Source of the DNA: Pedobacter sp. | GTDB lineage: Bacteria > Desulfobacterota > Desulfuromonadia > Desulfuromonadales > Syntrophotaleaceae | NCBI GenBank assembly: GCA_050253415.1 | Contig: JBFWJC010000002.1 | Location: 704,725-768,724, forward strand | Length of the DNA: 64,000 nucleotides | Direction: 5' to 3' | Part shown: positions 1 through 64,000 of the stretch, piece after piece | How the letters are laid out: each line of letters opens with the position of its first letter | Position numbering within the stretch: position 1 is the first letter of the stretch | The notes under the pieces: model-generated | Databases searched by the model: none | What the model saw: only the letters and a program-made list of their open reading frames with translations | What the model was told of the DNA's origin: nothing | Position numbers and translations under genes: made by a program

Positions 1-2
1 AG

Positions 3-131
3 CTGCAGGGCAGCATCGCCAAACACCTGGGGGACGCTACCCTGCAACTGCCCGAACCGAAACGGGGGCTGATCCACAGCCATGCGGGGACCGGAACCTA
101 TATTACGGTATCGATTCTGGAGAGGGTGTGA
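3..131 (+). CDS. C-terminal end of a thiolase-family protein (partial, runs off the window start)
   Basis: Frame 3 reads LQGSIAKHLGDATLQLPEPERGLIHSHAGTGTYITVSILERV* (TGA 129-131). This resembles the C-terminus of SCP2/SCP-x-type thiolases, and it directly precedes a DUF35 gene, the usual partner. Confidence 0.65.
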   Translation: MQGSIAKHLGDATLQLPEPKRGLIHSHAGTGTYITVSILERV

Positions 132-133
132 GC

Positions 134-613
134 ATGAATAAAAACGCCAAATTAGCCGAAAACGAAGAGGGGACCGTACTGTTCAACGTCGATCCGATCA
201 TCATCAAGAATCACTACGAGATCGACTATCTGCATTCCTACGCCCAGGACTCGCCGTTTTTTGCGGGGCTGGCCAATAAAAAGCTCCTCGGCAGCCATTG
301 CAACGCCTGCAAGGTGACCTACGCCACCCCGCGCAGCCACTGCATGGAGTGCGGCGCGGAAACCGAATGGGTCGAATTGCCGCAACAGGGGAGGGTGCAT
401 ACCTTCACCACCTGTTACTTCGGTGGCGAGGCGTTTCTCAAGGAGACCCCCTTCACCCTGATCCTGGTGGAGTTCGATGGGGTCGATAGCCTGTTTTTGT
501 CACGATTGATCGGGGTGGAACCGGAAGAGGCGGCCATCGGCATGCCAGTGAAGGCGCGATTTGTGCGCAACAGCAAATTCAAGGCAACGGATGTGTATTT
601 CGTACCGGGGTAG
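134..613 (+). CDS. DUF35 / Zn-ribbon OB-fold protein (thiolase partner, ChsH2-like)
   Basis: CxxC...PRSHCxxC zinc ribbon followed by an OB-fold segment (GRVHTFT...IGMPVKARF). ATG at 134 is preferred over GTG at 128. Confidence 0.9.
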   Translation: MNKNAKLAENEEGTVLFNVDPIIIKNHYEIDYLHSYAQDSPFFAGLANKKLLGSHCNACKVTYATPRSHCMECGAETEWVELPQQGRVHTFTTCYFGGEAFLKETPFTLILVEFDGVDSLFLSRLIGVEPEEAAIGMPVKARFVRNSKFKATDVYFVPG

Positions 614-621
614 GGTCGCCC

Positions 622-626
<5 letters not shown>
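609..626. repeat. Short REP-like hairpin between convergent genes
   Basis: GGTAGGG-TCGC-CCCTACC. It shares GGTCGCCCCT with the REP at 5656-5681. Confidence 0.55.
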
Positions 627-2574
<1,948 letters not shown>

Positions 2575-2753
2575 ATCCGTTGCTCCTGCGGTTTCATGAG
2601 GGCGCGGTGCCCATTATGAACAGTTTAACCGCAAAGGAGCCCGCGTCCACAGGTCGGCGCCCGGGCCCACCTTGAAAAAACGACGACACCCCTCGCCGCG
2701 AATCCTCATGGACTGATATAATTATTGAATAACGCCATTGAGGAGAATAAGCC

Positions 2754-4115
2754 ATGTCAGATGTCAAAGCTAAAATCGATACATTGGTTGCCAACGCCCG
2801 ATCCGCTGCCGACGAGTTTAAAACCTTTACCCAGGAACAGGTCGATCGGATCATGGCTGCCATGGAAAAAGCCGGCACGGCCAACGAACGCCATCTGGCG
2901 GAGCTGGCCGTCGAGGAAACCGGCATGGGCAAGGTTGAGGACAAGGTGACTAAAAATCACATCGGCTGTCATCTGGTTTATGAATATCTGAAAGATAAGC
3001 CATCTGTCGGCATTATCAGCGAAAAAGACGATATCATAGAAATCGCCGAACCTTTTGGCATCATAGCGGCAGTGACGCCGACCACCAATCCGACCTCTAC
3101 CACCGAGTTCAAATCCCTCATTGCCCTCAAAGGGCGCAATGTCATCATCTTCGGTTTCCATCCCCGGGCTCAGCGATGCAGCACCGCTGCCGCCACCATC
3201 ATGCGCGATGCCGCGGTGGCCGCCGGGGCACCGAAGAATTGTATCCAGTGGATTGAAGAACCCTCTATCGAGGCGACCAACCTGCTGCTTACCCATCCGG
3301 ATATTAATATGGTTATCGCCACCGGCGGCGGTGCCTTGGTCAAGGCCGCCTACAGCTCGGGCCATCCGGCGTTGGGGGTTGGTCCCGGCAACGTTCCGGT
3401 ATATGTTGAGAAAACCGCCAACTTGAGCATGGCGGTCAATAATATTTTCGCCTCCAAAACTTTTGATTATGGAACCCTGTGTTCCGCCGATCAGAGCGTG
3501 GTGTTTGATGATAAGAAAATCGCCGACCAGGCCCTGAAGCTGTTCGCCGAACGCGGGGCGTACATCTGCAACGAGGAGGAAAAAGCCAAGCTGGCCAAGG
3601 TCATGTTTGATCCGGAAAAAGGCGTACCGTCCATGAAGATCGTCGGCCAATCACCGCAGAAGATAGCGAAGCTTGCCGGTTTCGAGGTGCCCGACGATGT
3701 CAGGATGCTGATGGTGCCCCTGGACGTGGATACTATCGGGCCGGAGGACATGCTGTCCCATGAAAAACTCTCTCCGGTCATCGGTTTTATGGTCGCCAAG
3801 GACAAGGACGAGGCCATTGCTACTTGTGTGAAACAGTTGGAATTCGGCGGCGCAGGCCACACCGCCACGTGCTTTTCCCATGATGAAAAGGTCCTCAAGG
3901 AGTTCTCCCTGGCGGTGCCGGCCAACCGGGTGATACTGAACTCCCCGTCCGCTCACGGCTCGGTTGGGTTGCTGTACAATGAGCTGGTTCCCTCCATGAC
4001 CTTGGGATGTGGCGCCGCCGGCGGTAACGTCACCACCGATAACATCAATTACCGGAACCTGCTCAATATCAAACGGGCCGCACTCCGCATCAGACCGGAA
4101 AAGGAGGATGAATAA
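2754..4115 (+). CDS. CoA-acylating aldehyde dehydrogenase (AdhE N-domain/EutE/PduP-like)
   Basis: PTTNPTST, ATGG, GVGPGNVP, SKTFDYGTLC (catalytic Cys), EKLSP, GHT and SMTLGCG motifs. GAGGAG ribosome-binding site upstream. Confidence 0.92.
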   Translation: MSDVKAKIDTLVANARSAADEFKTFTQEQVDRIMAAMEKAGTANERHLAELAVEETGMGKVEDKVTKNHIGCHLVYEYLKDKPSVGIISEKDDIIEIAEPFGIIAAVTPTTNPTSTTEFKSLIALKGRNVIIFGFHPRAQRCSTAAATIMRDAAVAAGAPKNCIQWIEEPSIEATNLLLTHPDINMVIATGGGALVKAAYSSGHPALGVGPGNVPVYVEKTANLSMAVNNIFASKTFDYGTLCSADQSVVFDDKKIADQALKLFAERGAYICNEEEKAKLAKVMFDPEKGVPSMKIVGQSPQKIAKLAGFEVPDDVRMLMVPLDVDTIGPEDMLSHEKLSPVIGFMVAKDKDEAIATCVKQLEFGGAGHTATCFSHDEKVLKEFSLAVPANRVILNSPSAHGSVGLLYNELVPSMTLGCGAAGGNVTTDNINYRNLLNIKRAALRIRPEKEDE

Positions 4116-4169
4116 TCAGCCGGGTCGATCGCGCCGCGGAAGCAAGGGCTGTTTCCGGATGTGCACGAA

Positions 4170-5618
4170 CTAAATAACCAGAATCTCCATGAATTCATGC
4201 AGCGGCGTGGCTTCCAGCCGGAACCGGTCCGTGCACAGATCGAGAATGGCCTGTGCGCGGCCGGGCGGGAAGCGGGTGGCGAGATTGTTGCTGAATTTTT
4301 CCACCAGCAGGGGCACGCCCTCTGCGCGCCGGCGGCGGTGACCGAGAGGATATTCCACTTCGAGCTTGTCCGTGTGGCTGCCATCCGTGAAGAAGATTTG
4401 CACCGCATTGGCGATGGAGCGTTTTGCCGGATCGAGATAGTCCCTGCTGTATCCTTTGTCTTCCTCCACCAGCATTCTTTCCCGCAGATGATCGATTCGT
4501 GGATCGGAGGCCGCTTCGTCCTGGTAGTGATCGGCGGTAAGTGTGCCGTGGATGAGAGCCACCGCCGTCATGTACTGCAGACAGTGGTCGCGGTCGGCCG
4601 GATTATGCAGCGGCCCGGTCTTGCTGATGATGCGCACCGCCGGTTCCTGGGTATGGATGACGATGCGGTCGATGTCGGCCAGTCGGTGTTTGATCCGCGG
4701 ATGCAGCATCAGGGCCGCTTCCACCGCGGTCTGGCCATGAAACTCGGCTGGGAACGCAATCTTGAACAAAATGTTTTCCATTACGTAGCTGCCGTAGGGG
4801 CGCTGGAACCGGAAAGGTCGCCCATCGAACAGCACATCGTAAAATCCCCAGGTTCTGGCGGTCAGAGCGCCTGGGTAGCCGATTTCCCCTTTCAGGGTCA
4901 GCAATGCCAGACGCACCGCTCGGCTGGTGGCATCGCCGGCGGCCCAGGATTTGCGTGGGCCGGTGTTGGGGGCGTGGCGATAGGTGCGCAGGCTCTGTCC
5001 GTCGACCCAGGCTTGGGAGACAGCGTCGGCCACCTGTTGCCGATTGCCGCCCAGCAGTGCCGTGACCACTGCCGCAGAGGCCACCTTGACCAGCACCACG
5101 TGATCGAGTCCCACCCGGTTGAAAGCATTCTCCAAGGCCAGGCAGCCCTGGATTTCGTGGGCTTTGATCATGGCTTCCAGCACCTTTTTCATGGTAAGCA
5201 CCGGTTTGCCTGCCGCCAGGTTGCGACGACTTATGAAATCGGCAATTGCCAGGATGCCGCCGAGGTTATCGGAGGGGTGTCCCCATTCAGCGGCCAACCA
5301 GGTGTCATTGAAATCCAGCCAGCGAATCATGGCGCCGATGTCGAAGGCCGCTTTGATCGGATCGAGCACATAACGGGTGCCGGGCACCCGACATCCGTCG
5401 GGCACCACTGTGCCGGGAACTTCCGGGCCCAGCAGTCTGGCGCACTCGGGGTAACGTAGCGCCAGCAGGCCGCAGCCGAGGGCATCCATCAGGCACAACC
5501 GGGCCGTCTCCCAAGCCTCCTCGCTGTGAATCCGGTATTCGAGCACGTAATCGGCAATGTCGACCAGTTCCCGGTCCGGCTGCGGGCGGATATTTTCCTC
5601 GGCGGTGTGATCGGTCAT
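4170..5618 (-). CDS. prpD: 2-methylcitrate dehydratase
   Basis: [33 protein letters not shown] and [11 protein letters not shown] motifs. Confidence 0.96.
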
Positions 5619-5655
5619 GATTGATCAATTCCTTCCCGGAATGCGCGCGGGATCC

Positions 5656-5766
5656 GGGCGACCGCAAGGGTCGCCCCTGCAATGTTCCAGGGATTTTGCC
5701 TCAAGGTAGGGGCAACCAGGGCCCCGGATCCCCGACCTGAATCAACCGCTACCCTTGCGGTTGCCC
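5656..5766. repeat. Pair of GTAG-type REP elements, the second interrupted by a ~36 bp insert
   Basis: 5656-5681 reverse-complements to TGCAGGGGCGACCCTTGCGGTCGCCC. 5706-5766 reads GTAGGGGCAACC[insert]CTTGCGGTTGCCC. Confidence 0.7.
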
Positions 5767-5779
5767 TGCCTTGCGGTTT

Positions 5780-6901
5780 TCAATCCCGTTCATCGATAGG
5801 TACGAAAGGTCGCGGTGCCGGGCCGACGTAATCTGCCGTGGGGCGAATCAGTTTGTTGGCGGCGCGTTGTTCCATGATGTGGGCCGACCAGCCGCAGATG
5901 CGGGCGAACACGAACAACGGGGTGAACATCTCCGCCGGAATGCCGCAAATGTGGTAGGCGGAGGCGCTGTAGAAATCGACATTGGGATACAAATCCTTCT
6001 CCCGTTTCATCACTTGGGCGATGCGTTGCGAAACCTCGAACAAAACCTGGCGGCCCGCATCCTCGGCCAATTTTTCTGCCCAACCCTTGATGATGTCGGA
6101 GCGAGGATCAGCACCCCGGTACACCCGGTGGCCAAAACCCATGATCTTCTCTTTGCGTTGCAGCATTTTCAGGATCGCCTGTTCCGCCTCGTCGGCGGCG
6201 TCGAAACCGGCGATGAGGTAGTAGGCCGCTTCGTTGGCGCCCCCGTGAAGTGGGCCTCGCAGAGTACCGATAGCCGCAGTGACCGCCGAATAAAAATCGG
6301 TCAGTGTCGAAGCTGTTACCCGGGCCGAGAAGGTGGAGGCGTTGAACTCGTGTTCGGCGTACAGGATCAGTGACACGTCCACCACCTTGCGGTGCATCTC
6401 CTCAGGAGCGCGACCGTGCAGCAGGTTCAGGAAATGGCCGGCATGACTCTCCTCCTTGGTGACCGTGTCGATGCGTCGTCCATCCTTCTGGTAGTGGTAC
6501 CAGTAGGCCAGCATGGCCGGAAAAGTGGCTACCAGGCGGTCCGCTACTTGCGACTGGGAATGATCCTCCGATTCCGGTTCCATGGTGCCCAATGCGCTGC
6601 AGCCGGTACGCAGTACGTCCATGGGGTGGGCACTGCCGGGGAGTTGCTCCAGAACCTTGCGCAGAGCTTCGGGCAGCCTGCGCAGTCCGATCAACTTGTG
6701 CCGGTAGGTTTCCAGTTTCCGGCTGTTGGGGAGATGCCCCTTCAACAGCAGATAGGCAACCTCTTCGAAGCTTGCCTGTTTCGCCAGGTCGGTGATGGCG
6801 TAGCCGCGATAAGTAAGACCAAGGCCTTTTTTACCCACCGTGCTGAGGGTCGTATCACCGGCGATGACGCCGGCCAGTCCGGGACTCTTATGTGTAGTCA
6901 T
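5780..6901 (-). CDS. prpC: 2-methylcitrate synthase
   Basis: Citrate synthase motifs [21 protein letters not shown] and MGFGHRVY. Located between prpB and prpD. Confidence 0.95.
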
Positions 6902-7788
6902 GGTTCTTTCTCCTTGTCGAACAGCCGCTCCAGTTTTTCCTCCCAGGCATGATAATCCAGCAATCGGTATAATTCCTCCCGGGACTGCATGAGATCCACC
7001 ACTGCGGCCTGGGTCCCCGCTTCACGGATGGTCCGATAGACTTTTAGGGCCGCAGCACTCATGGCGCGGAAGGCGGACAGGGGATACAGGGCCAGAGCAA
7101 CGCCGGCTTCCGCCAGTTCCTCAGTGCTGAAAAACGGGGTTTTGCCGAATTCGGTAAGGTTGGCCAGCACCGGCACCCCGACCGTATCGGCGAAGCGCCG
7201 ATAGTGGGCCAGATCGGGCAGGGCCTCGGGAAAAATCATGTCCGCGCCGGCATCCCGGCAGCGACAGGCGCGGTCGATAGCCGCTTCGAGTCCCTCTACG
7301 GCAAAGGCATCGATGCGGGCCATGATGACGAAGGTCGATTCGATGCGGGCATCCACCGCTGCTTTGATCCGATCTTCCATTTCCTGCACTGATACAATGG
7401 CCTTGCCCGGACGGTGTCCGCAGCGTTTGGCCGCCACCTGGTCCTCGATGTGCATGCCGGCGACTCCGGCGCGAATCATTTCAGTTACCGTGCGGCCGAT
7501 CATGAAAGTCGTGCCCCAGCCGGTATCGGCATCTACCAACAGTGGCACATCGACGGCGGCAATGATGCGACGTGCATCTTCAAGCACTTCGGTGAGGGTG
7601 GTCATGCCCAGGTCGGGCAGGCCATGGGAAGCGTTGGCCACCCCGGCACCGGACAGGTACAATGCGCGGAATCCCGCCTCTCTGGCCAAAATGGCCGTGT
7701 AGGCGTTAATGGTGCCCGCGACCTGCAGCGGTCGTTCTGTTTCGATAGCGGCGCGCAGACGTCCGCCCGGCGTGAGTTGCTTGGGCAT
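6898..7788 (-). CDS. prpB: Methylisocitrate lyase
   Basis: [23 protein letters not shown] and [10 protein letters not shown] motifs. Confidence 0.96.
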
Positions 7789-7883
7789 GTGATGTCCTTT
7801 CGACCTACTACAACGTTAACGCAGAAGGGCGGGCCGTCAAGGTTTGAGGGGGGAAACGGAAGGTCGGGCGGGGTGGGATTCGC

Positions 7884-7918
7884 AAAAAAAATCCCCTCCG
7901 CAAAGGGAGGGGATTTTT
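7884..7918. terminator. Intrinsic terminator after dapL (bidirectional form)
   Basis: A-run ATCCCCTCC-GCAAAG-GGAGGGGAT T-run. Confidence 0.85.
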
Positions 7919-7975
7919 GCAATGCGACCTGCTCAGGCTTTATTCAGGCAAGGCTTTTGACCTGCCGGCAACAGA

Positions 7976-9208
7976 TCAGGCGAGATTCTTTTTGATGCGC
8001 TCGATGGCCTCGATGACGTTGGCGCGATCGCCGAAAGCCGAAAGGCGATAATAGCCTTCGCCGCTGGGGCCAAAGCCGCTACCCGGGGTGCCGACGACGT
8101 GGCATTCCGACAGGAGCTTGTCGAAGAAGTCCCAGCTGGTCAGGCCGGCGGGGGTTTTCAGCCAGATGTAAGGGGCGTTGACGCCGCCATACACGGTCAG
8201 GCCGGCGGCCTGCAGGCCTTCGCGGATGAGGCGGGCATTTTCCATATAATAGTCGATGGTTTCCTTGACCTGCGCCCAGCCTTCGTCGGAATAAACCGCA
8301 GCGGCGGCTTTTTGCACCGGGTAGGAGACGCCGTTGAACTTGGTCGACTGGCGGCGGTTCCACAATTTGTTAAGGGATACTTTTTCGCCACCGGCGGTAG
8401 AAGCCAGAAGTTCCTCGGGTACTACCGTCAGGGCGCAGCGCACGCCGGTGAAACCAGCGGTCTTGGAGAAACTGCGGAACTCGATGGCGCAGCGTTTGGC
8501 ACCTTCGATTTCGTAGATGGAGTGGGGGATGCCCGGCTCGGTGATGAAGGCCTCGTAGGCAGCGTCAAAGAAAATGACGGTGTCGTTGGCGAGAGCGTAG
8601 TCGACCCATTTTTGCAGATCGTTGCGGGTGGCAACGGTTCCCGTGGGGTTGTTGGGATAGCACAGGTAGACGATGTCGACCTTTTCCTGCGGGATAGCCG
8701 GACTGAAACCGTTTTCTTCAGTGCACGCCAGGTAGGTCAGGCCTTCGTAATAACCCTTGTCATTGGCTTCGCCGGTGCGTCCAATCATGACGTTGGTGTC
8801 GTTATACACCGGATAGACGGGATCGCAGATGGCGACCTTGTTATCCAGGGCGAAGATGTCGAGGATGTTGGCGCAGTCGCATTTGCTGCCGTCGGAGATG
8901 AAGATCTCGGAGGTTTTCAGCTCGACGCCGAGGGGCTTGTAGGATTTTTCGATCAAAGTTTCAATGAGGAACTCATAGCCCTGTTCGGGGCCGTAACCCA
9001 TGAACTTGTCCTTGTTTGCCAGGTCGTCCACGGCGTCATGAAAGGCCTTGAGAATCGCAGGTGCCAGCGGCTGAGTAACGTCGCCAATGCCGAGTCGGAT
9101 GATTCTAGCCTCGGGGTTGGCCTGGCTGAAAGCCTTGACCCGGCGCCCGATTTCGGGGAACAGGTAGCCGGCCTTGAGCTTCAGATAATTGTCGTTAAGT
9201 TTTGCCAC
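7976..9208 (-). CDS. dapL: LL-diaminopimelate aminotransferase
   Basis: YLFPEI, LGIGDVT, GYGPEQG, PNNPTG and [13 protein letters not shown] motifs. Adjacent to dapAB. Confidence 0.96.
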
Positions 9209-9272
9209 GTATCATTCTCCTTGTCGTTCTGCAAAAAGTTAGCTTGTATATTGGATACAAAACAAATTCATT

Positions 9273-9410
9273 TCTCGCGCCCGTTCGCTATGCTCACTAA
9301 AGCCACAAGGATCACAAAGGCAGGCAGAACCGATTTAAAAAATCGATTTGATAACCGGTTATTCTTCTTTGTGACTTCGTGTCGTAAGCGACTTCAAGGA
9401 GCGGGTGCGA
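9273..9410. repeat. Dispersed ~100-140 bp palindromic intergenic element, copy 1
   Basis: Its arms match the reverse complement of 55366-55465 (CTCGCGC(C/T)CGTTCGC...AAGCCACAA and CTTCGTG...AGCGACT..AAGGAGCG.G.GCGA). Confidence 0.8.
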
Positions 9411-9417
9411 CGTATAA

Positions 9418-10221
9418 TCACTTCAACCCAAGGATATCCTGCATGTCGTACAGGCCGGGATTTTTATCTGCCAGCCAGGCGGCGGCACGCACTGCTCCGC
9501 GTGCGAACATGTCGCGACTCATGGCCCGATGGGTGATTTCGATGCGTTCGCCCATGCCGATGAAATAGACGGTGTGTTCGCCGACGATGTCGCCGCCGCG
9601 CACGGTCTGCATGCCGATTTCCTCATGGGTGCGGGCGCCGCACATCCCTTCACGGTGATAGACGGCGCTTTTCTGGTAATCGCGGCCCAGTGCGTCGGCC
9701 ACGATCTCTCCCATGCGCACGGCCGTGCCGCTGGGCGAATCCTTCTTTTTATTGTGGTGAAGCTCGACGATCTCGACATCGAACCCGTCGCCAAGGATGT
9801 TCGCCGCTTCTTTGAGGAGTTTGAAGCAAGCATTGACGCCAACGCTCATGTTGGGCGCCAGCACCACAGGGGTGGTCTTGGCGAGTTCGTCGACCCGGCT
9901 GCGTTGTTCCGGGGTGAAGCCGGTCGAACCGATCACCAGGCGCTTGCCGAGGCGGGCACAGGCTTCGAGATTGCGCAGGGAGACTTCCGGAAAGGTGAAG
10001 TCGATCAACACGTCGGTCCCGGCGAGCACCTCATCGAGGTCGCTGCTGATAAGCACGTTCAGGGGACCGCAGCCGGCGGTCAGACCGGCATCCTGTCCAA
10101 GCATGGGGCTTTCCGCATGCTCCAGAGCTCCGGTCAGTTGCAGACCCTCGGTTTCCTTGATCGCGGTGATAAGGCGTCCGCCCATACGTCCGGCTGCACC
10201 GTTAACTGCTACTTTGATCAT
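9418..10221 (-). CDS. dapB: 4-hydroxy-tetrahydrodipicolinate reductase
   Basis: GAAGRMG, IDFT and EIVELHHNKKKDSPSGTA motifs. Confidence 0.97.
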   Translation of the reverse strand: MIKVAVNGAAGRMGGRLITAIKETEGLQLTGALEHAESPMLGQDAGLTAGCGPLNVLISSDLDEVLAGTDVLIDFTFPEVSLRNLEACARLGKRLVIGSTGFTPEQRSRVDELAKTTPVVLAPNMSVGVNACFKLLKEAANILGDGFDVEIVELHHNKKKDSPSGTAVRMGEIVADALGRDYQKSAVYHREGMCGARTHEEIGMQTVRGGDIVGEHTVYFIGMGERIEITHRAMSRDMFARGAVRAAAWLADKNPGLYDMQDILGLK

Positions 10222-10246
10222 GGTTTCTCCCTTAAATGACGGTTGT

Positions 10247-11128
10247 TCAGGCTTGGATCAAACCGAACTGAACCAGTACCTTTTTCAGTTTCGCCAGGTT
10301 GTCGGGCAGCAGTTCAACCAGCGGCAGCCGCAGGTGGTCGCCGCACAGACCCATCAGGGCAGCTGCGACTTTCACCGGCACCGGGTTGGTTTCGATAAAC
10401 ATGGCCTGATGCAGATTGAGCAGATGAAGGTGCATCCTGCGAGCATCATCGTAGCGGTTTTCATTGATCGCGGTGACCATGGCTTTTACTTCGGCCGGCA
10501 GAATGTTGGCTGTCACCGAGATCACGCCTTTGCCGCCGCAGGCCATCATGGGCAGGGTTAAAAAATCGTCGCCGGAGATGACGTTGATTTGATCCCCCGC
10601 TTCGGCGATGATCTGGCTGGCCAGAGTCAGGTCGCCGGAGGCTTCCTTGATGCCGACCACGTTGGGATGGCTGGCGAGTCGGATGGTGGTCGCTGCGGCC
10701 ATGTTCATGCCGGTACGGCTGGGGACGTTATACAATACCTGGGGGATAGCGACGTTGTCGGCAATCGCCTTGAAGTGTCGGTAGACCCCTTCCTGAGTAG
10801 GCTTGTTGTAATAGGGGGTTATGAGAAGTACCCCGTCGGCACCCATTTTTTTGGCATTCTGGCTTAATTCAATTGCTTCGTTGGTAGCGTTGGAACCGGT
10901 GCCGGCAAGTACCGGGACCCGCTTGTTGACATGCTCGATGCAGGTCTGGATCACCCGGTTGTGTTCGGCGTGATTGAGGGTGGCGGATTCACCGGTGGTG
11001 CCGCAGGGAACGATAACGTCGGTACCGTTTTCTATCTGAAAATCAATAAGCTTTCTAAAGGTCTCTTCATCGAAGCGTCCTTCGCGGTCGAAGGGCGTGA
11101 TGATAGCTACCATGGATCCTGTAAACAT
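10247..11128 (-). CDS. dapA: 4-hydroxy-tetrahydrodipicolinate synthase
   Basis: GTTGES, YNVPSRTG, GIKEASG and ETNPVPVK motifs. ATG at 11128 follows a GGGAGG ribosome-binding site. Confidence 0.97.
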   Translation of the reverse strand: MFTGSMVAIITPFDREGRFDEETFRKLIDFQIENGTDVIVPCGTTGESATLNHAEHNRVIQTCIEHVNKRVPVLAGTGSNATNEAIELSQNAKKMGADGVLLITPYYNKPTQEGVYRHFKAIADNVAIPQVLYNVPSRTGMNMAAATTIRLASHPNVVGIKEASGDLTLASQIIAEAGDQINVISGDDFLTLPMMACGGKGVISVTANILPAEVKAMVTAINENRYDDARRMHLHLLNLHQAMFIETNPVPVKVAAALMGLCGDHLRLPLVELLPDNLAKLKKVLVQFGLIQA

Positions 11129-11199
11129 TGGGAGTCCTCCCTTAACAATGGAAGCATTTGCGTACCGAGACGCCATGGTCTCGGTGTCGCCGTCGGCTA

Positions 11200-12453
11200 T
11201 TACAGCCCTTCCGGGATGGTTTCGCCTTTAATCAGGTCGTCGTAGGTTTCGCGCTGGCGGACCACCATGACCTGGGCGCCCTTGACCATGACTTCGGGAA
11301 CCCGGCGACGGCTGTTGTAATTGGAGCTCATGGTGAAACCGTAGGCTCCGGCCGAGGCTACGGCCAGCAGATCGCCCTGCGAGAAGGCCGGGATATCACG
11401 GTCCTGGGCAAGAAAGTCACCCGATTCGCAGATGGGTCCGACCACGTCGGCCAAAATGGTGCCGGATATCGAACGATCAACCGCCTGAATCCCCTGGTAG
11501 GAACCATACAGTGCCGGGCGGGTGAGATCGTTCATGGCCGCATCGACAATGACAAAGTTCTTGGCTTCGCCTTCCTTCACGTACAGGACTTCGGCTACCA
11601 GCATGCCGGCGTTGCCGACCATGACGCGGCCCGGTTCAAAAATCAGGGTAACGCCGAGGCCTTTGGTTCCCTCGATGATCACTTTGGCATAATCGGCCGG
11701 GCTGGGGGGCTCTTCCTGGTCGTAGGTGATGCCGAGGCCGCCTCCCAGGTCCAGATACTTGATGGCAAACCCTTCCTGTTGCAGGGTTTCAACCACTTCA
11801 CGGATCTTGGCGATGGCGTCGACAAACGGTGACAGTTTGGTTAACTGGCTGCCGATGTGGCAGTCGACACCGATAACTTCCAGGTTCGGCAGGCTGGCGG
11901 CGTGGCGATAGTCCTCCAGGGCCTGGGAAATATTAATGCCGAACTTGGCTTTTTTCATACCGGTGGAGATATAGGGATGCGTCTGCGGGTCGACGTCCGG
12001 GTTGACACGGATGGCGATACCGGCTTTTTTGCCGAGACTGCCGGCCACGGCGTTAATCGTCTCGAGTTCCTGAGGGGATTCGACATTGAACATCAGGATG
12101 CCGGCCTGCAAAGCTTCCGCAATTTCCGTTTCGGTTTTGCCAACTCCGGAATAGACGATTTTGGTCGGATCGCAGCCGACTTTACGGGCGCGGTACAGCT
12201 CGCCGCCGGATACGATATCGAACCCGGCGTTGTGGTTCACGAATGTTTTCAGCACTGCCAGGTTGCTGTTGGCTTTGATGGAATAGCAGATCAGGTGGGG
12301 TACGCTGGCAAACGCGGACGAGAACGCTTCCAGGTGGCGGCTCAAGGTGGCATGGGAATAGACATAGAAGGGCGTGCCTACCTGGGCCGCGATTTCCTTG
12401 ATGGCGACATCTTCGCAATAAAGATCGTTGTCACGGTATTGAAAGTGATTCAT
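11200..12453 (-). CDS. lysA: Diaminopimelate decarboxylase
   Basis: YSIKAN PLP lysine, HIGSQ, EPGR and GPICESGD motifs. Confidence 0.97.
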   Translation of the reverse strand: MNHFQYRDNDLYCEDVAIKEIAAQVGTPFYVYSHATLSRHLEAFSSAFASVPHLICYSIKANSNLAVLKTFVNHNAGFDIVSGGELYRARKVGCDPTKIVYSGVGKTETEIAEALQAGILMFNVESPQELETINAVAGSLGKKAGIAIRVNPDVDPQTHPYISTGMKKAKFGINISQALEDYRHAASLPNLEVIGVDCHIGSQLTKLSPFVDAIAKIREVVETLQQEGFAIKYLDLGGGLGITYDQEEPPSPADYAKVIIEGTKGLGVTLIFEPGRVMVGNAGMLVAEVLYVKEGEAKNFVIVDAAMNDLTRPALYGSYQGIQAVDRSISGTILADVVGPICESGDFLAQDRDIPAFSQGDLLAVASAGAYGFTMSSNYNSRRRVPEVMVKGAQVMVVRQRETYDDLIKGETIPEGL

Positions 12454-12546
12454 ATCAAAAATGCTCCTGAGAAAAATGGGCCAGTTTTATAAGTGGAACG
12501 AACAGGTTACGCAAAGGCAAAACCGTAACATAGCTGTTCGTTGATG

Positions 12547-13335
12547 TCAAAATGAGGCTTGGTTGCCGGCCCACGGAGTTGCAATCACCGCTTTGGACAG
12601 CCGGCTTTCAACCTCGTGCTGTTGGTGGCGAACCACCGCGCGTACTGCGTAAAGATAGGTACTTCCGCTTTTGAAAGCGCGGTCTTCAAAGCGGGCTTCC
12701 GTCAACGGCCTGGGATTCAGCGGTGCGATGGCAAAGGGGCGTCCGGGGCGGCGGCGGTAGACATTGTAGCCAAGCAGTTCCATGTCGGCTGCCAGGGCTT
12801 GCGGAGCTTGCCAAGTCAGAGTCAAAACGCCATCGCTGGTCTCGGCCTGGACGGTTTCCGGCGCCGGGGGGATAACGCTCAGCACCTGTCTCTGCGTAAC
12901 CGGTGTGCCATCCTGTCCCCAACGGTTGTAGGGGATAATACGGTATTGGTAGCCGCGGCCTTCCTCAAGGTCGGGGTCGACCAGGAAAATACGGCCATCC
13001 ATGCGTTGTACGTCGCGCAGGTACTCGAGTTCGACCTGACGCAGCAGGATGGAGGTGTCGCGACAGTCGGGGCAGTCTTCGGCAGGATCGAAATCCATGC
13101 GCATGACCTTGAACCCGGCCAGGTCGGTAAGCTCGGTGCCATCCTGATTAAGCTGTGGCATCATCCAGGACAAAAGCATCTGCGTGCCCTGTTGCCGCAA
13201 CACCAGCTCCTCCGGCGCCGCGGGCAACGGTTGGCGCTGCGGGCGTACCGGTCCCTTGTTTCCGCAACCGGCACACAGGCCAAGGACGAGCAGTAATACA
13301 AGCAATAGATAGCCTTGAGGGCGGCTCCGTATCAT
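12547..13335 (-). CDS. Fibronectin type III domain lipoprotein
   Basis: Lipobox ..AGC-GNKGP, two Fn3-like segments (LSW...GFKVMR...YQYRI; LTW...GYNVYR...YLYAV) and a CPDC motif. Confidence 0.8.
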   Translation of the reverse strand: MIRSRPQGYLLLVLLLVLGLCAGCGNKGPVRPQRQPLPAAPEELVLRQQGTQMLLSWMMPQLNQDGTELTDLAGFKVMRMDFDPAEDCPDCRDTSILLRQVELEYLRDVQRMDGRIFLVDPDLEEGRGYQYRIIPYNRWGQDGTPVTQRQVLSVIPPAPETVQAETSDGVLTLTWQAPQALAADMELLGYNVYRRRPGRPFAIAPLNPRPLTEARFEDRAFKSGSTYLYAVRAVVRHQQHEVESRLSKAVIATPWAGNQASF

Positions 13336-13337
13336 GA

Positions 13338-14723
13338 TTACATCCTCTGCAGGCGTTCCTGGCGGGCACGGGCGATCTCGCGGGCCACCGCCTCACGGGC
13401 GGTGCCGCCAGTGGCGCGGCGGGAATCGACCGAAGCTTCCAGGGTAATGAAGTCGTAGATGTCGGATTCGATGACCGGCGAGAAGGTTTTAAACTCTTCC
13501 AGAGTCAATGCCTCGATCTGTTTGTCATGTTCGATGCAGTACCGGACCGTCTTGCCGACGATTTCGTGGGCATCCCGAAACGGAATGCCTTTGCGCACAA
13601 CGTAGTCGGCCACGTCCGTGGCCGTGGAGAAACCGCGCGCCGCGGCTTCGCGCATATTGTCGGCACGGATGCTCATCTGGGCGATCATGTCGGCAAAAAT
13701 CTTGAGGCTACCCTTGACCGTATCGATGGTGTCGAACAGAGGCTCCTTGTCTTCCTGCATGTCCTTGTTGTAGGCCAGAGGCAACGCCTTCATGACCGTC
13801 AGCAGGCTCATCAGGTTACCGTACACGCGACCGGTTTTTCCGCGTACCAGTTCCGGCACGTCAGGGTTCTTTTTCTGCGGCATGATGGAACTGCCGGTGC
13901 AGAATGCATCGGACAGGTCGATAAAGTGAAAGTCGGCGCTCGACCAAAGGATCAGCTCTTCGGACAGGCGCGACAGGTGCATCATGACAATGCTCGCCGC
14001 ACCGCAGAATTCCAGGGCAAAATCACGATCCGAAACCGAATCGAGGCTGTTGCGGGTCACCCCGTCAAAGCCAAGCTGCTCGGCGACAAATTCCCGGTCG
14101 ATGGAAAAAGTGGTGCCGGCCAGAGCGCCTGCGCCCAGAGGCAGCAGATTGATGCGCTTGTACAGATCAGCCATGCGCCAGGAATCGCGGCGGAACATTT
14201 CGTAATAGGCCAGCATGTGGTGCGAAAAGAGGATCGGCTGGGCGGTCTGCAGGTGGGTGTACCCGGGCATGATGACGCCCAGATTCCGCTCCGCCTGCTC
14301 GAGCAGCGATTCCTGCACCTGCTCGAGGAACGAGCGCACTTCCTTGACCTCATCCCGCAGATAGAGGCGTATGTCGAGGGCGACCTGGTCGTTGCGCGAG
14401 CGGGCCGTGTGCAGCTTGCCGCCGACCGCTCCGATGCGCTCGATGAGGCGGGCCTCGATGTTCATGTGGATATCTTCCAGGGCAACGGAAAATTCGAACT
14501 GGCCGTTTTCGATATCGGTCAGGATGCTTTCCAGGCCGGAGGTAATGGTCTGGGCCTCGGCCTCGGTGATGATGCCCTGGCGGGCCAACATGCGGGCGTG
14601 GGCCATGGAACCCTGGATATCGTAGCGGTACAGGCGCTGATCGAAATCGATGGAGGCGGTAAAGGCCTCGACAAATGCATCGGTGGGTTGGGTAAAACGT
14701 CCAGCCCAGGGTTTTTTACTCAT
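13338..14723 (-). CDS. argH: Argininosuccinate lyase
   Basis: WAGRF, EDIH, RSRNDQ and [12 protein letters not shown] motifs. Confidence 0.98.
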
Positions 14724-14857
14724 GGTTGATTCGCTCCGTTGATGGCAAACAGGGACGTCGCTAAAAGTGCGCCCCTTGGATAGATACAGGATAAATTAAC
14801 TCACAGCTTACAGCTTCTGCCTGGGCGGCATATTGCCGCCCAGGCAGGGGGTGTTGT

Positions 14858-16078
14858 TTAACCGCGCTTTTTCTGCATGGCGCTGCGGATGCGCAGGCGC
14901 AGGGCGTTGAGGCGGATGAAGCCTTCGGCATCGGCCTGATTGTAGACCTCGTCGGCCTCGAAAGTGGCCACTTCGGGATCGAACAGGCTGTTGGTGTCGG
15001 ATTTGCGGCCAACCACGCGGCAATGCCCTTTGTAAAGTTTGACGCGGGCAACCCCGTTGACGGTCTTCTGGGTTTCATCGATGAGAGTCTGCAGCGCTTC
15101 ACGCTCGGGTGCGAACCAGAAACCGTTGTAAACCATGGTGGCGTAGCGGGGGATCAGCGAATCGCGCAGGTTGAGTACTTCGCGGTCCATGGTGATCTGC
15201 TCGACGCCGCGATGAGCCTCCTCGAGAATGGTGCCGCCCGGGGTCTCATACACGCCGCGGCTCTTCATGCCGACGAAGCGGTTTTCCATGATGTCGGCGC
15301 GGCCGATGCCGTGCTTACCGCCCAGGGCGTTGAGATGGGCGAGCAACTGCGCGGGGGAGAGGGCTTCGCCGTTGATGGCAACCGGGTCGCCTGCGCGGAA
15401 CTCGATCTCGACATATTCAGGCTGATCGGGAGCCTGTTCGGGGGCGACGGACAGCAGGTACATTTCTTCCGGCGGTTCGGCCCAGGGGTTTTCCAGGATG
15501 CCGCCCTCGAAGGAGATGTGCAGCAGGTTGCGGTCGCTGCTCCAGGGGCGTTTTTTGGTCACAGGTACCGGAATGCCGTGCTTGGTGGCGTAAGCGATGA
15601 GCGCTTCCCGGCTGTTAAGATCCCACTCACGCCAAGGGGCGATGACTTTGATCTCCGGATTGAAGTGATAGTAGGACAATTCGAAGCGTACCTGGTCGTT
15701 GCCTTTGCCGGTGGCGCCATGACTGACGGCGTCGGCTTCTTCGGCCAGGGCGATTTCCATCTGCTTTTTGGAGATCAGCGGACGGGCGATGGACGTACCG
15801 AGGAAATAACGACCTTCATAGATGGCGTTGGCGCGGAACATGGGGAATACGAAGTCGCGCACGAATTCTTCGCGCAGGTCTTCCACGTAGCATTTGCTGG
15901 CGCCGGTCTGGCGGGCTTTTTCGGGAATGCCGTCAAGTTCCTGTCCCTGACCGAGGTCGGCGGCGAAAGCGATGACTTCGCAACCGTATTCTTCGATGAG
16001 CCAACGCACAATAATGGAGGTGTCGAGGCCACCTGAGTAAGCCAGAACCGCCTTTTTGATAGACCCTTTTTTAGACAT
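14858..16078 (-). CDS. argG: Argininosuccinate synthase
   Basis: [24 protein letters not shown] and [10 protein letters not shown] motifs. Confidence 0.98.
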
Positions 16079-16108
16079 ATGAAGTACTCCTTCTAGGATT
16101 ATAGTAGT

Positions 16109-16181
16109 TCTTTTCGAAGAAAAACGTGAATGTTATAGGTGCGTCACGCAAGTCTCTTCTCGAAGAAAAATCTGAATATTA
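16109..16181. repeat. 27 bp imperfect direct repeat upstream of argG
   Basis: TCTTTTCGAAGAAAAACGTGAATGTTA (16109-16135) versus TCTTCTCGAAGAAAAATCTGAATATTA (16155-16181): 4 mismatches. Confidence 0.7.
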
Positions 16182-16991
16182 AATGTGAATCACGCACGTA
16201 TCGGCAATTTTATCGTGCAGACCCTGTTTGCGCTCATCGAAGACCACCATCAGATAGCCGACCCCCAAAGTGATGCCGGAGACGAACTTGCCGATGATCT
16301 CCCTTAAGGCAGCACGGCCGTAAGTCATGACGCTGCCGTCGCTGCGCACCACCTTCAGACGCATCAGCATTTTGCCGGGGGTCTGCCCGCAGGAACCGGT
16401 AAACACGACATAATAGGCGATGCTGACCGCACTGCTGAACAGAGCCAGCATGAGCACCGAAGCAAGCGATTCCGCGTCCATGTCGGGTGATAGCAGACCG
16501 GCCGTGGCTTCAAGAACAATGGCCAGAACGATCTGCATGATCCACACGATGATGGAATCGATAACAAGTGCCGCAGCGCGAATCCAGAATCCGGCATAGG
16601 CAGCGGCAACATGGTTTGTCGCGGTCTGCAATGCTCCGCCGCAGCGCTGGCAATAACTGGCCGCATGCTGGATGTTGCCGCAGAACGGACAGACAACCTG
16701 GCCTTCAAGGGCCGATTCTTCCCCGTGTTCCTGTCGCGATTGCCACTTGGCGTAATCGATACCGCAGGCGATGCAGTAGCTGCCGGCCGGTTGCAGACGG
16801 CCGCAGGCCGGACAGGTGATCTCGGCCGCGGAGGTCAGTGCGTCCGTTTCGCCCGGCCGGGGGGACTCCGCTTTTTGTTGCAGGGCGAAAGAGGACTTGC
16901 AACGCGGGCAGGTGGCTTCGGTGGCATCGTCAGGGATGCTACCGGGCGGCACTTCAGCACTGAATCCGCAGTGTGGACAAATAATGGTCAT
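16179..16991 (-). CDS. RDD-family membrane protein with three N-terminal Zn-ribbons
   Basis: Three CPxC...CxxC ribbons followed by RDD motifs AGFWIRAAALVID, GQTPGK and LHDKIADT. Confidence 0.88.
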   Translation of the reverse strand: MTIICPHCGFSAEVPPGSIPDDATEATCPRCKSSFALQQKAESPRPGETDALTSAAEITCPACGRLQPAGSYCIACGIDYAKWQSRQEHGEESALEGQVVCPFCGNIQHAASYCQRCGGALQTATNHVAAAYAGFWIRAAALVIDSIIVWIMQIVLAIVLEATAGLLSPDMDAESLASVLMLALFSSAVSIAYYVVFTGSCGQTPGKMLMRLKVVRSDGSVMTYGRAALREIIGKFVSGITLGVGYLMVVFDERKQGLHDKIADTCVIHI

Positions 16992-17009
16992 GCTTTTTCC
17001 TTGGTGCGA

Positions 17010-17918
17010 TCAGGCCATCAGTGTCGCCATGATGGCTTTTTGGATGTGCAGGCGATTCTCGGCTTCGTCAAACACCACGGAGTGGGTGCTTTCGATGGCT
17101 TCATCGGTGATCTCTTCACCACGATGCGCCGGCAGACAGTGCAACAGGATGCAAGCGGGGTCGGCTACACTGAGGACCTCATCGTTGATCTGGAATGTGG
17201 CGAAGGCGGTGGCGCGTTTGGCCTGTTCTTCCTCCTGCCCCATGCTGGCCCATACGTCGGTATTCAAGACATCGGCACCGCGAGCGGCTTCTATCGGATC
17301 ATTGAGGTAGGTTACGCGGGCGCCCAGTTTTTTTGCCCGCTCCATCACCATGGAATTCGGCTCATAGCCCTTGGGGGTTGCCACGCGCAACTCAAAACCA
17401 AAGATGGCAGCGGCATTGATCCAGCTGTTGGCCATGTTGTTGCCGTCGCCGATCCAGCAGTAGGTCAGCTCGCGATAGTTCTTTTTATGCTCGATGACCG
17501 TCATGAGGTCCGCCATGACCTGGCAGGGGTGATACATATCGGTCAGACCGTTGATAATGGGAATGGTCGACCATTTGGCGAGTTCCTCGACACCTTCCTG
17601 TGAGAAGGTTCGGATCATGATGCCGTCAACGTAGCGGGACATGACGCGACCGGTATCCTTGATCGGTTCGCCGCGCCCCATCTGGGTTGTGCCGGACGAA
17701 AGAAACAGGGCATGTCCGCCCAGTTGATACATGCCGACCTCGAAGGAAATCCGGGTACGGGTGGAGCTTTTTTCGAACACCATCCCAAGGGTTTTGCCTT
17801 TAAGCAGGCGGTGTTTTTCACCGTTTTTCTGCTTGGCTTTCAATTCCTTGGCAAGGTTGAATATCTTTTCCAGTTCTTCAAGGCTCCAGTCGGTAAGGCA
17901 GAGAAAGTCCTTTTTCAC
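17010..17918 (-). CDS. argF: Ornithine carbamoyltransferase
   Basis: STRT, HPCQ, SMG and HCLP motifs. Confidence 0.98.
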   Translation of the reverse strand: MKKDFLCLTDWSLEELEKIFNLAKELKAKQKNGEKHRLLKGKTLGMVFEKSSTRTRISFEVGMYQLGGHALFLSSGTTQMGRGEPIKDTGRVMSRYVDGIMIRTFSQEGVEELAKWSTIPIINGLTDMYHPCQVMADLMTVIEHKKNYRELTYCWIGDGNNMANSWINAAAIFGFELRVATPKGYEPNSMVMERAKKLGARVTYLNDPIEAARGADVLNTDVWASMGQEEEQAKRATAFATFQINDEVLSVADPACILLHCLPAHRGEEITDEAIESTHSVVFDEAENRLHIQKAIMATLMA

Positions 17919-17973
17919 GATCAGTCCTCCTGAAAATAAGGGGGGCGGATGTTTATCCGCCGCGCCTTAGAAG

Positions 17974-19163
17974 TCAAATGTTTTGCAGAATACCGTCCAG
18001 AATGGCCAGCGCCTCGTCGATCTCTTCGGGCGTGACGATTAAAGGTGGCAAAAAGCGCAGCACTGTGTTGGCTGTGCAGTTGATCAATAAACCGCGCTCA
18101 AGCGCCTGGGAGACAATGTCTGCACCAGGGATGGTCAGTTCCATGCCAAGAATCAGCCCCTGTCCGCGCACCTCCGTTATAAACGGATAACGATCCTTGA
18201 GTTCTTCAAGGCGGCTGCGCAGATAATTGCCCATGGCCACGCAATTGTCGAGGACTCCGTCTTCGATAAGGGTGCGCATGGCCGCCAGGGCGGCCGTGGC
18301 CATCAGCGGATTACCGCCGAAGGTCGAACCATGCGAGCCGGGTCCGAAGCTTTCAGCAATTTTTTCCGTTGCGATCATGGCGCCGATAGGCGGGCCGCCG
18401 GCCAGGGCTTTGGCCAAGGTCATGATGTCCGGAGCCACACCGTCCTGCTGGTAGGCGAACAGCGAGCCGGTGCGGCCGCAGCCGACCTGCACTTCGTCGA
18501 ATACCAGCAGCAGGTTGTTTTCATCGCAAATCTGACGTACCGCGGCCAGGTAGCCCGGCGGTGCTACCCGCACGCCACCTTCGCCCTGCACCGGTTCCAG
18601 CATCACGGCACAGATTCTGGGAGTAATGGCCTGGCGCAGAGCCTCGGCATCGCCGAAAGGTACGTAGTGGAAGCCGGGCAGCATCGGATTGAACCCTGCT
18701 TTGACCTTGTCCTGGCCGGTGGCGCTGATGGTGCCGATGGTACGCCCGTGGAAGGAAGCCAGGGCCGTGATAACCTCAAAGCGGTCGGAACCGTACTGCT
18801 CCGCACTGTGCTTACGCACCAGCTTCATGGCCGCTTCGTTGGCTTCCGCACCGCTGTTGCAGAAGAATACCCGGTCGCCGAAGGAATGTTCGCACAGCAG
18901 TTCCGCCAGCTCGATCTGGCTGGGGATGTGAAAAAAGTTGGAACAGTGGATCAACTGTGCGGCCTGCTGCTGCAGGGCCGCCACGACCTTGGGATGACAG
19001 TGGCCGAGGTTGTTGACCGCCACACCGGCCAGAAAGTCGAGATAGCTTTTGCCGTCCACATCCCACAACCGGCAGCCTTCGCCACGAGCGGCGACCAGCG
19101 GGAAACGGCCATAGGTTTTGGCCACATGCGCTTCGCCCCGGGCAATCCATTGTTTTGATGTCA

Positions 19164-19164
<1 letters not shown>
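17974..19164 (-). CDS. argD: Acetylornithine aminotransferase
   Basis: NSGAEANE, FHGRT, DEVQ.GCGRTG and HGSTFGGNP motifs. Located in the arg cluster. Confidence 0.95.
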
Positions 19165-20146
<982 letters not shown>

Positions 20147-20172
20147 GATCTTTGCCCTCTGGAACACCACGC

Positions 20173-21510
20173 CTACAAAATATACCGCGATAAATCCTCG
20201 TCGCGGGCTATGTCGGATAACTGTCGTCGCACATATTCCACATCGATCTCTACACTCTGATCACGCTGCTCGGGAGCATCGAAGGAGAGTTCTTCGAGCA
20301 GCTTTTCCATGATGGTATGCAATCTTCGCGCGCCGATGTTCTCCGTCTGGCTGTTGACCTGGGTTGCGATGCGTGCCAGTTCACGGATGGCCTCGTCGGC
20401 AAATTGCAGGTGGATGCCTTCGGTCGCCATAAGGGCTTCGTACTGGCGGATGAGGGCATTTTTCGGCTCGGTCAGAATACGGAAAAACTCCTCTTCGCCG
20501 AGGCTGGTCAGTTCCACGCGGATGGGGAATCGGCCCTGCAACTCGGGGATCAGATCCGACGGTTTCGCCACATGAAAGGCACCGGCGGCGACGAACAGGA
20601 TGTGGTCTGTCTTGACCGGGCCGTACTTGGTGCTGACGGTACTCCCTTCGACGATGGGAAGGATGTCGCGCTGCACCCCCTCGCGGGAAACGTCAGGACC
20701 CTGTCGGCCATTCTGTCCGGCGATCTTGTCGATTTCATCGATGAAAATGATACCGCTTTGCTCGACCCGTTCTCGGGCCAGGGTGTTGACCTTTTCCATG
20801 TCGACCAGGCGTTCAGCTTCCTGTTCAATAAGTATTTCGCGCGCTTCGCTGACCTTGATCTGCCGGCGCTTGGTTTTTTTGGGGAACAGGTTGCCGAACA
20901 TCTCCTTGAAATTGATGCCCATCTCTTCGGTGCCCTGAGGGGTGAAGACTTCCATCATGGGCATCTGTGCCGCCTGCACTTCCAATTCCACTTTGCGTTC
21001 GTCAAGGGCGCCTTTTCGCAGCAGTTTGCGCAATTTATCGCGGGTGCCGCCATCGCCGGCTTCTTCGCCGGATATGTCCAGGTCCCGGGACTGGGCCCCG
21101 GGCAGCAGCAGGTCGAGCAGGCGTTCCTCGGCCAGATCTTCGGCTTTGACCCGGACTTTCAGCGCTTCCTCTTCGCGTACCATGATGACCGCCAGGTCGA
21201 GAAGATCGCGTACCATGCTCTCCACGTCACGACCGACATAGCCGACCTCGGTGAACTTGCTGGCTTCCACCTTGATGAAAGGCGCTTGTGCAAGCTTGGC
21301 CAGGCGGCGGGCGATTTCCGTTTTGCCGACCCCCGTGGGACCGATCATGATGATATTTTTCGGTGCTATTTCATCACGCAATTCGTCCGGAACCTGTTGG
21401 CGTCGCCAGCGGTTGCGTAGTGCCACGGCCACGGCCCGCTTGGCCTGTTTCTGGCCGATAATGTAGCGGTCCAGTTCCGAAACGATTTCACGGGGGGTGA
21501 AGTTGGTCAC
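20173..21510 (-). CDS. hslU: ATP-dependent protease ATPase subunit
   Basis: [13 protein letters not shown] pore loop, DEIDK and C-terminal LSRYIL. Confidence 0.98.
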
Positions 21511-22040
21511 GGTAAAGTCTCCGACGAAATGCGGTCGTTGGTGTAAATACAGATCTCTCCGGCGATGCGTAATGCCTCGGCCGCAATTTTATCCGCTGGC
21601 AGGTCGGCATGCCGGGTGAGGGCGCGGGCCGCGGCCAGAGCAAAGGGACCACCCGAGCCGATGGCGGCAACACCATCATCCGGTTCGATGACATCGCCGG
21701 TTCCCGACAATACCAGGGTGGTGTTGATGTCGGCCACGATAAGCAGCGCCTCGAGTTTACGCAGGATCTGGTCGGTGCGCCAGTCCTTGGCCAGGGCCAC
21801 GGCTGCTTTGGGCAGGTTGCCGTGAAATTCCTGTACCTTGGACTCGAACTTTTCAAACAGCGTGAAGGCATCGGCGGTGGATCCGGCGAAGCCCGCCAGC
21901 ATACGTCCATCATACATGCGCCGGACTTTTCGGGCGCCATGTTTCATGACCGTATTGCCCATGGTTACCTGGCCGTCTCCGGCCATGGTTACCTGGCCCT
22001 CGTGACGTACGCAAACAATGGTTGTGCCGCGAATATCCAT
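21507..22040 (-). CDS. hslV: ATP-dependent protease peptidase subunit
   Basis: Short propeptide then TTIV, plus GDGQVT, AGSTAD, GSGG and ICIYTN motifs. Confidence 0.98.
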
Positions 22041-22380
22041 GAGATTATCTTCTGTATGGGTAAAATTTAAAAAATAGACGCCATTTTAACACAGGCTGAC
22101 AGGCAAAAAAAGAAAAATGGCAGATTTCCCTATGTATTGCAAGGCCGGTTTTCGGGGGATATTTGTGATCTGAGGGCTTATTGCAGATGGGTCAACCGGT
22201 GGCAATGGGTAGCTTGTTTTGCATTAAAGGTTTGCTCAGCAATTTTGCCTGGACAGTTGAAGGCGGTTTATATCTGTCTTACGCCAAGCCGCGATAAACG
22301 CAAAGAAAGGCAAAAGCCGCCCCGGCTGGACTCCGTGTCGCTGCGTGAGAGGGAGTGTTGCGGGTTGAGGTCGTCTAAAC

Positions 22381-22416
22381 AAAACTGCCGACGAACGTTT
22401 TAGCGCTCGTCGGCAG
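22381..22416 (-). terminator. Intrinsic terminator after alaS-cupin
   Basis: Minus strand reads CTGCCGACGAGCG-CTAAAA-CGTTCGTCGGCAG-TTTTGTTT. Confidence 0.75.
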
Positions 22417-22445
22417 GATGTCGTTGGAACTGTGTAGCCGCTTGT

Positions 22446-22790
22446 CTACTTAAGCGGTGGAGTGAAGATGGCCAACAGATCGACTGGTTCATCTCCGATA
22501 TTCTTGAGGCTGTGTTGTACGCCTGACGGTGCCACCACGCAGCAACCGGCGCCGAAGTGGTGCTCCACGCCGTTGATGGTGCAGATGGCTTCGCCGCCGA
22601 GGATGTAGAAGGTTTCGGTCTGCCCTTCATGGGTATGGGGCAGGATTTCTCCGCCGGCTTCGATGCGACCGCGGTGCAGCGACAGCGCCGGATTGTTTTC
22701 CGCGGTCACCACATCGCGCAAGAAGAAGCGGTCATGCTTGGGGTGCGGATATTCTTCCTGCTCGGCGGTACGTAAGACGATGCCTTTCAT
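22446..22790 (-). CDS. Cupin domain protein
   Basis: Cupin motifs HTHEGQTETFYILGG and VAPSGVQHSLKN. Confidence 0.9.
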   Translation of the reverse strand: MKGIVLRTAEQEEYPHPKHDRFFLRDVVTAENNPALSLHRGRIEAGGEILPHTHEGQTETFYILGGEAICTINGVEHHFGAGCCVVAPSGVQHSLKNIGDEPVDLLAIFTPPLK

Positions 22791-22813
22791 GGTTGCTCCC
22801 GTTCAGAGGGCCG

Positions 22814-25462
22814 TCAGGCCGCGTTAAGGGCTTGGGTGATCAACTGCGGCACGCTGGCCAGGGCTTCGCCGAGTTGTTCGGGGTTGCTGCCGCCGGCCTG
22901 GGCCAGGTCGGGTCGGCCACCACCGCCACCGCCAACCATGGCGGCCAGTTGTTTGACCAGCGCACCGGCTTGCAGGCGTTTTGTGAGGTCCTTGGTCACG
23001 GCTACCAGCAGGCCGGCCTTTCCATCGTGTGCGCTGCCCAGTACCAGGACTCCCGAGCTGAGCCGGTCGCGGACCTGGTCGGCCAGTTCGCGCAGGGCCT
23101 TGCCGTCGAGGTTGTCGACCCGGCCGCAGACCACGTTGATTCCATCGATATCGACCGCTTGCTGCAGCAGGTCACCCGCCTGGTCGGCGTTGAGTTTGCC
23201 TTGCAGCGATTCCAATTCGCGCTCCAGTTCCTTCTGACGCTCCAGCAATTTGCGCAGGCGCCCTTCCAGTTGGGGCCGGTCGGTTTTGACCAATGCCGCC
23301 AGATGGTCGAGGGTGCGTTCCTGATCGCGGATCACGTCGAGGGCTTTGGCCCCGGTCACCGCTTCGATCCGGCGGACACCTGCGGCGATGCCGGTTTCCT
23401 GCAGGATTTTGAACAGGCCTATGTCGCCGGAGGCGTGGGCGTGGGTGCCGCCGCACAGTTCCATGCTGATATCGCCGACTCTGACCACGCGGACCTTGTC
23501 GCCGTATTTTTCGCCGAACAGAGCCGTGGCCCCGGCGGTGACGGCTTCGTCATGGGCCATTTCGCGGGTGTCGACACCCGCGTTTTCGCGGATGCGGCGA
23601 TTAACCAAGGTCTCGACCTGCTCCAGCTCTTCGGCGGTCATTGCGGAAAAATGGACGAAGTCGAAGCGCAGCCGCTCAGGCGTCACCAGCGAGCCGGCCT
23701 GCTTGACATGCTCGCCGAGCACTTCGACGAGGGCTGCCTGCAGCAGATGGGTGGCGGTGTGGTTGAGGGCCGTTGCCTGCCGACGTTCCCGGTCGACGCT
23801 CAAGGTCGCAGTGTCGCCGGTACGCAGGGTGCCGGACAGGATTTCGCCCACGTGTACGAACAGTTCCGGCAGCGGCTTGCGGGTGTCGCTGACGGTGACC
23901 TGGGCGTCGGCAGTGGCGATGGTACCCCGGTCGCCGGTCTGACCGCCTGATTCGCCGTAAAGAGGGGTGACCGAAGTGATGATTTCGACACAGGCGCCTT
24001 GCGGGGCGCTGGCTACCGGCTGCCCATCGAGCAGGATGGCGAGCACTTCGCCCTGGCCGGTGAGTTCGTCATAGCCGGTAAAGCGGGTACGCATGCCATC
24101 CTCAACCAGCTGCCGGTAGATGCCGGCGATGGCTTCTTCGCCCGAGCCCTTCCAGTGCTCACGGGCTTTCTGGCGCTGCTCTTCCATGCAGGCCTCAAAG
24201 CCGGCTTCATCGATGGTGACGTTTTCGCCCCGCAGGATGTCAGCAGTGAGGTCGAGGGGGAAGCCGAAGGTGTCGTAAAGCTTGAAAGCCACATCCCCGG
24301 CAAGCACGCTGGCACCAGCGGCTTTGAGGGCGGCGACTTCTTCATTGAGAATGCGCAGGCCGTTGTCCAGGGTCTGGATGAAGCGCTCTTCCTCGATCTT
24401 CACGATCTTGGCCACATAGTCGGTACGCTGCGCCGGTTCGGGGTAGGCCTCGGCCATCGATTGCAACACGAAGGAAGCGGTGCGGTAAAGCACCGGATCG
24501 GCAAAACCGAGCATTTTCGCATGCCGGGCAGCGCGGCGCATGATGCGGCGCAGCACGTAACCGCGTCCCTCGTTGCTGGGCAGCACGCCATCGGCGATCA
24601 AAAAGGCGGTGGCACGGCTGTGGTCGGCGATGACCCGCATGGACATGTCGTGGGCCGCGTCGTCGCCGTAGCGTTTGCCCGACAGTTCTTCAACGTATGC
24701 GATGATGCCTCGTAGCAGGTCGCAGTCGTAGTTGCTTTGTACCCCCTGCATGACGGCGGTGATGCGCTCCAGGCCCATGCCGGTGTCGATGGATGGTTTG
24801 GGCAGGGGATTCATGGTGCCGTCTGCGTCGCGGTTGAACTGCATGAATACCAGGTTCCACAGTTCCAGATAGCGGTCGCAGTCGCACTTGCCGATGCCGC
24901 AGTTGTCGCCGCAGGTCATCGATTCGCCCTGGTCGATGAGGATTTCCGAACAGGGGCCGCAGGGACCTGTGTCGCCCATGGACCAGAAGTTGTCCTTTTC
25001 CCCCATGCGGATCAGGCGCTCTTCAGGAATGCCTTGCTGGTTGCGCCAGATGTCGTACGCCTCGTCGTCCTCGCGAAACACCGTGACCCACAGTTTGTCC
25101 TTGGGCAGGCCCATTTCGCCGGTCAAAAATTCCCAGGCATGGGCGATGGCATCCTGCTTGAAATAGTCGCCGAAGGAGAAGTTGCCGAGCATTTCGAAAA
25201 ACGTGTGATGGCGGGCCGTCTGGCCGACGTTTTCCAGGTCGTTGTGCTTGCCCCCGGCACGAACGCACTTCTGGGCCGAGGCGGCGCGCACGTAGTCGCG
25301 TTTTTCATGGCCGAGAAACACATCCTTGAACTGGTTCATGCCCGCATTGATGAACAGCAGGGTCGGGTCGTTGTGCGGGATCAACGCCGAGGAAGGGACC
25401 ACCGTGTGGCCGCGCTCCTGGAAAAACTGCAAAAAACGGGTGCGGATATCGTTGCCGGTCAT
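22814..25462 (-). CDS. alaS: Alanine--tRNA ligase
   Basis: [40 protein letters not shown] editing motif and ELCGGTH. Confidence 0.99.
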
Positions 25463-25473
25463 GAGCTTGGTAA

Positions 25474-25935
25474 CTACCTCTCTTCGCTGAAATATTGAAA
25501 CAGAGCCGACGGGGCAAAGCCGCGCCGCCCGAGGTAATTGAATACCCGGCGCCGGGTGCGGTCATCGGCTGTTTGAAAATCAAAGTCGGGAAAACGTCGC
25601 TGGCACAAGGTGCGCAGCACTTGGGTCTGGCTAAACTCCTCTTCCACCGCGGCAATAGCCCTGTGGGCAACAGCTTCGCCAATACGCTGTTGTTTTAAAT
25701 CGGCCAGCAAAGCCGGTCCGACGGCGCGACCCGCGGACAAAAGCTGCCGCGCGCGTAACCGGGCATAGCGCTCATCATCCACGTAACCGTAACTGCGACA
25801 GCGCTCTACGGCCTGGTCAATCTGCTCATTGTTGAAGCCTTTGCGTTGCAGGCGTTGGCGCAGGATACCTTCGGAGAGTTCCCGTCGGGACAACATCCTG
25901 ATCGCGCAATTCCAGGCGTCAGGACTGATTGCCAT
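25474..25935 (-). CDS. recX: Regulatory protein RecX
   Basis: A..MLSRRELS...[12 protein letters not shown] and YLGRRGF motifs. Start refined to ATG 25935. Confidence 0.88.
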
Positions 25936-27082
25936 GGCTCTGGAGGATGTCTTCGTCTTGTCCCGCCTGGTCTTTATCCTTGTCAAAATCATCCCAGCTG
26001 AGGTCGGAGGCCGAGGAGATGCCGGATGCCTTGAGTTTGAAGTCGTCCGGGTTGGAACTCTGCCGCACGGCTTCTTCAAAGGTAATCAGTTCCTTGCGGT
26101 ACAGCCCCATCAGGGACTGGTCGAAGGTCTGCATGCCATAGGCAACAAAGCCTTGCTGGATCGTATCGCGCAACAGTTTGGTTTTTTCCTTGTCATCGAT
26201 CAGGTCGCGGGTGCGGGCGGTGGAGATCATGACTTCCACCGCCGGTACGCGGCCCTTGCCATCGGCACGCGGGACCAGACGCTGGGAAATGACCGCCTTG
26301 AGGATACCCGACAGCTGGGAGCGGATTTGACGGTGCTGATGGGGCGGAAACACCGAGACGATGCGGTTGATCGATTCCGGTGCATCGATGGTATGGAGCG
26401 TCGCCAATACCAGGTGGCCGGTTTCGGCGGCATGCAAGGCGGTTTCAACCGTTTCCACGTCGCGCATCTCGCCAACCAGGATGACGTCCGGATCCTGACG
26501 CAGGGCATGCTTGAGCGCTGCCGAAAAGCTGTCGGTGTCGCTGCCGACTTCGCGCTGGTTGACGATGCACTTTTTATCTCGATGCAAAAACTCGATGGGG
26601 TCTTCGACGGTGATAATGTGTTCGGTGCGCCGGGTGTTGATAAAGTCGATCATGGCCGCCAGTGTGGTCGACTTTCCCGAACCGGTGGCCCCGGTTACCA
26701 GCACCAGACCGCGCGATTCCATGGAGATCTTTTTGATGACCTCCGGCAGATACAGATCGTCAAGAGCCGGACAGGTGAACGGGATGACGCGGAACACCAT
26801 GCTGATGCTGCCGCGCTGGGAGAAGATGTTGACGCGAAATCTCCCCAGTCCGGCGACCCCGTAAGCCATGTCGACTTCGTGATGTTTTTCGAAGTGCTCC
26901 TGCCGGTGATTGTTCATGATGCCGTAGGCCATCTTGTGGACGCCTTCGGCATCGAGGCGCTCGGCCTTCGGCAGCGGCCGCAGGGCGCCATCGATACGGT
27001 AGATGGGCGGCAGCCCGGACTTGATATGAATATCCGAGGCGTTGGCTTTAAGGGCGACGGCCAGAATATTGTTCAAATCCAT
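25919..27082 (-). CDS. pilT: PilT/PilU-family retraction ATPase
   Basis: ASDIH, GATGSGKSTT, EDPIE, LRQDPD, AETGHLV..TLH and GMQTFDQ motifs. Confidence 0.92.
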   Translation of the reverse strand: MDLNNILAVALKANASDIHIKSGLPPIYRIDGALRPLPKAERLDAEGVHKMAYGIMNNHRQEHFEKHHEVDMAYGVAGLGRFRVNIFSQRGSISMVFRVIPFTCPALDDLYLPEVIKKISMESRGLVLVTGATGSGKSTTLAAMIDFINTRRTEHIITVEDPIEFLHRDKKCIVNQREVGSDTDSFSAALKHALRQDPDVILVGEMRDVETVETALHAAETGHLVLATLHTIDAPESINRIVSVFPPHQHRQIRSQLSGILKAVISQRLVPRADGKGRVPAVEVMISTARTRDLIDDKEKTKLLRDTIQQGFVAYGMQTFDQSLMGLYRKELITFEEAVRQSSNPDDFKLKASGISSASDLSWDDFDKDKDQAGQDEDILQSHGNQS

Positions 27083-27086
27083 ATCG

Positions 27087-28109
27087 CTATACCTCTTCGG
27101 CGGCCGCGGCAGCCGGATTCAGGCCGAAATGTTCCAGCAGACGATCTTCGATGGCCTGGCAGGTTTCCGGATGTTCGCGCAGGAACTGCTTGGCGTTTTC
27201 ACGGCCCTGACCGATGCGTTCGCCGGAAAAGGAGTACCAGGCGCCGCTCTTCTCAACGATTTCGGCTTCGGCACCGAGATCGAGAACATCTCCTTCACGG
27301 GAAATGCCCTGGCCGTACATGATGTCGAACTCCGCTTCCTTGAAAGGGGGTGCGACCTTGTTCTTGACTACTTTGACACGGGTGCGGCTGCCGATAACGT
27401 CCTGCCCCTGCTTAAGGGTGGCAATTTTGCGAATGTCCATGCGCACCGAGGAGTAGAATTTGAGGGCGTTGCCGCCGGTGGTGGTTTCGGGGTTGCCGAA
27501 CATGACGCCGATTTTCATGCGGATCTGGTTGATGAAGATCACGCAGCAGTTGGATTTGCTGATGGTGCCGGTCAGCTTACGCAGGGCCTGGGACATCAGG
27601 CGCGCCTGCAGGCCGACGTGGGCATCGCCCATCTCGCCTTCGATCTCGGCGCGCGGTACCAGCGCGGCTACGGAGTCGACAACCAGTACGTCGATGGCGC
27701 CGCTGCGAACCAGCACCTCGGTGATCTCAAGGGCCTGTTCACCGGTATCCGGCTGGGAAACCAGCAGGTCGTCGGTACGGACGCCGAGTTTGCGGGCATA
27801 GTGGATGTCAAGAGCGTGCTCGGCATCGACGAACGCGGCGATACCACCTTTTTTCTGTGCCTCGGCAACGATATGTAGGGCCAGGGTGGTTTTGCCTGAG
27901 GATTCCGGGCCGTAGATTTCAATGACGCGACCGCGCGGGATGCCGCCTACCCCAAGGGCGATGTCCAAACTCAGGGCTCCGGTAGGGATGGTGGCGATAT
28001 CCGGCACGACGGCGTTTTCGCCAAGACGCATGATGCTGCCTTTGCCGAACTGTTTTTCGATCTGACCCATGGCCAGGTCGATGGCGCGTTCACGATTGTC
28101 GGTGCTCAT
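27087..28109 (-). CDS. recA: Recombinase A
   Basis: [15 protein letters not shown] and GGNALKFY motifs. Confidence 0.99.
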
Positions 28110-28148
28110 AATCCGGATATCCTCCAGGGAAATGTGTGGGCAATGTTT

Positions 28149-28727
28149 TCATGGATGCCAACCGGTGGTTCCGGTAAGCATCGTTTCGTTGCGTGGCAGG
28201 TGTCTGGCACCCTGCGATGTCAACTGGCTTTCATACAGCACCAGTCGGAATATATTGAGCCGGCCGCACTGTCTGTGCATGAATGGGGCCAGTCTTTGGT
28301 CGATGTGCGGAACCGGTTGCCGGCACCGCCCCAGAGTCAGATGGGGTTTAAAGGGTTTGTCATCCCAGGGCACCTGCAATTTTAATAACATATTGGCCAC
28401 TGCCGCTTGTAAATCCAACAGTGGTTGCCCGCCTTCCAGGCCCAGCCAGACAACCCTGGGGCGTTTCATGGATGGAAAGGCCCCAAGCCCGCCGATCATT
28501 ACATCGACGGGAGCAAAAATATCTCCTATCGATAGCATAGACCTACCGATTTTTTCAAGCGATTCTTCGGAGATATCGCCCAGGAAAGCCAATGTGAGGT
28601 GCATGGTTTGCGGTTGCACCCAGCGTATGGACGGCAGAACGGCGGCCAGTTCTCGCTGCAGGAGCACGATTTTGTCGTACACGGGCCCTTCCAAAGGGGC
28701 GGCGATAAAGGCTCGAACCGTCTTCAT
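28149..28727 (-). CDS. thpR: RNA 2',3'-cyclic phosphodiesterase (2H family)
   Basis: Two HxT motifs (MHLTLAFLG, PHLTLGR). Located between cinA and recA. Confidence 0.92.
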   Translation of the reverse strand: MKTVRAFIAAPLEGPVYDKIVLLQRELAAVLPSIRWVQPQTMHLTLAFLGDISEESLEKIGRSMLSIGDIFAPVDVMIGGLGAFPSMKRPRVVWLGLEGGQPLLDLQAAVANMLLKLQVPWDDKPFKPHLTLGRCRQPVPHIDQRLAPFMHRQCGRLNIFRLVLYESQLTSQGARHLPRNETMLTGTTGWHP

Positions 28728-28739
28728 GTCGGCGATCTC

Positions 28740-29978
28740 CTAGTCGCAATTGCTCAGGTAACGACGCAGCCATTCGAGAGCCATGCAGGCAGAAATGCGC
28801 CGGATCTGCTCGCGCTCACCGGTAAAACGGTAGCCCTGTACCCGTTCTTCGTCCGGTGCGCTCAGGGCCAGAAATACCGTGCCGACCGGTTTGTCCGGGG
28901 TGCCGCCGTCCGGTCCGGCAATGCCGGTGACAGCCAGGCCCAGATGGGTGCCGGCGGCCCGCCGGATGCCCTGCGCCATGGCCTGTGCGCAGGCCTTGCT
29001 GACAGCGCCTTCGGTGTCCAGGATGTCTTCGGGGACCTGCAGCCAGTCCCGCTTGGCAGCGTTGGCATAGGTTACGGCGCCTCTGTCCAGAAACCGCGAC
29101 GCGCCGGGAATATCGGTCAACATCTGCGCAACCATGCCGCCGGTGCACGATTCTGCCAGAGACAGCGTGAGTCCGGCGTCGGTCAGCAGGCGTGCGACAT
29201 TACCGGCCAGGGTTTCCTGGCCGATGGCAAACACAAACGGTTGCAGTTGCCTGCGGGCATGCAGTTCCGCCCGGTTAAGCAGTTCATCAGCGTTGTCGCC
29301 GCTGGCGCGCAGTTTGACATGCACAAACGGGTACTCGACGCCGAAAGCCAGATGTACGCCCTGTGGCAGGGGCGACTGCGCGAACCGCTCCTCGACTTTC
29401 GGCTCGGACAGGCCGAAAATCTTGAGGATACGTTCCTGTAATGGTGCATTGCCGCCGCTGCGTTCGTGCAGGCGCGGCAGTACCTGCTCTTCGAGCATGG
29501 CAACCATTTCCCGGGGTACGCCAGGCAAGAAGTACATATCGCACTGGCCGTGGCGTAGATGAAAGCCGGGCGCTGTGCCGAGACGATTGGGAAGGATTAT
29601 GGCCTTTTGCGGCAGCAGGGCCTGTTTTTCGTTGCGAGGATGCATCTCTTTATCTCTCTCAGCGAAAAAACGGCGGATCTGCGCAAGAGCTTCGTCGTTG
29701 AGGACCAGTCTTCGCCCGAAAGTGCGCGCCGCCACCCGCGCGGTAAGATCGTCGTCGGTGGGGCCGAGGCCGCCAGTACTGATAATGACCTCGCGTTTGG
29801 CGGACATATCGCTCAAAGCGGTTTCGATGTCAGCCTCGTCGTCACCGATGGCCCGCGACTCCTTGATGGCATAGCCCTGGGCGCCGAGAAGCAAGGCGAT
29901 GCGGGCGGTATTGGTGTCGGACATTTCCCCGTTGATCAATTCATCGCCGGTGGTCAGGACCGCAATATTGAGACTCAT
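28740..29978 (-). CDS. cinA: Competence/damage-inducible protein CinA (NMN deamidase fusion)
   Basis: GDEL, TGGLGPTDDDLT, AESCTGG and TGIAGPDGG motifs. Confidence 0.95.
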   Translation of the reverse strand: MSLNIAVLTTGDELINGEMSDTNTARIALLLGAQGYAIKESRAIGDDEADIETALSDMSAKREVIISTGGLGPTDDDLTARVAARTFGRRLVLNDEALAQIRRFFAERDKEMHPRNEKQALLPQKAIILPNRLGTAPGFHLRHGQCDMYFLPGVPREMVAMLEEQVLPRLHERSGGNAPLQERILKIFGLSEPKVEERFAQSPLPQGVHLAFGVEYPFVHVKLRASGDNADELLNRAELHARRQLQPFVFAIGQETLAGNVARLLTDAGLTLSLAESCTGGMVAQMLTDIPGASRFLDRGAVTYANAAKRDWLQVPEDILDTEGAVSKACAQAMAQGIRRAAGTHLGLAVTGIAGPDGGTPDKPVGTVFLALSAPDEERVQGYRFTGEREQIRRISACMALEWLRRYLSNCD

Positions 29979-30053
29979 GTTTGTTTCTCCTGAAGCGGGA
30001 GGCTTGTAACCTGGAACATGTCGGGCTTATGCGTATAATCCTTAGCCTGTTAT

Positions 30054-30506
30054 CTATCCCAACCAGTAAAGCGTCAGGCGTAAAGCGATGGCGCCGTAAA
30101 AGCCTGCGACGACATCATCCAGCACCACTCCGAAGCCGTTTTTTAAATGGCGATCGAGCTGGCGTGCCGGTGGCAGTTTGAAAATATCGAACAGACGGAA
30201 AAAGATAAAGCCGAGCAAGGCCGACTTCCAGGAAAAAGGCAGCAGGGCCACGGTAACGAGGTAGCCAACCAACTCATCGATGACGATACGTCCGTCATCC
30301 GCCTGGCCGTAGATCATCCCCGCTCCATCGCAAATCCAGAAGGACAAAAACAACAGGGCCGTCCATGTGGCCAGGTACAGCTCTGCGGGCAGGGAGGCCA
30401 TCAGGTAGAAAACCGGGATGCCGGCCAGGGTTCCGAAGGTGCCGGGGGCTACCGGGGCATAGCCGAGTCCGGCATTGCTGGAAATAAAGAGGATAAAACG
30501 GCGCAT
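30054..30506 (-). CDS. pgpA: Phosphatidylglycerophosphatase A
   Basis: APGTFGT, IVIDE, FRLFDIFK and GVVLDDVVAG motifs. Start refined to ATG 30506. Confidence 0.94.
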   Translation of the reverse strand: MRRFILFISSNAGLGYAPVAPGTFGTLAGIPVFYLMASLPAELYLATWTALLFLSFWICDGAGMIYGQADDGRIVIDELVGYLVTVALLPFSWKSALLGFIFFRLFDIFKLPPARQLDRHLKNGFGVVLDDVVAGFYGAIALRLTLYWLG

Positions 30507-30510
30507 GAAC

Positions 30511-31695
30511 TCAATCCTTCTCGCGGAAAACGTCGCTGGCGGCCTGCTGTGCCAGACGATAAATTTCGGGCAGCGGCAGGCCGCTGCTGTTTGCCAGATT
30601 TCGACAGCTTTCAAATTCGGGGGCCAGCCGCAACAGGTGCTGTCCCTCATAAAATAGTTTGATCTGTACTTCGCCCAAGGGCATCTGCAGGTTTTTGACC
30701 TGTCGGCGCAGTTTGAAACGATTGCTATCCTGGGAGCGAACGCCGCTGGCGGTGCTGTCACGCAAAATACGGCGAGCCAGGGCGACAGCCTTGTCCGGCG
30801 GAGCAAGCACTGTAAGGTGTACGCCGGGACGGTTTTTTTTCATCTGCAGGGGGGCGAAGGTCACATCAAGGGCTCCCTCATCCATCAGTCGATCCATCAG
30901 GGCGCCAAGCCACTCCGGGTTGGCATCGTCCAGGTGGCACTCCAGGCAGGTGACGCGGTCCGTTTCTCCTTCCCAGACATCATCCACGGTGCCCAGCAGG
31001 CCGCGCAGCAGGTTGGGCCGATCGTTCAGGTCCCGGTCGCCGGCGCCGTAGCCTATATGCTGCAGGGTCATGGCCGGCAGGCTGCCGAATTCAGCAATTT
31101 CGGCGGCAATGGCGGCGCCGGTCGGGGTGACCAGTTCCACCTCGGTCGGGTCGCCAACGGTGGGTAAGCCCCGCAATATTTCCAAAGTGGCCGGCGCCGG
31201 CAGCGGAAAACTGCCGTGAGCACAGCGCACTGTGCCGCGGGTCAGGGGCAGGGGGGCACAGATGATGCGGTCGGGGGCCAGAAGGTCGAGTCCGATGGCG
31301 GCGCCGACAATGTCGACGATGGAGTCGATGGCGCCGACCTCGTGAAAATGTACCTGGTCCAGCGCGCGGCCATGGATTTTCGCTTCGGCTTCACCGATGC
31401 GTCGAAAGATTCGGCGCGCCAGATCGGCAACTGCTGGCTTCAAGGCGCTTTCGGCCAGCATTCCGTCGATGTCCCGCCAAGTGCGATGGTGATGCTGCTC
31501 TGCGTGTTCAACAATAATCTTGCTTGCGGCTATGTGTTGGCGTTGGGTGCGTTGCTGCTGCAGGCGGTAGCCTGCTACCGGTAACTTGGATAGTTCGTTC
31601 TGGATGGTTTCCAGCGGAACGCCCAGATCGACCAGCAAACCGAGGAACATATCGCCGGAAATGCCTGCAAAGGTATCCAGAAACAAAAGGGTCAT
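30511..31695 (-). CDS. larC: Nickel-pincer cofactor nickel insertase
   Basis: GISGDM, HFHEVGAIDSIVD, ELVTPTGAA and MKKNRPG motifs. Confidence 0.94.
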   Translation of the reverse strand: MTLLFLDTFAGISGDMFLGLLVDLGVPLETIQNELSKLPVAGYRLQQQRTQRQHIAASKIIVEHAEQHHHRTWRDIDGMLAESALKPAVADLARRIFRRIGEAEAKIHGRALDQVHFHEVGAIDSIVDIVGAAIGLDLLAPDRIICAPLPLTRGTVRCAHGSFPLPAPATLEILRGLPTVGDPTEVELVTPTGAAIAAEIAEFGSLPAMTLQHIGYGAGDRDLNDRPNLLRGLLGTVDDVWEGETDRVTCLECHLDDANPEWLGALMDRLMDEGALDVTFAPLQMKKNRPGVHLTVLAPPDKAVALARRILRDSTASGVRSQDSNRFKLRRQVKNLQMPLGEVQIKLFYEGQHLLRLAPEFESCRNLANSSGLPLPEIYRLAQQAASDVFREKD

Positions 31696-32450
31696 GGCTG
31701 CTCCTGTCGGTTGATGCGGGATGCGGCGCAGGCTGCGCCGAAACCATTGTCGATATTGACCACCGTCACACCGCTGGCGCAGGAGTTGAGCATGCCTAGC
31801 AGCGCTGCCACGCCGCCGAAACTGGCGCCGTAACCGATTGAGGTCGGCACGGCGATAACCGGTGCCGCAACCAGACCACCGATCACCGAGGGCAGCGCGC
31901 CTTCCATGCCGGCCACGGCAATCACCACCGATGCTCGCCGTAATTGGTCGAGGTGCGCAAGCAGGCGGTGTAGCCCCGCTACGCCGACATCGACCAATTC
32001 TTCGACGTTATTGCCGAGCATGCGTGTCACTGTGGCCGCTTCGCGCGCAACGGGTAAATCCGAGGTGCCGGCGCAGACCACCAGAATGGTTCCGCGGCCG
32101 GTTGCCGCAATCGGGTGCCGAACAATGGCGAGGGTGCGGCCCAGAGGGTCGAATTCCGCTTCGGGCCATCGCTCTGTCAGGGTGGTGGCTTTATCGGCAG
32201 TAAGGCGGGTCACCAGCACATTGTTGCCGCCGTTGAGAAGTCCCTCGGTAATGCGCAATATCTGTCCGGGTGTTTTCCCTTCGCCGAAAATGACCTCTGC
32301 ACTGCCCTGGCGCAAGCCGCGATGATGATCGATCAAGGCATCTCCGACATCCTCGAAGGGCAGGGTAGCCAGTCTGGTCAGGCCGTCCTCTACGGACACT
32401 TCCCCATGACGGATGGCATTCAGAAGTTTTTGCAGTTGTTTGGGATGCAT
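31692..32450 (-). CDS. larB: Nickel-pincer cofactor biosynthesis carboxylase/hydrolase
   Basis: AGTSDLPVA, DVGVAGLHRL, AGMEGAL and NIDNGFGA motifs. Start refined to ATG 32450. Confidence 0.94.
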   Translation of the reverse strand: MHPKQLQKLLNAIRHGEVSVEDGLTRLATLPFEDVGDALIDHHRGLRQGSAEVIFGEGKTPGQILRITEGLLNGGNNVLVTRLTADKATTLTERWPEAEFDPLGRTLAIVRHPIAATGRGTILVVCAGTSDLPVAREAATVTRMLGNNVEELVDVGVAGLHRLLAHLDQLRRASVVIAVAGMEGALPSVIGGLVAAPVIAVPTSIGYGASFGGVAALLGMLNSCASGVTVVNIDNGFGAACAASRINRQEQP

Positions 32451-32587
32451 GATGGTCCTCGCGCGGGATGAAGACCCAAAAGATAGCAATTCGGGCAGCA
32501 AATTCAAAGGGTAAAAGTAGCTGGTGTCTATCCGGTAGCTCAGGATGGAAACAAGTTTCGGGGCTTCAGGTGGAGCAAGCGTATTTT

Positions 32588-33682
32588 TTAGAACAGGGCG
32601 TCGATGGTGTCGAAGTCGATGGCGGTTTCGGCCAGCTTTTGCAGCAGGCTGATTTTTTCCTTGTCCTCTGGGTGGATTTTGGCCGTATCGTTGGCGATGG
32701 TTGAAAACACCTCAGCGCTGCTGAGTTTTTCCACGCGCATGTAGGGGATGTTGCTGCGGTCGAGGATCTGTTGAGTGACTTCGGATGTGGGATACAGCCC
32801 GGGGATAGCCAGGGCCACGATTTTAGAGCGGTATTCCGGAATATTGTACAACGACGCCAGGGTGACCAGTAATTCATTGCGCGTACTGGTGACGATGATC
32901 AGGGTCGAATCTTCCAACAAGTCGGCAACGCGTTGGGTGGAGGCTGCGCCAAGGTGAACGTGGTGAATGATGTGATGCTCTGCATCCATGTCGCCCTTGA
33001 GAGAGGAGTTGAGCAGATGGGCAATGTGTTTGACGGTCGGGTTGGCGAGAATCGGCGAATAGTTGAATCCCCCTATGACCTGGAACGGCATATTGGCAAA
33101 GGCAATGCCGAGATATTTCAGGGTAGTATCGCGTTTGTGCGGGAGTAGTTTATTCACCAGTACCAAGCGCAGATCGGCATGTTTTTGCTGGCACAGAGCA
33201 TAATTCAGGTACACGTTGTCGATCACCCGGCCAATGCCGGCGTCGCTTACCATCAGCATGGGGGCATCGAGCAGGTGGGCCACGTCCGGATTACTGAGGC
33301 TGGCGACGGAGCCGACCCCCAGGTGCCCTGCGCCTTCAATGACCAGGAAGTCGCACCGCCTGGAGAGTTGTTCTGCGGCCGCCGTGATGCGGTTTGTCAG
33401 GGCCTCCGCCGTGATTTTCCCATCGAGTAGCTGGCGGGTTGATTCGGCTTGCAGCACCACCGGCGACATGAAGTCGAGGTCGTCCTCCAGGTCGAATATC
33501 TCCGCAATCAGTGCAGCATCCAGGTCGACCAGGCGCCCTTTGTAAATAGTCGGCTTGGGCCCCAACGGCTTCATGAACCCGACCCGTTTGTACTTTTTTC
33601 GCGCCATGTGCAGCAAAGAGATGCTGGTGGTGGTCTTGCCACATTCCTGTCCGGTTGCGGCAACAAAAATCTTTTTGGTCAC
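32588..33682 (-). CDS. BioD-like P-loop + DRTGG domain protein (Pta N-terminal-like, stand-alone)
   Basis: IFVAATGQECGKT, GFMKP and LVIEGAG motifs with a degenerate DRTGG-like C-terminal half. Start at GTG 33682 is uncertain. Confidence 0.8.
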   Translation of the reverse strand: MTKKIFVAATGQECGKTTTSISLLHMARKKYKRVGFMKPLGPKPTIYKGRLVDLDAALIAEIFDLEDDLDFMSPVVLQAESTRQLLDGKITAEALTNRITAAAEQLSRRCDFLVIEGAGHLGVGSVASLSNPDVAHLLDAPMLMVSDAGIGRVIDNVYLNYALCQQKHADLRLVLVNKLLPHKRDTTLKYLGIAFANMPFQVIGGFNYSPILANPTVKHIAHLLNSSLKGDMDAEHHIIHHVHLGAASTQRVADLLEDSTLIIVTSTRNELLVTLASLYNIPEYRSKIVALAIPGLYPTSEVTQQILDRSNIPYMRVEKLSSAEVFSTIANDTAKIHPEDKEKISLLQKLAETAIDFDTIDALF

Positions 33683-33862
33683 GGCCCATTCCTTCAAAAG
33701 GGAAGAACGCACATAAAACCCGATGCTGAATCTGCCTGGCCATTATAGGACACGATCTCCGTGCTTTCAAAAACTAAAAAGCGATTTCGGTATTTTATCC
33801 GGAAATTTAATGGATTCATTTGTATACGATGACTTTGTACCATGAAGCGTTCGGTAAACAGG

Positions 33863-33906
33863 TTGACAGCGCCTGATTTGTTTCGTTATATTCCATTGGA
33901 ATAGCG
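33863..33906 (+). promoter_or_regulatory. Sigma70-like promoter overlapped by a ModE-like palindrome, upstream of the TonB-dependent receptor
   Basis: TTGACA (33863) -18 nt- TATATT (33887). CGTTATATT-CCATT-GGAATAGCG at 33884-33906. Confidence 0.62.
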
Positions 33907-34008
33907 TTTTGATTAAAAATATGTTACTTGGAGGGTGATTAGCCGTGTCGTGCGACAGCGGCTTTTATTGGATAGATCTTATCTCATGAGGATGGAGGAG
34001 AGCAGGAA

Positions 34009-35934
34009 ATGATGAGGAAGAAAGTTCAGTTGATCACACTTTTGGCTTGCGCCCTGGTCTTTGGCGGTGTGGCTAATCTGTGTGCGGCGACCGCCGACGA
34101 CGGTGTGTATCATCTTGGTGAAGTGGTGGTGTCCAGTGAGTCTTCGATCGTTGAATCAGTTGGGGTGACCCATAAAGTTTCGGCAGAAGAGATCGAGAAG
34201 CGCGGTGTTCGCTCCCTTGACGAAGCATTGAACCTGTTGCCCGGTGTGCAGGTAAGGGTCGGTGGGGATGGTGCTCCGCGACTCCAGATGCGCGGTTTCC
34301 GTACCCGGCACATCAAACTGCTGCTCAACGGTACCCCCTTCAATAGTACTTATGACGGTCAGTTCGATCCGGCAACAATTTCTGTGGAAAACATTGCCGA
34401 AATCGTTGTTACCACCGGTGCTACCTCTTCCCTCTATGGATCCGGCGGTAATGCCGGGGTCATCAATATTATCACCAAGAAGGGCACCAAAGGAGCTCAC
34501 GGCTCCGTTGGCGTCGAACTGGGCTCCTGGGATACGAGTTTGCTGCGCGGCACCGCCTCCTACGGCGCTGATAAGTACGATGTTTTGGTCAGTGGCAGCC
34601 TTTATGATCAGGATAGCTATGAGCTTTCTGATCATTTCTCGCCGACCAAATACGAGGATGGCGACGAGCGCGAAAACAGTGATCGCCAGCGCGACAACCT
34701 GTTTGTTAATGTCGGGGTTACCCCGACGGACGACACCATGATCGGGGCGACGTTTACCTATCTTGCAGGGGATCGCGGCAAGCCGGCGACCACCATTCTT
34801 GATGATTTTACCAGCAAGAAACAGAAGTTCGAACGGGAGGATGATTTGGAGGAGTTCAACGCCCAGTTGGCGTTGAACCATAACTTCAGCGGACCTGTCA
34901 GTCTCAAGGGGTGGGCCTTTTTTAACTCTCTGGACATGGTCGAGACCGAATACAAGGATAATACCTATAGTTCAATTAAGTCTCAGCTCGATTCGAGTAC
35001 CGAGATTTCCGGTGCCAATCTTCAACTGGCCTACGATCTGCAGAAATACGGCAATGCCACCCTTGGTCTGATGATGGAAAATGACGATTGGGAGGCGGAA
35101 GACACTCTCTCTGGCGACACGGAAGATAAGGATTTTCAGCTCTACTCTGTAAATTTTGAATATGAAGTCAAGCCTCTTAACGATATGGGTGCTGTGCTTG
35201 GTCTTGGCTATCATTGGCAGGATCGCAGTGAAAAGGACGAAGAGGACTATTCCTATCTTATCGGTCTTTATTACGATCTCTTTGACGGCACCCGCTTGAA
35301 AGCTTCCCATGCCCGCAAGATTCGCTTCCCCACCCTGCGCGACCTTTATTCCAGCGATGGTAATGAGGATCTCGGTTGCGAGGTGACCTGGCATTCTGAG
35401 GTCGGTATTGAGCAGGCCCTGCCGGCAGCAACCACGTTGTCGTTAACCGGTTTCTATATCGATGTTGAAGATTACATTGCCAAGGATGGATCACAACGTC
35501 AGAATTTTGAAGAATACGAGTTTAAAGGCATTGAAGTGCTGGTTGAAAACCGCTATTTCGCCAAGCTTTTGCTGCGGGCGGGGTATACCTATCTTGATAC
35601 CGAGGACAAGTCTTCCGACCTTGTCGATGAAGTAAACAATAATCCCAAGCACAAGGCAACGCTCGAGGCGACTTACCAATTGCCATGGCGCATGTCCATC
35701 TATGGCAGTGCTATGTATGTGGCCGAATCCTATACTTATAGCAGCGACAATACTGTGCAGAAGCGCCTTCCCGAGTATGTGGTCTGCGATGTCCGCATTA
35801 ACAAGAGTGCTGCCAATGGTGCCCTTGACCTTTATTTTGGTATCAATAATATGTTCGATGCCGACTACGCACCGACCTACGGCCTGCCTCAGCCTGGTCG
35901 TTACATGTATGGCGGGGTGACCTGGAAGTTCTAA
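34009..35934 (+). CDS. TonB-dependent outer-membrane receptor
   Basis: Signal peptide, TonB box (LGEVVVS), plug motifs (LNLLPGV, MRG, IAEIVV...LYGSGGNAGVINIITKK) and C-terminal NMFD...GRYMYGGVTWKF. Confidence 0.95.
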   Translation: MMRKKVQLITLLACALVFGGVANLCAATADDGVYHLGEVVVSSESSIVESVGVTHKVSAEEIEKRGVRSLDEALNLLPGVQVRVGGDGAPRLQMRGFRTRHIKLLLNGTPFNSTYDGQFDPATISVENIAEIVVTTGATSSLYGSGGNAGVINIITKKGTKGAHGSVGVELGSWDTSLLRGTASYGADKYDVLVSGSLYDQDSYELSDHFSPTKYEDGDERENSDRQRDNLFVNVGVTPTDDTMIGATFTYLAGDRGKPATTILDDFTSKKQKFEREDDLEEFNAQLALNHNFSGPVSLKGWAFFNSLDMVETEYKDNTYSSIKSQLDSSTEISGANLQLAYDLQKYGNATLGLMMENDDWEAEDTLSGDTEDKDFQLYSVNFEYEVKPLNDMGAVLGLGYHWQDRSEKDEEDYSYLIGLYYDLFDGTRLKASHARKIRFPTLRDLYSSDGNEDLGCEVTWHSEVGIEQALPAATTLSLTGFYIDVEDYIAKDGSQRQNFEEYEFKGIEVLVENRYFAKLLLRAGYTYLDTEDKSSDLVDEVNNNPKHKATLEATYQLPWRMSIYGSAMYVAESYTYSSDNTVQKRLPEYVVCDVRINKSAANGALDLYFGINNMFDADYAPTYGLPQPGRYMYGGVTWKF

Positions 35935-35965
35935 AACAGGCACGAATCGGTTATGCCATTAAAAT

Positions 35966-36004
35966 AAGCGGGCCGGATTCCGAAACGGGATCCGGCCGCT
36001 TTTT
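35966..36004 (+). terminator. Intrinsic terminator after the TonB-dependent receptor
   Basis: GCGGGCCGGATTCC-GAAAC-GGGATCCGGCCGC-TTTTT. Confidence 0.8.
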
Positions 36005-36060
36005 ATTCTCATTTCCACCCGTTTGTGCATCCCTGAAACTATCCATAATCGGGTAAATGT

Positions 36061-36104
36061 TTGACTTGGTCATTGTTTTTCGCTATATTCCGCCATTAAT
36101 AACG
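36061..36104 (+). promoter_or_regulatory. Sigma70-like promoter overlapped by a ModE-like palindrome, upstream of the ECF operon
   Basis: TTGACT -17 nt- TATATT. CGCTATATT-N6-TTAATAACG at 36081-36104. Confidence 0.68.
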
Positions 36105-36190
36105 CATTGAAAAATTCTCCTTCGGGGGAGATGCTTTTATGAATTCTTTGGGAAAAACCGCCTTAGATCCGGCAGTCTGGATAGAAGTGG

Positions 36191-37561
36191 ATGGATGTCC
36201 TTTTGCAACTCAAGAACTTTTCCTTTGCTTATCCAGGGATAGCTAAGGATATCTTGCATGGTGTCAACCTCGCGATCGAGCCGGGGTGTTGCTATTGTCT
36301 GACCGGGGCAACCGGTTCCGGTAAAACGACTCTGGCTCTGGCTTTGAAAGGGCTGTTGGAAAACGATTGCTGCACAGGGGACATCGTGCCTCCCGCGGCG
36401 TCTGACTTGGCCGACTTTCGGGTTGGTCTGGTATTGCAAAATCCTGAAACCCAGCTGCTGGCCACCACTGTCGGTGCCGAGGTGGCTTTTGGTCTCGAAA
36501 ATCTCTGCGTCGACCCCCAGGCTATGCCGGAGCGGGTCGAGGCCGCCCTATCTCTCGTTGATCTCCGCAAACCCCTCGATTATCCCGTTGCCATGCTGTC
36601 CATGGGACAGAAATACCGCTTGCTGATAGCGGCGTTGCTGGTCATGGAACCTCAGTTGTTGATACTCGATGAACCTGCGGCGCAGCTCGACCCAGAGGGG
36701 TTGTCGGCCCTCTGCGATATCCTTTCCATTTTGAAGTCCAGGGGGGTTGCCGTGGTGTTATGTGAGCACCACCCCGGACCGTTACTTGAGCTGGTGGATC
36801 ATTTCTGGCAACTAGACTGCGACGGCAGGCTTTCTCCTGGGCGTTGGCAGGCACCCTGCGAGTTGCAGACTCCTTCGGTGTCGCAAGGTGTCGGGGTTCT
36901 TTCCGACGCTCCGATTCTGCTTCAGGTGCGGGATCTGACTTTTATGGGGTATGGGGATAAGCCGGTTTGGGATGGCGTTTCCTTTGACATCAGGCGCGGG
37001 CAGTGTGTCGTTATAACGGGCATGAACGGAACGGGAAAGACCACTCTTTTGCGAGTGCTTGCCGGGTTTCTCAAGCCGGGAAGCGGCAATATCCGGATCT
37101 TCAATGCCGAACCGGATCCCCGTTTGTTGCGTCGCAGGCTGGGGTGCCTGTTTCAGAATCCCCATAAACAGATTTTTGAAAACACCGTGCGCGAGGAGAT
37201 TGCCTTTCCCTTGAAACGATTCGGTTGGCCTTCGGAAGAACGTACCGCCCGTATCGAAGAGACCCTACGTCTGTGCGGTATTGAAAATCTCATCGACGAT
37301 TCGCCGCATAAACTCAGTTACGGTCAAAAACACCTGGTGGCTATTGCTTCGGTATTGGCACCTGCTCCGGAGATGCTTTTAATGGATGATCCCTTTGCCG
37401 GTCTTGACGGTGCGCGCCAGCGGGATGTGATGAGGGTTCTGGCCGACTGGAACAGGGAACAGGGAGTCACCTTGGTGATGACGTCGCACGACCCCGATCA
37501 AATTCCGGTCTTGGCCGACGGTCATTTGCATATCGAAGGGGGCCACATTGGCTGGCAATAG
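36191..37561 (+). CDS. ECF-type transporter fused double ATPase (EcfA-A')
   Basis: Two Walker A motifs (GATGSGKT, GMNGTGKT), Q-loops LQNPETQL and FQNPHKQI, EVAFGLEN, and LSMGQ/LSYGQ signatures. Confidence 0.9.
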   Translation: MDVLLQLKNFSFAYPGIAKDILHGVNLAIEPGCCYCLTGATGSGKTTLALALKGLLENDCCTGDIVPPAASDLADFRVGLVLQNPETQLLATTVGAEVAFGLENLCVDPQAMPERVEAALSLVDLRKPLDYPVAMLSMGQKYRLLIAALLVMEPQLLILDEPAAQLDPEGLSALCDILSILKSRGVAVVLCEHHPGPLLELVDHFWQLDCDGRLSPGRWQAPCELQTPSVSQGVGVLSDAPILLQVRDLTFMGYGDKPVWDGVSFDIRRGQCVVITGMNGTGKTTLLRVLAGFLKPGSGNIRIFNAEPDPRLLRRRLGCLFQNPHKQIFENTVREEIAFPLKRFGWPSEERTARIEETLRLCGIENLIDDSPHKLSYGQKHLVAIASVLAPAPEMLLMDDPFAGLDGARQRDVMRVLADWNREQGVTLVMTSHDPDQIPVLADGHLHIEGGHIGWQ

Positions 37562-38249
37562 TTTTTTGCGTATGCACGGGGCGTTGGCCCATGGCCAGCG
37601 TCGAGACGACGGCCCCGAAAAGTCCGACAGGGGGCTGCCCTTGCCGGTGGGTGTCAAGATGCTGCTGGCGTTAACCCTTTCCTGTGGGGCTTTTGTGGCC
37701 CGTACCGGAACATTTCTCGGGGGACTTACCGCCGTCAATGCGCTGGTCTTTTTGCTGCTCCGCCCACAGGGCCTGTCCTGGTGGCGGCAAGGGAGATATT
37801 TTCTGGTTCAATCCTCCACCGTCATGGTGCTTTATATTATTCGGTTCCGATCTCTGTCAGGAGTATGGGACGGACTCTTGATTTCCTGGCAGCTTTTTCT
37901 GGCCTTTTGGCCGACCATGGTTTTCGCCAAAACCACTTCGCAAACGAAGATTGTGCGTGCCATGAATCGCGTCATACCGAGCCGTATGTCGTTCGTGCTG
38001 GCCACCTGTCTTAAATTCGCGCCGCACTTGCTGGAAGAAGTGCGGGACATTTACGAAGGGCAGGTATTGCGCGGTGCCAGGATCCTGCCTAAAGATCTGG
38101 TAAAACCGTCGAATTGGCCCGACCTTATGCATTGTGTTGTAGTGCCGGCCGTTGTGCAGGGGATGGCTCTGGCCAGCAATATTGCTCTGGCGGCGCGTGC
38201 ACGCGATTTTGGACTGTACCGCAGGCGTACCTGTTGGCCTGGGGAATAA
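37548..38249 (+). CDS. ECF transporter transmembrane T component (CbiQ/EcfT-like)
   Basis: Hydrophobic N-half plus the two Arg motifs (VLRG and RARDF). Start codon uncertain. Confidence 0.8.
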   Translation: MAGNSFLRMHGALAHGQRRDDGPEKSDRGLPLPVGVKMLLALTLSCGAFVARTGTFLGGLTAVNALVFLLLRPQGLSWWRQGRYFLVQSSTVMVLYIIRFRSLSGVWDGLLISWQLFLAFWPTMVFAKTTSQTKIVRAMNRVIPSRMSFVLATCLKFAPHLLEEVRDIYEGQVLRGARILPKDLVKPSNWPDLMHCVVVPAVVQGMALASNIALAARARDFGLYRRRTCWPGE

Positions 38250-38277
38250 TTTGCCGGCTCCCAAGGAGTTTTGTCGC

Positions 38278-38832
38278 ATGGTCAAGTCGTTTGTGGCGCG
38301 TTTTTCAGACAGTTTTCGCTTGCCTCTCAAGGATGCCTTGTTTCTTGGTTTTTGCGCTGTGTTTGCGGTGCTGGTGCGGGTTGTCCTGCGACTGCATCTG
38401 AGCATCTCCGGGCACGCCATGATTATCAAGATTTTCTTTTTGATGTTGGGCAGGGCGAGCACTCCCTGTCGCTACGGTGCCAGTTTTACGGCGCTGCTGG
38501 CTGGGACGGCAGCCATGTTTCTCGGGTTTGCCAAGGCTGGTCCATTTATAGTCGTCAAATACCTGATGGCGGGTGTGATTATTGACCTTTCGGCCTATTT
38601 CCTGCCGGTACTGTTTAGCAGCTATGTCTTGTGTGCCCTGGTGGCGGCAGTGGCATCGTCCACCAAGTTCGCTACCGCCTACGCAGTTAATGCCATGGTT
38701 GGTATGGATCCGGTGGTAAATATGCAGCGATCCCTTCTGGAAGCGACGGGTGCAGTGATTTTTGGCGTCATCGGTGGTTTGCTGGTGCCGATGGTTGTGC
38801 GACGTCTCAAGGCTTACGGCGTTATTCGATAG
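38278..38832 (+). CDS. Putative ECF substrate-specific S component
   Basis: About 184 aa with roughly six hydrophobic segments, directly after EcfA and EcfT. Conserved-looking LHLSISGH loop. Confidence 0.7.
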   Translation: MVKSFVARFSDSFRLPLKDALFLGFCAVFAVLVRVVLRLHLSISGHAMIIKIFFLMLGRASTPCRYGASFTALLAGTAAMFLGFAKAGPFIVVKYLMAGVIIDLSAYFLPVLFSSYVLCALVAAVASSTKFATAYAVNAMVGMDPVVNMQRSLLEATGAVIFGVIGGLLVPMVVRRLKAYGVIR

Positions 38833-38872
38833 GCAGAGAACAGGGCAGCCTGCGAGCTGCCGGGAGTGAGTA

Positions 38873-39616
38873 ATGATGAAAATTCTTGTATGTATCGACG
38901 ACACGGATAATCTCGAATCACGCGGCACCGGTGATCTGGCGACGGAACTCGCCGAAGAACTCGAAAATCGTGGTTGGGGGCGCAGTAGCTTTGTGACCCG
39001 TCATCAATTGCTGGTGCACCCCGATGTGCCTTACACGTCGCACAATAGCTCCATGTGTTTTGAGGCGGAGATCGATCCTGCTTATCTGGAGTCGCTGATT
39101 TCCTACGCCGGAGAGTATCTGGAGAGAGAAAGTGCCACCGGTTCCGATCCTGGCCTGTGTGTTACTGTCTTGGAACGCCTGGCGGAACCGCAAGCGATGG
39201 TAGATTTCGGGCGCAGTGCCAAAGAAACGGTGCTTAACAAAAAAATGGCCTATGACCTGGCAGAGAAGTTAGGTGTGCACCTTTCCGAGCATGGCGGTAC
39301 CGGGCAGGGCGTGGTCGGTGCATTGGCCGGTATCGGCCTGAGGATGAGTGGCAAGGACGGGCGCATGAAAGGCTGGTTGAAAATCAGCACCGATAACGGG
39401 CTGGCCCGGGTAGGCGATATCTTGGATGAGGTAGATCTGCGGGGTGTTCGCACCATGGCCGGCGAGGTGCTTGGCCACGAAGAAATCGTAGCCGTTGATG
39501 ACAAACCGAAAGCGGTCATGGTCGATGGTGGCACTTATTTGATGGTGTCGCCGGTGGATAATGGTGACGGGGTACGCTGGCGCACCACTCCGCGGCAGCA
39601 ACTCAAGCGGTTTTGA
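38873..39616 (+). CDS. Stand-alone TiaS/DUF1743-like protein (DDTD motif)
   Basis: ILVCIDDTD...GTG, TRHQL..HPDVPYTSHNS, SDPGLC and GGTGQGVVGALAGIG parallel the N-terminal core of TiaS. It appears to lack the C-terminal OB and Zn-ribbon domains. Confidence 0.72.
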   Translation: MMKILVCIDDTDNLESRGTGDLATELAEELENRGWGRSSFVTRHQLLVHPDVPYTSHNSSMCFEAEIDPAYLESLISYAGEYLERESATGSDPGLCVTVLERLAEPQAMVDFGRSAKETVLNKKMAYDLAEKLGVHLSEHGGTGQGVVGALAGIGLRMSGKDGRMKGWLKISTDNGLARVGDILDEVDLRGVRTMAGEVLGHEEIVAVDDKPKAVMVDGGTYLMVSPVDNGDGVRWRTTPRQQLKRF

Positions 39617-39626
39617 GGAGGACGCC

Positions 39627-39830
39627 ATGTGGCATAGCAATAAACACGGAGAACGCGAATTCCGCCATGGCCAGGAAGCCTATAGCCTTGCCGCGGATCA
39701 AGCCGGGGCTTGCCATCACTTTTGCCCCGACGTGGAGGAGGAATGGGCTACCGATGACGAGCGTTCCTGCTACAACTGCCGGCTAAGACGCTGGACAGTT
39801 GCCTCATTCCTTTGCATGCGGCCAGCCTGA
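39627..39830 (+). CDS. Small Cys-rich protein (67 aa)
   Basis: Strong GAGGAGG ribosome-binding site and operon spacing. CHHFCPDVEEE...SCYNCRLRRW...LC contains five Cys. Confidence 0.72.
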   Translation: MWHSNKHGEREFRHGQEAYSLAADQAGACHHFCPDVEEEWATDDERSCYNCRLRRWTVASFLCMRPA

Positions 39831-39859
39831 TCGTTGTTATGAACCATATAGGGGGATCC

Positions 39860-40675
39860 ATGTACACAAGACTGCTGATGGCTGTAATAGTTATGCTGCT
39901 GGGCGCCGGGTGGTCGGCGGCGGAGGATTGGGTTCAGGAAAGTCCGGGACAAAAAGCATACTACGACGCAGATGGCAACTTGGTACGGGTGCTGCTCGAC
40001 ACGGATGGCGACAAAAGGTTCGAAACCGAAGAACTTTACGGGGGGCGGCGTCTTTCCCGGCGCGAAGATCGGGACGGAGACGGCGTCTGGGAGCGCCAGT
40101 TCTCCTGGCAGAAGGATGGTTCGGCCATCCTGGTGGAGGACCGGGGTAAAGGGGCCAGGCAGACAACCTGGTTCGATTCCCGGGGTACCATGATTAAGGT
40201 GGAAAAAGATAAGGATCGCGACGGATGCCCTGAAACCACCTGGCATTATGAAAGGGGAGTGTTGCGGGAGGTTGTCAAAGCCCGTGGTACCTGGTTTTAT
40301 AAGGATGGCCAGATGATTCATGCCGAAATCGATACAGATCGTGATGGCCGGATCGATCGTAAGGAATATTATAGGCAGGGTCATCTGGATCGCGCAGAGG
40401 AGATGAATGCTTCCGGCAAGGTCCGCTGCGTGTGGACCTTTGATACAAGCGGCAGGCCGTTGCGGGCTGAAGAGGATGCCAACGGCGACGGGCGCAGGGA
40501 GACCACCCGCGTTTATCAAAAGGATGGCTCCCAGAGCATGACCGTGGATGCTGATGGAAACGGTACACCCGAACTTCGAGAACATTATTCGGCAAAAGGG
40601 CGGATGATCAGTCGCGAAGAAGATCTGGACGGCGACGGTGTATTTGATTTGCGCACCGGACGCGTTAAGGAGTAA
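39860..40675 (+). CDS. Exported repeat protein with multiple Dx[DN]xDG motifs
   Basis: Signal peptide MYTRLL...WSAA. Repeats DTDGD, DRDGDG, DKDRDG, DTDRDG, DANGDG, DADGNG and DLDGDG. Confidence 0.78.
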   Translation: MYTRLLMAVIVMLLGAGWSAAEDWVQESPGQKAYYDADGNLVRVLLDTDGDKRFETEELYGGRRLSRREDRDGDGVWERQFSWQKDGSAILVEDRGKGARQTTWFDSRGTMIKVEKDKDRDGCPETTWHYERGVLREVVKARGTWFYKDGQMIHAEIDTDRDGRIDRKEYYRQGHLDRAEEMNASGKVRCVWTFDTSGRPLRAEEDANGDGRRETTRVYQKDGSQSMTVDADGNGTPELREHYSAKGRMISREEDLDGDGVFDLRTGRVKE

Positions 40676-40680
40676 GGAAC

Positions 40681-41385
40681 ATGCAGAGCTGGGTTGCTTT
40701 TATGGAAAAAGCCGGTCCCATCGGGATCACTATTCTTTTCTGTTCGGTGATCGCACTGTTTATCATCATCGAACGGGTCCTGGCCTACCGGTCGCTCCGG
40801 TTGAAAGACCCGCGCCTGTTTCATCGTTTGCGCAAACGGGCGCAAGAAGGTCAGTTTTCCGAGGCCGCCACCATGGTCAGGGATGAGCGCCATCCCTGGG
40901 CGGTGGCCATGACAGAGGTTCTGGCACGCCTTGACAGTAAGACCCGCGCTACCGGTCGCACCGAGCTGGAAAAAACCTTCGCCCATGCCGCGACGCGCGA
41001 AGTGCGCAAGATGGAACGCTTTCTCCCCACCCTGTATCTTATCGCCAGTATCTCGCCGTTGCTCGGTCTGCTTGGCACGGTGGCGGGCATGATCAAGGCT
41101 TTTCAGGCCATTGAAAACCTCGGCGGTAAAGTCGATTCATCGGTGCTGGCGGGGGGGATATGGGAAGCGATGTTGACCACTGCTCTTGGCCTCGGGGTGG
41201 CTATCCCGGCCATGGTGGCGCATAACTACCTGCAAGGTAAAGTGCATGCCATGGTGGCCGATATGAAGGAAGAAACCGGAGTTTTTCTCGACGCCCTCGA
41301 AGATACCGGGCAGCTCGGAGTCAACAAGGATAAAGGTCTGGCTTCGGTTCATTCCGTGCCCGGTGCTGGCAGGGAGGCTCGATAA
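40681..41385 (+). CDS. exbB: ExbB/TolQ/MotA proton channel
   Basis: SPLLGLLGTVAGMIKAF and LAGGIWEAMLTTALGLGVAIPA motifs. Confidence 0.93.
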   Translation: MQSWVAFMEKAGPIGITILFCSVIALFIIIERVLAYRSLRLKDPRLFHRLRKRAQEGQFSEAATMVRDERHPWAVAMTEVLARLDSKTRATGRTELEKTFAHAATREVRKMERFLPTLYLIASISPLLGLLGTVAGMIKAFQAIENLGGKVDSSVLAGGIWEAMLTTALGLGVAIPAMVAHNYLQGKVHAMVADMKEETGVFLDALEDTGQLGVNKDKGLASVHSVPGAGREAR

Positions 41386-41786
41386 TGGATATCCCGGTTC
41401 GCTCCCAGACGACGGGGTTGAACCTGACCCCTCTTATCGATATCGTATTCCTGCTGCTGGTTTTTTTTCTGCTTACCACGCAATTTATAGAGGAAGACGG
41501 CATCGGTGTGCGGCTGCCGGCGGCCACCGCCAGCACTACCCGCGAGAAGGACGAGATTGCGGTGGCCATCACGCGTGATGGGAAGTTGTTTGTCGCAGGT
41601 CAGCCACTGCCGTTATCCGACCTCGAGCAGAAGCTGCGCAGCCTGCTCGGGGCTGACACAACGGTTGTTATCCGCGGAGACCGGGATGTCCCTTTGCAGA
41701 CAGCGGTTTCTGTCATGGAGCGATCCAAGAAAGCTGGGGCAGTGCGTATTGTCGTTGCAACGCTTGAAGAAGCAGGCTCGCCGTGA
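41385..41786 (+). CDS. exbD: ExbD/TolR
   Basis: LNLTPLIDIVFLLLVFFLL and VIRGDRDV motifs. Confidence 0.93.
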   Translation: MDIPVRSQTTGLNLTPLIDIVFLLLVFFLLTTQFIEEDGIGVRLPAATASTTREKDEIAVAITRDGKLFVAGQPLPLSDLEQKLRSLLGADTTVVIRGDRDVPLQTAVSVMERSKKAGAVRIVVATLEEAGSP

Positions 41787-42523
41787 AGACCTCTCGCACA
41801 TGGATGGCCCTGGGCACATCTCTCACTATACATATAGGCCTGGTGCTGGTCCTCGGTATGGGATTGATGCAACCCCATCGGGTGGTCAATCGCATAGAGG
41901 TCAATCTCGAGGGGGCCGCAGTACCCAGCAGGCCGCCGGGAGTGCAAGCTCCGTCGCCCGTTGCCGGTCCGGAAATGCCTAACTCCGCATCCCTGCCGAC
42001 GTCGACGTCGGTCGCTCCGCATCTGTCTTTGAAGGCACCTTCTGTCGTTGCACCGGCTCCGGCCAATTTCGATGATGATGGAGCGCTTCCGCCGCCGGTT
42101 GCCGGAGGGGTGCCTGGGCCCATCGGTGTACCTCTGCATGCCGTGAGTGGGGGCGGCATGGACGGGGCGGGTTCGGGTAGCGGTCCCGGTGTAGCCGGAG
42201 GTGGGCAAGGTCGGCAGGGAGCAGGACCTTCATCCGCATTGGCCGGCTATCTCAATGCCATAAGGGCCCGCGTGGATGCCGCTAAGCGTTACCCTCAGAT
42301 GGCCCAGCAGCGTCGCCTGGAAGGAGTTGTTGTCGTAACCTTCCGGTTGACCTTCGATGGTCGATTAATGGGTGAGCCTCTGGTCACCAGGAGCTCAGGT
42401 TCAAAGCAGCTCGATAGGGCCGCGTTGCTGGCGGTGCGACGTGGTGCTCCTTATCCTTCCTTTCCATTGAATCCGAAGGATATGAAAGCGCTCGAAATTC
42501 CGGTGAAGTTTTTCCTGCGCTGA
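41783..42523 (+). CDS. tonB: TonB energy transducer
   Basis: N-terminal TM SxxxH (SLTIH), Pro/Gly-rich linker, YP..A...RLEG and RSSGSKQLDRAAL. Confidence 0.9.
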   Translation: MKTSRTWMALGTSLTIHIGLVLVLGMGLMQPHRVVNRIEVNLEGAAVPSRPPGVQAPSPVAGPEMPNSASLPTSTSVAPHLSLKAPSVVAPAPANFDDDGALPPPVAGGVPGPIGVPLHAVSGGGMDGAGSGSGPGVAGGGQGRQGAGPSSALAGYLNAIRARVDAAKRYPQMAQQRRLEGVVVVTFRLTFDGRLMGEPLVTRSSGSKQLDRAALLAVRRGAPYPSFPLNPKDMKALEIPVKFFLR

Positions 42524-42557
42524 GCAGGGGGGCTTATCTGTGAGTCGGTTAAACTGG

Positions 42558-42586
42558 AAAATCCGCAATTAATTGCGGATTTTTTT
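42558..42586 (+). terminator. Perfect palindrome with T-run after tonB
   Basis: AAAATCCGCAATTAATTGCGGATTTT followed by TT. Confidence 0.7.
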
Positions 42587-42676
42587 GTTTAATAGAGAGA
42601 CAAGTAGCGGATTTTTCGTATGCTATGGACATAAGCGTCAACACGCTCCCCAACTTCTCTAGCGAAGGGCTAAGGC

Positions 42677-43921
42677 ATGGGAAAGCATGCAGCATCCACT
42701 CTGGTGGGGATGGACGAAAATGTGCAGTTACCGGTAGAGAGTCTGCCGGCGCAGCACTGGGATGTGATTATTGTCGGAGCAGGACCGGCGGGCTGTGTTG
42801 CGGCCATAGAACTGGCCGGGATGGGGCACCGCGTATTGCTGGCCGACCGGGATTGGTTTCCGCGCGATAAAGTTTGCGGTGACGGACTTACCCCGGGTGC
42901 CATCCGGATTCTGCGGCGTTTGGGGCTTTATGATACGGTAAGAAAAGTTGGACGACACTGCTCGGAGATGAGTGTCTTCAGTCCGGCACATGTTCGTATC
43001 GATGTGCCGGGAGACTATATAACCGTAAGGCGCAAAATTCTTGATCAGCTAATGGTTCGCAAGGCACTTGCTGCCGGGGTGACTTTTGTTCGGGGCACGG
43101 CCGATATTCTGGAATCGCAAGCTGATAGCAAAGCAAACGTGCACTTTGGTGAAGGTCAGGCGGTGCACACCGCAGAATGTTGTCTGTTGGCGACCGGAGG
43201 ACGGCTGGCTCTGGCGCAAAGAGCGGGCCTGGTGACGCATCCAGTTGCCAGCGGAGCAGCGGTTCGTTGTTATATTCGCTCACGTATATCTCTTGATCGA
43301 CTGGTCGTTGCCTGCGAACGCAATATTCTGCCTGGTTACGCCTGGATCTTTCCTGTCGACAAGGATCTGTTCAATGTTGGCTGTGGTCGCTTCATGTACG
43401 GCCGCAACGAAAAGCATGTCAGCCTTCGAAAAGTCTTTGCGGCTTTTGTCGACGAATTTCCTCTGGCCCGGGAACTTTTGAGCCAGGGCGCAATCGAAAC
43501 GCCTTTGAAAGGCGGTGTTCTTCGCAGTGGCTGGCAGCAGGCGGGACCAATGGCCCGCGGGCCTTTTTTAGGCATGGGGGAAATGGTCGGTACAACCTCG
43601 CCTTACACCGGTGAAGGTATAGGCAAGGCCATGCAAAGTGGTGTTCTGTCAGCCAGGCTTGTGCATCGGTGTCTTCTTAAAGGGGAGATGTCCGCATTGC
43701 GGCGTTACCCGGAATATCTTCAACAGCTTGGGGGGTTGCATTACGAAGGGTTCAAGCGTACCCGTCGTTGGTTTTTGCAGCCCTGGTTGGTCGACTTTTT
43801 TGCTCGTCGCATAAACAGAAGTCCCTACCTGTACGAAACTTTCAAAGGTATTCTCCAGGAAAAAAACGACCCCGCGCAGGTCTTCTCCTGCCGCGGGGTT
43901 TGGCGTTCTCTTTGGCACTGA
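42677..43921 (+). CDS. Geranylgeranyl reductase-family FAD oxidoreductase
   Basis: DVIIVGAGPAG, FPRDKVCGDGL, GYAWIFP and PYTGEGI..AM.SG motifs. Confidence 0.88.
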   Translation: MGKHAASTLVGMDENVQLPVESLPAQHWDVIIVGAGPAGCVAAIELAGMGHRVLLADRDWFPRDKVCGDGLTPGAIRILRRLGLYDTVRKVGRHCSEMSVFSPAHVRIDVPGDYITVRRKILDQLMVRKALAAGVTFVRGTADILESQADSKANVHFGEGQAVHTAECCLLATGGRLALAQRAGLVTHPVASGAAVRCYIRSRISLDRLVVACERNILPGYAWIFPVDKDLFNVGCGRFMYGRNEKHVSLRKVFAAFVDEFPLARELLSQGAIETPLKGGVLRSGWQQAGPMARGPFLGMGEMVGTTSPYTGEGIGKAMQSGVLSARLVHRCLLKGEMSALRRYPEYLQQLGGLHYEGFKRTRRWFLQPWLVDFFARRINRSPYLYETFKGILQEKNDPAQVFSCRGVWRSLWH

Positions 43922-43956
43922 TACCTTGGCGTCATCTCCATTATCTTCTGATGCTC

Positions 43957-45087
43957 TCAGTGAAGAGAATTTCCCTGATTCAATGAACGTATCTGGGCTT
44001 CCGTGTAGTCGTCAAACCAGTATGCTTGCGGATTACGTTTGAACGCCAGGAGTTCATCGAGTCTCTGTCTGGAGTCTGCCGGGCGGTGATAGCGGAAAAA
44101 AATCTGATCCTTTGTCAGGCCTGCAACCTCAATTTTACCGGTAACATGAGACATGGCGTACCGACTGCGGCGAGCGAGCCCGGAGCAGGCTTTGAGGGCC
44201 TCGGCAAAAACTCCATAGCCTTTTTCGATGGGGACGGTGTAGGCGGCATTGCCTTCAGTGGGGCGGCATTGGAAAACATAGTAGGGCGCAATGCCGAGAT
44301 ATGACAATTCGTTGAGCAACTTCGATAAAACTCTGGGGTTATCATTGACGCCTTGGATCATGGGCGTCTGATGCATGATACTCACTCCGCATTTTTGTAT
44401 CTGGTCCAGTGCGCGCCGTGCTTCGGGTGTCAGTTCCCTGGGGTGATTGAACTGCGCCATAAGGTAGATCCGTCGATCAGACAAACTATGGGTTTTGAAC
44501 ATCTGCAGAAGTTCCGGATCATCCAGAATGCGAAAAGGATTAAAGGCAAGCATTTTGGTGCCTATGCGAATGATCCGCACGTGATCGATAGCGCGCAACT
44601 GCTCGATTATTTCCGTCAGTTTGTGCGTTGAAAGGAGCAGAGGATCCCCTCCTGTAACAAGCACATTATTGATTTCAGGGTGTTTGCGAATGTATTCCAA
44701 CCCACCGGAAACATCCCTTGCCACTTCCTGATTGTCCTCCATAAAAAGGCGCTTGCGAAAACAGAACCTGCATAAAGCTCCGCAGACATCGCTCACCAGC
44801 AGTACCGCCGTGTCGGCATATTTGTGCTCAAGTCCCGGAGCTTTGGCATAATGAGATTCGCCGGATGCGTCAAGAGCCCCCCAGGGTTCAAGCTCGTCCG
44901 TACTGGGAATAACAATGCGGCGAATAGGATCCTTTGGGTCATCCCAGTCGATGAGTGATTGGTAGTACCCGTTAGTCCGGAAAGCATAGCGTTCTTCGAC
45001 AACGCGCAGATTCTGACGCTGCTTATCGCTCAATGCTTCCAGTTCAGGAATCTGATCAATGCTTGTGATGTACTTCCTGTAGCTCAT
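43957..45087 (-). CDS. KamA-family radical SAM protein (aminomutase-like)
   Basis: GLEHKY, CGALCRFCFRK, LVTGGDPL, IIRIGT, FNHPRE and GVND motifs. Confidence 0.88.
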   Translation of the reverse strand: MSYRKYITSIDQIPELEALSDKQRQNLRVVEERYAFRTNGYYQSLIDWDDPKDPIRRIVIPSTDELEPWGALDASGESHYAKAPGLEHKYADTAVLLVSDVCGALCRFCFRKRLFMEDNQEVARDVSGGLEYIRKHPEINNVLVTGGDPLLLSTHKLTEIIEQLRAIDHVRIIRIGTKMLAFNPFRILDDPELLQMFKTHSLSDRRIYLMAQFNHPRELTPEARRALDQIQKCGVSIMHQTPMIQGVNDNPRVLSKLLNELSYLGIAPYYVFQCRPTEGNAAYTVPIEKGYGVFAEALKACSGLARRSRYAMSHVTGKIEVAGLTKDQIFFRYHRPADSRQRLDELLAFKRNPQAYWFDDYTEAQIRSLNQGNSLH

Positions 45088-45680
45088 GCGTCCTCCTTTC
45101 CCATAATATTACCGGCTCAAAATGGGGGCAGGTGTACCTTGTCCTCGAGATAATCGAGCATATAAGGCTGGGCCTTGAAAATAGGCACTGCACACCGGCA
45201 AAGGGGAATTCGTGGTGTTGGTAGAATGAAAACTGCGGAACGTTTTTGAAAGTGGCTTACTGATTCGAGGTGTTGTGTTTAATTGCGATCCCAGCGTTTT
45301 TATGGCTTGATTTCAGCTATTGTGGCTGATTTTGTTTTATAGAGCATAACACGGTTTTTTAAGTTAATCAACATCTTGCTTCTATCTTGTTTTTCAATAT
45401 ATCACTTGCTGAAATTGTCAGAAAAATAAGCCTAATTTTATTTTTTATCGGTTTGCCTGATAAAAATATATTTTATGTAGCCTTTTTTGGATTATGCATA
45501 CACATGTTGGGGAATGGTGACCTGGGTTTGGTATTTATTTCGATGGGTTGTGCAAAGGGGGTAGGGTCCTTCACTTTTTTGCGAGATATTTTCAAAACAA
45601 CAAAATTAGACACCAAAATAGGTTCTCCAGGGTTATTTTTGGTAAGTAATGGTAAGGTATTTATTATTTTATGAAGCCTA

Positions 45681-45710
45681 TTGACCATAAAAAACTTAGA
45701 GTGATATAGT
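45681..45710 (+). promoter_or_regulatory. Sigma70-like promoter with extended -10
   Basis: TTGACC -18 nt- TATAGT with a TGn extension (TGATATAGT). Confidence 0.55.
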
Positions 45711-45713
45711 GCT

Positions 45714-45875
45714 AAACACTAAATGTGCGACGGGTATTTGTGGGTCGCAGATCGAGTGTTTGACAGTCTCCCCGGCCACTATTCCGAATGTGGCTTTTTT
45801 CTCCTCCTCCTGATATCTGGTCGTTGCTTACGGCCCCCTGGCCAGCGCGCTTATCAGCGGCGCTGGCTTTTTTTT
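45714..45875 (+). ncRNA. Candidate ~160 nt small RNA
   Basis: Promoter upstream, two stem-loops, a single-stranded CTCCTCCTCC tract and the terminator GCCAGCGC...GCGCTGGC-T8. Confidence 0.5.
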
Positions 45876-46141
45876 GTTGAGATCCTAAAAGACATGTTCT
45901 CTCATCGGGTCACATTGACTTTCCCTAAGTAATATAATTTATTGTTTCAACGTGGGCACGTTTGTTATAGTGCCCCGGCATTCGGTCTCAGGCAATTATG
46001 CCCAAGTCTGGAACTGGTGCGTTGTTTCACGTTTCGTGCATTGTGTTTAGCGCATCGTGCCGGATGCGTTAGGTTTGACATCAGTCATGCAAACTTTGCG
46101 ATTCGGCAGTTTAACTCAGTTATTACCATAGGGAGTATGCC

Positions 46142-46948
46142 ATGGCCGGCAGACATGAGGTGCAGAACAAGTTACAGGGTGAAACCTTGGGACGTAAAGG
46201 TTTGATGAAAAAACATGATCATATTCAGCCGATGCGTTTGGTTCCGGATTTACAGGTGGTGAAGATCGGAGGGCATGGCACCATCGATTTTGGGCGTGAG
46301 GTTGTCATGCCGCTGCTTGAGGAGATTGGCGAACAGGTTAAGAACCATAAAATGCTGGTGGTAACCGGCGGAGGGGTCAGGGTGCGCCACATTCTCGATG
46401 TGGGCATTGACCTCGGTATGCCTACGGGAGTGCTTGCGAAACTGGCTAGCAAAATTAGTGAACAGAATGCGGAAATGGTTGCGTTGCTTCTTTCAAAATG
46501 GGGTGGAACGCATATCGACAGCGGCGACATTCTTGAACTGCCTATGTTGCTTAAGCTGGGGTTCTTGCCTGTAACCCATGGGACTCCTCCGTATGGACTG
46601 TTTGAACATCCGCCGGAGTTCGGGTTGATACCTCCTCATCGCACCGATACGGGGGCCTTTTTGATGGCAGAAGTTCTCGGAGCCAAAAGTTGCATCCTGG
46701 TGAAAAACGTGGATGGACTTTACACTGAAAATCCTACGGTCAATCCGGATGCCGAATTGATCGAAGACATAACCGTGGATGAGTTAATCGCGATGGATAT
46801 GGAGGATATGGTAATGGAAAGCAAATTGCTGTATCTGCTTAAGGATGCAAACAGTCTCAAAGAATTGCGAATCGTCAATGGCCACAAGCGTGGAAATGTG
46901 GAAAAAGCACTGCGTGGAGAAAAGGTCGGCACGATCATCCGTGTCTAG
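46142..46948 (+). CDS. Molybdenum storage protein (MoSto MosA/MosB)-like, UMP-kinase fold
   Basis: RLVPDLQVVKIGG, TGGGVRVRH...GIDLGMPTGVLA, PPY, IPPHRTDTGAFL, KNVDGLYT.NP and VNG...AL.GE.VGTII match motifs recalled from Azotobacter MosA/MosB. Confidence 0.85.
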   Translation: MAGRHEVQNKLQGETLGRKGLMKKHDHIQPMRLVPDLQVVKIGGHGTIDFGREVVMPLLEEIGEQVKNHKMLVVTGGGVRVRHILDVGIDLGMPTGVLAKLASKISEQNAEMVALLLSKWGGTHIDSGDILELPMLLKLGFLPVTHGTPPYGLFEHPPEFGLIPPHRTDTGAFLMAEVLGAKSCILVKNVDGLYTENPTVNPDAELIEDITVDELIAMDMEDMVMESKLLYLLKDANSLKELRIVNGHKRGNVEKALRGEKVGTIIRV

Positions 46949-47047
46949 GTATGATTTGTGTTGAAGCTCCTGCTGCCTCATGGTATAGCTCAAACATCAT
47001 GTATCTACCGCTACTGAAGAGCGGTATACCCTAGACAGGAGGCAACA

Positions 47048-47257
47048 ATGAGTGGAAAGATTTTTTATCGTGAGCGGCGTAAGGTCGTCGACGGAGGCAA
47101 GCAGCCGCGCTATGTGCTGGTAGCTGTGGCGGATGTCAATCTGAAGGTATTCGGAAAGCACCTGCGGATGAGTGAAATGAAAGCCATTGCTGAAGCCACC
47201 GGTGCCGAGTTGGTGCCACTGCCGCGCGGCAGCAAGCACGCGGAAGAAGAAGAATAA
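47048..47257 (+). CDS. Small conserved protein, probable HgtR-like transcriptional repressor
   Basis: 69 aa, AGGAGG ribosome-binding site, terminator downstream. MSGKIFYRERRK...PRY.LVAV...HLRMSE...GAELV resembles Geobacter HgtR from recall only. Confidence 0.6.
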   Translation: MSGKIFYRERRKVVDGGKQPRYVLVAVADVNLKVFGKHLRMSEMKAIAEATGAELVPLPRGSKHAEEEE

Positions 47258-47277
47258 ACAAGCCGTTTGTCAGCTAT

Positions 47278-47319
47278 AAAAAAACAGCCTCCGCCTTTAT
47301 GGGCGGAGGCTGTTTTTTT
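47278..47319. terminator. Bidirectional intrinsic terminator
   Basis: A-run CAGCCTCCGCC-TTTATG-GGCGGAGGCTG T-run between convergent genes. Confidence 0.88.
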
Positions 47320-47355
47320 ATGGCGAAGACCATGACCTTTGTTCTCTGGAGAGGT

Positions 47356-48915
47356 TTAATCCCAGGAATCGATTTTCATGGTGCCGTGGGTGGCAAGGTT
47401 TTGCTGCATGCGGAATACCCGGTCCAGCAGGTGCGGTTCGTGGCCGACTCCGCGGGAGAGGCAGTCTTGGCTGGCGCGGTCGAAATAATCTTGCAGCAGA
47501 GGGCGATAATCCGGATGAGCGCACTTGTCGATGATCAGTTGTGCGCGATCGCGGGGGCACAACCCCCTCAAGTCGGCCAAGCCCTGTTCGGTGACCAGGA
47601 CGTCGAGGTCGTGCTCCGTATGGTCGACATGGGGGACCATCGGTACTACACAGGTGATGCCGGTGGGGTCGGTTTTGGTGGGGCGGACCGATGGGGAGTG
47701 CATGATCGACAAAAAGGCGTTGCGCAGAAAGTCGCCGGAGCCGCCGATGCCGTTGATCATACGCGTGCCCCCTACCAGGGTTGAGTTAGCATGTGCATAC
47801 ATGTCGAATTCCACCGGGGTGTTCATGGCGATTACGCCGAGGCGTCGGATCATCTCGGGGTTGTTGGCCAGTTGCTGCGGGCGCAACACGATCTTGCGCG
47901 TGTATTCGTCCCATTTGTTGTAAAACCGTTCAAAGCCATTGGCAGAGAAAGACAGGGACGTGGCTGAGGCATAATCCAGCTTTCCCGAGTCGAAAAAGTC
48001 GAGCATAGTATCTTGCAACACTTCGGTATAAACCGTCAGATTGCTGAAAGGACCTTTGACCAGGTCACCGACCACGGCATTGGCAATATTGCCGACCCCC
48101 GATTGCAAAGGCAACAAGTTAGCCGGAAGTCGTCCAGCCTTGACCTCGGCCTGGAAGAAATCGAGAATATGATCGGCAATTTTCTGGGAGATGGCATCTG
48201 TTGCTCCCAGCGAGCGGCCTTTGTCAGGTTCCCGTGATTCGACGATGGCGATGATCTTTGACGTGTCGCAGGGTACATAGGTGGTGCCGATGCGGTCGCC
48301 GACCCGGCTGATCAGGTAGGGCTGGCGATGGGGTGGCATTTCCGGAAGCACGATATCATGCAGGCCCTCGTAGGAGGGGATGGAGGTGTTCAGCTCGATG
48401 ATAAGATGCTCAGCGGTTTGGATAATCTCAGGAGCGATGCCTACAGATCCGGCCAGGATAATGTGGCCCTCCTCGGTAATGGCACTTGCTTCAATGATGC
48501 CGAGATCCAGTTTGCCCCCGAGGTCCTTGGTATAAAATCCGTAACCCAGATCCTGGGCGAACATGGAAAGGTGCTTGTCGTGCATGCGAATGCGACCGGA
48601 GTTGATCCCCTTCTGGATATTCTTGCCGCTCTGGTAAGGCCAGCGCCTGGCTATCATATCGAGGGAAGCCCAGCGGTCTTCCGTTTCGGTTCCGACGGAA
48701 GCGCCGATGAGCAGGTTGAAGCGCATCTTACCCTGAAGATTGTATTTTTCCACATAATCAGCCAGTGCTTTGGGAATGGCTTTGGGGTATCCGACGGGGG
48801 TGAATCCGGACCAGCCCAGGTTCATACCGTCTTTGAAGTGGGGAAGAACATCTTCAACGGACCGGATACGGTCCAATAGTTGTGGGCAGGCTATGCGGTC
48901 ATGCAGGGTAGACAT
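47356..48915 (-). CDS. Succinyl-CoA:acetate CoA-transferase / acetyl-CoA hydrolase family
   Basis: SGFTPVGYPK, PLQSGVGNIANA, EVLQD (catalytic Glu), NGIGGSGDF and VTEQGLADLRGL motifs. Start refined to ATG 48915. Confidence 0.93.
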   Translation of the reverse strand: MSTLHDRIACPQLLDRIRSVEDVLPHFKDGMNLGWSGFTPVGYPKAIPKALADYVEKYNLQGKMRFNLLIGASVGTETEDRWASLDMIARRWPYQSGKNIQKGINSGRIRMHDKHLSMFAQDLGYGFYTKDLGGKLDLGIIEASAITEEGHIILAGSVGIAPEIIQTAEHLIIELNTSIPSYEGLHDIVLPEMPPHRQPYLISRVGDRIGTTYVPCDTSKIIAIVESREPDKGRSLGATDAISQKIADHILDFFQAEVKAGRLPANLLPLQSGVGNIANAVVGDLVKGPFSNLTVYTEVLQDTMLDFFDSGKLDYASATSLSFSANGFERFYNKWDEYTRKIVLRPQQLANNPEMIRRLGVIAMNTPVEFDMYAHANSTLVGGTRMINGIGGSGDFLRNAFLSIMHSPSVRPTKTDPTGITCVVPMVPHVDHTEHDLDVLVTEQGLADLRGLCPRDRAQLIIDKCAHPDYRPLLQDYFDRASQDCLSRGVGHEPHLLDRVFRMQQNLATHGTMKIDSWD

Positions 48916-49153
48916 GGTTGAACTCCTCGGTCTGTTGCTTCGGGCCGGGAACTCGCGATCACATGCGCAATGACGCACGGGGTGACTTGTTCTTCAGGTA
49001 ATCTGCTAAACAGAAGGCCGAAGCGGCAACGGACCGGCTTGATATGGCCGGTCCGTTGCATTATGTCAGGTATATACAACGTCGTTGCGATTTCAGTGGT
49101 AGGCGGCTGTTGGTCACAGGGCGTGACAGCACCACGGCGAAGTTCGCGTTATA

Positions 49154-49891
49154 TCAGAATTCCTCACGCAGCAGTGTCTTGGCTTTTGCGGCGAGAGGGC
49201 TGCGTGGAAAGTCGGCAATCAGGTTCTCAAAAGTAGCCACAGCCAGGTTGGGGTGGCCGTTTTTAAGGAAAGTATTACCCAGATAGAAGTATGCCTGATC
49301 TTTTTCCGGGCTATCGGGAAATTTTTGCAGCAACTCGGAGAGCCGGTCGATAGCGGCCTTGTGCTCGTCCATTTTGTAATAGAAGATGCCGACATACAAT
49401 TCGTTGGCGGCAAGGTGGTTACGGCAGGCACGAATTCTGTCGGGAGCGACGCTGCTCTCGGGTGCATTGGGGTAAAGTTTAACCAGGCTTTCAAATGTCA
49501 CCAGCGCGTTGCGGGTTGCTGTCTGGTCCCGGTCGATGGCAAGGATCTGATTGAAATAGGATTCGCCGAGTTGGGACAGGACCCTTGCAGACTGGGGTGT
49601 GCCCGGATGACGCTTCAGGAAATCCTCGTAACCGGCAGCGGCCTCGACATACTCTTTATCGGCAAAGTGTGCATCGGCGATGCGCAGTTCCGCGCGTCTG
49701 TTCAATTCTGCTGTTTCGTAGATCTCCATGGCCTTTTCGTACGCCTTGATGGCATCCTGGTAGTCTTCGTTGGCAAACGCCATCTCCGCTTTGTTGTAAT
49801 ACTCCTCGGCAGTTTGAGGCTCCACGGAACCGGTGGTCGAACAGGCGGTAAGTATGCACAAAACGGATAAAGTGGCAAAAATAGCTTTCAT
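49154..49891 (-). CDS. bamD: Outer membrane protein assembly factor BamD
   Basis: Lipobox LTAC, TPR repeats, FLKRHP, DRDQT, YP and LAANELYVG.FY motifs. Start refined to ATG 49891. Confidence 0.88.
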   Translation of the reverse strand: MKAIFATLSVLCILTACSTTGSVEPQTAEEYYNKAEMAFANEDYQDAIKAYEKAMEIYETAELNRRAELRIADAHFADKEYVEAAAGYEDFLKRHPGTPQSARVLSQLGESYFNQILAIDRDQTATRNALVTFESLVKLYPNAPESSVAPDRIRACRNHLAANELYVGIFYYKMDEHKAAIDRLSELLQKFPDSPEKDQAYFYLGNTFLKNGHPNLAVATFENLIADFPRSPLAAKAKTLLREEF

Positions 49892-50155
49892 GAAGTGTCT
49901 TCCCCGCCTTCTATGGAGTGTCATCGGATTCAGTTCAAAATCGTCAATCGCGTATCGCACGGAATAAGAAAATATAGCGATGGAATTTAGTCGGTTTGAT
50001 TGGTCACCGCCCCGGGTTCCGTGAAAGCCGGGGCGATAAGATGTTTTCGAGAGGAACCTTGCTCAAGCAACAAGCCCGCTAAAGGTAAGGGATTTTCCCT
50101 GAATTGTCAATCGTCAGCACGCATGCAAACGACCACTCCTGAACCTGATAGGCCT

Positions 50156-51016
50156 TTAGTTGGTCAGCAGGGCGGGGGAGTTGGAGGTCAGCGCTTTGCG
50201 AAGTTTCTCCAAGGCATTTTTTTCCAACTGACGGATTCGCTCGCGACTGATACCGTAGTCGTCCGCAAGGGCCTGCAGGGTGCAGGGCTCGTCGCTAAGA
50301 ATGCGATCCTCGACAATACGGCGTTCTCGTTCGTTCAGGTGGCACATGGCATCGTGGACGCGTGATGCCTTTAATTCTTTTTCCTGGTTGTTGATCAACA
50401 GATCTTCCTGGTTCTCACGTTCGTCAGGTAGGGAGTCGAGCAGGCTGAATCCCTCCCCTTCGATAAGGGTGGCATCCAGTGATGTGTCGCGACCCGCCAT
50501 GCGTAGCGACATGTCTTCAACCTCTTTGTCTCTGACATTGAGTTCCAGTGCGATAGCCTGGGTGTCGTCGCCGCCGGTCAGGCGCTGTATGGTTTTTCGG
50601 GCCTGGTTGAGTTTGAAAAAGAGTTTTTTCTGGGCCTGGGTGGTCCCAATTTTAACCAGCGACCAGTTGCGAATAATGAAATTATGCATGTAGGCCCGAA
50701 TCCACCAGACAGCATAGGTGATGAAACGCAAACCCCGTTCAGGATCAAATTTTTTCAATGCTTTCATCAGGCCGATATTGCCCTCTTGGATAAGGTCGAG
50801 GAGTTTCAGGCCATAGCCTCGGTATTCGTGGGCAATTTTGACAACAAAGCGCAGGTTGGCGCAAATCAGACGCTGAGCTGCGTCAAGGTTGCCATGGACA
50901 TGGTAGGCGTGTGACAATCGATATTCTTCTTCCTTGGACAGGACTTCAAAGTCCCGGATCTGGGCAATGTAAAGTGACAGGCTGTCCGAAAGGACCGGTA
51001 TTGGCAAGTTGCTCAT
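50156..51016 (-). CDS. rpoH: RNA polymerase sigma-32 factor
   Basis: DLIQEGNIGLM, RpoH box QKKLFFKL and ISRERIRQLE. The AAGGAG ribosome-binding site favours ATG 51016. Confidence 0.95.
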   Translation of the reverse strand: MSNLPIPVLSDSLSLYIAQIRDFEVLSKEEEYRLSHAYHVHGNLDAAQRLICANLRFVVKIAHEYRGYGLKLLDLIQEGNIGLMKALKKFDPERGLRFITYAVWWIRAYMHNFIIRNWSLVKIGTTQAQKKLFFKLNQARKTIQRLTGGDDTQAIALELNVRDKEVEDMSLRMAGRDTSLDATLIEGEGFSLLDSLPDERENQEDLLINNQEKELKASRVHDAMCHLNERERRIVEDRILSDEPCTLQALADDYGISRERIRQLEKNALEKLRKALTSNSPALLTN

Positions 51017-51047
51017 GCGGGCCATCTCCTTTGGGTCAAGTCAAGTT

Positions 51048-51074
51048 TTAGCACTCTATGGTGCCGAGTGCTAA
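51048..51074. promoter_or_regulatory. CIRCE element (HrcA operator) upstream of rpoH
   Basis: Perfect TTAGCACTC-N9-GAGTGCTAA. Confidence 0.97.
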
Positions 51075-51243
51075 ATAGTTATATCAAATCTTGACGGTCC
51101 GTTCAACCCCGAATGGAGGCTGCAGCTTCACCTGCGTCGAGTTGACAGACGCGGGAGGAGGGCACATAATGGGCGACATTCATTCCCGTCTTTAGGCAAC
51201 CCGACCTGCTTGTTTGCCTTCCCACCGACCAAAGGGGTTTTTC

Positions 51244-53034
51244 ATGCTGCCTACTCCCCTCGATACCCTTAGACGGGTTTTCGGGTTTCAATCCTTTCGT
51301 CCCTTTCAGGAAGAAATCGTCAATCGCCTTATTGCAGGGCGGGACGCTTTTGTTCTGATGCCCACCGGAGGAGGCAAGTCGCTTTGCTTTCAACTGCCGG
51401 CACTTCAGCGTAAAGGCCTCGGCATCGTGGTGTCGCCTCTGATTTCGTTGATGAAGGACCAGGTCGATGCATTGCGAACAAACGGGGTCAGAGCTGCCTA
51501 CTATAATTCCTCCCTGGGTCAGAAGGAAGCGCGCCAAGTGCTGGCCGACCTGCATGCCGGGCGTCTTGATTTGCTGTATATTGCCCCTGAACGACTTTTA
51601 AGTGCCGGGTTTCTTGAGCGTTTGCAAGACATCGATATTGCGCTGCTTGCCATAGACGAGGCCCATTGCATTTCTCAATGGGGGCATGATTTCCGCCCTG
51701 AATATACCCAACTTGGCTCGCTTCGAAAGAGTTTTCCCGGAACGCCGATGGTGGCGTTAACCGCTACCGCCGATGACCAGACCCGCAAAGATATTCTGGA
51801 GAGACTCGATCTTAAGCTGGACGATTGTTTCATCACCAGCTTCGATCGTCCGAATATCCGCTATACGGTTTTGGAAAAGCATCAGCCAGCCAGGCAGCTT
51901 ATGACTTTTCTAGGCAGTCGCGGCAGCGAGGCGGGTATCGTCTACGCCCTGAGCCGCAAACGTGTCGAGGAAGTGGCCCGCCGACTGTGCGATGCAGGAC
52001 TGTCTGCTGCTCCTTATCATGCCGGCCTCAGTGATAAGGAACGGCAGCGTGTGCAGGATTTGTTTTTACGGGATGAACTGCAAATCGTGGTAGCGACGGT
52101 GGCCTTCGGCATGGGCATCGACAAATCCAATGTGCGGTTTGTGGTGCACTACGACCTGCCGAAAAATATCGAGAGCTATTACCAGGAAACCGGCAGAGCC
52201 GGTCGTGACGGACTTCCCGCAGAAGCTCTGTTGCTTTTCGGCTACGGCGATATTGCCTTGTGTCGGGGACTGATCGAAAAGGGTAACAACGAACAGCAAA
52301 ACCGTATCGAATTGCATAAACTCAACGCCATGGCGTCCTTTGCCGAGGCTTTGATCTGCAGGCGCCGCGTGTTGTTGGGATACTTCGGAGAGACCGCAAC
52401 GGAAGATTGCGGTAACTGCGATATCTGCCTGCAACCGCCGGAATCCTACGATGCGACCGAGGATGCACGCAAAGCTCTGTCCTGTGTCTTTCGGGTAGGA
52501 CAGCGTTTTGGTGCCGGCCATGTCATCGATGTGCTGCGAGGCACCCGCAATGATCGTATCGTCCGATTGAAGCACGATAGTCTCACCACTTACGGCATTG
52601 GTGGCGACGTCAGCCGGGACGCCTGGGGCAGCCTTTTGCGGCAACTGGTGCACCACGGTTATCTTTATCTGGATGTCGGAAACTATTCGGTGCTGCGACT
52701 GACCGAAAAGGCGCGGCCTTTGCTGCGGGGCGAAGAGACACTGCGGTTGGCCAAACCGCGCGTCAAGATGAAGGTTACGAAAAAAATATCTTCCCGACGA
52801 CATACTGACTTGTCGTATGATCCTGCTCTGTTTGAAGGGTTGCGAGAGCTTCGCAAGCGACTTGCTGAGCGGGACCAGGTGCCTCCTTTTGTGGTCTTCT
52901 CCGATGCGACCCTGGCGGAGATGGCGGCACGGCGACCACGAGACAGCGAAAGTTTCCTCGCCATCAATGGTGTCGGACAGCGCAAGTTGGAACGTTACGG
53001 TGAAGATTTCCTGGCATTGTTGATTGATTACTGA
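51244..53034 (+). CDS. recQ: ATP-dependent DNA helicase RecQ
   Basis: [33 protein letters not shown], Zn-binding CGNCDIC, and RQC plus HRDC regions. Confidence 0.97.
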
Positions 53035-53067
53035 AGGAGCGGAGGGAGGTTAAAACCCTTCTTTTTT

Positions 53068-53372
53068 ACCACGAAGATCGCGAAGGACACGAAGAAGCCA
53101 TATATTAAAGTTTCGCAGCGGAAATTTGCTTGTTGATCCAAAAAGAGGTGGTGACACAAACTTTTATCTCCTGCTCCCTTCGTGATCTTCGAGTCCTTAT
53201 ATGTTGATGATCATTGTCCTCTGCAATCTTGTTTTTACTGGGATATGCAAGATGATCAGGATAAACCCCTAAACCCAAGGCCGTTGGTTTTCATCCTGTC
53301 TATCCTGGATATCCCTGTTCGTAGTGGTTTTATCGTTATCGGAATTTCTTCATGTCCTTCGCAATCTTCGTG
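53068..53372. repeat. Nested nonamer-based inverted-repeat element (MITE-like)
   Basis: Outer 25 bp inverted repeat at 53070-53094 and 53348-53372 (2 mismatches), a third arm at 53178-53206, and an inner inverted pair at 53240-53265 and 53289-53318. Confidence 0.7.
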
Positions 53373-53429
53373 CTGGGATGAATGCACTTATTGAGTTGAT
53401 GCGGATTTAGAAAATGAGGTGAGGCAGAA

Positions 53430-54260
53430 ATGAAGGTTGTTTCTTTTAATGTGAATGGCATTCGAGCCCGCCTGCATCAGTTACAGGCTGTTATCGAGAA
53501 CCATGCACCGGCAATTATCGGTTTGCAGGAGACCAAGGCCACGGATGCGGATTTCCCTGTGGCAGCAATTCAGGAAATGGGCTACCACGTGGAATACCAT
53601 GGCCAGAAAAGCCATTACGGGGTGGCTCTTTTGTCGCGGCAACCCCCGAAACAGGTAATCAAGGGGTTGCCAGGAGACGAAAAAGATGCCCAACGGCGTC
53701 TGATCGGCGCTGCCTATGAAACTGTGAATGATGGGCTTTTCTGGGTGTTTAATGGCTATTTTCCCCAGGGTGAATCGCGGCAGCATGCCGTCAAGTTTCC
53801 GGGCAAGGAGCGGTTTTACCGTGAACTCAGCGCATTCCTGGAGGAACGTTTCAGCGCGGAGGATGCGTTGATTGTGATGGGCGATGCCAATGTGGCACCA
53901 AGGGATGAGGATATCGGTATTGGTGAAGACAATGCCAGGCGTTGGCTGCGCACCGGCAAATGCAGTTTCCTTCCTGAAGAACGGGCATGGCTGGAGCGCT
54001 TGCTCGACTGGGGGCTGTTCGATACATTTAGGCATTGCCATACCGATGCGGCAGATCTGTACAGCTGGTTCGATTACCGTAGTCGCGGTTTTGAAAGAGA
54101 ACCCCGTCGTGGATTGCGCATCGATCTGATACTTGCCAGCTCTATCCTGGGGAGCCGATGCATTGATGCCGGTATCGATTACGAAGTGCGGGGCATGGAA
54201 AAACCCTCCGACCATTGTCCTGTCTGGACCGAGGTCGATGTATGTCTTGCGGCCAAGTAA
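53430..54260 (+). CDS. xth: Exodeoxyribonuclease III
   Basis: SFNVNGIRAR, LQETK, GD.NVA, SWFDYR, GLRID and SDH motifs. Confidence 0.96.
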   Translation: MKVVSFNVNGIRARLHQLQAVIENHAPAIIGLQETKATDADFPVAAIQEMGYHVEYHGQKSHYGVALLSRQPPKQVIKGLPGDEKDAQRRLIGAAYETVNDGLFWVFNGYFPQGESRQHAVKFPGKERFYRELSAFLEERFSAEDALIVMGDANVAPRDEDIGIGEDNARRWLRTGKCSFLPEERAWLERLLDWGLFDTFRHCHTDAADLYSWFDYRSRGFEREPRRGLRIDLILASSILGSRCIDAGIDYEVRGMEKPSDHCPVWTEVDVCLAAK

Positions 54261-54534
54261 CTGAAATGACATGAGCGCTCGAAAGTGCCATGAATGTAAG
54301 CAAAATATCTATGGATGTGTTTGTTTGATATGGATGGTAACAATGTTATGAACCTGTAAGATTTTTTGTTGTATACGGAACTATGGCGTTGACAAAGCTG
54401 TAGACGCTGTTTTATACCATCAATGTTATTCGCTGGCAGGAGGGGGTAAATAACACTGTTAATTAAAAATTGAATTTTGGGAACGGCGTGGTGTCGTTCT
54501 TTTTTTTGGGAAATATTCCAATTGGAGGTAAGTC

Positions 54535-55140
54535 GTGAAAAACAGAATTCTTGGTATTGTGCTGGCGGCCATGATGGTCGTCTCCGTAGCTTCGGTTTGT
54601 GCTGCTGAAGATTTCCAGCGCTACAGCGTTGGTATCCAGATGATGTACCTCAATCCGGACGTGGATGAAGTGCTTGGTGCTGTCAGTGCCAGTGATGAAA
54701 TGACCGGCGGTCTGACTCTGGAGTACTTCTTTACTCCTAACTTCAGCACCGAGCTGGTAGCTGCTGTTTCTAATGTTGACGTTAAAGTGGGCGGAGCTAC
54801 CGTTGGCTCCGCGTGGCTGCTGCCCCCCTCCTTGTATGTAAAATACCATCCGATGCCCCAGTGGAAAATCAGCCCCTATGTTGGCGTTGGTGTTGACTGG
54901 GTCTATGCTTGGGATGAAGAATTGGATGGACTTGGCGCTGATCTGGATATTGAAGACAGCTTCGGTTGGGCCGCCAAGGTTGGTGCCGATATCAAGGTAA
55001 CCAAAAACCTGGTTTTTAACGTTGACGTCATGTACCTCAACAACGAAACCGAAATGAACATCGACGCTCTTGGTATTAGCGGAGCCGACTTCGACCTTAA
55101 GGTCTGGAGCTACAACATTGGTATGAAATACCGCTTCTAA
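54535..55140 (+). CDS. ompW: OmpW-family outer membrane protein
   Basis: Signal peptide, YFFTPNFSTEL, LLPPSL (LPP motif), PYVGVG and terminal YRF. Confidence 0.9.
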   Translation: MKNRILGIVLAAMMVVSVASVCAAEDFQRYSVGIQMMYLNPDVDEVLGAVSASDEMTGGLTLEYFFTPNFSTELVAAVSNVDVKVGGATVGSAWLLPPSLYVKYHPMPQWKISPYVGVGVDWVYAWDEELDGLGADLDIEDSFGWAAKVGADIKVTKNLVFNVDVMYLNNETEMNIDALGISGADFDLKVWSYNIGMKYRF

Positions 55141-55164
55141 GAATTTGATCTGTATTTATCTTTT

Positions 55165-55193
55165 AAGGGCCTGCATCTGCAGGCCCTTTTTTT
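55165..55193 (+). terminator. Intrinsic terminator after ompW
   Basis: AAGGGCCTGCA-TC-TGCAGGCCCTT with T-run. Confidence 0.85.
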
Positions 55194-55365
55194 GTTTTGT
55201 GCACTTTAAACTCCATGTTGAACAGGGTTTCCCCTCCGACATGCCATGTGTACCTGATGGTATACTATGAGGCGTAGCAAGTGTTGGACTGCGCTGGCAC
55301 GCCGGTCAACAGAGCATGTCGTTCACATTCTCCTATAGGCGGGAAGGCGATGGACAAAACCTATA

Positions 55366-55465
55366 TCGCGCTCGCTCCTTTCAGTCGCTCAAGCCACGAA
55401 GCTACAGAGAAAGACTGAACTTCGTGGCTTTGTGGCTTGAATGAGCAACGCGAACGAGCGCGAGA
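55366..55465. repeat. Dispersed palindromic intergenic element, copy 2 (inverted relative to 9273-9410)
   Basis: TCGCGCTCGCTCCTTTCAGTCGCTCAAGCCACGAAG...CTTCGTGGCTTTGTGGCTTGAATGAGCAACGCGAACGAGCGCGAGA. Confidence 0.8.
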
Positions 55466-55484
55466 TGGGTTTTGGGTCTGTTAG

Positions 55485-55572
55485 TGTAGGATTTTGTGAG
55501 GCACGAACCTTACAGTGTTGGGAGGGGCGACTATGCGGATAGAGCGGTTCACTTCGTTTGCCATATCCTACA
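55485..55572. repeat. Inverted pair of GTAG-type REP-like sequences
   Basis: TGTAGGAT...GAACC and GGTTC...ATCCTACA ends. Confidence 0.55.
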
Positions 55573-55652
55573 GTCATTTCTTCTCCGTGAGGTGCATGAA
55601 TCCAGAGTTGGTCTTTTCCTTTGAGAGATTTGCAAGTGCTTAAAAAGACTGC

Positions 55653-55687
55653 AAAAAAAATGGGACCGACGATTGCCGGTCCCGTTT
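55653..55687 (-). terminator. Intrinsic terminator after the OmpA-family gene
   Basis: GGGACCG stem. The A8 run on the plus strand gives a U-tail on the minus strand. Confidence 0.7.
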
Positions 55688-55708
55688 GTATTTTTTTTAG
55701 GGGAAAAT

Positions 55709-56995
55709 TTATTTTTTTGCCAGGGCATAAACGCTCAACTCAACTCGCCGGTTGCGTTGCCGCCCCTGTGGCGTGTCGTTGTCGGCGATGGGGAATGTCT
55801 CACCGTATCCTTTGGCCTCAAGCCGCGAGGCCTTGACGCCGAAGTTGCTGATCAAATAGCTGCGTACGCTATCAGCGCGACGCTGGGACAATTCCAGATT
55901 GTAGGCATTTGATGCGGTTGAATCGGTATGGCCTGCAATAAGAATGCGTGAGGACGGATACTTGCGGATAAAGTCTGCACCGCGCTTCAGTTCGGATTTG
56001 TAACGCGGCTTGATGTCTGCTTTGTCAACGTCGAATTCGATGGCCAGGGTTAAGGAGATGGGGCAACCCTTTTTATCAACCATCAATCCTGCCGGAGTAC
56101 CAGCGCATTTGTCCATTGGATCGGCAATGCTATCGCCGTCCGTGTCCATCATGCAGCCCTTGTCGTCGACAGCCATGCCTTGCGGAGTGGCGGGGCACTT
56201 GTCGCCTCTGTCGGGGACGCCGTCACCGTCTGTATCCAGCGCGCAGCCCTGTTTGTTAACAGGTGTCGATTTGGGGGTATTCGGACATTTGTCCCGGTAG
56301 TCAGGTACGCCGTCGTGGTCGCTGTCGAGAGGACAACCGACGCGGTCGACCGGTGCTCCGGTGGGAGTTCCGGGGCATGCATCGTTGGCATCGATGACAC
56401 CGTCGCCATCGGTGTCTTTGGGCTCTATCCGCGAGATCGGCTTTTGTTGGTTGCCGAAAAGGTAGGTCAGTCCAGCGGAGTAAATGAAGTTATTGTTCGG
56501 GTCTCCAAAAGCGAAAACATGCCTCAGGTCACCGCGCAGTGCAAGGCTGTCGGTGAAGAAGTACTTCAGCCCGATGCCGTAGTTGATAAGAAAATCGGTT
56601 TCACTGCTGCCGCGGTCCGGATCGATGGTCATCCCGCCGATGCCACCGGCAAGATAAGGTACCAGGCTGTTCTCCGGCATGAAGTGATAAAGTGTGTCGA
56701 GATGGTACAGCACACCGTCGACATCTCCGCCGCCCTGACTGCGTTTGAAGTCGGTATTGAAGTAGTTGAGTACGAACTCGGTGCTCCAGCTGTCTGTCAG
56801 ATTGTAACCTAAGCCCAGGCTGTAAGTCAGATCATCTTCAAGTTCCTGGTCACCTTCAAAAACGTAACCCCCAATCATCGGGGAAAGGGAATAATCTTTT
56901 TTTGCGCGCGTTGCCGCGTTGCCGGTCAAGGCCGGCAGGCAGATCAGACATACACACAGGGCGCTTATAAATAAGCGCAAAAACACGGTTTTCAT
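55709..56995 (-). CDS. OmpA-family outer membrane protein with thrombospondin type-3-like repeats
   Basis: N-terminal beta-barrel, four D.DGDGV.D..D.CP.TP...GC repeats, and a C-terminal OmpA domain (GHTD, NLELSQRRA, NRRVE). Confidence 0.92.
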   Translation of the reverse strand: MKTVFLRLFISALCVCLICLPALTGNAATRAKKDYSLSPMIGGYVFEGDQELEDDLTYSLGLGYNLTDSWSTEFVLNYFNTDFKRSQGGGDVDGVLYHLDTLYHFMPENSLVPYLAGGIGGMTIDPDRGSSETDFLINYGIGLKYFFTDSLALRGDLRHVFAFGDPNNNFIYSAGLTYLFGNQQKPISRIEPKDTDGDGVIDANDACPGTPTGAPVDRVGCPLDSDHDGVPDYRDKCPNTPKSTPVNKQGCALDTDGDGVPDRGDKCPATPQGMAVDDKGCMMDTDGDSIADPMDKCAGTPAGLMVDKKGCPISLTLAIEFDVDKADIKPRYKSELKRGADFIRKYPSSRILIAGHTDSTASNAYNLELSQRRADSVRSYLISNFGVKASRLEAKGYGETFPIADNDTPQGRQRNRRVELSVYALAKK

Positions 56996-57098
56996 TTTAT
57001 CCCTCCCGAGGCTATCCAACGGGAATATGTATGTGAAACTAAAGGGTGCAGAAGTTCCATTATATTAACATTTCAGCGTTTTAATTCAAGGGTAAACT

Positions 57099-58340
57099 TC
57101 AAAAGTGCCAGCTCAGGAACAACCCGCCGGAGTCGCCGCGTGTACCAAATTCACTGCGTGCGACCATCCCCCTTTCCGGGGTATTACCAAGATTTATCGC
57201 CCAAAATATCATCAGGCTCACGTTGTCGGAAAGGGAAATATCCAGGGCCGGTCTCAGCAGGCAGGAGCTGTCATCCAAGTTCCAGATCACCAGCCCCGAC
57301 AAGGTCGCCAGTGGGTGTAGTTCGTAAGAGGGGGCGAGCAATAGATAGTGTTGTCCAAGCAGAAAACTCATCCCCTCTTTGATCGGAGCGGATTCCAGTG
57401 CCTGCACATAATCGGTGGGCCGGTCGGTCCCGGCCCCGTTATACAGATATTGGCTGGTAAGTATCAGCCCGTTGCTGAACCGGTACCAGCATTCCAGTGC
57501 TGCAATGGTGAAAAGATGGTGCAGATCGCCGCCGGGGTTGGAAACATGCTTGCCAGCGTAACCGGCTGCCTCAAGCTTTAGACCCAGCCCACCCACATCG
57601 CCGGCCACTCCGAAACCGACCATGGGGCGGTCTCGCAGGGTGCCTGCAATGCCCAGTATATCTGCGCCCCCGGTGTTCCCGGAAAAGCTCACAAGCCAAC
57701 TGCTGTCACTGAGACGGTCTCCCAGAACCGCATAGGCACCGATTTCAATAGACGGGACAAAATAGCCCTGCACTTTCACGGCATCGACTCCCGGTCGGAT
57801 TTCCGTATCGATGGCGTCCGGCGCAAAGGGGGCGATTACATCCAGAGGAGACATTAACAGAATCCGACCGAATCCGATAGCTTGCCTGCCCACCGCCCAT
57901 TCAAGGTGGTCGGATCGGCCGCTCAGGGACAGGCGGTCGATCTGTACCTGGGTGCTTATAGCGTCCCCTTTACCCCAGGTTTTCGTCAGGTCCAGAGCCC
58001 GATTTCCATTATTTTCGGGAATCGAAATCAGACCGGCCGGATGTGTCGCGAGTAGACCGGTTTCCAAGGCGGTTTCCAAAGCAAGGTTATATGGCAGGTC
58101 GGCCTGCATGGTCAGGCGCAGGCTGTTGAAGGAAAGTTCGCCCTCCTCGGAGCCTTTGGTGGGGGTGGGTTCCAGGCGAAGGTTGAGGGATTTGAACCGA
58201 CCTCCCCAGGTGGTGACCTGTCCAGACGCAGGGCCAGCCGTCAGCCCGGACCAACAAAGCAAAATCAAGGCCACGGCAGCGATATGGTGTCGGTGCCGGT
58301 AGGTTTTACTGGATGGGGAGCGGTGCACTCTGCTACTCAT
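57099..58340 (-). CDS. Putative outer-membrane beta-barrel protein of the ABC/LolA-like system
   Basis: Signal-peptide-like N-terminus, IDRL, GRQAIGFG and RPGVDA segments, terminal WHF. Overlaps the ATPase stop codon. Confidence 0.7.
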   Translation of the reverse strand: MSSRVHRSPSSKTYRHRHHIAAVALILLCWSGLTAGPASGQVTTWGGRFKSLNLRLEPTPTKGSEEGELSFNSLRLTMQADLPYNLALETALETGLLATHPAGLISIPENNGNRALDLTKTWGKGDAISTQVQIDRLSLSGRSDHLEWAVGRQAIGFGRILLMSPLDVIAPFAPDAIDTEIRPGVDAVKVQGYFVPSIEIGAYAVLGDRLSDSSWLVSFSGNTGGADILGIAGTLRDRPMVGFGVAGDVGGLGLKLEAAGYAGKHVSNPGGDLHHLFTIAALECWYRFSNGLILTSQYLYNGAGTDRPTDYVQALESAPIKEGMSFLLGQHYLLLAPSYELHPLATLSGLVIWNLDDSSCLLRPALDISLSDNVSLMIFWAINLGNTPERGMVARSEFGTRGDSGGLFLSWHF

Positions 58341-59026
58341 GCAGGTTGTTCCCGGTCATCTTCCAGCCGTCCGTCCCTGAGCCGGATGATCCTGCGTGCC
58401 CGGGAAATCACCAGGGGATCGTGGGAGCTGAAAATAAAGGTTGTCCGATACCGGGTGTTGAGTCTGAGCATCAGATCAAGCAGCTCTTCGGCTGTCTGGG
58501 AATCGAGATTGGCGGTTGGCTCGTCCGCAAGGACCACGGCGGGGTGCGAGGCTATAGCGCGGGCAACGGCGACCCGCTGCTGCTGACCACCTGACAGGTC
58601 CCGGGGTTTGCGGTTTTCCAGTCCGGCGATGCCCAGATCGGCAAACAATTCCCGTATGCGGGTTTGACGCTCGGGTTTGGCCACGCCTTGCAGCATGAGA
58701 GTGAATTCGGCATTTTCCGCCGCGGTCAGCACCGGGATAAGGTTGTAGGATTGAAAAATGAAACCGATATGGTGCAGTCTGAAATCCGCCAAGGCCCGGG
58801 TGGAGCGGTTTCCGACGTCGCGACCCTCGATGATGATGGTGCCGGCAGTCGGTTGATCGATGCCCCCGATCAGGTTGAGGACGGTCGTTTTGCCACTGCC
58901 GGACGGGCCCGCCAGCACCGTGAATTCGCCCTTGTTGATAGACAGCGTAAATCCGGCCAAGGCAGTGACCTGCTGGTTACCCAGGGGATAGACTTTTTCG
59001 ACCTTGGCAAGTTCGATGAGGGCCAT
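58337..59026 (-). CDS. ABC transporter ATP-binding protein (LolD/MacB type)
   Basis: GPSGSGKT, IGFIFQSYNL, LSGGQQQRVA, ADEPTANLD and SSHD motifs. Start refined to ATG 59026. Confidence 0.95.
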   Translation of the reverse strand: MALIELAKVEKVYPLGNQQVTALAGFTLSINKGEFTVLAGPSGSGKTTVLNLIGGIDQPTAGTIIIEGRDVGNRSTRALADFRLHHIGFIFQSYNLIPVLTAAENAEFTLMLQGVAKPERQTRIRELFADLGIAGLENRKPRDLSGGQQQRVAVARAIASHPAVVLADEPTANLDSQTAEELLDLMLRLNTRYRTTFIFSSHDPLVISRARRIIRLRDGRLEDDREQPA

Positions 59027-59032
59027 GAAAAA

Positions 59033-59125
59033 TTGTCCTTTGTCGCTTGTCCTTTGTCTCGTGTCACGGCCGCATTTTGTTTGCTGATTCAATACAAATG
59101 ACCAACGACGAAGGACAAAGGACGA
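59033..59125. repeat. Inverted heptamer-repeat hairpin
   Basis: TTGTCCT TTGTCGC TTGTCCT TTGTC ... ACAAATG ACCAACG ACGAAGG ACAAAGG ACGA. Confidence 0.7.
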
Positions 59126-59129
59126 TTGG

Positions 59130-60359
59130 TTAAATATGCCGCATCGCTGTGGCGGGGGCCAGACGGGCCGCCTTGATGGCCGGATAAAGGCTTGCCGCTA
59201 TTGCGATCAGCATCAGGTATATGGAAATTTTGATCATCCATAAAATGTCCCACTTCGCCCGGATAACAGGATCAAAGATGACCCCGCCGAATTCCATGTT
59301 CTCCGGCATAAGCTGGCGCAGATCAATGCCGTGGACGACCAGGTACCAGCTGAGAAGGCTTCCGAGCAGCGAGCCGGCCAACACGGAGATGACACCCAGA
59401 GCAAGACCCTCGGCGAGGATCATGCGGCAAAGACGGCCGGGGGTCGCCCCCACGGCGAGGATGATACCGAATTCCCGGATGCGTTCCATGACCGACATCA
59501 GCATGGTATTGATTACACCGATAGAGACGATCACTATCATGATGACAAACATGAATTTCTGGCTGGCGTAGTCGAGTTTGATGGAATTGGCCAGATTCGG
59601 CATGGCTTGATCCCAGGCCACGGCGCGTATCGGCGATGCTTGCAGGCGTTGCAGCAATATCGGCATGACGGCTGCCTCGTCATCCGCCTGTTTGAGAATC
59701 AGGGCCAGTTCGTGGATTTCGCCGGGGAAGCCGCCCATGGCCGCGGCTTTCTCCCACCCGACCATGACCAGCGAACCGTCAACGTCGCGCAGGCCGGTCT
59801 GCACCATTCCTCGTACCCGAAACAGTTCACTGGCCAGCTCCCCCTGACGGTTTTGGACGGTAATAACCAGTTTGTTGCCGACAGCCAGTTTGAGTTCGGA
59901 TAAAAGCTTGCTGCCAAGCAAAGCATCACGGCTATCGAGGCTGTCTAACATGCTCTTGGCCGGCAGCTTGCGCAAAAACGGATTGACGGCATATTCACCG
60001 GGGGGAGAGATGCCGGTCAACAGAATGCCGCGGCTTTCGCGACTCGACTGGGCCAGACCCGGCAGGTAGACGCGCGGCAGGGCATGCGCAACTTCGGTCA
60101 TGCCGAGCAGTTGTTTTTCGAGCTTCGCAGGGTTGAAGGTCAAGGTTTCATCGCGGGACTGCTCATAATCCCCCCGGTAGAGGGCTATGTGACCCGAACC
60201 GGCGCGCACCCCACTGTCGATCATGCGTGCATAGGTGCCAATGGCGAGGTTGTGAAATCCCTGCATCAGCATGAGGCTGATGCTCAACGCGGCCAGAGTG
60301 ATAAGGCTGCGGCGTCTGTTGCGCCAGAGGTTTTTCCAGGCCAGCACCAGGGTATCCAC
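59130..60359 (-). CDS. ABC transporter permease (MacB/FtsX/LolE type)
   Basis: LAWKNLWRNRRRS and NTMLMSVMERIREFG motifs. Probable GTG start at 60359. Confidence 0.92.
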   Translation of the reverse strand: MDTLVLAWKNLWRNRRRSLITLAALSISLMLMQGFHNLAIGTYARMIDSGVRAGSGHIALYRGDYEQSRDETLTFNPAKLEKQLLGMTEVAHALPRVYLPGLAQSSRESRGILLTGISPPGEYAVNPFLRKLPAKSMLDSLDSRDALLGSKLLSELKLAVGNKLVITVQNRQGELASELFRVRGMVQTGLRDVDGSLVMVGWEKAAAMGGFPGEIHELALILKQADDEAAVMPILLQRLQASPIRAVAWDQAMPNLANSIKLDYASQKFMFVIMIVIVSIGVINTMLMSVMERIREFGIILAVGATPGRLCRMILAEGLALGVISVLAGSLLGSLLSWYLVVHGIDLRQLMPENMEFGGVIFDPVIRAKWDILWMIKISIYLMLIAIAASLYPAIKAARLAPATAMRHI

Positions 60360-60360
60360 G

Positions 60361-61584
60361 TCAATCCTCCCGCAACGCATCCGCTGGCTGCAAGCGGGCG
60401 GCCCGTCTGGCGGGCAACCATCCAGCCAGCACTGCGATGATCAGCAACAGCGCTGCCGGCATCAGGTAGTTGCCGGGTTCGCTGACAGCGTGCAGTCTCG
60501 GTAAAATAGTGCTGCCGGCATAGGTGATAGGCGTCAGGTGGGCGGACAAGTCGATGCCGACACGCTGCATATACAACGTCATAAGCCCACCCAGAGCGCA
60601 ACCGACAGCCAACGCTACCAGACCCATGATCAGGGTTTCGGTCAGCACCAGCATCCGGACCTGCCAGCAGCGCATTCCCAGGGCCATCAGTACGCCGAAT
60701 TCCCGGGTGCGCTCCATGACCGACATGTAAAAAGTGTTGAGGATGCCGAGGCCGGTGGCCAGGTACAGGATCACGGCCACCACCAGGCGACTGGCGTCAA
60801 AGCTGAGAATCGCCTCCTGCAATTCCGGCATCAATGCGCTCCAGGGGGTCGCCAGCAGCCCGTCGGGCAGACCGGCACTCAACCGGTCGGCCAGCAGGTT
60901 GGCATCCCGCGGAGACTTGATGCGCAAGGCCAGTTCGTGTACCTGGCCATTCAGTACCAGTACCCTCTGCAGCCAGGGCAGGGGGACCAGCACCAGGTTG
61001 TTATCGTGCACGGCATCGCCCGTGGTAAAGATGCCGGTTACGGTCAACAGGTCGTTACCGATCGAGCCGTCCGCGGCCTGCGTGACGAACACCAGCTCGT
61101 CTCCAGGTTTCACCCCTAATTTTTGCGCCAGCCCCCGGCCGAGCAGTGCTTCGTTTTCTGCTTGCGGTAGGGGGTAGCGGCCGGCGACCAGATGGTCCGC
61201 CAGGTTGGTCACCTGTCGCTCGCTGTTCGGACGCACTCCCAGTAGTTCGGCCGGGTAGGTGCTTTGTGCATGCGACAGCAAGCCGAAACCCCGAAGCCGC
61301 GGAGATACCCCTGTGACCTCGGGGGTTCTTTCAAGTCCGACGATGAGCCCACTGTCGGGTGGGAAGGTGGCAAACAGCTCGCGGTCCTGCTGGTACCCGG
61401 GACGGGAGATGACAATGTGTCCGCGATACTGTTCGGTGGCCGCAGCAAGCATGTCGTCCAGCATGCCGCCGAAAACTCCCAGCGCCAGGATGAGCAGCGA
61501 CGATGAAACCACCATGGCGGACAGGGTCAGCAGGGTGCGGCGCTTGTTGCGCCAGATATTGCGCGAGGCCAGGGCCAGAATCAT
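60361..61584 (-). CDS. ABC transporter permease (MacB/FtsX/LolE type)
   Basis: LASRNIWRNKRRT, NTFYMSVMERTREFGVLMALG and PARRAARL.P.DALR motifs. Confidence 0.92.
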   Translation of the reverse strand: MILALASRNIWRNKRRTLLTLSAMVVSSSLLILALGVFGGMLDDMLAAATEQYRGHIVISRPGYQQDRELFATFPPDSGLIVGLERTPEVTGVSPRLRGFGLLSHAQSTYPAELLGVRPNSERQVTNLADHLVAGRYPLPQAENEALLGRGLAQKLGVKPGDELVFVTQAADGSIGNDLLTVTGIFTTGDAVHDNNLVLVPLPWLQRVLVLNGQVHELALRIKSPRDANLLADRLSAGLPDGLLATPWSALMPELQEAILSFDASRLVVAVILYLATGLGILNTFYMSVMERTREFGVLMALGMRCWQVRMLVLTETLIMGLVALAVGCALGGLMTLYMQRVGIDLSAHLTPITYAGSTILPRLHAVSEPGNYLMPAALLLIIAVLAGWLPARRAARLQPADALRED

Positions 61585-62345
61585 GGTCGGCTTCGTTTCA
61601 GGTTGCGCAGCGAAAAGAAATCCTCGTTCAGGGGAATGTCGAATGCAATCTGATGATATTGTAACAGTGTCTGTTCCTCTGGCTTGTCCATCGGTTGTAC
61701 AATCATGCGCAGGGGCAGGCGCCGGTCATCGACGGTTTTTACCTGGTCGAACAGAATTTCGCGCACTTTGACCATGGCTTCGTCGAAATATTCGACACGT
61801 TGCGGAACCCGGTCGGCTTTGCCAACCTGGTAGATAATCTTGCCCCACACGACCGCGGCATCCGGTTTTGGCAGTCCCTCGATGCGCCAGAAATCTTCGG
61901 TTTCCGTCAGCAGTGAAAAATCGTAGTCCTGGTCGATGTGAGACTGTTTGACCAGATCGTTGTTGGTGATATGGCTGCCCATCCAGGCACCCCCCATCAT
62001 GGACGGTGGGATTTTGATGGTGCGGTCGACTTTGGGCAGGTAGTTCCACACTTCCCGACCGATTTTGAGGGTCGCGACGTCCCGCTCCTTGGCCGGTTCA
62101 AGAATGCGGATCAGAAACTGGTCGCGCCCCAGCGACCATGCCTCCATTTTCAAGGAACGCTGCCAGTGTTCCGTGCGCACCTGCATGGTCATGATCGCAT
62201 GGGAAGAAATGCCGGTATATTGATCTTCCACTTCACGGATAAGGGCACGCAGGTCAAGACCGGGTGTGCCCGCCGCATATGCGGAGGCGACCAGTGAGGT
62301 TGCCAGGAGAAACAGAAGAAGTATTCTGCTGCCGGATCGCGTCAT
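61581..62345 (-). CDS. LolA-like outer membrane lipoprotein-sorting protein
   Basis: Signal peptide, P..ERD...LK, WNYLP, WMGSHIT..DL and C-terminal FFSLRNLK. Confidence 0.88.
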   Translation of the reverse strand: MTRSGSRILLLFLLATSLVASAYAAGTPGLDLRALIREVEDQYTGISSHAIMTMQVRTEHWQRSLKMEAWSLGRDQFLIRILEPAKERDVATLKIGREVWNYLPKVDRTIKIPPSMMGGAWMGSHITNNDLVKQSHIDQDYDFSLLTETEDFWRIEGLPKPDAAVVWGKIIYQVGKADRVPQRVEYFDEAMVKVREILFDQVKTVDDRRLPLRMIVQPMDKPEEQTLLQYHQIAFDIPLNEDFFSLRNLKRSRP

Positions 62346-62460
62346 CGATTAACCTTGTCGGGAGGGCTGAGGATGGATTCTTTTCAATTATAGAGTGGAT
62401 TTGTGCGAAGCAAAGGCAGGTTTTTATTTACCTGATGATAAGGGCGTGTTGTGCTGCCCC

Positions 62461-62489
62461 TTGACCGTGGGCAGGGCCTGCATTACATT
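62461..62489 (+). promoter_or_regulatory. Sigma70-like promoter
   Basis: TTGACC -17 nt- TACATT, ending 38 nt upstream of ATG 62528. Confidence 0.5.
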
Positions 62490-62527
62490 GTCCGCCATCT
62501 GTTCAAATAATAAACAAGGGAGTTTTT

Positions 62528-64000
62528 ATGAGTAAAACCGAAAAACCGGGAACGGAAGGCCAATCCAAACCACTGGTTGCCTCATCTCACCCGGCACGAG
62601 ACTCTCGACCTTTCACCAGTTTATCTCTTCAGGAACAACAGGATAGGGTACGTCGGGCCGACCCGTCCACCCGTTATCGTATGATTCTCGAGGTTGCCGA
62701 CGGTCAGGCGCTGGTACAGTCTTTGGCCTCGCAGGACCTGTTTTTGACCATTAAAGAACTGGGCCGGGACGAGGTGCCGGAACTTGTCTCCATGGCCTCG
62801 GGTGAACAGTTGACCGCATTTGTCGATCTTGACTGCTGGCGCAAGGATCTGATCGATGCACCGGAAGCGTTGCATTGGCTGGCCTTGGCCATGACCGAAG
62901 GCGAAGACAAAGTTTTGGAGGCTGCACTTTCCATCGATTTTGAGCTGCTGGTGCTCATCATGCGCAACTTCGTGCAGGTTCTGAGGGGCGCGCAGGCTTT
63001 TGAGGATGAAGACAATCCCGCTGACCGCTCCAAGTGCATTGGCGGGTATGAGCTGGAAATGCTGCAACCGAAGTATGCGAAGCTTGTAAGAAGTATGCTG
63101 GATTGCCTGTACCGTCTGGATGAAGGTTTTTATACCCATCTGATGGAGGTGTTGCGGTGGGAACTCCCATCCTCCCTTGAGGAGAACGCCTTTCAGTCCC
63201 ACTGCGAACGTCTGCAGGATCTCGGTTTTCCTGATCCCTCGCAGGCTAGGGAAATCTATGCCTGGGTCGATCCGGATACCTTTGATGCGGAGCAGTACCG
63301 GCGCCATCCGGGGATGCCCGAAACCGAACCGGCTCCCGGCTTTGTTTTGAGCGTGGTGCGGGCCAGGGATCTGCTGGGAGAAGTCCTGGCAGCCGGCCTG
63401 AATGATGCTTCTGGTTGGGAACTGACTTATCTGGCCAATAAGGTGCTGGTGGCCGATGGTATCGACTTTGGCGACCGTGCTCAGTTGCAGGGCGCCATGG
63501 ACAAGGTCTACGGGTATCTGAATCTGGCGCTCGAACATTTGTGTCATACCGATGAGCAACGTGCAACCCAGCTGTTTGGCGACACGTATCTGTTGCCCCT
63601 GTTTCGGCTGGGATACAGTCTGACATTGCAATTGCAGCGGCAGGCCAGGCGATTGCTGGCGTCGTCCGTCGGTCCTTGGCTCGATGGTGTCTGGCAACAG
63701 TGCATCGAGCTCGTTGCCATGGGACAGCCCGTTTGTCCCCGGGTGCTGGATGAACCATCCGTTGAAGGTGCGCGGCCCTATCGCAACATGTCCGATGTGC
63801 GCCGGGTTAAGGAATTGCTCGACACGGCAGATGCGACCCGCCGGTTGTTCGAGGAACATTTCCCCTTCCGTTTGCCGGTACCGGACGAGCTTGATCTGAA
63901 CGGCTGCCAGCCGGAGCAGCCCCAGGCTGTCGGCCTGCGGCACTTTTTCCTTACTGCTCTGGCCAATCGCCTGCTGGGCAGGGCGTTTGATGCTACGCCG
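62528..64000 (+). CDS. DUF6178-like conserved protein (partial, runs off the window end)
   Basis: Frame read from ATG 62528 after GGGAG: ...LVQSL..QDLFLTIKELG...EQL..FVDLDCW...LHWL. Absent from the ORF track, consistent with no stop codon inside the window. Confidence 0.75.
   Translation, partial: MSKTEKPGTEGQSKPLVASSHPARDSRPFTSLSLQEQQDRVRRADPSTRYRMILEVADGQALVQSLASQDLFLTIKELGRDEVPELVSMASGEQLTAFVDLDCWRKDLIDAPEALHWLALAMTEGEDKVLEAALSIDFELLVLIMRNFVQVLRGAQAFEDEDNPADRSKCIGGYELEMLQPKYAKLVRSMLDCLYRLDEGFYTHLMEVLRWELPSSLEENAFQSHCERLQDLGFPDPSQAREIYAWVDPDTFDAEQYRRHPGMPETEPAPGFVLSVVRARDLLGEVLAAGLNDASGWELTYLANKVLVADGIDFGDRAQLQGAMDKVYGYLNLALEHLCHTDEQRATQLFGDTYLLPLFRLGYSLTLQLQRQARRLLASSVGPWLDGVWQQCIELVAMGQPVCPRVLDEPSVEGARPYRNMSDVRRVKELLDTADATRRLFEEHFPFRLPVPDELDLNGCQPEQPQAVGLRHFFLTALANRLLGRAFDATP

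Follow-up and report, generated by a model that had tools for sequence, protein, structure and literature searches.

What does a bacterium import, and under which control, through a gene cluster that combines an energised outer-membrane receptor, an ECF-type importer of the inner membrane and two cytoplasmic proteins? The cluster lies in the window, that is, the whole stretch of 64,000 nucleotides that was analysed, from a Syntrophotalea-like anaerobe. The answer developed here is a graded one: that the cluster serves uptake plus handling linked to molybdenum or tungsten (Mo/W) is considered probable, and the full statement of a W/Mo-repressed uptake and handling system, including its regulation, its cargo and its cytoplasmic step, is given an even chance from the sequence. 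No account of such a system was found in the literature.

All ten co-oriented genes listed in an earlier note on this DNA were found, at or near the same positions. They lie on the + strand in two units, 34009-35934 and 36191-42523, for which strong sigma-70-like promoters, boxes and terminator-like hairpins could be located, in agreement with that note's proposal of two transcription units, each with a ModE-like palindrome over its -10. The features are listed below.

33863-33892, + strand: promoter-like site of unit 1, sigma-70-like (TTGACA, 18 nt, TATATT; 11/12 matches)
33884-33906, no strand assigned: ModE-like inverted repeat 1 (box 1), 23 nt, overlapping the -10 TATATT of unit 1
34009-35934, + strand: TonB-dependent outer-membrane receptor (Plug 80.1 bits, barrel 113.3 bits, both above cut-off)
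35971-35997, + strand: terminator-like hairpin closing unit 1, 3' of the receptor (12-pair stem with 9 GC pairs, then a T tail)
36061-36089, + strand: promoter-like site of unit 2, sigma-70-like (TTGACT, 17 nt, TATATT; 10/12 matches)
36081-36104, no strand assigned: ModE-like inverted repeat 2 (box 2), 24 nt, overlapping the -10 TATATT of unit 2
36191-37561, + strand: fused double ABC ATPase, EcfA-A' (two ABC_tran stretches; TIGR01166 cbiO subfamily, 285 bits, cut-off 211.8)
37548-38249, + strand: ECF T component, CbiQ family (PF02361, 34.6 bits, cut-off 25)
38278-38832, + strand: membrane protein, putative S component for substrate capture (predicted structure resembles ECF S components)
38873-39616, + strand: enzyme resembling the TiaS kinase domain (TCKD), 247 aa, DDTD at its start (weak sequence matches over residues 1-158)
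39627-39830, + strand: acidic 67-aa Cys protein (of its five Cys, 35 relatives keep four without exception)
39860-40675, + strand: exported repeat protein with EF-hand-like D-x-D-G-D-G loops (EF-hand_5, weak)
40681-41385, + strand: ExbB (MotA_ExbB, 109.5 bits)
41385-41786, + strand: ExbD (ExbD, 106.6 bits)
41783-42523, + strand: TonB (TonB_C, 56 bits)
42556-42585, + strand: terminator-like hairpin closing unit 2, 3' of TonB (13-pair stem, then a T tail)
46142-46948, + strand: MoSto homolog, associated with the cluster and outside the operon, 3.6 kb downstream (E 8e-61 to MosB, PDB 2OGX_B; 1e-47 to MosA)

The nine genes of the downstream unit are separated by -14 to +40 nt, with the starts at 38278 (S component) and 39860 (repeat protein) preferred over those of the longest open reading frames. 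The two promoter-like sites are the best on the + strand between 33600 and 42900, the one before the receptor ranking first. The number of such sites in this interval, six, equals the shuffle mean of 6.0, and the promoter calls were therefore weighted by position and conservation; the layout TTGAC-N17/18-TATAxT is repeated in relatives.

The family matches suggest a route across both membranes, with a receptor outside the known substrate subfamilies: every substrate-specific NCBIfam model scored the receptor far under its cut-off, the best being a siderophore subfamily at 142 bits against 223.5. The fused ATPase falls slightly below the cut-offs of ECF_ATPase_1 (301 bits against 315) and ECF_ATPase_2 (295 against 330). 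The protein at 38278-38832 matches nothing in Pfam or NCBIfam, and its model (pLDDT 84) is all-helical. The ten best Foldseek matches are all ECF S components (5EDL, ThiT, PanT, RibU, 4RFS_S, 4HZU_S) at TM 0.52-0.64, with FolT at rank 15 and TM 0.67, each of these matches having an E-value of at least 0.013. The modelled structure thus makes this protein a putative S component of a new family. For the repeat protein, the Atlas leads are EF-hand, DUF6802 and FG-GAP-like (score 0.93).

The control of the cluster offers the first indication of its cargo. The strict pattern CGNTATAT-N8-11-ATANCG occurs six times on both strands of the 4.1-Mb genome, and three of these occurrences are in promoter position, namely box 1, box 2 and one before wtpABC, whose WtpA is recognised at 455.8 bits (cut-off 355). 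Box 2 agrees with the published ModE consensus of the E. coli type at all but 3 of its 18 specified positions, a match equalled by none of 200 shuffles of the upstream region. In box 1 the spacer is one base shorter than standard, so that a 24-nt consensus scan passes over it; the orthologous receptor promoters of relatives carry 24-nt boxes. When the genome was scanned with a weight matrix built from 16 sites of relatives only, box 2 came out on top at 35.6 bits, followed by the wtpABC box at 22.7 bits. The host encodes a full-length ModE of 270 aa with two Mop domains. Among upstream regions of related clusters, 28 of 42, from several families, hold a consensus match with at most 4 of 18 mismatches, each equalled by no more than 4% of shuffles, many of these regions being non-independent as they come from close relatives; the remaining 14 of the 42 lack a match. 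No box was seen in the 500 nt upstream of the four best ModA homologs of the host, so the ModE-box regulon, if real, is narrow.

Gene neighbourhoods lead in the same direction. The MoSto homolog that the earlier note had placed about 3.6 kb downstream is confirmed by its match to MosB, and MoSto genes accompany that of the enzyme in 6 of 20 loci of the order and 11 of 80 wider loci, Firmicutes included. In one related locus (L045) the order is AOR, MoeB-like, ModE, receptor, ECF, enzyme, TonB, anion porin, TupA-like and permease, with MoeA further downstream, and in relatives with this type of context the AOR is of the tungsten type. Elsewhere an HTH_17+PBP_like regulator, a porin and a TupA-like gene precede the enzyme and Cys protein (L044), or a TOBE protein precedes the receptor and the remaining core (L055). 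In other phyla the genes for MoSto, MoeA, MobB, TupA-like proteins and a molybdopterin oxidoreductase lie beside the enzyme gene. Moco/Wco riboswitches were found at four of eight distant loci; at L089 the distance from the aptamer to the downstream Big_5 gene, the first of its operon, is 93 nt. The host genome itself has six AOR-family genes, four of them behind Moco riboswitches. Together, the wtpABC box, the host ModE, the boxes and neighbours of relatives and the riboswitches support, at the level of sequence, the Mo/W link and ModE-type control that the earlier note had put forward.

A cargo unrelated to Mo/W, such as nickel or cobalt to serve the neighbouring LarB/LarC, or iron or cobalamin, with palindromes that belong to another regulator or arose by chance, appears very improbable. 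It draws on the divergent LarC, LarB and AAA_26/DRTGG genes that adjoin the cluster, and intervene between receptor and ECF unit in four relatives, and on the A and T components, which match cobalt/nickel-type ECF models best. Lar genes, however, accompany the cluster in one family only (6/20 order loci, 0/80 wider loci), the S component is unlike CbiM/NikM, and all independent context signals point to Mo/W. Fur, NikR or B12-riboswitch control, which the earlier note had set against its own reading, was not seen: the cluster contains no cobalamin riboswitch, and no Fur or NikR box with up to three mismatches was found in or near it.

Comparison across relatives shows which genes belong together. 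Receptor, AA', T, S and enzyme are kept in 17 of the 20 order loci and the Cys protein was detected in 16, whereas the repeat protein with ExbB, ExbD and TonB is present in eight, only within the window's own family; in five loci of other families a TonB gene lies 3' of the enzyme or Cys gene. As judged from gene content, the conserved core comprises the receptor, the EcfAA', T and S components, the enzyme and the Cys protein, a smaller set than the ten-gene unit first described. Orthologues of the cluster's genes in Syntrophotalea carbinolica include Pcar_2397, Pcar_2393 and Pcar_2389. Among 151 sampled genomes of the order the S component occurs in 23, all of them among the 27 that bear the enzyme, and the two genes are adjacent in all 23. 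The assignment of enzyme and Cys protein to this transporter did not hold: in 15 of 28 distant loci the pair follows a FecCD-type ABC importer, MolA-like ABC importers of Firmicutes included. What endures of the original interpretation is thus the Mo/W link, ModE-type control, the pairing of S component and enzyme, and the MoSto link; the ten-gene unit, the transporter-tied pair and a necessarily complexed cargo do not.

The enzyme belongs to a widespread, uncharacterised family. Its model (pLDDT 90.4) has TiaS, the archaeal tRNA(Ile2) 2-agmatinylcytidine synthetase (PDB 3AMT, 3AMU, 4RVZ, 5XOB), as its nine best Foldseek matches (E 9e-10 to 2e-6), the N-terminal 156-160 residues superposing on the TCKD fold at an rmsd of 2.4 A. 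The DDTD motif and T19, which aligns with TiaS Thr18, are invariant in 26 relatives. The match stops near residue 160, and the C-terminal 90 residues form an extra domain without a match; the TiaS equivalog model gives 27 bits against a cut-off of 600. The tRNA-binding domains at the C-terminus of TiaS are an OB fold and a zinc ribbon. The enzyme is thus predicted to be a TiaS kinase fold without these domains, and it differs from TiaS further in being bacterial, in its metal-uptake context, in its small protein partner and in loops with invariant His and Cys residues (H44, H49, H57, C62, H136 and H140 in the 26-sequence alignment), the first four of which stand opposite R, N, R and S in TiaS. 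The Cys protein, invariant at C29, C48, C51, C63, D35, E39, R54 and W56 in 35 relatives, has neither a Pfam nor a PDB relative and by its sequence is a new family; its gene adjoins that of the enzyme in 67 of 100 loci. Modelling supports binding between the two: the complex scored 0.82 and the best of three controls 0.00, a mark that 116 of 157 solved complexes reached, as against 2 of 215 mismatched pairs, a calibration that applies only roughly to this prediction from custom alignments. At least 97% of contacts agree between runs, with a partner pLDDT of at least 86.

The cargo had been argued to be of necessity a complexed species, a pterin or a metallophore. Because the enzyme-Cys pair is also found behind MolA-like ABC importers, free tungstate or molybdate is at least as likely. 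In the two sister ABC operons whose binding proteins were tested (L089, L122), the best solved relative is 4OVK, an unnamed protein, and the second best is HI_1472 (E about 1e-21 to 1e-22), which we take to be MolA. Passages of PMC4031551 state that MolA binds free molybdate and tungstate. The leading candidate, at somewhat under an even chance, is tungstate, perhaps molybdate, as such or loosely bound.

A chelated or thio form of the metal is rather unlikely. In this version, the one closest to the earlier note, the metal would arrive bound to a metallophore, or as a thio- or poly-metalate arising in sulfidic habitats; the enzyme and Cys protein, at some loci together with an HdrD-like reductase, would strip it free in the cytoplasm. 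The version carries the same low expectation. A TonB receptor, a vitamin-type S fold and, in monoderms, Big_5/S-layer surface proteins are the typical kit for bulky or bound ligands, free tungstate is already served by anion porins and TupA/WtpA in the same loci or genome, and HdrD-like CCG/4Fe-4S proteins adjoin the enzyme in three loci. Yet no chelator-biosynthesis genes were found near the cluster in 36 Pfam-scanned loci, the two sister binding proteins tested are MolA-like, and TonB receptors are also known for unchelated metal ions.

Two observations sit uneasily with a cargo in free oxyanion form: some clusters already have anion porins and TupA/WtpA systems beside them, and the S model is like six-helix S components of the vitamin type (Foldseek E at least 0.013), known for organic ligands. 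Such a model, with the Big_5 surface proteins of monoderm versions, means that a bulkier or bound cargo would fit.

Cofactor salvage, in which a pterin (Moco/Wco, molybdopterin or a precursor) shed by other anaerobes is re-phosphorylated or activated by the TiaS-like kinase and held by the Cys protein, is improbable. Vitamins and cofactor precursors are the normal cargo of S components with such a fold, cofactor-sensing riboswitches control distant versions, and TiaS chemistry targets a pyrimidine ring carbonyl of a kind that pterins share. ModE, however, senses the oxyanion and not the cofactor, the MoSto, TupA/WtpA-type and MolA-like neighbours all relate to inorganic metal, and salvage is not obligatory because the host encodes a true MoaA (387.9 bits, cut-off 284).

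Set beside known systems, the cluster resembles the ModE-repressed importers modABC, wtpABC and tupABC in the type of operator over its promoters, a box shared with the host wtpABC, and in its presumed metal, TupA-like genes adjoining it in relatives. All three are ABC importers of type I that have a periplasmic binding protein but lack an energised outer-membrane step. The cluster instead combines a TonB receptor and its private ExbBD-TonB with an importer of the ECF type, whose S component is new, and it encodes two more proteins of the cytoplasm. With BtuB-TonB plus BtuFCD, and with the group I ECF importers CbiMNQO/NikMNQO served by TonB receptors, it shares an energised receptor and an ATP-driven importer that belong to one regulon, controlled by a repressor or riboswitch that senses the cargo. 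TonB receptors have been linked to Ni/Co ECF systems in comparative genomics, and the A and T components are of the CbiO/CbiQ families; the S component, in contrast, has no relationship to CbiM/NikM or to BtuF, and the signals that regulate the cluster are of the Mo/W type. MolBC-A (H. influenzae HI1470/71 with MolA), a type II ABC importer for molybdate/tungstate described as low-affinity in PMC4031551, has FecCD-type permeases like those of the sister enzyme-Cys operons. Unlike the cluster it has no TiaS-like partner, and the window holds an ECF module in place of a FecCD permease or binding protein.

For the organism, the preferred reading of a W/Mo-repressed system would work as follows. 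When W or Mo is plentiful, full-length ModE would sit on both boxes over the -10 hexamers and silence both units; under scarcity both would be transcribed. The receptor, driven by its own ExbB-ExbD-TonB, would then move a Mo/W species over the outer membrane, and the fused A-A', T and new S components would complete its passage through the inner membrane. The enzyme may plausibly process or unload the cargo, a putative role; we know of no enzymology from which an ATP-dependent reaction on tungstate ahead of MoeA would be expected. In the cytoplasm the enzyme and its acidic four-Cys partner would form a complex and, in an ATP-dependent manner, would hand the metal over for cofactor insertion of the MoeA type or for storage in MoSto.

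The content of all ten genes of the cluster and their layout in two transcription units, the first holding the receptor gene and the second the genes from EcfAA′ to TonB, are given in the list below. The genome (G000) comprises 4.1 Mb in 18 contigs, and the window is G000:C2:704725-768724.

Features of the cluster and its surroundings (positions in the window; genes from ORF annotation and Pfam/NCBIfam profile scores, promoter-like sites and terminators from a promoter/terminator scan)
30511-33712, minus strand: LarC and LarB (nickel-pincer cofactor genes) and an AAA_26/DRTGG gene, divergent from the receptor promoter region
33863-33892, plus strand: promoter-like site, one of the best two of this strand
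34009-42523, plus strand: the cluster, ten genes, as follows
Unit 1, plus strand: TonB-dependent receptor; plug PF07715 80.1 bits and barrel PF00593 113.3 bits, both above cut-off
35971-35997: hairpin terminator 3′ of the receptor
36061-36089, plus strand: promoter-like site, the other of the best two
Unit 2, plus strand: EcfAA′, 456 aa, fused double ABC ATPase of the cbiO/ECF type; two ABC_tran stretches, TIGR01166 285 bits (cut-off 211.8)
Unit 2, plus strand: T component, CbiQ family, PF02361 34.6 bits (cut-off 25)
Unit 2, plus strand: putative S component, 184-aa membrane protein without a Pfam or NCBIfam family match
38873-39616, plus strand: the enzyme, 247 aa; weak TiaS-TCKD and "methanogenesis marker 11" matches
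39627-39830, plus strand: the Cys protein, 67 aa, Cys-rich
Unit 2, plus strand: repeat protein, exported, with seven EF-hand-like D-x-D-G-D-G loops
Unit 2, plus strand: ExbB, ExbD and TonB, the last three genes of the cluster
42556-42585: hairpin terminator 3′ of TonB

The earlier note had read the cluster as two transcription units, and this reading stands because promoter-like sites head, and terminator hairpins end, both units. Promoter-like sites are just as numerous in the region as in shuffles on average, so the promoter argument rests on the position and conservation of the sites and not on their number. The A/A′ ATPases and the CbiQ-family T component are encoded together, as in group I (dedicated) ECF importers. 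No substrate-defined subfamily was found for the receptor, as all 30 of its NCBIfam matches fell under their cut-offs. Downstream, positions 42677-45087, between TonB and a homolog of the molybdenum storage protein (MoSto), encode a geranylgeranyl-reductase-family flavoprotein and a KamA-family radical SAM aminomutase; the two are also paired in L038, L040 and L052 (L-numbers denote loci from related genomes, here from the window's genus), and a KamA homolog is also present in L043, from a different genus of the family. The following stretch at 45088-46141, 5′ of the MoSto homolog, is about 1 kb of low-GC sequence with short ORFs only (GC 0.46 in the 44001-46000 bin versus 0.51-0.61 across the remaining window), within which neither an Rfam match at E ≤ 1 nor a box was found.

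Both units carry ModE-type boxes, and these boxes are conserved in related clusters. Box 1 (33884-33906) and box 2 (36081-36104) are inverted repeats that each overlap a -10 hexamer. Against the E. coli-type ModE consensus as given by Rodionov et al. 2004 (PMC545781), CGnTATATA-N6-TATATAnCG, box 2 has 3 mismatches in 18 positions, a match equalled by 0 of 200 shuffles; box 1 fits the consensus, by eye, only with a 5-nt spacer, and it was missed by the 24-nt scan because that spacer is one base shorter. Among the upstream regions of related clusters, 28 of 42 contain a consensus match with at most four mismatches, each equalled by 4% of shuffles or fewer, and 14 of 42 contain none; many of the 28 positive regions belong to close relatives and do not count as independent, and the positives also span other families with differing gene order. 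The match is located 5′ of the receptor in L046-L049, L121 and L127, 5′ of modE itself in L045, and 5′ of the enzyme gene in the Geomonas loci L077, L086 and L094.

Genome-wide, a strict pattern derived from the boxes occurs six times, and three of these occurrences are at promoter positions: the two boxes of the cluster and a third (G000:C3:83211-83234) that precedes wtpA-wtpB-wtpC, in an operon that begins with WtpA (455.8 bits, cut-off 355) and continues with WtpB-like, WtpC-like and second WtpA proteins. With a weight matrix built solely from 16 sites of relatives, box 2 is the top-ranking site genome-wide (35.6 bits) and the wtp box comes next (22.7 bits), with the remainder at 20 bits and below. 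The four best ModA homologs of the genome have no box within their upstream 500 nt. On contig G000:C1 a 270-aa ORF encodes a ModE of full length, comprising a DNA-binding domain and Mop in two stretches (ModE_repress 95-97 bits, cut-off 98.5; Mop 122.5 bits, cut-off 55). The boxes being its predicted operators, ModE would repress both units under W or Mo sufficiency.

Several weaker sites were also noted. The third rank of the matrix (20.1 bits) is held by L138:3022-3045, in a locus of this genome (G000:C1:1605921-1605944, minus strand), about 430 nt 5′ of a gene for an acetylating acetaldehyde dehydrogenase, a would-be tungsten-independent alternative to aldehyde:ferredoxin oxidoreductase (AOR) enzymes; this site could be due to chance. 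A scan of the window at two mismatches or fewer gave 4 matches where shuffles averaged 2.0, and of these only box 2 stands out, and the remaining two places fall within genes. A lone left half-site (10 nt; 49971-49980, minus strand) just 5′ of a BamD/YfiO-like gene (49154-49960) is one of 12 in the genome and probably reflects chance.

Control of homologous clusters by Fur, NikR or a B12 riboswitch had been named in the earlier note as speaking against its Mo/W reading, and in this window's cluster no Fur box, NikR box or riboswitch was found. Rfam gave no match anywhere in the window at gathering scores, nor any in 33600-46300 at E ≤ 1, no Fur box within 3 mismatches occurs anywhere in the window, and NikR matches within 3 mismatches are confined to 6350, 12504 and 54317, all distant from the cluster, and are no commoner in the window than in shuffles.

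Genes for Mo/W metabolism recur around the cluster. In L045, a locus from a complete genome of a different family, the order is AOR, ThiF/MoeB-like, ModE, receptor, AA′, T, S, enzyme and TonB, followed by a phosphate-type anion porin, a TupA-like binding protein and a permease, with MoeA further downstream. In L044 a regulator with HTH_17 and PBP_like domains, which may be TunR-like, precedes a porin, a TupA-like protein, the enzyme and the Cys protein, and L055 opens with a two-TOBE protein before the receptor. In the window, the single annotated MoSto-type gene (46142-46948) encodes what is, by sequence, a close relative of MosA and MosB (E 8e-61 to MosB and 1e-47 to MosA; nearest UMP kinase 5e-10). 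Of the genome's six AOR-family genes, four lie directly behind Moco/Wco riboswitches, and a true MoaA is also encoded; tungsten demand is therefore high and pterin synthesis is present. Mo/W transporters are listed only as a category under Moco riboswitches (PMC3766115).

The distribution of the cluster was surveyed in the Desulfuromonadales, where the enzyme was found in 27 of 151 sampled genomes. Twenty loci were fetched from 19 of the 26 other enzyme-bearing genomes, the seven with short contigs or fragmentary matches being left out, and a gene was counted as detected where tblastn with the window's protein covered over 50% of it. The earlier note had called for a test of conserved co-occurrence, and this was borne out for the core, as receptor, AA′, T, S and enzyme are found together in 17/20 loci and the Cys protein in 16/20; it did not extend to the repeat protein with ExbB, ExbD and TonB, which are present in 8/20 loci, all in the window's family. 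The MoSto homolog is present in 6/20. In a profile search the S component was detected in 23 of the 151 genomes, all of them among the 27 that bear the enzyme, and the S gene adjoins the enzyme gene in every one of the 23.

Within the window's genus, one genome has a second, different cluster (L041:7229-12060), whose receptor shares 73% identity with that of the window. It also encodes an enzyme paralog (50%), a Peripla_BP_2 binding protein and an HdrD-like NarI/4Fe-4S/CCG protein, with a sigma-54 activator upstream and no ModE-consensus match. HdrD-like CCG proteins flank the enzyme-Cys pair in L066 and L118 as well. In a Geobacter MAG (L076:8748-9887) the Cys-protein frame runs through without a stop to 379 aa in all, the extension comprising a twin-arginine signal and a long C-terminal part; it may reflect a fusion, an overlooked stop codon or faulty assembly.

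The proximity of LarB and LarC raises an alternative in which the transporter would serve nickel or cobalt, and this role is unlikely because the adjacency is limited to one family: the arrangement of LarC, LarB and AAA_26 was found in 6 of the 20 order loci, all from the window's family, and in none of 80 wider loci (the best 80 of 533). In L042, L043, L050 and L051 the LarC/LarB/AAA_26 genes are located between the receptor and the ECF unit, divergent from a box-bearing promoter.

The membrane protein encoded beside the enzyme is likely to be an ECF S component, judging from its predicted structure (pLDDT 84). The top 10 Foldseek rows for the model are all ECF S components (among them 5EDL, ThiT, PanT, RibU, 4RFS_S and 4HZU_S) at TM 0.52-0.64, with FolT at rank 15 (TM 0.67) and probabilities up to 1.00 among the top rows. 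Every E-value is 0.013 or worse, and for this reason membership is likely, not proven.

As modelled from a 26-sequence alignment (pLDDT 90.4), the enzyme has the TCKD kinase fold. The top nine Foldseek rows for the model are all TiaS chains (E 9e-10 to 2e-6), the best of them covering about 156-160 columns at an rmsd of 2.4-2.6 Å, and on PF22641 (TCKD, Pfam) the enzyme scores 25.3 bits, just below the cut-off of 27; its C-terminal 90 residues had no match in Foldseek. DDTD, S16, G18, T19 and G20 are invariant in the alignment, T19 being aligned to Thr18, the autophosphorylated residue of TiaS. The family is further marked by invariant H44, H49, H57, C62, H136 and H140, whereas TiaS has R, N, R and S at the first four of these positions. 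The tRNA-binding C-terminal domains of TiaS are an OB fold and a zinc ribbon; the enzyme is not TiaS, because these domains are missing (it is 247 aa long and the match covers residues 1-160 only) and its score on the equivalog NF040849 is far under the cut-off (27.3 bits versus 600). Assignment to methanogenesis marker protein 11 (TIGR03280) was also rejected, at 53.3 bits versus a cut-off of 255.8 and over model positions 132-283 only.

Four cysteines of the Cys protein are invariant, as is an acidic stretch (D35, E39) that precedes the sequence C-Y-N-C-R-x-R-R-W. The window's copy has no Pfam match; among its 35 relatives the best Pfam family, Fer4_NDSU1, matches 4 members weakly, and the search for a PDB relative gave none (best E 0.48). 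Complex modelling supports binding of the Cys protein by the enzyme, with a score of 0.82 compared with 0.00 for the best of 3 controls, contact agreement of at least 97% between runs and partner pLDDT of at least 86. The 0.82 mark is reached by 116 of 157 solved complexes and by 2 of 215 mismatched pairs, a calibration that holds only roughly here because the alignments were custom-built. In the model the acidic loop of the Cys protein (36-43) touches R43, G20, M61 and residues 164-168 of the enzyme, in the region of the TCKD active site, and Glu39 is placed in the catalytic pocket beside R43 and T19/G20. It is conceivable, and in our judgement improbable, that the Cys protein is a covalent carrier and more than a chaperone: the enzyme would activate its Glu39 with ATP, and Glu39 would take a W/Mo species or cofactor intermediate that is then handed to MoeA or MoSto. 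If true, W/Mo cofactor assembly would include a carrier-protein step of a new kind, for which the small zinc-finger carrier LysW with its ligase LysX offers a loose analogy.

The enzyme-Cys pair is found well beyond this transporter. The enzyme family comprises 821 clusters at 50% identity (E ≤ 0.001), and a scan of species-representative genomes yielded 533 confirmed stretches, of which the best 80 were kept as wider loci; these 80 are from Desulfobacterota, Firmicutes (Syntrophomonadaceae, Desulfotomaculaceae, Sporomusa, Clostridium magnum, Neobacillus and others), Chloroflexi and Kiritimatiellales. At a tblastn coverage above 50%, the best 80 of 533 contain the enzyme in 80/80, the Cys protein in 51/80, EcfAA′ in 18/80, the S component in 15/80, the T component and the receptor in 14/80 each, and MoSto in 11/80; in a looser search a Cys-protein ORF adjoins the enzyme in 67/100 loci. 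Syntrophomonadaceae-type loci have three tandem enzyme paralogs (34-52% identical to the window's) and then one Cys-protein gene (L093:6453-8765, L110:6181-8449 and L113:6350-8762).

Neighbours were scanned with Pfam for 124 of the 258 ORFs of 28 diverse loci, small and distant ORFs being dropped. In 15/28 the pair is directly 3′ of at least two parts of an importer composed of a FecCD permease, an ABC ATPase and a Peripla_BP_2 protein, and a Big_5 surface protein is present in 11/28, mostly at the head of the FecCD-type importer; Sporomusa ovata and C. magnum (2/28) have an ECF set in its place. Recurring Mo/W neighbours among the 28 are MoSto, MoeA, MobB, TupA-like proteins, an anion porin and molybdopterin oxidoreductase. 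An Rfam scan found Moco/Wco riboswitches in 4 of 8 distant loci, and in L089 the aptamer is located 93 nt 5′ of the Big_5 gene that heads the operon. For the binding proteins of the FecCD-type operons in L089 and L122, the best solved relative is 4OVK, an unnamed protein, and the second-best is HI_1472 (E about 1e-21 to 1e-22), which we take to be MolA. Molybdate and tungstate are bound by MolA, and MolBC-A is a type II importer (PMC4031551).

The earlier note had proposed import of a complexed Mo/W species. The Mo/W link is upheld by the boxes and the gene context; for the cargo itself we lean towards the oxyanion, because the sister operons, that is the FecCD-type importer operons that carry the pair, use MolA-like binding proteins. 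A bound or chelated form of the metal is also in play, as would suit a TonB receptor, a vitamin-type S fold and the surface proteins of monoderms. Salvage of the pterin is less likely, given ModE control, the link to MoSto and an intact MoaA. Tungsten seems the likelier metal, because the box is common to wtpABC and absent from the ModA genes, TupA-like and AOR genes adjoin the cluster in relatives, and the genome is AOR-rich. A Mo/W species would enter the cell through the receptor, which is served by an ExbBD-TonB of its own, and the ECF module; in the cytoplasm the enzyme-Cys complex may carry out an ATP-dependent step leading toward MoeA or MoSto.

Tungsten and molybdenum enzymes account for a large share of anaerobic carbon metabolism, and to our knowledge the described W/Mo uptake routes are only ABC importers for free oxyanions. 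In the open-access literature searched, no description was found of an energised outer-membrane or ECF-type step for W/Mo, of the cluster system or of a role for the enzyme family; a paper on CbiMNQO and cobalt (PMC13119186) was set aside. An orthologous cluster, including Pcar_2397, Pcar_2393 and Pcar_2389, is present in Syntrophotalea carbinolica DSM 2380, and the prediction is therefore directly testable in a sequenced type strain. The enzyme is 83% identical to the hypothetical protein Pcar_2393, and in the P. carbinolicus genome paper Pcar_2397 is described as a channel and Pcar_2389 as a TonB-like protein for an unidentified solute (PMC3543383). In its Desulfuromonadales form the system has a ModE box on each unit, an ECF module whose putative S component is new, a dedicated ExbBD-TonB and the repeat protein. 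The cluster would represent an energised outer-membrane step together with an ECF-type inner-membrane step for W/Mo. The enzyme-Cys pair, if real, would add an ATP-dependent step, so far unrecognised, that links import of the metal to its storage or its insertion into the cofactor.

Follow-up and report, generated by a model that had tools for sequence, protein, structure and literature searches.

A stand-alone bacterial protein with the TiaS kinase-domain fold and a small four-cysteine partner in a putative tungsten/molybdenum import operon

Introduction

The Thr18-Cyt34 kinase domain (TCKD) is a rare kinase fold that is, to our knowledge, known only from TiaS. TiaS is an archaeal enzyme which serves AUA decoding where TilS is missing. 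It phosphorylates a carbonyl oxygen, at C2 of cytidine, so that an amine can displace it, and in doing so cleaves ATP to AMP and PPi. We found no published work on a stand-alone bacterial TiaS-like family and no literature joining TiaS and tungstate, and the titles and abstracts of the papers on COG1571, DUF1743, PF22641 or TiaS_TCKD mention nothing about bacteria or metals.

The acquisition, selection and storage of tungsten and molybdenum in anaerobes is, as far as we know, described only for the ModABC, TupABC and WtpABC pumps, the TOBE/Mop binders and the MoSto cage of Azotobacter. The MoSto protein of Azotobacter vinelandii (MosA/MosB) is an alpha/beta heterohexamer, and MoSto cages store inorganic polyoxometalates. 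A further importer of both oxyanions is the type II ABC system MolBC-A of Haemophilus influenzae (HI1470/71/72), whose binding protein MolA binds free molybdate or tungstate. We know of no TCKD partner of MolBC-A, and of no TCKD or small-protein partner of MoSto. Here we describe a bacterial locus in which a TCKD protein is encoded within a transporter operon, and compare it with these systems.

Results

The window, by which we mean the whole 64-kb stretch of DNA that was analysed, carries at 38873..39616 on the plus strand the gene of a stand-alone TCKD-fold protein of 247 residues, reading from an ATG at 38873 to a stop at 39616. We refer to it as TiaS-like. Residues 1-157 form a TiaS-type kinase domain and residues 160-247 a family-specific beta-rich domain. 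A sequence-only reading of this DNA had pointed to three motifs shared with TiaS. The open reading frame and two of the motifs, IDDTD-x5-GT (residues 8-20) and G.GVVGALA (residues 144-152), are present and lie beyond chance according to the profile and structure matches given below. The middle motif is also present (residues 44-58), but it reads HQL-x6-PYTSHN and not with the spacing of five residues that had been claimed.

As a single sequence, the protein reaches 25.3 bits with Pfam TiaS_TCKD (PF22641; cut-off 27), over model positions 2-56 of 156 only, and 27.3 bits with NCBIfam TiaS (NF040849; E 1.3e-6, cut-off 600). Its residues 2-158 match the TiaS chains in the PDB with E values of 0.004-0.006. 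Some relatives carry a precomputed Pfam TiaS_TCKD match, and a profile of 60 family sequences matches four TiaS chain sequences at E values from 3e-14 to 2e-12. When the AlphaFold model (pLDDT 95.6) is compared with solved structures, TiaS 3amu is the top row in Foldseek (E 1e-11, rmsd 2.0 over 158 columns). VIA-align gives Z 22.9 for 3amt_A (rmsd 1.8 A, 154 residues, 25% identity); the first unrelated row follows at Z 7.8. From these profile and structure matches we conclude that the proposed kinship of the N-terminal core with the TiaS TCKD is correct, and that the homology of residues 1-157 is genuine and spans the whole domain despite the sub-threshold Pfam score.

The residues D9, H44, N58, G146, G149 and L156 are invariant in the family alignment, and conservation reaches at least 90% for D10, T11, D12, T19, G20, R43, Q45, Y54, T55, S56, H57 and S59. 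Aligned to the TiaS chains, D9, D10, T11, D12 and T19 correspond to TiaS D8, D9, T10, D11 and T18. The protein therefore shares with TiaS (3AMT, 3AMU, 3AU7, 4RVZ and 5XOB, and the P. furiosus fragment 3U02) the TCKD fold in its N-terminal 157 residues, the IDDTD motif, the counterpart of T18, the P-x-P-Y-T..N loop and the G-x-G-[LV]-[IV]-G-A-L-A loop. The best NCBIfam match is to methanogenesis marker protein 11 (TIGR03280; E 2.2e-14), with residues 1-157 aligned to model positions 132-283. This match covers the C-terminal half of the model only and scores 53.3 bits against a cut-off of 255.8. By the NCBI definition marker protein 11 is found in methanogens only, and judged by this alignment it apparently forms a third branch within the TCKD superfamily. 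The TiaS-like family itself falls into 821 clusters at 50% identity and over 6000 at 90%, and includes Pcar_2393 of Syntrophotalea carbinolica and a Geobacter homologue. Matches in the protein atlas were confined to unnamed or COG1571-style clusters. In a few relatives the protein is joined to an FAD oxidoreductase of the glycerol-3-phosphate dehydrogenase type, a combination with no obvious tungsten or molybdenum meaning.

Outside the kinase domain the protein and TiaS differ. TiaS has about 420 residues (chains of 402-440) instead of 247, some 260 of them after the TCKD instead of 88, and possesses FLD, OB and Zn-ribbon domains, none of which was matched in the bacterial protein. TiaS_FLD (PF08489) gave no match at E 0.01, and the C-terminal 88 residues, which fold alone with a pLDDT of 86.9, have no solved-fold match in Foldseek (best rows weak OB-like proteins, E 0.067) or VIA (best rows ubiquitin-like, Z 2.5); in both cases a missing match is no proof of a different fold. 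Since what follows the TCKD is just these 88 residues, with zero cysteines and no fold match, we agree with the earlier suggestion that the OB and Zn-ribbon domains are missing. While TiaS is archaeal, the host of the 247-residue protein is a bacterium with a TilS of its own (187.8 bits with the N-terminal model TIGR02432, cut-off 93.6), and the gene context is metal transport. Because TilS is encoded in the same genome, a role in tRNA modification is unlikely, as had been supposed.

Only 10 nt after the stop of the TiaS-like gene, behind a GAGGAGG, follows a gene for a protein of 67 residues with four cysteines (39627..39830, plus strand). An alignment of 34 sequences shows no variation at C29, C48, C51, R54, R55 and W56, and at least 90% conservation of C63; the protein also contains the acidic stretch PDVEEEW. 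No Pfam family exists for it, and its 833 clusters in the protein collection are all unnamed. A gene of this kind is found within 400 nt downstream of the TiaS-like gene in 44 of 108 loci. The four-cysteine protein may supply metal-binding cysteines in trans. Both this gene and the MoSto-like gene described below had been overlooked in the sequence-only reading.

The two genes are the fourth and fifth of a unit of nine on the plus strand, bracketed by a promoter-like site at 36061 and a terminator-like hairpin at 42556. The unit begins with an ECF-type energising ATPase of 456 residues with two fused ABC domains (36191..37561; Pfam ABC_tran twice), which scores 285 bits with NCBIfam cbiO (cut-off 212) and just misses ECF_ATPase_1 (301 bits, cut-off 315). 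The T (transmembrane coupling) component of the CbiQ family comes next (37548..38249; Pfam CbiQ 34.6 bits, cut-off 25), so that, judged by these domain matches, the operon holds a predicted ECF module of an energising ATPase pair and a T component. The third gene encodes a small membrane protein of 184 residues (38278..38832) that resembles an S component in having several hydrophobic stretches and in its position after A and T. It has no family in Pfam or NCBIfam. Of 33 long metagenome loci, 8 have a homologue (33-65% identity) that comes after the ECF A and T genes and adjoins the TiaS-like gene; 13 of 47 short loci also contain one. Behind the four-cysteine gene lies a secreted or periplasmic protein with DxDGDG-type repeats (39812..40675), assigned from sequence with only weak EF-hand matches and conserved only in the close relatives L001, L002, L063 and L064. 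Translation probably begins at the ATG at 39860, ahead of a signal-peptide-like stretch. The unit ends with ExbB (40681-41385; Pfam MotA_ExbB), ExbD (41385-41786; Pfam ExbD) and TonB (41783-42523; Pfam TonB_C), the energy-coupling set of the receptor described next, and is closed by a hairpin of 13 pairs (42556..42585, plus strand). With ECF and ExbB-ExbD-TonB genes in one unit, the location of the TiaS-like gene inside a transporter operon is borne out.

Upstream of the unit, also on the plus strand, a TonB-dependent outer-membrane receptor of 641 residues is encoded at 34009..35934 (Pfam Plug and TonB_dep_Rec_b-barrel). It is 33-47% identical to receptors adjoining the TiaS-like gene in other loci, and its best NCBIfam matches are siderophore, B12 and heme receptor models, all under their cut-offs. 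The receptor gene is preceded by a promoter-like site at 33863..33894 (plus strand; TTGACA-18-TATATT, 11 of 12 matches), which overlaps the 14-nt word TTTCGTTATATTCC at 33881-33894, and is followed by a terminator-like hairpin at 35971..35997 (plus strand; 12 pairs, 9 of them G-C, with a T run). The promoter-like site of the nine-gene unit at 36061..36091 (plus strand; TTGACT-17-TATATT) contains the shared word as TTTCGCTATATTCC at 36078-36091. Immediately upstream of these, on the opposite strand, are the nickel-pincer cofactor genes LarC (30511-31695) and LarB (31692-32507) and a gene for an AAA_26/DRTGG protein. Two other candidates were rejected as parts of the system: a GGR-like gene recurs only in L002, and a KAM-like gene, one of five KAM-like genes genome-wide, has counterparts in L002 and, with 35% identity, in L044 and L059.

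A MoSto homologue of 268 residues (Pfam AA_kinase), one of two in the genome, is encoded 6.5 kb downstream at 46142..46948 on the plus strand. It is 44% identical (E 6e-73) to a protein encoded next to the TiaS-like gene in locus L052, whose own match to Azotobacter MoSto beta (2ogx_B) has an E value of 2.6e-63. A conserved basic protein of 69 residues (MSGKIFYRER..., 47048..47257, plus strand) travels with the MoSto-like genes: its reading frame also adjoins the second MoSto-like gene of the genome, separates the TiaS-like from the MoSto-like gene in L047, L050, L052-L055 and L059, and was found in 19 loci. Among 401 genomes of the phylum, 31 contain the TiaS-like family, 33 a MoSto-like gene and 23 both, against about 2.6 expected by chance, although these are related genomes and not independent samples. 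In 16 of the 23 genomes with both, no more than 1.3 kb separates the two genes, and such single-gene homologues of MoSto usually adjoin the TiaS-like family. Eight of the 31 genomes with the TiaS-like family lack a MoSto-like gene at E 1e-40. Ten genomes have a MoSto-like gene only, five of which carry MoSto-like genes as pairs on one contig. The TiaS-like family thus co-occurs with dedicated tungsten and molybdenum genes.

Relatives of the TiaS-like gene adjoin ECF, MolBC-A-like or TupABC/WtpABC importers. The window's own subfamily is found with ECF or FecCD-type systems, and a sister subfamily beside TupABC/WtpABC and MoSto-like genes. Neighbours in related loci include TupA-like binding proteins (247 and 177 bits, missing the TupA model cut-off of 400), a WtpA (375 bits, cut-off 243) and TOBE-type ATPases, and regulators with PBP_like and HTH_17 domains stand beside 3 of 33 long loci. 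Tub of E. limosum is a TOBE protein and not a member of the TiaS-like family (PMC11980592). In 13 of the 33 long loci the TiaS-like gene directly follows a complete set of FecCD permease, ATPase and class III binding protein. These sets resemble MolBC-A, in whose place the window has an ECF-type importer and a TonB-dependent receptor. The binding protein of one such locus has H. influenzae MolA (HI_1472) as its second-best PDB match (E 1e-21), with the Ni-binding protein chains 4ino and 4ls3 among its other matches (E 1e-16).

Moco/Wco riboswitches (RF01055) were found in 12 of 37 related loci, with 19 matches. In L085, L101 and L003 they lie directly upstream of the TiaS-like gene, and in L074 and L101 between the four-cysteine partner and the ECF ATPase gene. 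All riboswitches found in the relatives are of this type except for a single c-di-GMP-I element. None was found in the eight Tup/Wtp-type loci, and in the 64-kb window no Rfam family, riboswitches including the cobalamin riboswitch among them, matched at threshold. The titles and abstracts retrieved for the Moco riboswitch together with TonB-dependent, ECF and tungsten contain nothing relevant. The original paper on the Moco RNA motif is said to be that of Regulski et al. in 2008, and its gene lists could already include the TiaS-like family as 'hypothetical'.

The genome also has Tup and Wtp systems. The word TTTCG[CT]TATATTCC of the two local promoters is present at just two sites in the 4.1-Mb genome, both of them in the window locus, and is absent from the tup, wtp and second MoSto loci. 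A search for a common operator in nine upstream regions of tungsten and molybdenum genes of the genome gave a best score of 38, compared with 36-37 in shuffles, and so revealed none. As the word is private to the locus, the window itself shows no regulatory tie to the two metals.

Discussion

We consider it probable that the TiaS-like protein is an ATP-dependent enzyme which, together with its four-cysteine partner, processes imported tungsten or molybdenum and does not modify tRNA. Our reading is based on the fold and motif homology, on the anatomy of the operon with its conserved partner gene, and on the ties of the family to both metals that are seen in genomes and riboswitches. The earlier proposal of a link to the imported cargo remains the best reading of the operon context and of the tungsten and molybdenum neighbours of the relatives. 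Its naming of Mo/W chelates among the substrates to be assayed was likewise on target, given that Moco/Wco riboswitches precede relatives of the gene and that tungstate importers and MoSto-like genes are found next to them.

The TiaS-like protein would be a cytoplasmic enzyme on the TCKD fold that keeps the DDTD, Thr and glycine-rich motifs, and in which an 88-residue domain of its own would replace all tRNA-binding domains. With the four-cysteine protein it would form part of a tungsten/molybdenum acquisition system, represented in the window by the TonB-dependent receptor, an ECF-type importer with a putative new S component and ExbB-ExbD-TonB, with a MoSto-like store nearby. By analogy with TiaS, ATP would be used in the same manner, and an oxygen of imported tungstate or molybdate, or of a W/Mo complex, might be activated by phosphoryl or adenylyl transfer, for which the phosphorylation of the cytidine carbonyl oxygen offers a parallel. 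The metal could then be taken over by the thiolates of the four-cysteine protein, by the MoSto-like store or by a cofactor pathway. A more specific version, which we regard as tentative and on balance fairly unlikely, has the TCKD protein and its partner as a catalytic core in which a metal-oxo oxygen is phosphorylated or adenylylated and replaced by cysteine thiolates, an oxo-to-thiolate exchange. Protein-bound W/Mo would pass to MoSto-like cages or cofactor synthesis, the importers would be the first of ECF type and with TonB dependence for these metals, and methanogenesis marker protein 11 may work by the same chemistry.

Several observations speak against a role in tungsten and molybdenum handling. 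The window has no Rfam match at threshold and no regulatory tie to the metals, eight of the 31 family genomes lack a MoSto-like gene and none of the eight Tup/Wtp loci has a riboswitch. Importers of the ECF and TonB/BtuCD type usually carry vitamins, chelates, nickel or cobalt and not free oxyanions. The adjacency of LarB/LarC, the Ni-binding relatives of the MolA-like protein and the FAD oxidoreductase fusions may be added here.

One alternative is that the cargo is organic, either a pterin cofactor or one of its precursors (salvaged Moco/Wco, molybdopterin or cPMP) or metallophore-bound W/Mo, with the TCKD enzyme phosphorylating a ring carbonyl in the manner of TiaS on cytidine, an idea close to the earlier sequence-only proposal. 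Cofactors and chelates are established as typical cargo of ECF and TonB/BtuCD-type importers, the kind found with the window's subfamily in place of the oxyanion systems Tup and Wtp, and a Moco/Wco riboswitch would suit cofactor salvage as readily as metal uptake. But the sister subfamily has oxyanion importers of the TupABC/WtpABC kind and MoSto-like cages as its immediate neighbours, the binding protein of the FecCD-type loci is similar to MolA, and no pterin-binding family was detected. The pterin pyrophosphokinase HPPK does appear among the weak structural matches, but its Z of 6.9 is inside the noise band of the tool, and the activation of a pyrimidine or pterin carbonyl, as proposed from the sequence, found no direct support. 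We think an organic cargo unlikely.

That the protein is no enzyme in metal processing at all seems to us distinctly unlikely. It could instead serve as a chaperone that binds W/Mo, regulate the transporter or MoSto, or act as a protein kinase on nothing but itself or its small partner. TiaS autophosphorylates Thr18, and the aligned Thr19 is conserved here. The conserved family-specific residues H44, S56, H57, S59 and R164 are, as read from the alignment, of a kind that may bind oxyanions, and cytoplasmic molbindin-type binders commonly accompany Mo/W importers. Against this, the fully conserved acidic DDTD and the glycine-rich loop are more typical of a working nucleotide site.

The operon could also import another metal or chelate, such as nickel or cobalt, an iron-siderophore or heme, which the protein would then process. 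The LarC, LarB and AAA_26/DRTGG genes immediately upstream, the CbiQ and CbiO components, which are those of classic Ni/Co importers, the sub-threshold siderophore, B12 and heme models of the receptor and the related binding protein's matches to 4ino and 4ls3 would all agree with this. However, no CbiM/NikM-type S component was found with Pfam and no cobalamin riboswitch in the window, and the riboswitches of the relatives are, with the single c-di-GMP-I exception, all Moco/Wco. The Lar genes accompany the TiaS-like gene in only one other locus, that of the close relative L064, among about 108 loci, which is why we rate the nickel reading low. This explanation as a whole seems to us very unlikely. 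An RNA-modifying enzyme like TiaS, with the four-cysteine protein encoded next door as the Zn ribbon in which TiaS ends, would account for the TCKD fold, but it is extremely unlikely in view of the TilS in the genome, the absent FLD or OB match (in Pfam and for the C-terminal domain against solved folds), gene surroundings that consist throughout of transport, storage and Moco/Wco riboswitches, and the acidic character of the partner, which is unlike an RNA binder.

If the processing of tungsten and molybdenum by the TiaS-like protein is correct, an ATP-consuming enzymatic step would join the trafficking of the two metals, and ECF-type and TonB-dependent importers, which are not known for W/Mo, would be linked to both. 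It would also hint at what two widespread small proteins without a name do, and perhaps methanogenesis marker protein 11 as well, and there may be relevance for the heterologous production of tungsten enzymes. The TiaS-like family is large and tied to tungsten and molybdenum genes and to Moco/Wco riboswitches, and it would bring to the biology of these metals a step that has so far been undescribed.

Homology to the TiaS kinase domain

The open reading frame from 38873 (ATG) to the stop at 39616 (+ strand, 247 codons) contains the motifs cited in the sequence-only reading, although the middle one has the spacing HQL-x6-PYTSHN and not x5. The resemblance to TiaS claimed in that reading proved to be true homology by both profile and structure comparison. 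The 247-residue protein reaches 25.3 bits against the Pfam family TiaS_TCKD, which describes the Thr18-Cyt34 kinase domain of archaeal TiaS, and falls marginally short of the threshold of 27. Its best NCBIfam matches are methanogenesis marker 11 (E 2.2e-14) and TiaS (E 1.3e-6), both well under cut-off. A PDB search with the single sequence retrieved TiaS chains (E 0.004-0.006, residues 2-158), and with the profile of our family alignment (60 members), positions 1-157 matched the sequences of four TiaS chains (E 3e-14 to 2e-12). The AlphaFold2 model built from this alignment has a mean pLDDT of 95.6. Foldseek, which had been suggested as a check, places TiaS 3amu at the top rank (E 1e-11, rmsd 2.0, 158 columns), and the independent VIA-align search gives 3amt_A a Z of 22.9 (rmsd 1.8 over 154 residues) and 3u02_A a Z of 15.6, compared to 7.8 for the best unrelated row.

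In the single-sequence PDB alignment D9, D10, T11, D12 and T19 correspond to TiaS D8, D9, T10, D11 and T18, and the family alignment shows each of them as invariant or conserved to at least 90%. It also reveals family-specific conservation of H44, Q45, S56, H57, S59 and a GNDGR motif.

Only 88 residues follow the kinase domain, none of them a cysteine. This C-terminal part, folded alone from a 65-sequence alignment, reaches a pLDDT of 86.9 and has no match in the PDB (best Foldseek E 0.067, best VIA Z 2.5). The OB fold and the Zn ribbon are therefore absent, in agreement with the loss proposed earlier, although the tail could be a strongly altered FLD. The protein is kinase-domain-like yet not a TiaS, from which it departs in domains, score and biological role, and by NCBIfam score it is closer to methanogenesis marker 11, a family with no function assigned. 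The sequence-only reading is upheld as an observation and in part as an interpretation: what stands is a TCKD homologue that lacks the OB and Zn-ribbon domains and sits in a transport context.

Organisation of the locus

The locus consists of a receptor gene and a nine-gene unit. A promoter-like site at 33863 precedes the TonB-dependent receptor gene (34009-35934), and a hairpin resembling a strong terminator (35971-35997) follows it. The unit has its own promoter-like site at 36061 and opens with a fused double ECF ATPase (36191-37561) and a T component of the CbiQ type (37548-38249). Next come a 184-residue hydrophobic protein with no family match (38278-38832), the TiaS-like gene, a 67-codon four-cysteine ORF (39627-39830, 10 nt past the TiaS-like stop and preceded by GAGGAGG), a secreted DxDGDG-repeat protein (ending at 40675) and ExbB, ExbD and TonB (40681-42523), and a terminator-like hairpin at 42556 ends the unit. 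The word TTTCG[CT]TATATTCC covers the -10 box of both promoter-like sites (33881-33894 and 36078-36091) and has two copies in the 4.1-Mb genome, both in this locus. Judged from the sequence, it is a candidate private operator co-regulating the receptor and the ECF unit. The flanks of the two copies also align (GGTAAA..GTTGAC..AATAgCG..TTGA).

Downstream of the unit lie a MoSto-like gene (46142-46948), related to the Azotobacter molybdenum-storage protein, and beside it a 69-codon ORF (47048-47257). Between TonB and the MoSto-like gene, positions 42677-45087 hold a gene for a geranylgeranyl-reductase-like flavoprotein (+) and a radical SAM gene resembling lysine-2,3-aminomutase (-). Aminomutase-like genes are also found near the TiaS-like gene in loci L002 (81% identity), L044 and L059 (35%), a proximity that may be chance given five such genes in the genome.

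Family members and their importers

The family has more than 6000 matches among 90%-identity clusters and 821 representatives at 50% identity. Among named relatives Syntrophotalea carbinolica Pcar_2393 comes closest, at 83% identity, and the gene is single copy in this genome. In 20 genome loci, each extended to about 18 kb, the gene adjoins importers of three types. One is ECF combined with a TonB-dependent receptor, another joins a FecCD permease with an ATPase and a class III binding protein, and the third is a tungstate system of the Tup/Wtp type with TOBE ATPases. Neighbouring binding proteins score 247 and 177 bits with NCBIfam TupA, both below its 400-bit cut-off, and 375 bits with WtpA, over the cut-off. 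For the L045 binding protein, H. influenzae MolA ranks second among PDB matches (E 1e-21), ahead of the Ni-binding protein chains 4ino and 4ls3 (E 1e-16). An AA_kinase-family gene is nearby in nine of the 20 loci; in a comparison with solved structures, the one in L052 proved closely homologous to Azotobacter MoSto (2ogx_B, E 2.6e-63). From 80 metagenome loci we used the 33 of at least 6 kb for neighbour counts. An ECF A/T/S set is present in eight of these, a related receptor in eight, a class III binding protein in 16 (13 with the full FecCD-type set), and a MoSto-like gene and a PBP_like plus HTH_17 regulator in three each.

In a quick maximum-likelihood tree of 111 rows, a deep split (SH-aLRT 99) separates a branch of 13 rows, mostly beside Tup/Wtp and MoSto genes, from one of 98 rows beside ECF and FecCD-type importers. 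Importer type switches many times inside the larger branch, and our protein belongs to a supported nine-row clade of ECF loci. Some operons behind FecCD-type importers carry the gene twice or three times in tandem, as diverged copies with 33-52% identity to the query (L113 6380-8765, L114 166-2157, L130 8001-9503). The TiaS-like protein is also found in rare fusions, with one or two sequences per type (P0134, P0273, P0274, P0275, P0272, P0271), some of which may be artefacts of gene calling. The fused partners are a FAD oxidoreductase of the DAO type that carries a BFD-like [2Fe-2S] domain, a DUF1667 and Pyr_redox_2 protein, a class III binding protein and a glycosyltransferase of family 2. 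In the Paenibacillus locus L005 the TiaS-like gene is followed by a DAO/DUF1667 ORF.

Small partner proteins

The 67-residue ORF is conserved from Desulfuromonadales through Paenibacillus. The residues C29, C48, C51, R54, R55 and W56 never vary, C63 is conserved to at least 90%, and an acidic PDVEEEW stretch precedes the SCYNCRYRRW motif. Its profile is positive in 48 of 108 de-duplicated loci, 44 of them with the ORF at most 400 nt downstream of the TiaS-like gene, and many loci lacking it stop too soon to reveal one. The profile search found none in sister-subfamily loci. The protein collection holds 833 clusters, every one unnamed, and a Pfam comparison gave no family. Another unnamed protein, basic and of 69-77 residues (M[AS]GKIFYRER...GAELV), is always beside single-gene MoSto homologues. 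Examples are window 47048-47257, G000:C1 next to 1258462-1259268, L047, L050, L052-L055 and L059, and the search found the protein in 19 loci.

Link to tungsten and molybdenum

We consider it highly probable that the family serves tungsten or molybdenum, a link examined by two independent tests, one of shared occurrence across genomes and one of riboswitches. We searched 401 genomes of the phylum for the family (E 1e-10) and for MoSto-like genes (E 1e-40). The family is present in 31 genomes (with two partial matches, G160 and G164) and the MoSto-like gene in 33; 23 genomes have both, eight the family only, ten MoSto only and 360 neither. Chance would give an overlap of about 2.6, and we state no statistic because the genomes, being related, do not count as independent. 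Where both genes occur, they are at most 1.3 kb apart in 16 of the 23 genomes; the distance in the window's genome is 6.5 kb. Half of the ten MoSto-only genomes (G002, G014, G048, G076, G093) carry alpha/beta-like MoSto pairs on one contig, and genomes with a single MoSto-like gene mostly have a TiaS-like gene too. The window's genome also holds a TunR-like regulator adjoining a TupA gene, two WtpA genes, and a Tup operon that contains a second MoSto-like gene accompanied by another copy of the 69-residue ORF.

Of 37 related loci searched with Rfam, 12 contain the Moco/Wco riboswitch RF01055, with 19 matches that are all on the strand of the gene. It occurs in 8/12 loci of a mostly FecCD-type set, in 2/8 and 2/9 of the ECF-type sets and in 0/8 Tup/Wtp-MoSto loci, and the window itself gave zero Rfam matches. 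The TiaS-like gene is first in the operon in L085, L101 and L003, with the aptamer 100-170 nt ahead of it. A further copy separates the four-cysteine gene from the ECF ATPase gene in L074 and L101. Two or three tandem aptamers within a few hundred bases were seen in L111 (9176-9756), L099 (1879-2311), L080 (4380-5031) and L107 (813-1119). The ECF-type locus L117 has a c-di-GMP-I riboswitch (10598-10687) 2 kb downstream of the TiaS-like gene.

Alternative explanations

Both the importer types and the Moco/Wco riboswitch are also compatible with an organic cargo, for example a salvaged pterin cofactor or a tungsten or molybdenum metallophore. This would keep the pterin idea of the earlier reading, and we regard it as improbable. 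Divergently upstream of the receptor, on the - strand (30511-33712), are genes for LarC (Ni insertion protein), LarB (AIR carboxylase-like) and an AAA_26/DRTGG protein. The Lar genes, together with the match of the L045 binding protein to Ni-binding chains, hint at nickel or iron as the cargo. However, the Lar neighbourhood recurs in one further locus only, the close relative L064. As far as sequence can tell, the TiaS-like protein may instead be a binder with no catalytic activity, or act purely as a protein kinase. We think it very unlikely that it modifies RNA; the genome carries a TilS gene scoring over its curated cut-off, and lysidine formation is therefore catered for.

Proposed mechanism

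The kinase fold and its motifs, both acidic and glycine-rich, are established directly, as are the conservation of the partner, the operon and the tungsten and molybdenum company. On balance we favour an ATP-using enzyme in a tungsten or molybdenum process. TiaS converts ATP to AMP and PPi, autophosphorylates Thr18, and places a phosphate on the carbonyl oxygen at C2 of C34 that agmatine can then displace. The TiaS-like protein would bind ATP in the same manner. By the simplest analogy, it would activate a metal-oxo or hydroxo oxygen of imported tungstate or molybdate, thiolates of the four-cysteine partner would displace the activated oxygen, and the metal would enter either the MoSto-like store or cofactor synthesis. 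H44, Q45, S56, H57, S59 and the GNDGR motif might shape the new substrate site. This specific activation and thiolate displacement chemistry is a speculative, rather doubtful extension by analogy. Within the limited literature searched, we found no publication on the bacterial family or on TiaS-type proteins tied to tungsten or molybdenum. The family would represent a known TiaS-type fold in an undescribed role, with a mechanism that is proposed only and a biological setting that is well supported.
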